A DNA stretch of 48,547 nucleotides, filler included, from Jimgerdemannia flammicorona (GCA_003990765.1; 2 parts of 2 records of this genome joined end to end with filler, not necessarily neighbours in it); one strand, 5' to 3'; positions 1 through 48,547 are shown, numbered from the whole stretch's first letter. A program made the numbers and translations. The notes: a model not told the origin generated them from the sequence alone.

Positions 1-1315
1 GTGTGTATATTGCACTGAGAAGACTGACTTTATTTCAGAGGAAATAAGAGAGGTATTTATACAAAATATAATTCAATGGTTGCTAAGATATAAAGCTAAA
101 TATAAATTCCAATAACTAAAACTACTAAGTTCTAGGGCTGGCATTATTTAGTATCACATCAAAATACCAGTACTGGAACAATTTTGCATCACCTCAGAAT
201 GCTGGTGCTGGTATTATCCAGTGTTATATGAGAATACCAGTACTGGTATTATCCAGTGTAATAAAGAACTTAGAGCAGAAAGTTCAGGATTATGGGGGCT
301 TCATCATTATCATCACTGAAGGAGATGAGATCTGCAAATTCGTCATTTTTGTGTGCTTCGATGTTATGCAGGATGACATCATCAATGATGTCATCACGTT
401 CAGCTGTGGTGGGGAAATCGGGGACAAGGTCTGGAGCTCTCCAGTCTATGAGGTTCTCTTCTACAAAATAAGGAACAAATGTAGGGTCTTGGAGAGATCT
501 AACCTGGATACTTGGGCCTTGGAATACTGAGATCAATCCTTGCAGGAATTGATCTAGGTTGTCCTGAAGGATAGGGTGCCAGAAGTCTTCTACTTCTTCA
601 CTATTGAGGGTGATAGTGGACTGGACTTCTGTAGCCACTCTGGCTTCTAGTGCATTGATATAGTGGGATGATTGGTCTCTAAAATCTGAGACTCTAACAT
701 ACTCTAAGTTGGGGATCAACTATAGTGCATGCCTGAAGATCTGATGGATCTTCCTAGCTGTCCTTGTTTCACATATATCTATGGGAGTGGCATCTTGTAG
801 CTCTTGGGTGCTGGTCTGTGGGAACTCCTGGCAGAGGAGGTTTCCTATTTCATACTCCTGCCACATTTAGAGACATTCAGTAGCAATGGTGATCCTTGTT
901 TCTATTTTGCAATGGTAGAGGATAAAGTGATAAGGATCTGCAGTACCCAGGTTAACACTAGGAGTCCTTCTTGAGCAGGTCCTCATAGCTCTTCTGATAT
1001 CTTGGAATATTCTTTCCTCAACTAAGATACCTTGGTGATTCCTTGACCTTGAGGTTTGGTAGGTGGCAGGCATTTTGTTTGTGGTAAGTCTTTGAGCTAT
1101 TTTGGGATTGGTGGTTCTTGTTGGTTGCTGCTACTGCAGTTCCTTGATCCTTCTTTTATATTCTTCAGGATGCTTATGCTGTGGTCACAATGACTCACAG
1201 TTGGTCATCATTGCTCATCTCATATGCCATATAATCTTCTTGTGCTCCAATCTGGTGGCTTGTAAGGAAAGGCTGTCTCCTGTGCTGATGTCATCATTCT
1301 GGGGTCACCATTACA
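1..1315 (-). mobile_element. LTR of the dUTPase-bearing Ty3/Gypsy family (third copy, cut by the contig start; solo LTR or 5' LTR of another copy)
   Basis: Colinear with about 5914-7223 and about 13099-14412. Ends ...GGGGTCACCATTACA at 1315 and is followed by ATAT. No polypurine tract on its right flank, unlike the LTR at 5737-7223. Confidence 0.93.
270..1073 (-). pseudogene. LTR (U3)-encoded 267-codon ORF, copy 1, with in-frame stops
   Basis: ORFs 867..1073 and 270..719 are in the same frame. The stops at 867-869 (TAA) and about 720-722 (TAG) are CAA and TGG in other LTR copies. Confidence 0.7.
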
Positions 1316-4300
1316 ATATATAAGTAAGAATAGTTTAGTAATGAAACTATAAGCTACTAGATCTAGTGAAGCCTCTGTCACATTATTTAGATTTGAAAAG
1401 ATAATTGAAAAAATATCTAAACTCAATATTAGTGATCTCAGTATTATTATAGAACTACTACTAAGAACATCAAGTCTATCAAAAATCACAATAGATCTAA
1501 TAGTTACTCTATTAAGACTACCAGCCTACAAGCTCACTTACCTTAGTAATATTATAGAAAAATCAATTAAACTATAATCAATATATTATAATAATAAAAG
1601 AAAAACTCTAACTATCTCACCAAATAGACAACAGAGACAACAGAATGATATCAGTAAATGATAAGATAGTAGTATTGGTCAACTAAGTAGCTATACTTAC
1701 TCAAGTCCTTTATCTTAGTATTAAAATAAATAAACCTACAAAAGGTCTCTATCTTACTTTATTCAAAGACAAAGTAGACCAAGTAATAATATTTATAGAA
1801 TAAGTTGATACTAATTATTATACTAATAGTTGAAATAATAATTAGAATCTAGATAGTACTCTCAATAACAATAAGTACTATAAGATTGAAAATCTCTATA
1901 TAACTATAAGCTCATAAGTAAAAAAAGTTACTATATACTTTATAGATATAGATATCTAATTGTGGTATAATCTATCAGTATACTCTCTTACTTAGAAAAC
2001 CTATACTAAAATTAATACAAGTAAAGGAGATAATGATCACTCTGACTATAAAGTCTGCCCAGCTACTATAGGTCTAAAAGTGCTAATTGTTCAGCAGTTT
2101 CATAGCTCTGCTCACATTTCTGAAACCAGAACCAAGCTCAAAAACCTATAATTCTATAATGATAGAAAAGAAGATCTTAAAGCATTCACTACAAGACTAG
2201 AAACTCTCCTAAATACTATAAGAGTAAAATATAGTTAGTGAGGACAAACTGTAAATGGAATCTAAGCTATCTATTTCTTTAATATTATCTCTGGATAATT
2301 ATCAGAAAAAATCTTTAAATAAGGATAACTCTATAATTACTTATGAGCAATAGTATCTAAAACAAGTTATTATTAGAATATATACTATCCTTATAGCTCA
2401 AAGATTAAAAGACAACAGAAACAATAAAGAAGACAAATATTACTAATTTAAGAAAAAGTATAAATCTCAGAATGAGTCCTGAAGATTATAAAGTAGATTT
2501 AGAAAACTATCTGATAAGAAAATAGAGAAATCTATAAAGAAAGAAGTATGTTTTCACTATAAAAAGAAAGAATATATATTTTACAAATATTTCAATAAGA
2601 AGACTAATATAAACAAAAAACCATTCTTCTTATATATCATTACTATGATAGAAGATAATCTCAAAGAGATCTCTGAGAAAATTAAGATCAAGAGATTATA
2701 TATTATTATAAAGATTCCAGACAAAGCACATAAATCTAATACTTACTCTAGTATAGAAGTAACTATTGAACTAGACAAGTAAGTAACAATTAGTATAGAT
2801 ATTAGAATAGAAGTCTTTAAAGAAATCTATATATATTTTATAGAAAAGAGTAGTCTGATCAAAGAAGTGAAACTCTATATATATAGCTAGAAAAGTTATA
2901 AAATAAGGATTTAAAGGTAAGATTAAGGTCTTATTATAATACTAGATAAAAGATTGTTAAAATCATATGTGAAAAATGAATTACCTAAGCTACATATCAT
3001 CAAATTAATATATAATAACCTTAAAGTTAATAAAACAAATGAACTATCATTATCTGATAGAAGAGAAAAAGCTTTTAAATTGACAGAAAAGTATTCTGAT
3101 AAGACCAAGGAGAAGACCAAGATATAGAAGATTATCTATATTAAAGAATCTCAAGACTGAGATCAGAAATAATATTAGTATATTACTAATGAATATATTT
3201 CTATAGAATGATACTCTTATAGAATCAAGATATACTATTTTAAATATATAAAAGAATATATTATATATGTTCTCAAATTTAAGAAGTATAAGTCAACCAT
3301 ATATCTCAGAATAATAAAATAAAGAAATTAAGAATATCAATAATAAAGATAGAGAAATACAAGATTGGAAAGATAAAACTACTTCAGAAATAATTACCAC
3401 CTAATAAGAAATTAATACAGAATATATCTGTCTCTAGAAAAAATTGAAGAAAACCCTATTGAAGTTCTTATTAAAGGTAGAGTAAGTAAATACTATCTCA
3501 ATTAAAAAACTGCTGATAAATTCTACCTTAAGATACAGAAGAACTCAGAAGGAAATATCACTATATTTAGAAATAGAACAATATAGAAACTCTCCAAGAT
3601 ATGTAAGAATATACTTCTATAACTCAGAGATTATACCACAAGATAAACTTTTTATATTGCATATATATCTCCCTAGATATAACCTCATTCTCAGAAAATT
3701 CTAACTCAATTAGAAGAATCTCTATATTAATTAGTAAACCAATATAATCTCTCTAGGAGATATCAATTTATAATCTGAGTATATTAAGAAGAAATCAAAG
3801 CTTATATATGATATTATCTCTGCTATCTAGATAAAGAAGCTGATTTAAAAATTAGATCAATATATCTATATATACATATATAGTTAAGAAAATCTCAGAA
3901 GAAGATAATAAAGAACTCTCTAAGCTTCTGAAGAATGAAGATGATGAGGAAGATAATCACTAAGAACTACTTAAGAACTCTAAAAACTACTACTAGCCAA
4001 ATATAGTATTGGGACTATTTCTGATTTAAATTCTTCTTACTATAGAATCTATCAACTAGCCTAACCTAAGCTAGAGATTCTCAAGGAATAACTAGCAGAA
4101 TTAATAAGCAAAAATCTCATCTATCTATCAAAATCACTATATTATATATTAATTCTCTTTATCTATAAGAAAGATAAAAATCTTTATATATATATTGATT
4201 ACTGAGCACTCGATAAGATTATAATTAAAAACTGATATATACTTCTAAGAATTGATAAACTATTTAACTAAGTATATAAGATCAAGATTATCTTACTTAT

Positions 4301-5736
4301 TCATAAACTAAGATAAGTAATCTAAAAAGATTAACTATGAGAATAATAATAAAGATTGAGATAAAAGAAGTACAACTCCCTATCAATGATCTCTATATCT
4401 AGAAGTCTAGATAGAGTATTCATATTCTGATATAGTCTATCAGGTAACTAATCTAGTATAGGTTAGTATTTATCAAAAGAACTCAGAATAGATTGAACCT
4501 CTGGCCTGCAGACCAAAAGTTCAATATCTTAACAGAGTGACCAACTCTCTATAAAAGATCAAGAAAAATTTGAGATCTCAGCTTAAGAATCAAATTAAAA
4601 CTTCTTAATTATATAGTAAAACTGAGCTCCAAATCTTGAGATAAAAAATTTATCTCAAGAATACCCTATTTAAATAAAACTCTATAAGCTCTCTAAGAAA
4701 AAAACAGTAAAACTAAAAGTCAGTCTATTTTCCTCATATTACTGATGAGAAATAAGATATAAATATTTAAGAAGATTCTATTGAAGAAAATTCTTTAGTA
4801 GTGATTGATGTCAGAATTACTTTTGGTATATAGTATCAAATATACAACTCTTTAATATCTTTAATATATAAATTTAATATATTAGACAACTATACTATAA
4901 GTATACCACTTTCTGAAAAAAATGAATATTCTGGACTTTTGACCATCCAAATAGTGTAACAATACTATATAAAAATAAGAAAACTTAATAAGAATATTAA
5001 AAAACTGAGAAAGACTATTTAATAAGGATGTTAAATTTTAAAGAAAGAGTAATATAATGAAATTACACCCCAGCATCACAAAGGATGATATCATTAAGCT
5101 GATATCATTGAATTCATATTATCAGTAAGGTTATATGTATACTAGAAAATCCAAGAATATTAGTAAGATTATAATGATTTTATACTAATTTCAGCTCTTT
5201 TTAGCTAATAATATCATAGTAATCATACTAGTCTCTACATTAGTTTAGTATATACTCATACTGACATTATTATGAATATATCTCAGAAATAGACTAAGGA
5301 TACTAAAAATAGTATAAGACTAAATTAGTCAATATCTATATTGATGTCATAAGATAAAATAGTCTATGATATTATATATAAGAACTAGAGTATATTGAAA
5401 TTAGCTATTGATATTATTAGCTCTCTGATATCAAAAGCTAGTAAGATCTTCAAAACCAGTGACTTCATGGACTAAACTAGACCATGACAAGCTATGAAAT
5501 CATAGTTGCTATAAACTAAAATAGTTTATTTAGTAAATAAATAAAAGACTAGTAAATTGGCTCTAAGAAATGATCAACTAAATAATAGTCATATGAACTC
5601 AAAGATACTTCTTAAAAAACAAAACTAGATATAAATAAATCATGTTCTCTCTTTCTGAATATATCTATCACGTACTCTAAAATACTGTTTTTATCTATCA
5701 ACATCAGTTTATCTAGAAATATATTGATATAGATAT
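1316..5736 (+). mobile_element. Very degenerate AT-rich Ty3/Gypsy relic and other TE debris (host of the younger insertions)
   Basis: About 4190-4265 reads as eroded RT motif [24 protein letters not shown] (tatattgattactgagcactcgataagattataattaaaaactgatat...). About 2547-2590 reads as an eroded CX2CX4HX4C knuckle (VCFHYKKKEYIFYKY). Near-total loss of CpG; no long ORFs. Whether the whole span is one element is not resolved. Confidence 0.7.
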
Positions 5737-7223
5737 TGTCATGTAGTGGCTGCTGAGTCCTTCAAATATGCCAGATTCTCTTCAAGGTGTATCTCTTAGA
5801 CTAACTTAAGTTGTTATAAGCAAGTTCTTATTGGAGTGCCTTCCCAAGGTCTTATAGTCCTCAAACTTCTTATCTTTAACTGTCTTATTATCTCTTAGAT
5901 TGCTTGCAAGGAAGTATATGTATTATACTGAGAAGACTGACTTTATTTCAGAGGAAATAAGAGAGGTATTTATACAAAATGTAATTCAATGGTTGCTAAG
6001 ATATAAAGCTAAATATAAATTCCAATAACTAAAACTACTAAGTTCTAGGGCTGGCATTATTTAGTGTCACATCAAAATACCAGTGCTGGAACAATTTCGC
6101 ATTACCTCAGAATGCTGGTGCTGGCATTATCCAGTATTACATGAGAATACCAGTGCTGGAATTATCTAGTGTAATAAAGAACTTAGAGCAGAAAGTTCAG
6201 GATCATGGAGGCTTCATCATCATCATTACTGAAGGAGATGAGATCCGCGAATTCATCGTTTTTGTATGCTTTGATATTACGTGGGATGATATCATTGATG
6301 ACATCATCACATTCAGCTGTGGTGGGGAAATCAGGGACAAGGTCTGGAGCTCTCCAGTCTATGAGGTTCTCTTCCACAAAATAAGGAACAAATGTGGGGT
6401 CTTGGGGAGATCTAACCTGGATACTTGAGCCTTGGAATACTGAGATCAATCCTTGCAGGAATTGATCTAGGTTGTCCTGAAGAATAGGGTGCCAGAAGTC
6501 TTCTACTTCTTTGCTATTGAGGGTGATAGTGGACTGGGCTTCTGTAGCCACTCTGGCTTCTAGTGCATTGATATGGTGAGATGATAGGTCTCTGAAATCT
6601 GAGACTCTAACATACTCCAAGTTGGGGATCGACCATGGTGCATGCCTGAAGATCTGATGGATCTTCCTAGCTGTCCTTGTTTTGCGTATATCCATGGGAG
6701 TGGCATCTTGTAGCTCTTGGGTGCTGGCCTATGGAAACTCCTAGCAGAGGAGGTTTCCTATTTTGTACTCCTGCCACATTTGGAGGCATTTGGTAGCAAT
6801 GGTGATCCTTATTTTCATTTTGCAGCAGTAGAGGATAAAGTGATAAGGGTCTGTAGTACCCAGGTTGACACTAGGAGTCCTTCTTGAGTGGGTCCTCATG
6901 GCTCTTCTGATGTCTTGGAATATCCTTTCCTCAACTGAGATACCTTAGTGATGACCTTGAGGTTTGGCAGGCAGCAGGTATTTTGTTTGTAGTAAGTCTT
7001 TGAGCTATTTTGGGATTGGTGGTTCTTGTTGGTTGCTGCTACTATGGTTCCTTGATCCTTCTTTTATATTCTTCAGGATGCTCATACTATGGTCACAATG
7101 ACTCACAGTTGGTCATCATTGCTCATCTCATATGCTGTATGATCTTCTTGTGCTCTGATCTGGTGGCTTATAAGGAAAGGCTGTCTCCTGTGCTGATGTC
7201 ATCATTCTGGGGTTACTGTTACA
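5737..7223 (-). repeat. 3' LTR (1,487 bp)
   Basis: TGTCATG...GTTACA. On the minus strand: TATAAATA at 5967-5974 and AATAAA at 5942-5947. Confidence 0.95.
6183..6981 (-). pseudogene. LTR (U3)-encoded ORF, copy 2
   Basis: Last 170 codons are open (6183..6695). Start codon mutated to ATA at 6979-6981, a 5-nt deletion near 6952, and two TAG stops near 6730-6743. Confidence 0.7.
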
Positions 7224-7233
7224 TCTTCCTCCT
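7224..7233 (-). promoter_or_regulatory. Polypurine tract (plus-strand priming site)
   Basis: Minus strand AGGAGGAAGA immediately precedes the TGTAAC start of the 3' LTR. Confidence 0.85.
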
Positions 7234-7559
7234 AAATAAGGATCTTCCTGAGCATCCTTATTCATTGGTCCAGTCCTGAAAAATTTGCTAATCCCATAAC
7301 CTCTGGCAAGGGGTCAAAAACTGGTGTTTATGGGCTGGTGTCTTCCCTTTGTATTTTAGTATGATGGTGAAGAGTCACTCCCTTTATATAGAGCAAGAGC
7401 CTGATTCTGATCTTGACCAATCAGTTGACAGTTTGAACTCCTCTGACTGCAAAAGTCTTATGGATGAGTAGTTGCCAGTACCATATTCCTTAGAGAATGG
7501 TCCAGATAGATAGCCTGCTGGTCACGGGATATGCTGTTACGATTTGCAGACTAGAACCT

Positions 7560-10500
7560 CACAGGCAGTCATCACATTTTGCTTCTCTTGTATAGGTTCA
7601 TGGTACTTCTTGAGTCTGTTCCTATGTACCATAGTAGGCAGTATGGTCCCTGAGATTTTTTTAAGCCAGAAGATAGTTTCCTTGATATCTTGCATATAGA
7701 AGGGTCCTTCTCATTTGGGCTCCAGTTTTCGTGACCATGAGGCTTCTACCATATTTCGATACAGTAGAACCTTTTCTCCAATTTGGATGGGTTCTAGGGT
7801 CTTATGATTCTTTTCTGCATTCTTCCTTATCAGTGCTTGTGACTTGGTGATATAATCTTCAGCCTTCTTCCTGATGTAGTGTAGTCTCCAGATTTCTGCA
7901 TCAACCCATCTCTAAGTTAGGTCTAGATTTGTAGCTGAGGTTCCATTAGAATCTTCTTCTCTAAAGAGCAGCTCTCTTGGGGTAAAATGTATGCTCTGTG
8001 ACTGTATGTCTCATAGAACAGAGAGGGCAGTTGGGAGATAGTTATCCCAATTCTCGTATGTCTCTGAGATCTTTGCTAGAATGTTCTTGAGGGTCTTATT
8101 GGTTCTCTCTGTCTGTCCATTTTCTTGAGAGTGGTATATGGTGGTCTTGATGTGCTGGATCTTGTATTTCTGGTACATTATCTCATAGAATCTATTGACA
8201 AATTCTGTGCCATGGTCTGTTGTGATTTGCTTTGGTATCTTGTAGCAGCAGATGATTTCTTGGTGTAGGAAATCAGCTATAGAGAGGGCATTGACTTCTT
8301 ATAATACTCCTACCTCTATCCATTTGGTGAAGAGGTCTACAATAACTATAATATAGTGGTTTCCTGATAGTGTTACTGGTAGTGGTCCAATGATATCCAT
8401 TGCGATGTAGTGGAAGGGGATAGGCTCAATTCTTGATAATCTGAGTATCTGGTCTTACTGATCTTGTTTCTGTTTTTGGTACTTGTCACACCCTTTGACA
8501 AATTGGCACAGGTCTTCTTCTATCTTGGGCCACTACATGGTTCTTCTTGCCTTGTCATATGTATTGGTTCCTCCTAAGTATCCTTGTTCATATACTTCCT
8601 TCATTACTTGATACTTCTTGTGTTCAGGTATTACCAGCTTTCCTCCTTTTCTGAGTGTAGTGTTGTCTAATTCAAACTGTTTCTAAGTCCAGTTGATGAT
8701 GGTAATTGTCCAGGGTTCAAGGTAGTTGGGTATCTTCTGCTGCCCAAGGTAGCTGATTAATCCATAGTATAGCTCCTTATTCATGTTGAATGGTCTTGAT
8801 GGGGATGTTTCAGAGTGTCCTTGAGAGTGCATCAGCATTGGTGTTGGTCTTTCCTGAGCAGTGCTTGACAGTACAGTCATACTCTTGTAGCCTGTAGATC
8901 CATCTGGCATATATTCCTTTGGAGTTCAGAGTGTGGAATAGCTAGGCAAGAGCAGAATGGTCTGTTTGAATAGTGAAGTGTTTTCCAGCTAGGTAGTAGT
9001 GGAACTTGTCTACTGCCCAAACTACTGCTAAGCATTCAAGTTTGCATGACTTGTAGTTCTGTTCTGCTCTATGGATACCTCAGCTTGTGTAGGAGATGAC
9101 ATATTCATATCCATCTTTCTTCTGAGCTAGGACTACTCTAAGTCCTATAGCACTTGTGTCTGTCTGCAGGATGAATTCTAGGCTCCAGTCTGGTCTTCTG
9201 AGGATGGGTGCTTGGGTCAACCTGGTCTTGAGTTCATTGAAGGTTTCTTGGTGCTCCTTGGTCCATTCGAATTTGGTCTCCTTCTTCAGTAGCTCATAGA
9301 TAGGTGCTGCAATGTTGGAGTATCCTTTGATGAATCTTCTGTAGTAGCTGGCCAGTCCAAGGAAGGCATGGACTTCTGTGGTTATTCTGGGTCTTGGGTA
9401 GGCTGCAACAGCCTTGATCTTCATGGGGTCTGTGTGGATTCCAGTCTGGTTGATGAGGTGTCCTAGATAGGCAATTTTTGAGCTGCAAACTTGCATTTCT
9501 TGGGCTTGATGTAGAGGCCATGCTCCTTGAGCCTCTTGAGGGCTAGCTGTATGTGATTGACATGTTCCCATGCAGTGTTGCTGAAGATGATCACATCATC
9601 AATATAGACAAAGAGCCATTTTCCAATCTCATTGCTGAAGACTCTTTTCATCATTCACTGGAAACTTGCTGGGGCATTGTATATTCCAAATGGCATTTGC
9701 AGATAGATATAGGTGGCATCAGGTGTGATGAAGGCTGATTTCTCACTGGTATCTTGAGTGAGACCGATCTGATGAAAACCTGAGAACAGATCCAAGGTGG
9801 TGTAGTATTTGGCTTCGCTTCCAAGGGTGGTAAGGATTTCTTGAATATTTGGCAAGGGCTGCCTATCCTTCTTGGTGATGGCATTGAGTTTCCTGTAGTC
9901 AATGCAGAGTCTTGGTGCAAACTCTCCAGGCTTGCTTCCTTTCTTCGGGGCAAGGACAATGGATGAGGCCCAGGGGCTGATAGCTTACTTGATGATTCCA
10001 GCTTCTTCTATTTCCTTGAGTTTGGCTTGCAGCCACTCTCTGTAGGTAGGTGGTATGGGTCTGGCTTTCTGGTAGATAGGCTTGGTATCACCAGTGTCAA
10101 CTTTGTGGTGGTACTTGGGTTCTTGATTGTGGATATCCCTAAAGTCTGTAGCAAGTACTCCTTCATTCTGATACAGGATCTTGAGAAGTTGTTCCTCCAG
10201 AGGAAAGTTTTCTCCAATGGTATATGTGTGCTTATTCTGGTCCTTGTTTTTCTTATGCTCAAGTTCAGTAATCTTGGTGGCAGCATAGGCTCCTCTTCCA
10301 GTAGATCCAAAGCCTTGTTCTCCTCTCTTGGTCTTGATAAGTTCAGTGGCCTCTATGACCTTGGGCTTCTTGATTTCGTGGATTAGCATCTGGCCAATCC
10401 TGTCATGCTTCTTGACTTCGAAGGGGGTGGTGTGGTTGTGATTTTTGACTATGAGAAAAATCTCACCAGTATAATCAGGGTCAATTACTCCTCCTTTAAC

Positions 10501-12891
10501 TGAGATTTCACTTTTGGCCAGACTGCTCCTGGTCTTGATAATTCCTGCATGGTTTTCTGGCAACTTGACTCCAATTCCAGTGCCAAGTAGGGTGGTGGTC
10601 TGTGGTTTGAGGGTAGCATCTTGGATGCTGGCAAGGTCTATTTCTATGGCTCCTTCAGTCTTGTATTCTGGGATCTTGGCTTCAGGGTGAAACTTCTTGA
10701 TCTTGAGGGTGATGTCTGATTCTTATTCCTCCTCACCGTCACTGTCAGCTTGAAGCTCTGGGGGCTGGTCATCTTCTTCAGCTTTCCTTTTTGCTTCGGC
10801 AGCTTCTTGCTCATATTTCTGTTAGTGGATTTTCCTGACTTCACTGATACAGGACCAGCAGTCATTCAGGTGTTCAGAGCAGTATATTCTAGTACCATGG
10901 GGGCATCTTTCTTGAGGGGTATACCCATCGATGATCTTGTTATACCACTGCTCATCTGTGAGCTTGGGTGTCTTGTTCTTGTTCTTATTCACCGAGTGCA
11001 TGAAGACCTCTGTGTCTTCTTCATCTCCTTCCTCTATGTCTGGCAGAACTCCTTTGTGGACATTGATAGAAACTCATACCTTTCTTCCTCTGTAGTTGAT
11101 CTGCATCTTCTGGGCATTGAGATCAATGATGGCCTTGATCTTGTGAAGCCATTGGTTGCCAATGAGGATGTCATAGTTGGTGGCACTTGTAACAATCACG
11201 TCTACTGGGATGGTAGCTCCTCCTATCTTGATGGGGACTTCTCAGATTTTGCCAAGGGGGGTAGCTTGTGTACCATCTGCTGTAATATAGACCATCTTGG
11301 TGGACTCTTCAATGTCCCAACCTAGGCGATCAATTGCCTTCTTACTCATGAGGCATCCTCTGGCACCAGTATCAATGATGGCATCAAAGATACAGTCTTC
11401 AATCTGGCAGGGGGTATAGGCTGATGTCTTGCACTGGTCTTCAGATTCTTCACCTAAGTTCTCAGATTCTTCTTGTGCATTGTGAGCTTCTACAATCTTG
11501 TACTCTTGATTCTTGACAGTAGTTGCAAGTCCTACTCTCAACTGCTGTCTGAAGGCAGAGACTTCAGCTAGCTGTCCAAAAGTGGCATTGACCTTCTGTT
11601 CCTTGAGATCCTTGTAGATATCATACTGGTAGATCTTGGTCTTGCACAGCTTCTGTTCCTTCTTGCTCTTGCTTTCTCCTAAGACTGGAGTAGTGCCTTT
11701 AATAATTTGGCAGGCAGCCTTGTCTAACTCCATGTCTTGATCAATCTCCTTGTGTTGGGTCTTACTTTGAATAGTGATAGCTGGAGTCTTTTTTGGTCTT
11801 CCAACTAGCTTGCTGTTGCTCTTCTTGTCATAGGGCTTGGACCGGGTTCTGGTACCTTCAGTAGCAGGGTAGAATTCGAGCTCCTCATAGTATTCTTCAT
11901 CATCAGTGTCACCGATTTTCTTGATGACTACTATATTAGTTTGTTCTCTAGTTCTGCTAGCATTGCTTGGTTGGGCTTTGCATCTTGTTTCGGTCATGCA
12001 ACTCTTTGCATAGTGGCCTTCTTCTCTACATCTGAAGTATGTGATATTGCATTCTTCTATAGTAGCTGCAAATCTCTACACTGGTCTCCTGTTAGCGCTT
12101 CGGACTTCTCTAACAACATCACCAAGGGGTGCAGTCATCTCAGCAAACTACTTGGCAAGTTCTTCCACTGGGTCAGCTTTGGCTATCTTGGGGGTAGGTG
12201 GGGTTGGTTGTCTGTTTACAACTGTGGTAGGTAAAATACTAGTTGGCTTTGATGGCTCCATCTTGATGCCAGTTATTTTCTCCATTGAGTGTTCGGCAGG
12301 GTGTCTGGCTGTCCAATATCTTTATGCAAAGACCACTTTCTGATCAAGGGTCAGTGCAGCTGGGGTAGACCGAATTGCTAGGGCAATTTCAGGGTAAACT
12401 CCTTTGAGGAAGGTTGAATTCACTATTTGTTCCTTGAGGGTATCATCATAGCCAGCCAAGACAATCTGGTGACAGATTTGGGTATAGAATGAGTTGGGAT
12501 CTTCACTAAGTCCCTGGTGGATAGTATTGAGTTGATCCTTGAGAGCTTGCTTGATCTCTTCAGTATAATATGTTGTTCTGAGGAAGGTCTTCATGTTGGC
12601 AAGTTTGACTGCATCTGCACTAGCAATGGTGGCTGCATTAAACTTGTTTCTGGTAGGTCCTCTGAGACTGACTGGTAGAAGGGCCAATTGAGCATCTATA
12701 CCAAGGGCTTGTACAGCGGCAAATTGTTCAAAGTCTTCAATAAAGGTCAGGATTGACTCTTCAGTAGTATATCTATAGAATGTGGGGGGCATATTTCCAT
12801 CTTGTCTTAAATTCTTGCAGGGGTGACTCTTGTAGTCAGGGTAGTTGTTGTGGGGGTTGTTCGTTTTTCAGCTTGAAAGTGAGGGATTCAT
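7560..12891 (-). pseudogene. gag-pol polyprotein with many nonsense and frameshift lesions
   Basis: Gag 12322..12792. Zinc knuckle (C>Y)FRCREEGHYAKSC at about 11998-12040. Aspartic protease AIIDTGA at about 11365. RT motifs CIDYRKLN, LDLFSGFHQI, MPFG..NAPASFQ, VYIDDVII. RNase H LQTDTS. Integrase IAMDIIGPLP, TDHGTEF, NGQTERTNKTL and GPF motif at about 7700. No chromodomain seen. Confidence 0.93.
10295..10713 (-). other. Trimeric-type dUTPase domain within pol
   Basis: All five motifs readable in frame with downstream pol: GA(IE)IDL, IKTRSSLA, GGVIDPDYTGEI, DRIGQM, RGEQGFGSTG. Confidence 0.93.
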
Positions 12892-12920
12892 CTTGAATCA
12901 CCAACCAATGGACACTAAGT

Positions 12921-14412
12921 TGTCATGTAGTAGTTGCTGAGTCCTTCAAATATGCCAGATTCTCTTCAAGATGTATCTCTTAGACTAACTCAAGTTGTTA
13001 TAAGCAAGTTCTTATTGGAGTGCCTTCCCAAGGTCCCATAGTCCTCAAACTTCTTATCTTTAACTGTCTTGTTATCTCTTAGATTGCTTGTAAGGAAGTA
13101 TGTGTATTGCACTGAGAAGACTGACTTTATTTCAGAGGAAATAAGAGAGGTATTTATACAAAATATAATTCAATGGTTGCTAAGATATAAAGCTAAATAT
13201 AAATTCCAATAACTAAAACTACTAAGTTCCAGGGCTGGCATTATTTAGTGTCACATCAAAATACCGATGCTGGAACAATTTTGCATCACCTCAGAATGCT
13301 GGTGCTGGCATTATCCTGTATTACATAAGAATACCGGTGCTGGCATTATCTAGTATAACAAAGAACTTAGAGCAGAAAGTTCAGGATCATGGGGGCTTCA
13401 TCATCATCATTACTGAAGGAGATGAGATCTGCAAATTTATCATTTTCGCGTGCTTCAATGTTATGCGGGATGACATCATCGATGACGTCATCACGTTCGG
13501 CTGTGGCAGGGAAATCGGGGACAAGGTCTGGAGCTCTCCAGTCTATGAGGTTCTCTTCCACAAAATAAGGAACAAATGTGAGGTCTTGGAGAGATCTAAC
13601 CTGGATGCTTGGGCCTTGGAATACTGACATCAATTCTTGCAGGAATTGATCTGGGTTGTCCTGAAGGATAGGGTGCCAGAAGTCTTCTACTTCTTTGCTG
13701 TTGAGGGTGATAGTGGACTGGGCTTCTGTAGCCACCCTGGCTTCTAGTGCATTGATATGGCAGGATAATAGGTTTCTGAAATCTGAGACTCTAACATACT
13801 CTAAGTTGGGGATCGACTATAGTGCATGCCTGAAGATCTGATGGATCTTCCTAGCTGTTCTTGTTTCACGTATATCCATAGAAGTGGTATCTTGTAGCTC
13901 TTAGGTGCTGGCCTGTGGGAACTCCCAGCAGAGGAGGTTTCCTATTTCATACTCCTGCCACATTTGGAGGCATTCAGTAGCAATGGTGATCCTTGTTTCC
14001 ATTTTGTAGCGGTAGAGGATAAAGTGATAAGGGTCTGTAGTATCTAGGTTGATACTAGGAGTCCTTCTTGAGCAGGTCCTCATAGCTCTTCTGATGTCTT
14101 GGAACATCCTTTCCTCAACTGAGATACCTTGGTGATTCCTTGATCTTGAGGTTTGGTGGGCAGCAGGCATTTTATTTGTGGTAAGTCTTTGAGCTATTTT
14201 GGGATTAGTGGTTCTTGTTGGTTGCTGCTACTGTGGTTCCTTGATCCTTCTTTTATATTCTTCAGGATGCTTATACTGTGGTCACAATGACTCACAGTTG
14301 GTCATTATTACTCATCTCATATGTCATATGATCTTCTTGTGCTCCGATCTGGTAGCTTATAAAGAAAGGCTGTCTTCTGTGCTGATGTCATCATTCTGGG
14401 GTCATCGTTATA
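12921..14412 (-). repeat. 5' LTR (1,492 bp)
   Basis: TGTCATG...CGTTATA, colinear with the other two LTRs. Minus-strand TATAAATA at 13151-13158. Confidence 0.95.
13367..14170 (-). pseudogene. LTR (U3)-encoded 267-codon ORF, copy 3
   Basis: ORFs 13901..14170 and 13367..13735 are in the same frame. ATG-to-stop span is 804 nt, identical to copy 1. The stop at 13901-13903 is CAA in the other copies. Confidence 0.7.
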
Positions 14413-17400
14413 ATATCTATGATATAGATATCTATGATCTTAAGTAATATCTATAAGCTACTGATAAAGTTGTATCTAAAATATAATAGGTCACCAGATA
14501 CTTCATAATATTAAGAAACTCTCAAGTAAATAGACTTATTATCAGAAATAGTATAAATACTTTAGAGATACTAGATAAATACAATGTCTCTATATTTAAA
14601 CAATATATTTTGCTCCATATCTACTAATTGTTCAAGAAAATATCCTTTGCTATTAGTAATATATACATATATAAGAGATAGCTCTTGTTGAAATTGGTAG
14701 TCTCAATGATAACCACATAACTTAAGTAGAGTTAGATCTTACAAATGACTTTAACCTTCAAGACTGCTATAATGATAATGCTTGGTTTTATAAGAATGAG
14801 ATATTTACATGGCTCTTTCTGATATATCTTATATTATATAAATATATATTACCTACTTTTATACTGTTCTTTGGAGAAATGTCTTAAGAATATATCCTCA
14901 AATCAGAGTTCTACAGAGTGTACTAGGCAGAGTGATCTCAGTACATTTGGCTGGCAGTATGTGGGTAGGGGTCAGGGAGTAGGGTTAGATATGCTGAGCA
15001 CTTTAGTAGATAGAAGGGAGATCAGCAGTAGTGGAGGAGGAAACAAGGTGCAGCCAGAGAGAAATTGGATGAGCTTTGCTAAGAAGGTCAAGTAGGGGAG
15101 TCTGGCAGCTAGACTGGATAGATGGCTACAGAGTGGCAAGGGAAAGACTACTACTGGGGGGCTGGGAGAGGCTCCCTTGAGGGTGTCTGGTAGAAGGGCT
15201 AGTAGTGTAGTAGCTGGGAGTATGACTGCTAATAGAGTAGTGACTGGTAATCTGGAAAAAAATACAAATGTAACTGCTGATGGTAAGACTGAGAAGATGG
15301 GGCCCAGCTGGGTAGAGGACCTAGCAGATGATGTGATGGGCCTGACAATGGCCCCATTACTCAAAAAGTCAATTTTAGAGTTCATAATTACTTTGTGCTT
15401 CTGGGGCTTAGCAGTAATAGTAAAAATAGTCTTGGGGCTAATTGCTAAGCAGATGGATAGTATGGTGTCCATGAAGTTTCTGAGGGGTTTGAAAGGAGTA
15501 GAGGTGGGCTTTGAGGAGGCTAGGCTATTGAAGGCCATACTGAAGACAGAGCTGACTATTGGAGAGGTATGTGTCTCAATAGTATGATACTTGAGATAGG
15601 ACTCCAGGGTGGTATAACTTCTGGTAAAAGGAGTATCTACAGTGACTACTGTAGAAATAAGGAGGAGAGTTGAGGAGATCATAGCTGAGTATAGAGAGGT
15701 AGTTGATGTTGGGTTTCAGGTCTAGGAAGGGACCTCATTTAGGATAGAAAATGTTGATATCTGAATTTGGCTGGCTGAGAGAGAGACTACCAGGAAGACT
15801 CATAATTGGCCATCAGTAATAGTGTGGAGGGCCTTTGTATATAAGATGATGAGAGTGAAGGAGAGTGAGAAGAAGAAGGAGGATTTATTGGAGATACTGA
15901 AGGAACTAAGTAGTATAGTAGAGCATAGAGCAAAGGCTTGGAAGATATATGTAGAGTTGATATACTTAGAGATAGTGGATGGGAAGTATGTCTGAATTGA
16001 TAAGAGGCTGTGAGAGAGGTTCTAAGGGTACAAGAGGTAGAGGGAGTTGCTGGCAAATCTGGAAGAGAAGGTGAAGAGGAATACTGGAGGCATTGAGGAT
16101 ACTGAGAGTGCCAAAGTGAGTATCTGGGTCAGCAAGAGAGGAGAAAATGTGAAGGAGGGTCCTGAAGAGGCTGGAAAGGTACCAAGCAAAGACCCATATA
16201 CAGATAGTATGTTTGAAGTCTGAGAAGATACTCCTCTTATCAGAAGGGATCTAGCCTCAAGGAGCAGGACAGCAGAGAATGTGCCTATGTAAGAGGCTCA
16301 GCAAGTATACTTTGGAGTTCCCAAGATGGTGAAAGAGAGTCAGGTAGTAGTGATAGATGAGGATGAACTGGTGAATATACCTGAGAAGGAGTGGGATGAG
16401 ACTGTGAGTGCAGGGACTGATACCTCAATACTGGGAGAGAGGAGATAAGTAACTTCAGATAGAAAGGAGGTGGAAAACCTATAGTGAATGTATTAGATGA
16501 TAAACAACTTGATGGCTAAGAAGTTGGGTGATGTGGACCTAAAGGTGCTTAGTGATGATCAATGGGTATGAATTTTGTATGAAGATGAAGTAGTAGAGGT
16601 CCTGAAGGTTGAGGTACTTGTAGTTTTCTTAAAAGAGTATGAGATTGATAAGACAAAAGAGGCAGAACTAGTGGTTATTGCTAGGGAGTGAGCTACTCTT
16701 TGGTAAGTGGAGAGATATGGATTGTAGCTCTGACAGAAAGCTTACTTAGAGTATTGTGAGGATGTTGAGGAAAAGAAGGATGAGGAGTTAGCAGAACTAC
16801 TGGTAGAATTGGAGGCTAAGAGAGTTGAAGAGGAGGAAGTAGCTATTGAATACAATTTAGACTTAGTACAGGAGGAGATAAATGTGAAGCTATAGAGAGT
16901 ATACTTGACTTTTAACATTACTTCCTATAAATAGTACAACTAATATTTTTTTCTTTGAATATAAATAGACTATGTAGTTCAGTATAATAATGGAATATTT
17001 TTACTTAGCTGAAAATATTGAGGGCTGATCTCTTTCTTTTACAGGATATCAGATATGAGAATGACTTAGATAGACTAGATTGGATAAAGAAATGAGAAGA
17101 TAAGGCAGTCTGGAAGAGTAAGATTGGGATTTTTATTTGGAGAGACAAAGGAGAGATATAAGATGTGAGGAGCTTGGAGAGACTGACTGGTTTGGAGAGA
17201 GTAGAGTCAACTGGATTGAGAGCCAATTACAGTAGGTTTCTACTACTATTCTGCTGTGTAAGGTAAGTGGATGGAGTGGGTGAAGAGACTCTAAGAAAGT
17301 GGGGCCCTTGTAGAGGCTGAAGTAGACATTCTTGGAGGGGACTTTAATATAGTTAGAGATGTATTGGCAGATAGAACTGATAGAGGGTAGGGAGCTGGAG

Positions 17401-17684
17401 GTCAAAGTGGAGGAAGTAAAAAGGCTGAGCTCTCTGGTAGATGCTGGAAAGGAGTTCTAGAGTAATAAGAGGGTTTACACATACTGAGAAAATGGTCTGA
17501 AGATAAGAATTGACTGAGTACTGATAGCAGACTGCTGGAGTTTAGATGTTTGAAAGTTACTAGAGACTGAGTGGTGTCTATGGTCTGATTATTAGAAACT
17601 ATTAGGACAGAGTCATTTTGGGGAGAGCAGAGATAGGCCTAGATATTGGTATCTTAACTCCTCTCTGCTTGTAGAGGAAGAGCT

Positions 17685-19034
17685 GCATATGGTATACCAT
17701 CTCTCTCTGGTATAATTTGCATTACACAAACTTCAAGTAATGGTTTTACATACAACTCAGAGAAATAAACATGGGCAATATAGGCAACATGGGCAAGATG
17801 GGCAAGATGGACAAGATGGGCAAGATGGCAAGATCACAAGATGGGTGACATGGGCAAGACAAGCAGATAGCAAGACAGGTGATATGGGCAAAATGGGCAA
17901 TACAGGCAATATGGGCAACATGGGCAACATGGGAAATATGGGCAACATGGGCAACATGGGTGGGCAAGACAGACAAGATGGGCAAGATAGGCAAGATGGC
18001 AAGACGACAAGATGGGTGACATAGGCAAGATGGGCAAGATGAGCAAGATAGACAAGATGGGCAAGATGGGCAAGATGGGCAAGACGGACAAGATGGCAAG
18101 ATGGTAAGATGGGCGACATGGGCAAGATGGGCAGATGGCAAGACAGGAGATATGGGCAAGATGGGCAAAATGGGCAAAATGGGCAAAATAGACAAAACGG
18201 ACAAAATGGGCAACATGGGCAATATCAGCAACACGGGCGGGCAATATGGGCAACATGAGCAGGCAATATAGGCAACATGGGCAATACAGGCAACACAGGC
18301 AACACGGGTAACATGGGTGGGCAAGATGGGTAAGAAAGGTAAGATGGCAAGATGGGTGACATAGGCAACACAGGCAACACAGGAAACACGGGTAACATGG
18401 GTGGGCAAGATGGGTAAGAAAGGTAAGATGGCAAGATGGGTGACATAGGTAAGATGGGCAGACAGCAAGACAGGTGACATGGGCAAGATGGGCAAAACAG
18501 GCAAAATAGGCAAAACAGGCAATATGGGCAACATGGGTAATACAGGCAACATAGGCAACATGGGCAGGCAAGATGGGCAAGATGGGCAAGATAGGTAATA
18601 TGGGTAACATGGGCAAGATGGACAAGATGGGCAATATGGGCAACATGGGCAGGCAACACAGGCAACACAGATAACACAGGCAATATGGGCAGGCAAGATG
18701 GGCAAGATGGGCAAGATAGCAAGATGGCAATACAGGCAACATGGGTGGGCAAGATGGGCTAGATGGGTAAGACAGGAGGTACTAATAGGGGTAGGTCAGA
18801 TGCACTAGATGCCAAGTACTTGAGGTGGTTGGGGTTCACAACCCATACCCACTGGGTGGAGCAGGCCAGGTAGAAGGATCTAGTTACTCGGGCAGTAAGA
18901 TCACAACTCATACTCTAAAGGTGTAAGGCTGAGAGTGGGTTAAGATTGGAGTAGAATGGGACTACTGATGTTGTAAGAGGATATGTGGTATGTTATAGAT
19001 AGTTAATAAATGAGTAACAAGGGGCAAAAAAAAA

Positions 19035-19091
<57 letters not shown>
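17685..19091 (+). mobile_element. Polyadenylated 1.4-kb retroposed insertion with an internal VNTR, nested in the LINE
   Basis: Perfect 14-bp TSD GTAGAGGAAGAGCT at 17671-17684 and 19092-19105. AATAAA at 19005-19010. Poly(A) at 19026-19091. Confidence 0.9.
17770..18775. repeat. About 1-kb minisatellite of 9-bp units (ATGGGCAAG/ATGGGCAAC) with higher-order duplications
   Basis: Directly visible. A block of about 80 bp at about 18290-18370 is repeated at about 18370-18450. Confidence 0.95.
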
Positions 19092-19094
<3 letters not shown>

Positions 19095-22074
19095 GAGGAA
19101 GAGCTATAGAATAGATAGACTATGAGTATTTAGAAGAAGATTGACAGTTGGATTAGTGAGGGACTTTCTATAGATACTTATTGAGGGTGATTGAAGAAGA
19201 GTGCCAGGGTTTACTAAGGAGAGGCTGGTCAGATAGTAGGAAGATAGAGGAGGGGGAGGGTGTATTGGGTCTCTGGCAGACTTACTCAACTATAGGATAC
19301 TTAGGCTGAATTTCTGAGCTTAGAAGGAGTTGATGATTAGAAGTTAATATGTACCAAACTGAAAGTAGTAGAGCTATAAACTATCTTGAGAGAGGAGGAG
19401 GAGATGTATGTGAAGAGGATGGTTGCTCAGCTATAATGGCAGGAGTTGAAAGAGAGAGAGAGGTCCTCTAGATATCTTTCTCAGCTGCTTTGGACCAGAC
19501 AGACAAAGTAGAGATGGGATGGTATAGTTGATTCAGCAGATATGGTTATTCATAGTACCCAGCAGATCCTAGGCTCTCTTAAGAAATGATGGAGCAATTT
19601 GTAGAGTGAGAAAGATGGGGGTACTGGTGCTGAGGACATTAAGCTTATTCTGGAGGATTGAAGTCTGCCCCCAGTAGATAGTATTGAATGGCTATCCTGA
19701 CCTGTTCAGAAGGAGGAGATTCAGTAAGTTATTTCTACTATAAAGTCAGGCATAGCCCCAGATAAGGATGGACTCCTTTGGGATTTCTGGAAATAAATAG
19801 TGGGAGTCTCTGGAGTTCTTTTAGAAATGATAGTACTGTATGATTATATTCTCTTGACAGAGAGGTAGGTTGGCAAGCAGGATCTTAGCTTAGTGATCTT
19901 ACTCTATAAGAACAAGAGTGATAGAGAGGATTAGAGAAACTGAAGGCTAATCATACTCCTAGATATGAATAAGAAGTTGGTTACCAAGATGATAGTGGTA
20001 TGCCTACAGCATATGGCCCAACAGATGCTAAGTGAGGAGCAGTGTGGCTTTGTTGGAGGATATCTCATTTGAGATAGTACTGTATGGATACATGATATCA
20101 TCGAAGGGGTAAGGATGAGTGGTCTGGATAGGAGGCTAGTTTTTTTGGATCAAGAGAAGGTCTATGATTGGGTGAGATATATTTGACTAGATAAAGTACT
20201 TGACAGGATTGAGGTCTCATGATAATTCTGGACCTCAATAGTTAGCCTACTGAAAGGTAGTAAGGTGGCTATCTTATATAATGGTCACAGAAGTATAATG
20301 TTTACTCTAGAAAGAGAGGTCTCTCAAGAAGATCCATTGTCACCCATTCTCTATGCTCTCTCTTTGGAACTCCTAATAGATAGGATAAGACAGAAGGTGG
20401 CTGAGTTATCAGTATTCAGAGTCATTTGGAAGGTGTGGGCCTTTGCTAATGCTACATATAGTAGTAGAACTTGGCTCTGTAGCCAATATAGTAGTATTGA
20501 GAGAGATGGTGGAGTGATATGAGACTTATTCTAGTATGAGGCTAAATTGGTCTAAGTATAAGATAATGGTGCTTAGGAATGGAGTAGTGGGAGGGGATAT
20601 TATTGGAACAATTGTCCTAGTTAGTGAGACTATATAGTTCTTGAAGTCTATCTGTCAGTATATGGGTCTATTCTGACCAGAGCCTGATGGGAGAGCAGGG
20701 TCTCAAGTTAGGGAGAAGTACTTTGGAGCTAGGGAGGGTATCATATATCTCTGGCTGGTAGAGTGGCAATTCTGAATATTTATTGGCTCCCAAAGATATG
20801 GTACTTGGTCTACTATCTGGATTTCTCTCCTTAAGTAGTAAAGTGGCTATTGAAGTTGGCTAAGAATTAGATCTGGGTGAAGTATTAAAGTCAAATTAGC
20901 TGAAATACTCTTTTACTATGGGTGAACTATGGTGGTCTTGATCTAGTAGATTTTCTAAAGAAGCTATATTGCTTGAGGGTCTGGTGGCTGAGAAGAGTGG
21001 TGGAACTACAAGAGAGTAGCTAGGTCTCTTTAATACAGAAAGTGTGGGAGCTGAGAGTTTTCTCAAGGAGTTTTATAGAGAACCTACTATCACTAGTGGG
21101 TCTATAGGACAGTGGGAGTTTTTACTTCAAAGGACTCTGGTAGAGGATTGCTATAGAGGTACATTGAATTGGACTAAAGTGACAGAGTGATGAGAGAGAG
21201 ATATATTGGGGGTTGGTGATGTGGTACTAAGATAGGCTCTTACTCTCTTGTTAAATTTGATATTAGAGATGGGGTTGAGTGCCAGAGGGAGATGGAGTTG
21301 GATATGTGGCCAGTGGATTGGCAGAGAATTGGTATAGATAAGGAGTGAGACTGGGATGGAGTTTGGTCCTAGAGTGCTGAGGTCAAGCAGTAACTTCCCC
21401 CTAAGTTCTGAGTGGTATAGTAGTATATATTGAGGAGAAATATCATGCTGAACTTCCACTCTAGTTATTTGATTGAGGGTGGTGAGTTTTAGTGTGAGGA
21501 GTACCTTAATGTAGGGTAGGAAGAGAGGTTTGTACAGTTATCTGAACATTGATTGAGGGAGTATGAGGTACTTGGTAGTTTCTAGATCACTGTAGGAGAG
21601 TGTCTGAGAGTCTATAGACAGGGAGATGAGGTGAGGGGCCATTGGGAGGATTTGAAGGAGCACCTTATAGGGGGAGTGGGAATTATATATAGCTGGGCCT
21701 TAGTGATTTAGATGGGGTTGACTAGATATTAGCTCTTTGTATTTGAGAAAGAAAGGTACAGAGAGATTGGCAAGATAGGATAGACTGATGGAGGATCTCT
21801 TGATGGACTGGTGAGTGGGCTAGAGGCCTCAGAGTGATCATCACTACTGGTTTATAGAGAGAATCTATATATAGAGCAGAAGTTGAATAGAGGTAATTGA
21901 GGGCCAAGTAATCTTCAAATAAGTGAGAGTTAGTGGGATCTCTTCTAGGGGAATTGGATAGTGGGTCAGATCAGATATTGTAAGTAATATAGTAATATAA
22001 CATAGAATATAATAATAAAGTAAGGAGTCTAAGTAACTGTAAAAAAAAAAAAAAAAAAAAATAAGATATTCAAC

Positions 22075-22457
22075 TAGTGCTCCCAATGAATCGAATCGAA
22101 TCGAATTTGGCCCAAACTCAATTCGATTCAATTGAATCAAGGGTCCAATTTGATTCAATTTAAATTGAATCAAAGGTCCAATTCGATTCAAAGTTCAATT
22201 CAAACCTTAATATTAAAAATGTAATAACTCGACGAAAACTCATCCAAATTTATTGTATTTTAGCTTGTTAGATTCACCGTATTAATGTGATTCTAACAAG
22301 CTAAAGTATGTTAGATTTGGATGAGTTTACGCTGAGTTATTGCATTTTGAAAATCAGGGTTTGAATCAGACCCTCAATTCAATTTGACTTTTGATTCGAT
22401 TCAAATTGATTCAAATTGAAAAATCCCCAATTTGATTCGACTCATTTGGGAGCACTA
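22075..22457. mobile_element. hAT-type MITE, 383 bp, largely palindromic
   Basis: TIRs TAGTGCTCCCAA(A)TGA(A/G)TCGAATC at both ends. 8-bp TSD TATTCAAC at 22067-22074 and 22458-22465. GAATC/GATTC subterminal repeats and a long internal inverted repeat. Confidence 0.93.
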
Positions 22458-22875
22458 TATTCAACTCTATTATTAATTTCTTCTAAAGACTAATTGTATA
22501 AGTCTTTATCTCTACCAATATATGGCTATCTGACTACTTTATCTCTATATTATAAATCATAAGATCAAAAACTAGCTCAGAAGAGCTAACCTATTTCTCA
22601 TCTGATATAGAGATAGATGAAGAGTCTCTAACCCCTTATATAGAAGTCTATTACTACTCTATAATATAATAAAATACTATATCATAAGTCTTAGTTAAAA
22701 TCTAGAACAATTACTTCATAATTAGTATATAAAAATAATATCATTAAATAGCATTATTATGACTTTGTAATGACATCATTATAGTGTAACTTTTATATTA
22801 TTTCTAGTGACTTTTTATCTGCCAATAGTTAGTCAATATTAAGAGGCCTTTAAAATATATAAATATCTCCAGAGA

Positions 22876-22990
22876 TAGTACTTCAAATGAGTCAATTTAA
22901 TTCAGATTAGATTCAGATTAGATTTGGATTAAATTCTATCTGGATCAACTTGAATAAAAAATGAGCTGATTCAGATTGATTTGAATTGAC
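22876..22990. mobile_element. Eroded end of a related hAT-like element
   Basis: TAGTACTTCAAATGAGTC resembles the MITE TIR with transitions and is followed by GATTCA/GATTA subterminal repeats. Confidence 0.5.
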
Positions 22991-23433
22991 TATTGTTTTG
23001 ATTTCCAAATTAGACAATTAAATGTTTACATTAATAACTTGATGAATAATTATCTAATTTTAATGATTTTGATATTATTTGAAAGTCCTTAATAAGACCC
23101 TTTTAATGATATCAAGAATATTAAAATCAGATTATATATTGTTGAGCTATTAAGGAAAATGTTCTTTTGAAGAAATTTCCAAAATTGGTAAGTTGAATAA
23201 TTTTCAAAATTGGTAAGTCAGACATTTTCCTTAATAACTCAGCAATGAATGATCCAATTTTAATATTCTTAGTATTGTAACAAACCAAAACATACCACCT
23301 GAATTATAACTTAGCCAGATGATGTGAACAATTAGTATACCTATACAGCATGATATGACTTCCAGTATATCATAGTTACCTATGTCCACCACATCTATAA
23401 TTAGCCAAGACACCAGATCAGGATTATTTATCT

Positions 23434-23526
23434 ATGTCCTGAGGACACACTCATGTCCTGCGGACACACTTATGTCCTGTGGACACACTCATATCCTGCA
23501 GACACACTCATGTCCTGCAGACACAC
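23434..23526. repeat. 19-bp tandem repeat, about 5 copies (ATGTCCTGCGGACACACTC)
   Basis: Directly visible. Confidence 0.85.
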
Positions 23527-23845
23527 CTGTACCCAGAGGACACATCCAAACATTACCGGAGATAGCAAATCTATAGTTAGCCACATAGCAATCAGATAGC
23601 AACCAACTTGTATAAATTACCCCAGAGATAAGAGTGAATAAACCTCAGTCTGAAAAGTCTGAAATTGAAGCAAAAGACAAGTCTGCCTACCACACTTCGA
23701 GAGAAATTCTATAGCCACTGTTAGGAGATTGTGAGCTTATTTCCCCTTTCCACTCTGGTCCACTTTCCGATACAAAGCTGATTTGCCACCAAGTTCAAGG
23801 AAGAACTTCGCCACCATTTGAGTAGTCTGCCACTTAAGGAATAAG

Positions 23846-24224
23846 TAGTGCTCCGAATGAATGGAGTTGATCCGGATGAGATTCGATTCAGATTCGTCAT
23901 GTGATGGATTCGAATCAACTCGGATTGGTCTCATGATCTGATCCGGATTGATCCGGATTGATCTGGATTGATCCATCCGGATTGATCCATCCAGATTGAT
24001 CCATCCAGATTGACCATCCAGATTGACCCATCCGGATTGACCCATCCGGATTGACCCATTCGGATTGAAATCTTTGGTGACGTCACCCTTTCTTTTGTTC
24101 ATTTCGCTCTTGTTTTTTTTTCCTGCCGCACTTTGGTGACATCACCCTTTCCTTTGTTCCCTCTCTTTTCTTTGTTCTTTTTCTTTGTTCTTTCCTGCCG
24201 CATCACGAGCAAACAAAACAGCAG
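23846..24224. mobile_element. Left end of a young hAT-like DNA transposon running into the contig end
   Basis: Starts TAGTGCTCCGAATGAAT, the same TIR family as the MITE. Followed by an array of ATCCGGATTG(A/ACCC) subterminal repeats at about 23935-24068 with CpGs retained. Confidence 0.65.
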
Positions 24225-24324
24225 NNNNNNNNNNNNNNNNNNNNNNNNNNNNNNNNNNNNNNNNNNNNTTAATTAATTAANNNNNNNNNNNNNNNNNNNN
24301 NNNNNNNNNNNNNNNNNNNNNNNN
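24225..24324. other. Artificial contig linker (44 N + TTAATTAATTAA + 44 N)
   Basis: Exactly 100 bp with a palindromic six-frame stop cassette. Flanking contigs are 24,224 and 24,223 bp. Confidence 0.97.
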
Positions 24325-24401
<77 letters not shown>

Positions 24402-24645
24402 GAGAGGTATATCTAGAAAAGTGTTATAGGTAGTAATGGAGAGTCAGAGTTGATTGATACTAAAGAAAAGAGATATGAGGCAGAAGGTTGGAATTGGGTG
24501 AGAATATCTAGATAGCAAAGAGGTTGAGGTAAAAGGAGAGAGTGGGTTGGGGGATCCCAGGACCCTCTGGATCTGATTCCTTCTGAGCTGCTAGCTGCTG
24601 CTGTGGCATGAGGGCATTTTCATGTATTTAGATTTTAGTTAGGTG

Positions 24646-24682
<37 letters not shown>
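24325..24682 (+). mobile_element. Stacked retroelement 3' ends: poly(A), a 250-bp purine-rich CpG-free segment, then poly(A)
   Basis: Poly(A) at 24325-24397 and 24646-24682. The segment between has the same G/A-rich, CpG-free composition as the LINE in the left contig. Confidence 0.6.
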
Positions 24683-24683
<1 letters not shown>

Positions 24684-24899
24684 AAGTTAGCTGACACACT
24701 TGATGACTATTAATATGCACGGAGGGTCATCATTTTCGGGATCTGTTTACAACAGTGATAACCCCGACAGAGCAGAGTACTTTAGTAAGATAGATGAACG
24801 ACTATGTTATATACGTGAAGCATTTTGCAACCCATTCTTCAAATCCGGGATCTGTCTTCAATCACCACCACCCGACGATTCACAACGTCAGCAGCCCCG

Positions 24900-25790
24900 C
24901 TAAGACGATGTTTCCAGGTTCGATTAATCCCACAAACCGACTTGTAAGCCGAGGTGATATTTTGGAAGAGATGCAAGCATCGCAATGAGTCTTCTGGCCT
25001 CATGTCGATGGTAGCAAGGTAACTCTAGACGCGTTCCGAGGATGGCGAACGAAATTAAGGCCAAGTCTCGACAAAGATGAGATGCTGATTGGTCTCAAGA
25101 ACAAGCTGACTGCTGCTTCCGGATAACGTAGATATCATAGACAATATATTTATGCAACTGGCGGAACTGCTTCCTGTTGGTCATCAATATGGCGCTCTTA
25201 CATTGAAGCTGGAACGTCATTCATGGTATATCTGAAGTTGATTAAACAGCAATCTGATCTGTTTAATACAAATGGGGATGTTGCCACACCCAATAGATAC
25301 AAGGTGGCAGTCGAATTTGTCATAGAAAGCAAAATCCATTGGCAACGCAAATTCGTAGCGTGTTGGCGCTTCTTCAATCTGACACAATACCTGCATCCCT
25401 TTTCCAACGACAGCATAATTCCCTGGCGCTCTTTCGAGAACAAGCGAGCATACCTCTTCAGCCGGCTGACGATGTTCTATGGTGATGGGTATGCTTGTCA
25501 AGTTCATTTGTTCGGTGGACTACCTCAGCAGATACGGAATATAATAACGCCTGCAATCCACCGCTTGGTTCAAACCGTCGTTCGTGGTGCAATGGATAGT
25601 GACAAGAATCTGCAACTGTTGGAACACTCGTTGCCGCACTCAGCAGGGAAGTCGTCTCCAATGTCATCCTCAAATACGAAAGGCAAATGAAGTACACCTT
25701 CCTCACGCCCGACGCATTGTTGCGCAACTAAAATACCAGGATGAAATGGCCACAAAGTTCCAAGAACTTCCATGCGCCTCTGCCTAAATT
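24900..25790 (+). pseudogene. NB-ARC/winged-helix part of a fungal NLR-like (NB-ARC-TPR) gene
   Basis: LVSRGDILEEM (FVGR..L-like), FLLVIN (Walker B-like), SYIEAGTSF..YL, IHRLVQTVVR and HLPHA motifs in the expected order. Frameshifted; the P-loop is not recognisable. Confidence 0.6.
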
Positions 25791-25879
25791 TCTGCCAATG
25801 ATTCCAATATACCATCTCTACGAATTGGCTTGAAGGATTGTATACTTGTGATCTGTCCGATTTGGGTCTCAGGGACGCC

Positions 25880-26655
25880 CGTTGGTCCGTTGGTATAGCG
25901 GTCCCGCCTCGCCGTATATACTTGCCCCGACCTTTATAGAGCCCAGCCAGATTTAGCGTCGTTGCTCTGTCCGGATGTTCTGGTGCCAACACTTTTTTGC
26001 GCCTGTTGGTACAGCGGTTCTGCTGCCCTGCCCATTGTAAAGCACACCCAGATTTTTCAGAGTTGGGGCTGTGGCCGGGTGCTCTGGTCGCAGTGCTTTC
26101 TCGTGGATTGCCAGCGCCCGTTGTTACAGCGGCTTTGTCACGTCGTATATACTTGCTCTGTATCTCGTAGAGCCCAGTCAGCATTGTCGGTGTCCGGGTG
26201 CTCGGGTCCTAACACCTTCCTGACTGCCAGCGCCCGTTGGTACAGCGGCTCTTCCTCGTCTTAATTGCCCTGCCTTTCGTAGAGCTATCCAGAGTTCTGC
26301 TGTGTTCGGATGCTCTGGTTCTAACACTTTCTCGCTGATTGCCGGCGCCCGTTGGTACAGCGACTCTGCATTGGTATACTTTTCCTGCCTTTCGTAGAGA
26401 ATAGCCAGACCATTCAGAGTTGGTGCTGTTCTCGGATTCTCTAGTCCAGCGCCCGTTGGTCCAGCGCTCGTTGGTACAGCGGCTCTGCTTCGTCGTACTT
26501 CCCTTGTAGTTCGTAGACCTCATATTGGAGGGTATTACTTTGTTGGGGTGTTCCGTTCCAAGTATTACTTCCGATATGGACACCATCATCTGCGCGAATT
26601 CTTTGGTCCGTTGAAAAGTCCCACTATTCATCAAATACCACACTGTAGGCGTCAT
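25880..26655 (-). pseudogene. Kinesin-light-chain-type (42-aa) TPR array, frameshifted
   Basis: Repeated DNA unit (GCGCCCGTTGGTACAGCGG on +). Peptides ILGTEHP, VLGPEHPD and KVLAPEHPDRATTLNLAGLYKGRGKY. Confidence 0.85.
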
Positions 26656-27269
26656 TTATTACTCTGTTTCGCATGCGTTTCCGAAAAATTATGTATGGAT
26701 GGTGATTGTTTTCTGCACTTATTGTAAGAGGGAAGTTAGGGCTGGGTCAAATATTGTTATTCCGTTTTTGTATATACCTGGCATTCTAGTTTATTTTATA
26801 TCCTATCAGATCACTGATAATCGAATTCCAAGAAAACAATCAAAGGTCCACCTATTACTACAAACATCTCGCACCATACTTCTGCGGATCACCGAGTCAA
26901 GGTCTTCGCTGTAATTTAAAGATGTCTACCAAATCCGACCGCCACAACATGTATGGTGGGATTATTTAGGGACAACTACAATTTTTTTATAACATGCAGA
27001 TTGCAGTATCTAGCTCTCGGTCAAACTTCACACCGTGTCTGATCTGATTATGATGGTCGTTTCCGTTTTGAAGGGAGAAGAGGGCGAAGATGCCCAAAAA
27101 AAACCTATTAATCTCCCGATCCTGCCGCAGTTTTCCCATCTGAACTTGCACTCGAGCAGTTCGATCGGTTTCGGATTAGGACCCAACCGATCCGAGCTAT
27201 GCCCTTGCTCTCTTTTAGGGGGGGTTTTTTTTTTAGCCAAAAGCCTGGTGAAAAATGGGATAGAGCAGA

Positions 27270-27850
27270 ATTAATTCTTTATACTATCACATGCAAGGTG
27301 AATATGTTCAACTCAGATAGGACCATCCTAGTTATAGTGACTGAGGTTTTATCTGATATTTTTACTATTTTATATAAAATATATAATATATCTACAATAT
27401 TTTGTTAAGTTATTAAAGCTTAGGTTCACTCAAATAAATTCAAGACAATAGTAGTGTAATGCTATATTATAAAAAAATATAATATACAAGTTATCAAAAT
27501 TTTAATTTACATATATTAAACATTTACTATATCTTAGTGACATTTTTAACCTCAGTCTTATTTGACTCTTAATTAAAAATAGTTATACTATATCTTTGTA
27601 TTTAATAAAAATAAAATTAAATAAATACAGACTTAAATTTGAATTAATTCAAATTAACTCAAATAGTATCTAAGAAATTATAAAGAAATTCAGAGCACTA
27701 TATATTAAAAAATATAATATTATAATAGTTGTAAGAATATATTAAACATTTTTTAAACTATCTCTAAGCATTTTATCCAAATTGTATGAGAATAATAAAT
27801 TTTGATCAATTATATAATTCACAACATTTATAATAACCTATTTACTTATA
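27270..27850. mobile_element. AT-rich eroded TE remnant with a hAT-like TIR (ATTCAGAGCACTA ending at 27700)
   Basis: Abrupt AT-rich, CpG-free block. The reverse complement TAGTGCTCTGAAT matches the TIR family at 22075 and 23846. Confidence 0.45.
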
Positions 27851-27959
27851 TGGCAGTCATCATTTCGCTGCCATTAATTGAATGGAAGATGAGCAAATAC
27901 ACACAGATCGTCATCACGTAGCTTCACATAAATGCTCCGCACAATGCTTCACACAGTTC

Positions 27960-30296
27960 TGAGGTCGTGTTCAGATTCAGAGACTCGGCTAGAGGGTGTG
28001 TCCCCTCGTCGAAGCCGTTCACCAAACATGAACATAGGGTGGATGAGCCAACATGTACAGATCGTGTTTGATTCCATCACGCAGCTGTACACACCGTTCC
28101 GACATACCAAAGAGATTCAGCGTGGCCAAGGCTTTAGAGATTAGGCCAGGGCACATGCCCATTGTTGCTGATGTTGTTCACTAAACACGAACAGGGGATG
28201 GATGAGCGAACACGCACAGATCATGAGTTTGATTCCATCGCCCAGCTGCACGCAATGTTTCTCATATTCTGACATACAACAGAGATTCAGCGTGGTCAAG
28301 GTTGTGTTCTGCTTCAGAGATTCGGCTAGGGCACATACCCCCTTGTCGTTTATGCTGTTGACTGAAATATGAAAATGCAAACACGCACAGATTGTGGGCT
28401 GGATTCTATGGCGCAGCTACACGCAATATTTCACGCAGTTTTGAGGTCCAGCATAGTCAAGGTCGTGTTCTGCTTCAAAGATTGGGCTAGGGCGCGTGCC
28501 CCCTTGTCTCCGATGCTGTTCGCTGAGCATAAGCAGAGGATGGATGAGCGAACAGGCACAGATCGTGAGCTATAATAATTCACATAGTTCTGACATACTG
28601 CAGAGATTCAGCGTGGTCGAGGTCGTGTTCTGATTAAGAGACTCGGCTAGGGTGCGTGCCCCCTCATCGTGAACGGGGATAGAGGAGCAAACATGCACAG
28701 ATCGTGAGCTTGATTAGATCGCGCAGCTGAACACAATGCTCTGACATACAAAAAAGATCCAGCGTGGCCAAGGTTGTGTTCTGCTTCAGAGACTCGGCTA
28801 GGGCGCATGCCTCCTCGCCGCTGATCCTGTTCGCTAAACATAAACAGGAGATGGATGGGCGAACACGCCTAGATTGTGAGATTGATTCCATCACATTCTG
28901 CTTGAGGGACTCGGCTAGGGCGCGTACCCCTTCGTCTCCGATGCTATTATCTGAACGTGAACAGGATATGAATGACCGAACACGCACAGATCATTAGCTC
29001 GCAGCTGCACACAATACCTTACACAGTTCTGACATACGTCCGAGATCTGGCGTGGTCAAAATCATGTTATGTCTCTAGGGCACATGCTGAAAATAAACTG
29101 GTGATGGATAAGCAAACACGTACATATCGTGAGCTTGATTCCGTCACACAGCTGCACACAATTATTCACACAGTTCTGGCATACCTTGGAGTTTCAGCGT
29201 GGTCAAGGTCATGTTCTGCCTCAGCGACTCGGCTAGGGAACTTGCCCCTTCGTGGTCGATGCTGTTGTCTGAACATGAACAGGGGATGGATGAGCGAACA
29301 GGTACAAATCGTGAACTTGATTACGTCGCGGAGCTGTATACAATACTTCACACAGTTCCAACATACCTCTGAGATTCAGTATGGCCAAGGCCATGTTCTG
29401 CTTCAGAAACCCGGCTATGGTACGTGCCCTCTTTATGGCTGATGCTGTTGTTTGAACATGGATGAGTATTACGAGCTTGATTTCCATCGCGCAGCTGCAC
29501 ACAATGCTTCACACAGTTCCAGCATACTTTCGAGATCCAGCATAGCCAAGGTCGTGTTCTGCTTCGGAAATTGGGCTAGGAACATGCCCCCTTGTCATCG
29601 ATCCTGTTCCCTGAACATGAGCTGGGATGGATGAGCAAACACGCACACAGATTATGGGCTTGATTCCACCGCGCAACTACACGCAATATTTCACGCAGTT
29701 CGATATACTTTTGAGATCCAGCATAGTAAAGGTCTTGTTCTGCTTCAAAGATTGGGCTAGGGCGCGTGCCCACTCGTCGCTGAAGCTGTTCGCTGAACAT
29801 AAACAGGGAATGGATGAGCGAACACGCACAGATTGTGAGTTTGATTCCATCGTGCAGCTGCACACAATTATTCATATAGCTCCGATATACTGCAGAGATT
29901 CAGCGTGGTCAAGGTCGTGTTCTGCTTCAGAGACTCGGCTAGGGCGCATGCCCCTCGTCGCTGATGCTGTTATCTGAACATGAATAGAGATGGATGAGCG
30001 AACACGCACATATCGTGAGCTTGATTCCATCGCACAGCTTCACATAATGTTTCACAAAGTTCTGACATACTTCCGATATTCAGCGTGGTCAATGTCGTGT
30101 TCTACTTCAGAGACTCGGTTAGAGCGCGTGCCTCATCGTGTTGTCTGATTATAAACAGGGGATGGATGAGTGAATGCGTGCAGATCATGAGCTTGATTCC
30201 ATCGCGCATCTTCACATGTTTCACGCAGTTCTAACATACATCGGAGATTCAGCGTGGTCAATGTCGTGTTCTGCCTCAGAGACTCAGCTAGAGCGA
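27960..30296 (-). repeat. Tandem array of about 15 [84-nt LRR exon + about 95-nt intron] units
   Basis: Exact 84-nt AG/GT-bounded exons at 28278-28361, 28750-28833, 29185-29268 and 29709-29792 encode N.I...GA.ALAESLKQNTTLTTL.L. The introns (GTATGT...GTTCAG) are themselves homologous. Confidence 0.92.
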
Positions 30297-31460
30297 CCAC
30301 GAGCAATTTCACGACCTCGGCGTGTCCAAATTCCGCGGCATTGTCCAGCGGCGAAAATCCCAAATTATCCTTGGCGTTGAGATCCGTCCCGAACTCGGCC
30401 ACGAGCAGCTTCACGACTTCGATGTCCCCTCCCTTCGCAGCCATGTGCAGCAGCGTCTGCCCGTCGAAGTTCTTGTTGAGGTCCGCTCAGAACTCAGCCA
30501 CGAGCAGCCTCACGACTTCGATGTACCCTCCCCTCGCAGACATGTGCAGCGGCGTCCATCCTTTGATGTTCTTGGCATTTGCGTCCGCCCCGAATACGGC
30601 TATGAACTCGACATGTCCATTTTCTGCGGCGCGGTGCACTAGCGTGTTACCTTGTCCTCTGTATTGGTTTTTGCATTGAATTCGAATACGAGTAGCTCGA
30701 ACACGTTAATGTGACCTTTTTCTGCAGCTAAGACCTCCCTCAGCTGCGCGATGTAACAACGGAAGAGAATGATCAAACTTGATCAACAGCGAAATTGTCC
30801 TGTTTTCCTTATAAAGTTTGGACTAGTACTTCATCCTGTCATTGTTCTTATTGACGCCATCGCCCCACCGATAGTAATTTGCAACCTTTTCTTGTGCTCC
30901 TTTGTCGCCTGCTTTTGCAGCCTTCAAGTGCCTTCTTTTTGTCCATGTCATTCTTCGTAACAAACAGCAATGGTTAGCTGCGCTTCTAAATGTCCATTCA
31001 TCGCAGTTTTAGTACATCACTCAATCTGCTTTTCTAAATCATTCGCAACGCCGAAGCCTACTCCACAACATAGTGCAATATAGAACTGTATCTCCAGATG
31101 TTGGTATACCAAATTTCAGTTCTGGGCTATACCGACGCGCACGGGCGGTCTCTTTCCCCGCTGCAAACCTTCTTCGACTATTTGGCATTTCGTCGCCGCA
31201 CTTGAAGAATTTTGGGTTTCGTGTCATCCGTGGGTGGACAAAAGTCTGTGCAACTTTATTCGTTCCCATGAGCTTAATTGCCATATGTGGTGTAAAAGCG
31301 AAGCATAAAAAATTTTCCCGATCGAGGCCAAAATCAGAATTGGGTGGACTAATTGAATACTCCTTCTCGGATTCATACTTTTTCGAGAGATGGAGCATGT
31401 GTGAGACAAGAGCTCCTTAAACGGCCGGGGTAAAATATGGAGAGATCGGCCATCTATTAT
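27960..31460 (-). pseudogene. Kinase-like / SEL1 / ankyrin / RI-type LRR multidomain gene (decayed)
   Basis: 5' to 3': DFGL and RYSPE kinase-like motifs (about 31330 and 31125); SEL1 repeat LKAAKAGDKGAQEKVANYYRWGDGVNKN (about 30845-30930); about 5 ankyrin repeats (GWTPLHMSARGG, GQTLLHMAAKGG, GFSPLDNAAEFGH; about 30297-30740); then LRR exons. In-frame stops at about 30488 and about 30824. The kinase call is the weakest part. Confidence 0.78.
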
Positions 31461-32408
31461 CAAGTAAAAAGTATATGTTGCTTACGCAAGAGAAGGAATG
31501 TCGGCAGTCATAATGGCTTTCGGGATTAGGACAACGAAAACTAATATTGTCTATTTGAATGCGGTGACTTGCAGGTCGTGATTAATCCCCTCACGCGATT
31601 GTTTTCTAGTCTGCTGTTCACTTGGTTGTTTATGAAAGCCTATTTTCTTTTTTCTGTTGAATCACGTGTACCGCGCGACATTCTTTTTATACCCAAACTA
31701 TGTTCTTAAAAGGGAAACAAAAAAGGGTGGCTGGGTGCCGTTAGCGCCCCTCCGCCCCCTGGCCCCCCTCTTCCCCTTTTTCTGTTGAATTACGGCGTAA
31801 TGCAGGAGTCATTCTTTTTATACCCAATCTGATTATATTTCCTTGTTTAGTTTGTTCTTGGGGCTGGGTGCCGTTGGCGGCCCCCCTTCTTTTTATTTTA
31901 TTTTAGTTTGTTCTTGAGGCTGGGTGCCGTTGGCGGTCCCCCCCTTCTTCCTTTTATTTTATACCCAAACTGGTTATCTTTCCTTGTTTGATATGCTCTT
32001 GTAGAAGGAAACAAAAGGGCAATTTTTTTCCTATAGGCTCCTCTTTCCTGATTTCCTTGCATCCTTCCTTGTACGACTTTTGTTGCTCCTGTCAGATTAC
32101 TCTTTAGCACATACGCATTGTATTTTCATGTCAACATAAAACCCGATGACGTCGGACGAAACCACGCCCTGCTTCACCTCGTCTTCGCTTTTATTCCGCA
32201 CCACAGTTTTTTATGGTTCATCACACTGGGTTTGTATATACAGGTTTGAAGCCCCCACATGCTTCCGAACCGAGGATATTCATTAAAATTAAAACCTCAC
32301 AATTAAAATCCAGTTCATAATTAATTAAGTGGAATACTATCAATACTATTTCTGTCCAGCAGCTTTGTATATACCCCATTTGGACAATGCCCCATTCGAC
32401 GATTCAGT

Positions 32409-34575
32409 TTATGTCCTTTTAGTCTGGAACCGGAGCTCGATGTTGTGAGCGTGGTAATAATGCTTCAACCAGCTTTGTAACGCTCCCAGGATCTCGACCT
32501 GGGCTTGTTTTACCGCACCGGGGACGGAAGGTCCGGTATCGAAGTCCTAAGATACGGGAGCCAAGTAAAACGGGACGTATGAAACATAAGCCCACTCAAT
32601 GCGGTCTCCTTCCACCTTTAACAAAGAAGCGCAACATACCCAGCGATGCACTGCCTGCGGAATAAGCACCAGCGGGGCAGTTGTCGTGCTTTCCCTCTTG
32701 GGCGCGTTGGGCGATTGCACGGAGAGTTCCCTCCACGGATCCCACTCTCCGTCGACCCAGATCGTGTGCGTGAGCTTCACATTCCAGCCGCCATACCTGC
32801 GGTTGAAATCCTCGACGTTCACCAAGGATGTGATGCTTTGTTCGCCGAAGGTGAGGTAGCACTGACGCTGGAACCAGTTGATGTCGAACTTGCGGGAAAG
32901 CAGCGATGTGTGACCCTTAGGGGCGGCATCCTGTGTTTAGGTGATGTAAATGAATGGAGTGAGAGAATGTTTCGATGTAACGAGACTTGATAGGTGAGCG
33001 CGGCGTGAGTTCAACCGTGGTCTTGCCTTCCAGTACCCGTATTCTGTACATGTCTGATAGGTCCACGCGCGGTGCGGCGAGGTCACGTCAGTGTACATCG
33101 ATGACTCCGGATTATGTGTGGTAAAGCACGCGTCGATGCCACCGGGAGGACAGTCGACCTCGACGATGAGCGCCTTAAGATATTCAGTGTATGTATCAAA
33201 ATACTCAGCGGGAGTGGTTGAGTTGTTGAAAATGGTGCAAAAGTCAACGAAGGGATTATCCCCGGGAATAATTTTTTGCCAGTTGCCGAGAGGGTAGCTG
33301 ATCACTAGTTGAGGAGAAAAAACCGGAAGTCAGCATGGGACGGGCGCTAAAATGACGGCCAAAAAGTCCATGAAATAAATTCATCACAACTTACAGCTCG
33401 CAAAGTCGTCATCATACTTCAACCCTGTCAACCCAAACTTCGCGTACAAGTTCGCCTTCGCATTCTCATCCTTGCCAAACAAGATCTGGTCTACTTGATC
33501 GACAGTCGAGACGATAGCGTCGATACATTTCTTCGGACCGTACCGTCGGATGGGTTCGAAGTACTGCCAGAAGTCGACGTTGGCCTCGACGGGCGCCGAG
33601 GACGGGACGGCGGCGAAGACGATCTCGGGGTACTTTTTGCGCATCCATGCGGCCAAATTGCCTGAGTAGGAGCCGCCATAAACAATCCAGGGGGTATGGG
33701 GCGCAGGCGGGAGGGTGAAGCTTAGGTTGGGGAACTGGCAGGAGATACAATGATTGGTACGGGAGAATGAGACGATTGGGTTTGGGGTATGGCGGCTCTT
33801 CGAATATGATGGTGGAAAATGTTACCTTGACCGTGCGGATGAAGTTAGCCATGTCCTCGAGGGCCTGGTCAGTATTGAGGAAGCGCAGGTTTTCGGTGGT
33901 GTAGTTCTATAAATAAAATTGGTGGAATTCTCAATCTCGCGGTATAAATAAAATAAAAATAAATAACAGCGGACCACTTACTGAGAATGGCGTCGATTCC
34001 CCATAATACCTATGTTCAATCACGACCACGATTCCGTGCAGTGACTGCGCTAAGTCGTGCATGGTCGAGTTTAGCACATAGCCGCCACGTTCGGTCGCAT
34101 CAGTCTCGCCCGCGTTGTAGACTGTTTTCATGGCGTAAATATGGGCAAGGATGTCAACGACGCTCGCCTCTTACACACCTGGAGGATAAGTCGAAGGAAA
34201 TTAGCTCACAGATCACGGGGCCATTCGTCTTGTAGTGGTTAGAGTTCACCCAGTACCGTTGCCGGAAGGTGGTCGTGTTGATGTGGAAGTGATCGAGCTT
34301 TTGGTCGAAATAGAAGGGTCCGAACTCGGCAGACTGGGTGAGCGACCGCCGCAGCTTGTGCCGGGAGTGGAAGGTCCTAGAATGAAAATGCAACAGCGCT
34401 GGCTTGTGAGAATCCCGGGTGGCATTCATACACAAGATATGCGGATGTTGATTACCTACTTTTGGTGCAAGATGCCCACTGCCCCAAACATTGCATCCGA
34501 ACCGAATCCAGAGGAGGGTGCGCACAGGCTCGCTAGGAACGTGGCAGCTAGGACGAAGGCGGTGATCGGTCTCAT
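32409..34575 (-). CDS. Secreted serine carboxypeptidase, family S28 (multi-exon)
   Basis: Signal peptide MRPITAFVLAATFLASLCAP. Motifs FDQKLDHF, FRQRYWVN, EHRYYGES, LRFLNTDQALEDMANF, catalytic GGSYSGNLAAWMRKKYP, YQTCTEYGYW, GEWDPW. Stop at 32409-32411. Short GT-AG introns. Confidence 0.93.
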
Positions 34576-35006
34576 ATGGTGATGTGGGAGCGCGGTAGAA
34601 GGAGAGAATTGGAGGAATGTCGGGCTTGTAGCTGGACTATTTAGATGCTAGATGGGCTGACAAGGTTAAACACCGATCAACGGCAAACTGAAATAGAACT
34701 CTATATCCGGGTCCCGTTGATCTGTATCTTAAGAGTGACTGGATGTGCTGCCCGCGGAAAATGAATGGTATGACGGAAATGTAAATGAGCCACGGCTGGC
34801 TGATCCTGCGTTAAATCGGGGAACGCAGTAAAGATAGAAGTACATGCGCCATGTATATGTCATAGCAGGGAGATAGTTATACAATAAGTTTGTGTTTCCC
34901 CACGGTTCATTGAATTGGTTGGATTAGGGATACCAGCATGGGTTGAGTTAGCTGCCAAACATGTACTGGCTGCATACCAGCCATACTTTTTCGATTGATA
35001 CCCAGC

Positions 35007-35108
35007 GAGTGCCCGAGTGTACGGAGTGCCCGAGTGTACGGAGTGCCCGAGCGTACGGAGTGCCCGAGTGTACGGAGTGCCCGAGCGTACGGAGTGCCCG
35101 AATGTACG
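35007..35108. repeat. 17-bp tandem repeat x6 (GAGTGCCCGAGTGTACG)
   Basis: Six contiguous units with single substitutions and no spacers. Confidence 0.95.
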
Positions 35109-35706
35109 TAGATGGGGATTTGGAAACCGTTCAGTAACCACCATCCATTTCCTCTCCGTTAGGTGGACGCACACTTAACATTCTAGCTATTTCAAACACG
35201 GCAAGGTTTACGATCTCGCCACATTAGTGGTTAGTGTATGTGGATCTGTCAGCGAGCGTGCGGTGTGGTCGCATAAGAATTCGAATAAGCTTCGGATTTG
35301 TTCTCAGAAGGGCACTCAGATCCTTCGAGAACAGGGAACAGAGATCTAAGATGGTTTTTATATACAATTAGGAAAATTAGTCACGGGTGTGCCTTTACCA
35401 GTGAGCTCCCGATAATCGGGATGACATTTTTTAACCTAATATTAAATTGCATTGCTTGTTCTCGGGCAAAAAGAGAATATTGATATATTGATTCAAGGGT
35501 GGCAAGGGTTAATGTGACTTACAGTATGGCTTCCCCTGGCGGAGATCCGGTTTAATCGGGCTTCCGAGAGGTGTAATTCAAGCGCAAAGCGAAAAATAGA
35601 CTGCCCACTATGGCGTCATCCTTCGTGAGCCAGCCATGTCACACATCTAGCACCTAGGTTCTATAAGTTTTATGTACAAATTACAAATACGGTCAAGCGA
35701 TCAACG

Positions 35707-36332
35707 CTACAAGGATTCTTCAATATCGTACTTGAAGCCTTCCTTTCCGCTTTTCCTCGCCTTATTCCTCATGGCCTTGCAATCCTGCTTCCTTCTCACG
35801 TACCCGGAATCCCTCCCCTTATCACCTCGGGTATGTCGGTTAGCCCACCACACTTCCTCGTTGCTCAACACAGCGCGGTGCAAGCGAACGGCGGCGACGC
35901 GACGGAGGTGATCATTGCGGCGACGGATGAACGGCGCGACTTGTCGCACGCGAGCTCGAGGCTGTCGTCCTCGTCGTTCGAGGCGGCAGGGGCGTTTGTG
36001 ACGGAGCCGGCGAAGAAGGACTCGGTATCGGAGTCGGAGTCGACGGAACGTCCGGCGCGACGATATTTGGGGCGGCCGAGCTCGTCGCGGAGTTCAAGCC
36101 AGGCGGAATACTCAGTCTTTATTACCGCGTCTTCGTGACTGGTCGATGAGGATGCGACAGTGTCTGCGCTGCCATTAGGCTTGCTGACACCTTGCTTCCT
36201 GCTGGGTTTACCGACGGAAACGGCTTGGTCGTCATCGTCATCGTTGTTGGAGTCATTTTGGAAGTCGTAGTCGAGGGGGTCTTGATATTGGTAGTTGTTA
36301 TTTATGGTGAGAGTTTCGAAGATCGAGGTCAT
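35707..36332 (-). CDS. Hypothetical acidic, low-complexity protein
   Basis: GC-rich 155-codon ORF 35865..36332 with a possible 48-nt in-frame intron (GTAAAC...CTAAT...CAG, about 36164-36211). A protein-like continuation in another frame runs to 35707. No family recognised. Confidence 0.45.
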
Positions 36333-36499
36333 ATGATTGGTGGCACTGAGAGGTGCGGTGGTGGTGATGGCGTTAATGCTGGCGGTTGTTGTAGTGGGAT
36401 AAGTTGAGGTGGAGGTTGAGGCGCACTGGTTGTAGAGATGGATGGAATGAGGATGTGTTATTTTACGGAATTTTCGGCATCGCCAAACTGGTGGTTGAA

Positions 36500-37504
36500 A
36501 TCGAGAATGTAAGGTGTAAAACCTTGTCTTTCTTCATAAACATGGGACGCCAGTCACCGAACCTTGGATGGTACTTGAGTTCATTCAGCCAGCTCTGTTG
36601 CCAAAGTTTGTGTAAATTGTTCTTTGCAATGTAGTGTCATTATCCAAAGCCTTCGCGAGTGTAGCTGAGGAAGGAACTTCAAATAACCTTAATTGGCCAA
36701 GCAATAATTTAAAAATATCATCTAGGTAATCAAAGCTATATGGATGCAGGAATCGACTGAGTCGTAAAGATCTTGAAAAATATCTGTTGCATTCCGTAGC
36801 CGCTCGCTGAGGTTGCTGATGAATTGGCCAACAGGCTCCATGCAGTTGTTGAAGACACCTCCAAGAGGACGAATCGACAATGGATGACCACCTGCAAGGC
36901 GACTAATATTCATTACATTGCTATCGTTGATGTCATTTAAACGTTGAGAAGCCCATTGCCGAAAGACCTGCATGCCATGTTGTTCTAAGCCATTCAACTC
37001 GACAAATCCTTCATTAGACCAGCCGAGTGCAATACTTGATGTTGCGAGAATTTTGATGTTCTTCGATATACGGTTGAAAAATCCAAATGAATATATCGCA
37101 TCCTTTCTGGTCGCCGAGTCCCCTTGTTCGGTTACGTGTTTGAGACATTCAACATTGCCAAGAAAAAATAGCATATCCCCCCCGCTTTCTAACTTGGCCA
37201 TCACTGCATTTTGTCGAAGCTTAGGATCTCGAAACATTTCAATGTCGATGTTAAGAAATCCGGCGATCATTGAGATTACTGAATCAGAGCTTGAGTTTCA
37301 TACAAGAGATATCACTAGTACTCTGCCAGAGTTGAAGTTCTTGACCGCTTGAATTTCCAATGCCGTTTTGTCAATCCCGCCGAAACTGCGAATGGTGATA
37401 TAGCGAATTTTCATGTCACTCAGTAGTTCTTCCAATTTTTGGAGCTCTTGCTGACGTCCAAAAAATTCTCCATATGTGTTGACGTTGCCAAAATCTACCT
37501 CCAT
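36500..37504 (-). pseudogene. STAND (NB-ARC-like) P-loop NTPase, disrupted
   Basis: FFGRQQEL, degenerate P-loop FGGIDKTAL, Walker B-like LFFLGNVE, ILATSS..LGW..E, GGHPLSI. Reading frame broken at about 37298; no introns evident. Confidence 0.8.
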
Positions 37505-37569
37505 TGCAAGTTGGTTCTCATTGCCGACTTTGGCTTGGTGAATGGAAATTATTATTATTTTTGTCAGTG

Positions 37570-39532
37570 AGCAATTCCTATTAGTTTCCCCCTGATCACA
37601 TTTTTATACCTCACCTGGCAAAGCATTTGAAAGCATGGATAATGCCTATAATTTTTTTAAATCGGAATTTTGATGACGATAGTGGTATAGTGAGTTTGCA
37701 TTGTTCCCAACAGTCATTGCTCAAGGAGAGGAAGAGACTACAACTCACCAGTAGGAGGTTCCGTCCTAATTATAAAGTGCGTCTTCTCCAGACCGACTCG
37801 CAAAGTTTCCATGGATTCCTTCATCGGACATATATATTTTTCGGCATTTTGCGGTAGACCGTTCGGGGATACATATGGGCTGGAGAGGCGTATCTGGTCC
37901 AGCAATTCATTTTTGCACAAGTGCACCAACGGAAGGAGCTTCATCTGCCGAAACTTCCGCTACGCATTGTCGCCGTTGCACCGGACCCCATCATCCTAGA
38001 TAATCCCATTACGAACCTTTCTGAGCGATCAGTTCCAGAATTTTATCAACAGCCACAACATCAACAACAAAAAAGTAATATTGGAGAGCGCGTTCCCACC
38101 AACCGTTGATCAAATGGATGCGTTGCTCATGAACAATCCCGAAACGGCCACAGCACTTTATTTCATGGGACACTGCGGGGAAAAGGACAATGAAAGAGCC
38201 CTCATATTCGAGCGTAATGAGACTGGCAAACACGAATTCGTTGATACTTTGCGCTTTCCAGCATGTCCCATCGCCTTCCTGTCCGCCTGCGACACTCGTG
38301 ATGTCTTACGAGTACGGCGTCCCGTACACCGTCGGTTCCAACTGCTCCTTGCTAGACGACCTCGCGCGCAAGTTCGAGTCCAAATTCTACCAATTTCTCA
38401 CCGGCGGTTGCACAGTCGAAATGGCGATGTGGAAGACGCGTGTATCCCTCCGGGATCACGACAACGTCCGGCAATCCCATTATTTTCCTGGAGCTATGGT
38501 GCTCTACTCGTCTGCGTTGTAGGAAGACGACGGCGTATTCAAGTGTGACGAGGGAAAGCGTACGATCAAGTGTGAAGAGGGAAAGCGCACGATCGAGTTG
38601 CACATGTCTCCCAACAATCTCGAGTCAATATTTCCCACGTCGACCTTTTTCGGACGTAAGAAAGAGCTTGTTGAGTTGAAAATCGTTTTGAGACGCATGG
38701 TAAATCGCAGCGAACAGTCTTGTCACATATTCACCCTTGAGGGTATTAACGGGGAGGGAAAGGCGGCATTGGCAATGGAACATTGAGACGGACGGCTCAT
38801 CTCTACCCCGGTGGGATCTTCGCTGGAAATTCGATCGCATGGGGATGTCGTTCATTGAATATTTTAGACGACTGGTTAAGGTCGTATTTCCGGAGGAGAT
38901 TCAGTCGTGATTGAACATTCAGAGTGGCGGTGGTGACGTTCAGCGCTTGGAAGAGGAAATCATCAAGGAATTCGTCGGTTATTCAACGTGTTTGTTGCCC
39001 CTCGATCATGCCGATACCTTGAAGCGTGCAGAAGCGGGTAGTGAGGAAGCTATGAAGTTAGGAGCATGGCTTCGGAAAATTGCATCAACGTTGAATATCG
39101 CAGTCAAATCCTTGCAACATCAAGTGAGCCTCTAGGGTGGAATGGTGAGCTAACAATACATCTCGAAGGTTTAACTGATTTGGACATTGACAGGCGTTGA
39201 GTTGTCATGCGAAAGCTCGATGCTAAAGTAAGGCAGAGGATGGAAAAGGAGAAAAACGCCACGCAGTTGCTGCAGGATCTCGTTAGAGTTGTAGATGGAC
39301 ATCGATGTGTTCTCTCTTCACCGGACCAATCACAGAAAAGGTGCTCACGTTCATACGTTATTTTGTCGACTTCGCTGGTTCATTATCAGAAAGTGTTGAT
39401 TCTAGTATTGAGAACCTGCAGCAACTATGCGACACTAATTTATTATTGAAAACCGGTGATGAATACAAGATCCACGTCGTTCTTAAGGAAGTTGTGAGAC
39501 AGTGTAATTCTGCCGATAATCGACTTATATGA
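37570..39532 (+). pseudogene. CHAT (caspase-like protease) - STAND NTPase gene, frameshifted
   Basis: CHAT motifs YFMGHCG (His 38171-38173), FLSACDT (Cys 38288-38290), GVPYTVG...DDLARKFESKFYQFL..G...AMWKTR..L...VLY. Then FFGRKKEL, P-loop EGINGEGKAALA, LLPLDHADTL, ILATSSEPLGWNGE, VDGH. Confidence 0.83.
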
Positions 39533-41014
39533 TGAGACATTTGTAATTGGCATTGCCAAGGCAACTAAGCGGTGAGTAGTGCAGTCATTTGATTCTCCTC
39601 TATGCACTTTTTTTTCTGATTTTCACCGCAGGAAATTCCATGGTGTTTGAATGGCAACTCTGAAGTATCCAAGACCACACCTGTATTGACATTGTTGACA
39701 TTCCTGGCATCAGAGGCCACAAACTTGAAAAAGATGACATGCAGAAGCAAGTGTTATATGATGGATTGGTTGTATTCAGACGTAATGCATCCAAAATTCT
39801 CCATGCTAGATTTAAGTTCGGCATGGAGCACATCATACCGATCGTGACAGAAACAAAATCGCCGTTTATTCTGTGTTTGCATCATACCGACGCTGAGTTC
39901 GAGAGGATGATTTCGAGGTCACGGTCGCCACAGGGCCCGACCTTGAGGCGGTGTTATTTCCTTTAGCCGCTGCCGGGCGGAACTGAGCTCGTCTGTCGAG
40001 AAGAGGGCGTTAAACAACGTCTTGCCATAGTTTCTGAGGTGTCTCGGCAGGGGGCACCAGATTTTAGGTATTGCTTTGAAGGCGAGTCCTGATATATATA
40101 TATGCCTTTCAGACAGAACCGCGGGATATATTTATTCCAATGTGATGCCTAATTTGGCGCTTGTATTAACGGGTTAATCATATTTTGTGGCTCTCGGACA
40201 TGATGACCCCATGAATCCGGGCCATACAAGATGCCGTTCTACTCAAATCGAATGATACGTGGCACTACGAGCTGGGCTGCGAGAAGACGGCCCGACAATT
40301 ACAAACGTAGTGGTGCTGCGAATTATTTATGGTTCTGTTCAGATTAAAGCGTTCCTATATGTTTTTTACTTGGATGACATCCTTTGCGGATCCAAGCTGA
40401 GCAATGTCCAAGTTTTGAAGATACAGCGACGACATAGATCAAGGGTTTATTTTTCCATCGCAAATGCTCCATTTTCAATAACCAAGGGACGTCGATGGCT
40501 CAATACTTCCACAATATTTTTGTAGTCGACAGGACGACTCAAACAACACGTTTCCTCACGAGCTACATTTCACGCGAGCCAAGAAACCACCTGGTAAGGC
40601 GGCCCGGCCCGCTGATCTTCTTGCGGAAGTCAGACGACTCGGCGTCGACATGATAGGCAAGATGACGACAGCGCAAATCAATAAAATGTACGTGATGTGA
40701 TGATTTGATACAGACGAGAGAAAGCCTCTAACTCGAGTCGAAAAAGCCATATTGGGTTTGAAAGATCCAAACAACGAAGCGGGGGTTGCTGAAAAATGAG
40801 GTAGTGAGGATCATCTAGAACTTTGTTCCGCTCAAACGCTCGCACTTATGTTTCCCAAGACAGGGGTACGATGTTTCATACGTATATCCCGACCCATATG
40901 CTTTGATGGGTCTTTGAAGAGTTTAAATCAACCTAGATAAAGTCGTTGATCATGAAGCTTGCCAAAGGTCTAATCACTAAGCGCCATGTCGCGTTGCAAA
41001 GAAGCCTGACAGAG

Positions 41015-41050
<36 letters not shown>

Positions 41051-41433
41051 CATGATGTAAATACTACGTGCTGAACTTATTCTGGTTATTGTAAAAATGC
41101 ATCGAGATTGATTACATTTACAAGAAGATACGGTGTGTTGTGGAACCATCGAGGCAACGGTAAGTAATCAGGGCCCATTGAAATCATACTGCCCTTTGAA
41201 TCTCAGCAGGCGACGTGTTACATTCTTCATTTGAATGATGATCATCGCGGCAAACAGTTTGTGCAAACTGTGGTGCATAGAGTGGTTCTTCTCAACAAAG
41301 AGAGAGCGTGGTGGATGAAGGAAGATTATGGTCAAACATATAAAAGGGCTGGTCCAATACTTTTATACTTTCATTATTCCTCCTCCCCTTCCTCCACTTT
41401 TCTATCACATCAAAAAATTTAAAGCAAATAAAC

Positions 41434-41955
41434 ATGAACTCTCGCGTAATCCTCCTCCTCCTCGCCATCGTCACTCTCATGTCTCTTCCATCCGTTCAGG
41501 CTACTCCTGACGAAGCCCAAAATGTCGTCCCATCCGGCGCGTACCCGGAAACCGTTGCGTCCGATAAACCGGCTCTCCAAGCAGCAGAATCCGCCGCATC
41601 CTCCGAGACAACATCTCCTGCTAGCACCCAGGACGCTTCGAAGTCCGCGGCCGAAACCCCGGAGCTCCAACTTTTGAACGAGCGCGATGAGGTGGCTGCC
41701 GTAACCTCCGAACGCACACCGCCGATTGACATTCAGGCCCAGGGCGCCGTCCCAATTGCGTCCGGAACACCGGAGCTGCAAGACCAACCTCGCGCTACCA
41801 GCCCGTCGGCCGACACTCAGAGCGCGTCCGGAACACCGGAACCACAGGATCTACGTCCCGCTACCACCCCGTCGGCGGATGCCCAGGAAGCCGACCTGTC
41901 CGCGTCGAACAAACCAGCACTTCAGCACCCCAACGAGCGCGGCTACTACTACTAA
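41434..41955 (+). CDS. Small secreted protein (173 aa) with internal A/S/T/P/E repeats
   Basis: Clear signal peptide MNSRVILLLLAIVTLMSLPSVQA. GC-rich intronless ORF. TATAAAAG at about 41338. Repeats AS(D/N)KPALQ x2, TPE(L/P)Q x3, PSAD x2, NER x2. Confidence 0.8.
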   Translation: MNSRVILLLLAIVTLMSLPSVQATPDEAQNVVPSGAYPETVASDKPALQAAESAASSETTSPASTQDASKSAAETPELQLLNERDEVAAVTSERTPPIDIQAQGAVPIASGTPELQDQPRATSPSADTQSASGTPEPQDLRPATTPSADAQEADLSASNKPALQHPNERGYYY

Positions 41956-42258
41956 AGGAGCAACTAGCAACCACCGACGCAAAGGGCAAGTCGTGAGCGA
42001 ACCTGTTATGGCACAAAAACGGTTTGCTAATACGCTGAAAGATGTTGTATTGGAAATAGAATCAGCTAGCGAGTAATGATGTAGCAACGCAGAAATGTTA
42101 TATAATATATATAATTATATATACATGAATCGGTAGGTGACTTGGGGGGTGACGGAAGTCACGTGTGGCAGATGTCAGATCACATTTTGCCTGCAGCTTC
42201 GAATAAGTATATATCTCGCTTTCGTTCCATATTATCAGGATCCCTCTCCAACTTGACC

Positions 42259-43287
42259 ATGGCTTCTCCTACCACTCTCCCCGCACCGCACTTCCTCACC
42301 AAATTTTATTCTCTTACGCCGCCCGAGCAACGAGCCCTACTCCTCCAAAAGTTCTACGCCCTCTCCCAGCTTGAAGGGGAACGCCTCCGCCGCGCTACGG
42401 ACTCCGCCGACCCCTTCTCCCTCTGCGTAGGCCTCACCCGTAGCATCCAGAACCGCAATCGCTACATGAATGTCATCCCCTTTGACCGCAACCGCATCGC
42501 CCTCCGTGCCACTGCCCTCACCGCCCCGGATTCAACCACACACCCAGACTACATAAACGCCTCCCTCATCGACCCGGCCATCCTCGGCCTCTCCAGCCGC
42601 AAGTGCATCGTCACCCAAGGTCCTCTCGACTTTCCTCCGAACCCCACCGTAGGTGACTTCTGGCTCATGGCCTGGGAACAGCACTCTCCGGTCATTGTAT
42701 GCCTCACCCGCGTCGAAGTCGGGTGCGCCAGGTACTGGCCCGCCGGCATGGACGAGGATGTCAAGGAGTGGGAGACGAGCGTGGGAGGCGTGCGTATGCG
42801 CGTTCGGCTTGTGAGCACGCCAAGCGTTCACCAGGACGCCGATTGCGAGATCCGAAAGTTGTGGGTCGAGCCCGTTGATTCCGCTCTAGGAAAGGGAAGG
42901 GAGATTATCCATCTCGCTTGCTTTGGATGGCCCGACCACGGCGTCCCAGAGAACGCTAAACACGTGCTGAGTCTTATACGGTTGATGCACGAGCTCGAGG
43001 CCGAATGTACAGGCAAGGTTGGTGGTATCGCCGAGCCAGGCCCGACTATCGTGCACTGTAGTGCTGGATGCGGTCGTACGGGAATCTTTTGTACGATCGA
43101 CAACGTGTGGCGATTGTTGGAGAAGCGTGCAACTGCGGTGGAAAATGATGACGGGCGAGATTTGGTGTACGAAGTAGTTGATATGCTTAGGCAGCAGCGG
43201 AAGACCATGGTTGAAGCGCCGCATCAGTATGAGTTCTGCTATCGTGCCTTGGGGTCCTTGATGGGGTTGGAGAGAAGCGGTAAGTGA
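42259..43287 (+). CDS. Classical non-receptor protein tyrosine phosphatase (intronless)
   Basis: NRNRY, YINAS, TQGP, DFWLMAWE, WPDHGVP, VHCSAGCGRTG, QYEFCY. Likely start is ACCATGG at 42259 rather than the upstream ORF start. Confidence 0.95.
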   Translation: MASPTTLPAPHFLTKFYSLTPPEQRALLLQKFYALSQLEGERLRRATDSADPFSLCVGLTRSIQNRNRYMNVIPFDRNRIALRATALTAPDSTTHPDYINASLIDPAILGLSSRKCIVTQGPLDFPPNPTVGDFWLMAWEQHSPVIVCLTRVEVGCARYWPAGMDEDVKEWETSVGGVRMRVRLVSTPSVHQDADCEIRKLWVEPVDSALGKGREIIHLACFGWPDHGVPENAKHVLSLIRLMHELEAECTGKVGGIAEPGPTIVHCSAGCGRTGIFCTIDNVWRLLEKRATAVENDDGRDLVYEVVDMLRQQRKTMVEAPHQYEFCYRALGSLMGLERSGK

Positions 43288-43805
43288 GCTTGGGAAGGGA
43301 GAGGGAGGGCAAAATGATGATGGAACAGAAAGGTGGAAGATTGCCGGTTTGGCCATGAGGATGTCTATGTTATATGTGGGAAACTGTATTGTTGTAGGGA
43401 TCGCTTGGTAATTCATTGTGTGTAAGTCGAAATACTTCCTCTCGATTGCGGAATAGGAATTGCCTTGGCACTGGTCATAAATTGATGTGTCAGCGCAGCA
43501 CATACACGGGCCCGCAGACTAAACTTCGGGGAGAGGGAGGAGCAGGGGATGTCGTTTTCAGCGAATGGGGCGGCGAGTTAATTACACGGTACTCCGTTAA
43601 GGCGAAGCGATCAACAAATAACACTTAATACTTCGATAATTCAAACTGCACTGGCATGACAACTTACAGAATGATGTTTTACCCTTAATACCCGAGACTA
43701 TCTGTACATCCCGAAATTGCGATGAGAATACCACCTCGGCAGTACCTTACCATCGTGTAAGAATGAACCCGATCTGTGCAGCCAGTGCATGTAGTAAGAT
43801 TCTAT

Positions 43806-43838
<33 letters not shown>

Positions 43839-44406
43839 AAAAAAAACACAGATTTTTACTATGCTACGCTGCAATTCACTGATCTCAACCCCTGTCACAC
43901 ATGCCATCCTCTCTTCAACCTTCCAACTTCGAAAGACTTTTCCCCAGGAAGTGGTGGTGGTAGAGGCCATTCATATATGCGCTCACAAAACGACGGATGT
44001 AGGTATGCTACCACCGACAGTTCAAGCCTACTTGTATATATCCGCCAATAGATATTGGGAACTGCGAAGCGCACAGTGAAGCGATCTGCCTACCAATCGA
44101 ACGTCTTGTCTGACGGATTGAGTAGGGCCGTTTAGGGAGTTGTATATGAATGCGGTTTGCAGTTTAGGTATATGCGAGGGCGAATTGGAATTATGTTCAT
44201 AGACAATTTTTGTCTAGCCGCCAATTAATTATTAGAAATTTGTTCGATGTTAGCTTAACCAAATAGAAAAAAATAACTCAAACACAATGAACAACATTTG
44301 TTTTCAATAATTTTGTTATTTATGTATGCTTTGGAAAAATGTGATCAAATAATGTTCTTTTTGACATTGTGCAAAAAGCTAAAAAGAATGCCTGACTTAA
44401 GCCGGC

Positions 44407-45305
44407 TTAATATCTAGGATGAAAGTCGACAATCAAATTAACGGGCTCTAGGCTGCCCAACTTCTTGGGGTTGAGCTTGAGGCCATCGCGATGAATCGAA
44501 TCCACGGGCAGGGACCATTCGTATTTGCGGACTAAGAAATATGTCCATTAGAGGTTGTTGCGTGACTTGTATTTTTTTCAGCAAAGCGACGACACCCACA
44601 TGAAAAAGGAAAGAAACTTACGGAGCATAGAGAGAACGACCTTTTGTTCAGCCAAGCTAAAGTTCATACCAATGCATTGCCTAGCGCCATTGCTGAACGG
44701 GATCCAAGCATAACTCGCGCCGTTCCCGCTGCCCATCTTGGCCTCGTTCTCACCTCCCTCGGCGAACCTCTCGGGGTCGAAACGATTGGGGTCAGTCCAA
44801 TTCAGGGGGCTGTGGTGCATGGCATATATATCGATAGTGACAAGAGAGCCTTTGGGGATGACGTACGGGCCAAGCTCGACATCGCTGGTCGTTTGGCGCG
44901 GAGTCACGCCGCTCGCAGGAGGGCAAAGTCGCATGGTCTGTTACAGAAACGCCTGAAGGTTAGTAAAGGGCTTTAGGATATATTGCGGACAAAACCGATC
45001 CGTCGGCTTACCTCTTTCATGACCTGAATGATATACTTGAATTGCTTTGTCTGTTCAATATCAGGGAAGACATCTTCAGGTGCGTCACTAAGGATTGCGA
45101 TGGCTTCTTCGCGGGCCCTTTGTTGGCAGTCCTACATATTATCATATTGAAGATCGTTGAGCAAACCAGAATGGCAATTTTTTTTTTTTCCGTTAAAATT
45201 GTGAGAAAACTCACCTTATTCGTAGCGAGGTAGTAAATGGCCGAGGAGAGTGCATTTGTAGTCGTGCTGTGGCCTAATTCATGTTAAAGTGTAATGTCTA
45301 TTGTC

Positions 45306-45355
<50 letters not shown>

Positions 45356-46933
45356 CGTTTCCGATTCATTATGGTGATAAGTCCATTAAAAGTAATACAA
45401 TAATACTGTGTATAACTTACCCGCAGCAAAGAAGATCGCAAGATTGTCCTAAGAAAGTGAAAAGAAGACAGGTTGTCAAGATGCTATTTTAACTTGAACG
45501 CAAAAATGCATTCTTTCTGTGGAACATACCCTCAATTCCGAATCACTTAGCCCCTTGCCTTCCTGCTCTGTAAGGTTTGCCTCAATCATCAAGGTCAGCA
45601 GGTCCTTCTCGTTATCAGCTACAAAAGTTTCCTCGTACTCTTTCTGCTCGATGGCTTGTTTCTTCTTCCCAATAACCTCCATGAATAGCTTGTCCAGCTG
45701 GTACATTTTTTGGTGCAGATTGCGTCGATGCTGGAACGCCCACAGGAAGCGCTGCTCCAGCACGGGGAAGAGGAGAAAAAGCGGGACTGAGGTGCCCGCG
45801 CTGATGTCGCCGTAGATCTTGGTCCACTTGCTCTCAGTGTCGTCGATAGACTGGAGTGATGGAGAAGTCCGAGGAAATGTGTGAGAGAGCGAAATCGTGA
45901 GGCGAATCATAGTATAACGGACTAGTGTATGAACTTACGTTGAAGTCGAATCCAAAACCTGCCTTTCCGATGGCGTCAAGGGAGAAACTATGCGACGAAT
46001 ATGAAATCTGATTGAGTATACAGATCCAAGCAGATGTCAAAGGCGAAATTTTATGATTAATACCGTTGCAAATAATCGTGGACGTCGACGCGATTTCCGT
46101 CGGCTTCAAACTTTTTAAAAAGCGCTTGCGTAAGGGCGCCAAAAAGCTGAACGGGCATGGAACGGTGGAATGCTGAACATTGATTGCGAAATCATATTGT
46201 TAGAAGAGCAAAAAGGAATTCGTTTGCACATACGCGACGGAAATCTATTAAGACCAACTTACCAGGATTGGCAATCTTACGGTGCCTCTTCCAATGATCG
46301 CCATTCTGGAAAACAATATTGCTCCTGCCGAAAAGGCGAGCAGTTAGGCTACTATTCTCCGCGTCGGTTGAGAACATCTCGACTTTTGGGAACGTCTCTA
46401 TTAATGCGAAATATGAAGCATACAACATATATTGAGCGGGAAATTTCGAAGAATATTGTCTTCCCATGAACGAATGCGGATTGATTCATAAACCTCACCA
46501 AGACGCATCAACACCTTCTTGGTGTACTCAGGGTTGGCAATCGAGATCAACCATTTACCAGCCATCATTCTCTAAATGTCGGACAATAAAATTGTGATGA
46601 TCGTCAGGACTGAGCAGAACAGTATTCTATGAAACAATAATTCAAACTTATATTTACCACAAGAATGCCATGGTCACCATATGCGGGGAGGTACAGTTGT
46701 TTCTGAGTAATATCTATAGTCTCGCCCCGCCACATGGCTGCACCAGTCTTCGAAAACGGGATGTTGGGGAGGTGCCTCAGCTGTCGGGGCACAGTGAATT
46801 TGCCGTATAAGTAATAAACGGCTGTAGCTGTCACCGCAGCGGCAATGTAACCAGCGTATGCGCCATAGTCAGCGCTGAGAGTTGTGAGGTTTTCCTGAGA
46901 CGCAACAATGAGGTCGACGATATGCTGAGACAT
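44407..46933 (-). CDS. Cytochrome P450 (multi-exon)
   Basis: N-terminal membrane anchor, C-helix WKRHRK, I-helix AAGHSTTT (spliced via a 28-nt exon at 45421-45448), ETMR, FDPERF, heme motif FSNGARQCIG. Stop at 44407-44409. Confidence 0.95.
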
Positions 46934-47157
46934 GTGCTGCTGTGTGGGTTGTTGGTAATGATATTAAACACTGATTGTTTCTGGCTTGTCTTTGTTGCTC
47001 TGCTTTGTTGTTGTTTTTTTATTTTAATAAAGCTTCGAAGAAGAAGGGGTTTTTTATAGAAAACCTTCTGCAGTTGCTCAGCACACTTCGACCGGGTCGC
47101 GGCTGTTACTTTCCGGTCCGGTGGGATTTAAATTTCGAGTATGCACATCACATGACT

Positions 47158-47232
47158 GCCGAGGCCGTGGTTCCGAGATGCCGAGGCCGTGGTTCCGAGA
47201 TGCCGAGGTGCCGAGGTGCCGAAGTTCCGAAA
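47158..47232. repeat. Short GC-rich tandem repeat (GCCGAGG / TTCCGAGAT units) upstream of the P450
   Basis: GCCGAGGCCGTGGTTCCGAGAT x2 followed by GCCGAGGT x2. Confidence 0.8.
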
Positions 47233-47572
47233 TGCGTTGGTTTTTGACAATCCCGAGTTCAGTATATACATTTATTGTACACATTTCAATATTTTATTAC
47301 GAAACCGACTGTTATTGTACCTTGACCTTTCGTACGAAGATATTATTCTCAAATCCTCGCAACGAAAAGGTGGTACAGAGTGAAGTGTCATTTCTCGAGC
47401 AAACCGTATCATAACTGTCGGACGGAAGATTTTCGACTACCATACATTGAGTAACATTTGAGTACCCAAATCATACATTTAAGTACATGTGTGCCATGTA
47501 TGCGATGTAGTTTTATGGCGAAGTCACCGAGACGGTTTTACGACGTCCGGGCGAATAAAGGCTCTGTAGGGA

Positions 47573-47609
<37 letters not shown>

Positions 47610-47630
47610 CGGTTTTGGGGAAAGGTTTAA

Positions 47631-47662
<32 letters not shown>

Positions 47663-48506
47663 CGAAAACCGGATTTGGAGGAATGGTTAAAACATTTTTA
47701 TGCCCTTTCCTTTTATTTTGGAGCTTCCTCCATGTCTTGTGAGAAAACTAGATATGACCCTCCTCTTCAATTTTATTTGACAACAGATTCAATGAGGTAA
47801 CACCACTGTTGAGGCGGTTATAGGCGTTCGATTATGAAAACAACAGTGTGAGTGAGTTGGCAAGGCATCTATCGAAATGGATGGTGGTTCGTAACCGAGG
47901 GTCTCGGTGTTAATAAGGAGCGGTCTTTTGCCTGAAAAAGTCGGATCTTCGTGACGCTTTGCTAATAAATTCCCGATGTAAGCGTCGAAAAAGAGCCTGA
48001 AAATGGACCCGCTGAACGGATTCTTTAGTTGCCTCATCACTGAATTCTTTTATTATTACGAATAACCCCCACGTTTACAGTCTTTTGCTAATTGTTAGTA
48101 AAATCCACGTAAAGGCGCCGCGTAATCATGTTTAAAGGCCTTGAGAAAATACTGATAGAACCGTACAGTTTGCGTAGTGTCAAACGGCTGATCGAGTACC
48201 CGCGTCCCATCGCTACCGAGATACTGATTGTCCCCGAAGATCACTCTGGTACACTAACCTTCATCATACATGCTATTATCTTTGTCAAAGTACACCAAGC
48301 ATGACAACGAGGGCGGAAGCAGAGTCTACGTCCGCAACGATACCCAGCCCGAAAGAGTCGACAGTCACTAGTCTCTCCTTTGAATGCCAAAACGATCGAC
48401 TCATCGCCATCGACGTCTCAAAAATAGTCAACCTTCTTGTCTATTGATCTATGTTGTATAAATTACGAATTCCGTTGTGGGGCATGCACAAACTATGGGA
48501 CATCTG

Positions 48507-48547
<41 letters not shown>

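Follow-up and report, generated by a model that had tools for sequence, protein, structure and literature searches.

Can a Ty3/gypsy element carry a complete protein gene inside its long terminal repeat (LTR)? The question is raised by a stretch of Jimgerdemannia flammicorona DNA (GCA_003990765.1), here called the window, which is 48,547 nt in full and consists of two record parts joined with filler; positions 1 to 14,412 are shown. An earlier note on this DNA described one sense-strand frame shared by all three of its LTR copies and read it as an accessory gene that lies inside the LTR and hence in every copy of it. Intact open relatives and the dN/dS against a diverged locus support that core reading, and the frame is very probably a real, selected protein gene. 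How such a gene is expressed and what its product does can be stated with less assurance.

A decayed element and the frame in its LTRs

Self-BLAST and alignment of the window define an LTR of ~1.49 kb in three direct copies (Table 1), with identities of 91.7% between copies 1 and 3 (1371 columns), 92.0% between copies 1 and 2 (1308 columns) and 92.4% between copies 2 and 3 (1483 columns). The ends are of the TG..CA type, TGTAAC (TATAAC in copy 3) and ATGACA. Copy 1 may be a solo LTR or may belong, as 5' LTR, to an element outside the window. Copies 2 and 3 enclose an internal region that reads, on the minus strand, gag-like sequence, CCHC, aspartic protease, dUTPase, RT, RNase H and integrase. 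The Pfam matches in this interior are Asp_protease_2 (4.8e-07), dUTPase (2.5e-28), RVT_1 (2.2e-13), RT_RNaseH_2 (1.3e-16), Integrase_H2C2 (1.1e-10) and rve (5.1e-10). By its paired LTRs and its order of protease, RT, RNase H and integrase, the carrier is assigned to the Ty3/gypsy (Metaviridae-type) elements. ATAT is found on both outer flanks of the pair, and at 4 nt this is short and gives weak support. The 55 nt after copy 3 of this decayed element hold no clear tRNA-complementary or self-priming site, and no chromodomain was detected after the integrase. The host of the decayed carrier is a fungus.

In its backbone the element resembles dUTPase-bearing fungal Ty3/gypsy elements such as Tmt1 of Tuber, those of Phanerochaete, and PosPlaTy3-5 of Postia placenta, in which a dUTPase domain lies between protease and RT (PMC2864245). 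The portion of that paper available to us makes no mention of an LTR ORF in these elements; one of its figure legends lists an "add. ORF" without a location.

The frame lies wholly within the LTR, on the sense strand, in all three copies and not in the internal region; its ATG stands 242 nt inside the LTR. The positions and the 804-nt length that the earlier note gave for copies 1 and 3 (267 codons plus stop each) were recovered, as was the frame in copy 2. Copy 1 has in-frame stops at codons 69 (TAA) and 118 (TAG), and copy 3 at codons 90 (TAA) and 118 (TAG). In copy 2, ATA replaces the ATG, codons 10-12 have a deletion of 5 nt, and aligned codons 14, 82 and 86 are stops. The three copies are dead relics of the gene. 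Each of the 6 stop positions is a sense codon (CAA, CAG or TGG) in one or more of the other copies, just as the note had maintained, and an intact database protein, P0001, contains the peptide that it had deduced across the shared stop (..HQIFRHAPWSIPNLEYVRVSDF..) with every residue identical.

Table 1. Features of the three LTR copies and their carrier in the window, and of the diverged metagenome locus L001 (own coordinates)
Feature	Position	Strand	Remark
LTR copy 1	1..1315	-	cut in U5 by window start
P1, upstream TATA motif GAATATAAAAG, copy 1	1163-1153	-	
LTR ORF, copy 1	1073-270	-	804 nt
P2, second TATA motif TGTATAAATACC, copy 1	63-52	-	
GAAATAAAGTCAG with AATAAA, copy 1	36-24	-	
LTR copy 2 (3' LTR)	5737..7223	-	1487 nt
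P1 GAATATAAAAG, copy 2	7071-7061	-	
LTR ORF, copy 2	6981-6183	-	799 nt
P2 TGTATAAATACC, copy 2	5976-5965	-	
GAAATAAAGTCAG with AATAAA, copy 2	5949-5937	-	
Purine tract AGGAGGAAGA	7233-7224	-	adjoins copy 2
Internal region between copies 2 and 3	7224..12920	-	stops and frameshifts throughout
LTR copy 3 (5' LTR of the Ty3/gypsy element)	12921..14412	-	1492 nt
P1 GAATATAAAAG, copy 3	14260-14250	-	
LTR ORF, copy 3	14170-13367	-	804 nt
P2 TGTATAAATACC, copy 3	13160-13149	-	
GAAATAAAGTCAG with AATAAA, copy 3	13133-13121	-	
L001 GAATATAAAAG	1-11		
L001 ORF	69-1040		intact, 323 codons
L001 TATAAATA	1218		
L001 AATAAA	1244		

Intact relatives and purifying selection

A protein search with the X-read frame of copy 3 gave 6 matches, and a family profile, run against 5.77 billion proteins, identified 11 clusters with identities as low as about 30%. 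The intact full-length members are 271 aa (P0002), 323 aa (P0009/P0011), 342 aa (P0019) and 325 aa (P0021) long, with identities of 56%, 41% and 33% to P0002. All begin MP(A/P) and share the same motif blocks, and the indels between them preserve the frame. P0019 is encoded on a contig of 4,848 nt.

The DNA-level comparison with relatives was made with one locus, L001, a diverged metagenome contig of 1,345 nt that has the whole layout of the window: TATAAAAG, ORF, TATAAATA, AATAAA. Conservation between the two extends over GAATATAAAAG and the bases that precede the ATG, and the stretch past the stop does not align. Because the contig reaches neither LTR end, the location inside an LTR is seen directly in this window only.

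The earlier note had tied its reading to an open frame in related elements and to a dN/dS away from 1 between diverged subfamilies. The frame is indeed intact in diverged relatives of 271-342 aa, and dN/dS against L001 (Nei-Gojobori) is 0.178 for copy 1 and 0.190 for copy 3, values that are rough owing to saturation of dS (1.8-2.0) and to the use of the protein alignment as guide for the codon alignment. The underlying proportions are 0.27-0.28 for pN and 0.68-0.70 for pS. Controls in which the alignment was read one or two bases off gave 1.07-1.17. Differences by codon position number 93/69/134 and 89/67/130, an excess at third positions.

Contigs of four public runs (X1, X5, X11 and X12) give depths for other copies of the sequence, and these copies have sense codons at both stops of copy 3. 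At 13818 the coding strand reads TAG in copy 3 and TGG at 484.7 of 501.6 depth in X1 (21 contigs), 26.3/26.3 in X5, 5.45/8.65 in X11 and 835/835 in X12. For 13903, where copy 3 has TAA, the depth for CAA is 911.8/911.8 in X1 (25 contigs), 25.4/25.4 in X5, 323.6/361.9 in X11 and 835/835 in X12.

Against these figures it is scarcely credible that the frame is open by chance or through constraint on U3 as DNA. Such an account would fit the broken state of all three window copies and the lack of a known domain match for the product. The rise of dN/dS to about 1 or above in the shifted frames, the third-position excess and the intact relatives at 30-56% identity all speak for a gene, as does the count of 2 stops in the ORF frame of copies 1 and 3 vs 10-26 in the remaining five frames over the same span. 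At the level of sequence comparison, then, the family is under purifying selection and has a diverged relative with an identical order of signals.

A selected gene could still be a passenger, a gene of the host that read-through had transduced into U3, with no role in the life cycle of the element and kept open by selection unrelated to transposition, or captured only recently. Gene transduction by LTR retrotransposons is documented, and transduced genes occur in one or few copies (PMC7264820). The protein is unlike any known retroelement protein, which fits a host origin. The ORF, however, is present in 3/3 window LTRs and in thousands of contig pieces (2142) of run X1, subfamilies down to ~30% identity share their start and end motifs, and L001 retains the same LTR signals around the ORF. 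Only 5 family members occur among 1.84 billion representatives, and none of 8000 scored candidates of 600-2000 aa is a longer or differently built relative, although this last is weak evidence. Capture as a passenger is accordingly improbable.

Two TATA motifs and the expression of the frame

Each LTR copy holds a TATA motif on either side of the frame, P1 (GAATATAAAAG) and P2 (TGTATAAATACC), and a block, GAAATAAAGTCAG, that contains AATAAA. The earlier note had placed a TATA of the gene's own about 80 nt before the ATG; TATAAAAG, within P1, begins 87 nt before it, and the whole P1 motif is invariant in copies 1 and 3 and in L001. The mapped positions of TGTATAAATACC and GAAATAAAGTCAG put the ORF upstream of the TATAAATA/AATAAA pair in each of the three copies, in agreement with the note. 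In copy 3 the ORF precedes TATAAATA at 13158. The second TATA follows the stop by 208 nt, and AATAAA starts 27 nt past the first T of TATAAATA in copy 3 and 26 nt past it in L001.

The explanation that we favor, with a probability of about 0.5, is an accessory gene that the LTR of a fungal, dUTPase-bearing Ty3/gypsy element contains in full and that is expressed in U3 from its own promoter. The conserved upstream TATAAAAG would drive a monocistronic ORF mRNA of ~1.1 kb that terminates at the AATAAA of the LTR itself. The second TATA, 26-27 nt before AATAAA and presumed to be the promoter of the genomic RNA, would start that RNA at or just past AATAAA, so the ORF would lie in U3 and the genomic RNA would be polyadenylated by the 3' LTR only. 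Being wholly inside the LTR, the gene would pass into both LTRs with every transposition and persist in solo LTRs. The frame would belong to U3 or to a long R according to which TATA is the promoter of the genomic RNA, and on the motifs as they stand the odds that the ORF has its own promoter and lies in U3 are about even.

In the alternative with a long R, TATAAAAG is the sole promoter, TATAAATA and AATAAA are signals for the efficiency and positioning of polyadenylation, and the ORF sits in an R of ~1.1 kb. Transcripts ending at the first poly(A) site would be the ORF mRNA, and read-through transcripts would be the genomic RNA with the ORF as first cistron. The conserved motifs fit this arrangement as well as they fit two promoters, and 3'-end signals of the yeast type do consist of a UA-rich element followed by an A-rich element. 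Less easily accommodated is the spacing of TATAAATA and AATAAA, which is kept in copy 3 and L001 despite differing bases between them and is the spacing expected for a transcription start at or just past AATAAA. In addition, translation of Gag would be severely impeded by an upstream ORF of 267 codons on the genomic RNA, and so long an R would be exceptional in LTR elements. We consider the long R unlikely, if the most serious of the competing accounts.

Splicing offers another route, known from retroviral accessory genes, in which the ORF is translated from a spliced genomic RNA whose leader is joined to an acceptor just before the ATG in the 3' LTR. The sequence ..CCCAAAATAG, ~27 nt upstream of the ATG, could serve as acceptor, and MMTV sag is partly expressed from spliced RNA. 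This route needs an intron of ~5.8 kb in a fungus, where introns typically run from tens to a few hundred bases, and it does not account for the invariant TATAAAAG that precedes the ORF. The segment with the candidate acceptor is also absent from L001, where the alignment has a 21-nt gap. A spliced subgenomic RNA is thus highly improbable as the source of the protein.

A possible nuclear product and its known counterparts

The protein is predicted to be soluble, acidic and mostly helical, with a basic N terminus and an acidic-hydrophobic tail. Family members have a pI of 4.5-4.9, and in P0002 the net charge is +8 over the first 60 residues and -14 over the last 60. Residues 211-270 of P0002 contain 18 D+E vs 4 K+R and include the motifs FADLISF and ILNFLL; DLI(S/T)F and P-x-x-LNF are conserved at the C-terminal end, and the tails of P0011 and P0019 resemble that of P0002 in composition. 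Such a tail would fit the class of acidic transcription-activation domains, as a match of composition and not of homology. No member (6/6) has a membrane segment, the highest 19-residue Kyte-Doolittle mean being 0.47-1.07.

The earlier note had recognized no domain, and neither Pfam nor PDB nor fold searches return one. The window ORFs have no Pfam family match at E<=0.1, no family is consistently matched among 17 relatives at E<=1, the PDB sequence search has no match at E<=10, and Atlas holds no relative of the family protein. The family has no match at E<0.1 to the rest of the window, gag and pol included. AlphaFold gives a helical core in weak models (mean pLDDT 37.7 and 56.3), with low pLDDT over the acidic C-terminal part. 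Structure searches with the model of mean pLDDT 56.3 gave, at best, an E of 1.4 (Foldseek PDB), a Z of 4.5 (VIA) and an E of 0.17 (BFVD).

Among known systems, the closest arrangement is that of MMTV sag, which like the window ORF is a complete gene inside the LTR, upstream of the main promoter and present in both LTRs; it is the sole kind among the matches listed in a literature search for "LTR ORF". Sag, from a vertebrate betaretrovirus, is a superantigen and a type II membrane glycoprotein. The window protein differs in that it is acidic and soluble and has a fungal Ty3/gypsy carrier. A retroviral superantigen of the Sag type was rejected as an identity for it on the Pfam and hydropathy results.

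Small 3'-terminal genes with accessory or regulatory roles also extend into U3 in foamy viruses (tas/bet) and lentiviruses (nef), and Tas is a transactivator of its own LTR. These genes begin in the internal region and only overlap the LTR, whereas the window ORF has its ATG inside. The PDB sequence and BFVD searches found no sequence or fold likeness of the LTR ORF product to them, and the best structure scores, obtained with a weak model, point to no clear relationship with the retroviral transactivators Tas, Tax and Tat.

Plant Ty3/gypsy elements have additional ORFs (aORFs), and the Boty element of Botrytis has brtn; these extra ORFs are conserved, of unassigned function and present in most family copies, and the available part of a review suggests a nuclear or regulatory role for them (PMC7264820). 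By the same review they occupy the internal region, either between the 5' LTR and gag or, in most cases, between pol and the 3' LTR, with brtn in antisense orientation (PMC7264820). The window ORF is sense-strand and falls entirely inside the LTR in every copy, a position that rules out the internal-region aORF class for it; the review itself has 0 occurrences of "in the LTR" or "within the LTR". CERV, encoded by the Ty3/gypsy-type element Cer1 of C. elegans, is described as an accessory protein with a nuclear action on the RNA of its own element, and any likeness to the window product would be a functional analogy only.

The likeliest role for the product would be in trans in the nucleus, where it may regulate expression of its own element or recruit a host factor through its tail as an adaptor. 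Judged by its composition, a nuclear regulator or activator is a tentative assignment, as is the transactivator or anti-silencing factor that the earlier note had suggested. More doubtful still is the fullest version of the idea, in which each LTR, solo LTRs included, would be a promoter-ORF-poly(A) cassette for a new nuclear factor, a transactivator or an antagonist of host silencing. The literature searched contained no report of an LTR-borne gene in a Ty3/gypsy element. If the cassette reading is true, hundreds of solo LTRs would be dispersed helper genes for a few intact elements, and the frame would represent the first U3-borne accessory gene in Ty3/gypsy, together with a new protein fold family.

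LTR copies, carrier element and decay of the reading frame

Self-BLAST and alignment place three direct repeats of ~1.49 kb in the opening 14.4 kb of the window, the LTR copies c1, c2 and c3, with pairwise identities of 91.7–92.4%. Between c2 and c3 is the minus-strand interior of a decayed retrotransposon. The order PR-RT-RH-IN is that of Ty3/gypsy elements. A purine tract (AGGAGGAAGA) adjoins c2, and ATAT is found on either outer side of the element. Because of the minus-strand domain order, the purine tract and the ATAT flanks, c3 and c2 are assigned as the 5' and 3' LTRs of a single old insertion; for c1, both a solo LTR and an LTR belonging to a neighbor outside the window would fit. No clear primer-binding site was recognized in the decayed element over the 55 nt next to c3, and no tRNA genes were found within the window. 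The BLAST match between c1 and c3 runs ~50 nt past the LTR 5' end (1316–1362 and 14413–14465) into AT-rich flanks with AGTAGCTTATAG in common; this likeness could reflect the same older repeat as insertion site, a target preference or chance.

Features of the window and their coordinates
Feature	Position	Strand	Remarks
LTR copy c1	1–1315	-	incomplete at window start
LTR copy c2	5737–7223	-	3' LTR
LTR copy c3	12921–14412	-	5' LTR
LTR frame, c1	1073–270	-	267 codons plus stop; in-frame stops at codons 69, 118
LTR frame, c2	6981–6183	-	ATA for start codon; 5 nt missing in codons 10–12; stops at aligned codons 14, 82, 86
LTR frame, c3	14170–13367	-	267 codons plus stop; in-frame stops at codons 90, 118
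Gag-like ORF	interior, first in order	-	Retrotrans_gag E 0.071, weak
CCHC knuckle	interior, after gag-like ORF	-	E 0.013
Aspartic protease	interior, after CCHC	-	E 4.8e-07
dUTPase (PF00692)	9985–10722, between protease and RT	-	E 2.5e-28
RT	interior, after dUTPase	-	RVT_1 E 2.2e-13
RNase H	interior, after RT	-	E 1.3e-16
Integrase	interior, after RNase H	-	H2C2 E 1.1e-10, rve E 5.1e-10
S28 serine carboxypeptidase exon	33384–33821	-	E 1.8e-24
Protein-tyrosine phosphatase	42259–43284	+	intact, 342 aa; nearest Atlas clusters fungal
P450 fragment, weak	45476–45934	-	E 2.5e-04, below Pfam cut-off

The 267-codon frame that an earlier note had described in all three LTR copies is confirmed in each. 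Its premature stops were said to be sense codons elsewhere, and at six of six positions another copy does have CAA, CAG or TGG. The remaining five frames over the same span hold 10–26 stops. The three-way LTR alignment has 191 singleton differences over 1373 columns (163 transitions and 28 transversions). CpA is the context of 41 of the 60 C>T singletons, and TpG that of 30 of the 45 G>A singletons. Given this C-to-T bias, stops within the frame are the expected outcome of C-to-T decay. The observed/expected ratio for CpG is 1.08 in the host part (30500–48547), 0.10–0.24 in the element and 0.03 in an AT-rich block. Together, the differences among the copies and the CpG depletion suggest repeat-targeted cytosine mutation. 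The AT-rich block itself, ~4.4 kb between c1 and c2 (1363–5735), has 24.5% GC and observed/expected ratios of 0.03 for CpG and 1.14 for TpA (all measured on 1400–5700), and resembles what is left of a repeat after heavy C-to-T (RIP-like) mutation.

Other repeats were seen elsewhere in the window. At 17771–18651 a 9-nt unit (ATGGGCAAG) is repeated in tandem ~102 times; the array has a strong G-over-C skew, and long open frames cross it on the minus strand. A repeated region at 27962–30295 has 4.6 tandem copies of a ~181-nt unit at 29473–30295 and looser copies upstream. Two 44-N runs (24225–24268 and 24281–24324) sit at the filler position between the records. Among the Atlas clusters nearest to the phosphatase, Basidiomycota is the most frequent phylum of the first, and Ascomycota that of the next two. 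The host is concluded to be a fungus.

Relatives of the LTR frame and their conservation

The protein search began from the c3 frame with its two stops read as X and matched 6 proteins among 5.77 billion. A family profile gave 11 clusters, and an exhaustive HMMER scan gave 5 matches among 1.84 billion representatives. Five relatives are intact and full length, P0002 (271 aa), P0009 and P0011 (323 aa each), P0019 (342 aa) and P0021 (325 aa), and all share an MP(A/P) start. The blocks W(Q/H)(E/D)YEI, HQ(I/V)F(R/H)H.P..I, WNP.L.DNPDQ and F(Q/E)GPP are conserved down to 33% identity, and most members have an acidic tail with a terminal DLI(S/T)F and P..LNF. Among the metagenome contigs scanned, a single locus carries a relative. 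This 1,345-nt contig, L001, is the sole relative readable as DNA, and its ORF agrees with P0011 in length and, among the rows listed, in sequence. No relative was found in viral contigs. Fused or longer forms numbered 0 among 8000 scored candidates of 600–2000 aa, which is weak evidence.

Compared with L001, c1 has a Nei-Gojobori dN/dS of 0.178 and c3 one of 0.190, against 1.07–1.17 when the same alignment is shifted by one or two bases. These values are rough, with dS saturated at 1.8–2.0, a codon alignment that follows the protein alignment and a single outgroup DNA. Differences from L001 at the three codon positions number 93/69/134 for c1 and 89/67/130 for c3. Among the window copies themselves, dN/dS is 0.43 versus 0.59–0.60 in the shifted frames, and this value is the expectation for neutral decay after insertion.

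Copies of the family outside the window also have the frame open at the places where c3 is closed. Contigs of four public runs (X1, X5, X11 and X12), from a soil metagenome and two coded organisms, were aligned to c3, and copies in all four carry sense codons at both stop positions. At 13818 (TAG to TGG), the sense codon accounts for depths of 484.7/501.6 in X1 (21 contigs), 26.3/26.3 in X5, 5.45/8.65 in X11 and 835/835 in X12. At 13903 (TAA to CAA), the depths are 911.8/911.8 (25 contigs), 25.4/25.4, 323.6/361.9 and 835/835, respectively. The runs with LTR parts are mostly soil metagenomes, X1 alone giving 2142 aligned pieces.

The earlier note had set its proposal against a consensus frame closed by stops, or a dN/dS near 1 with no homologous ORF; what was found is intact relatives and a dN/dS of 0.178–0.190. 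Independent sequence evidence thus favors its view and supports the LTR frame as a real, LTR-borne accessory gene.

A separate observation concerns X11 and X12, both small, possibly RNA-derived and from a single coded organism. Their contigs reach at least 85% likeness over the LTR (12820–14429), with none over gag (12400–12819). The LTR family there may flank another kind of interior or exist mainly as solo LTRs; as contigs, these data have no bearing on expression.

Signals around the frame and a proposed mode of expression

The upstream TATA motif P1 (TATAAAAG) is positioned as previously noted, starting 87 nt upstream of the ATG. A second TATA motif, P2 (TATAAATA), starts 208 nt downstream of the ORF stop; counted from its first T, AATAAA begins at 27 nt in the window, against 26 nt in L001. 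L001 has GAATATAAAAG at its beginning, the ATG at 69, the stop at 1040, TATAAATA at 1218 and AATAAA at 1244. In alignment, the 11-mer GAATATAAAAG is invariant across c1, c3 and L001, and the bases directly before the ATG (AAGACTyACyACAAAyAAA) are conserved among the three; the sequence downstream of the ORF stop is unalignable among them. The layout of signals around the ORF is conserved in L001. Because L001 ends short of both LTR ends, the LTR location is seen directly in the window only.

We infer that each LTR most likely holds two promoters. From P1 would come an mRNA of ~1.1 kb that begins with a short leader, continues through the ORF and closes with a ~250-nt 3' UTR at the AATAAA of the LTR; in c3 it would be expected to begin around 14230–14190 and to end around 13115–13095, 10–30 nt past AATAAA. 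Transcription of the genomic RNA would begin from P2, at AATAAA or slightly beyond it (about 13130–13120), so that the 5' copy of the signal would be untranscribed and polyadenylation would be directed by the 3' LTR only. The ORF would then lie in U3, and each LTR, solo copies included, would be a complete gene. The main rival, rated lower, has P1 as a single promoter followed by a long R, with TATAAATA and AATAAA as 3'-end signals only. Such an RNA would place a 267-codon upstream ORF where it would block Gag translation, and the R would be exceptionally long. Expression of the ORF from a spliced subgenomic RNA is unlikely, since it would need a ~5.8-kb intron, in a fungus, and the candidate acceptor is absent from L001.

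The encoded protein and comparison with known systems

The protein belongs to a new family without a recognizable relative or fold. It is hydrophilic and acidic (pI 4.5–4.9 in full-length members), and no membrane segment was found in family members. In P0002, the first 60 residues have a net charge of +8 and the last 60 of -14. Acidic residues of the tail are mingled with F, L and I, and two short conserved motifs stand at its end. AlphaFold predicts helices to about residue 190, the helical core spanning about residues 50–190, and nothing confident beyond, with a mean pLDDT of 37.7 for P0002 (13 sequences) and 56.3 for P0017, another relative (pTM 0.53, 17 sequences). Fold searches with the P0017 model gave best values of E 1.4 (Foldseek PDB), Z 4.5 (VIA wide) and E 0.17 (BFVD), with no fold nameable. 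In the ESM Atlas, P0002 had no matches at ≥0.9 (best 0.83), and its Atlas model has a pLDDT of 0.35. Pfam gave no family for two window ORFs at E ≤ 0.1, and a PDB sequence profile gave no matches at E ≤ 10. Across Pfam, PDB, Atlas, Foldseek, VIA and BFVD, no relative of known function or fold was found.

Several candidate identities were set aside. ATG5_HBR appeared weakly in 3 of 17 relatives (best E 0.028) and was treated as noise. A gag or pol origin was rejected on tblastn of the family, which at E < 0.1 matches only the three LTR copies in the window. A Sag-like or Env-like membrane protein is ruled out, the protein being without a membrane segment.

The composition, a basic head, a predicted helical body and an acidic tail of activation type, hints at a nuclear adaptor or activator, the role favored here, at low confidence. 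A pattern that we take to be of the 9aaTAD type matches the conserved YFVEEN(L/V/I)ID block in six of nine members and is a lead only; a seventh has YFVEEDVID at that block. Self-written NES and NLS patterns had no match at a conserved place in the family.

The closest parallel is MMTV sag, a gene wholly inside U3, which is where the LTR ORF would lie. In a phrase search of the literature for "LTR ORF," sag was the only case of a U3 gene among the matches listed. In the passages of PMC7264820 on additional ORFs of LTR retrotransposons, these sit in the internal region, with brtn of Boty lying between pol and the 3' LTR in antisense orientation, whereas the ORF described here is inside the LTR and in sense; the phrases "in the LTR" and "within the LTR" have 0 occurrences in that paper. 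A dUTPase between PR and RT is described in a few fungal gypsy elements, and the passages on these elements make no mention of an LTR gene (PMC2864245). A full-text search of the openly accessible literature listed no paper on a gene inside a Ty3/gypsy or fungal LTR. Two matches offer no parallel in the passages concerned, the "LTR ORFs" of a Talaromyces paper being pol ORFs and the "LTRs encode" of a Blumeria preprint referring to reverse transcriptase.

The evidence supports a counterpart of the retroviral U3 gene in a Ty3/gypsy element of a fungus; its product forms a new protein family, for which we infer the mode of expression and the function. Retrotransposon LTRs are customarily taken as non-coding control regions and are masked by annotation pipelines, a view that a conserved gene in the LTR alters. 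Such a gene is present in two copies per element and outlasts the recombination that deletes the interior, and therefore could be expressed from scattered solo LTRs. This offers a testable route for "dead" LTRs to serve or police active members of the family, and it extends an arrangement of a mammalian retrovirus to the Ty3/gypsy elements of fungi.
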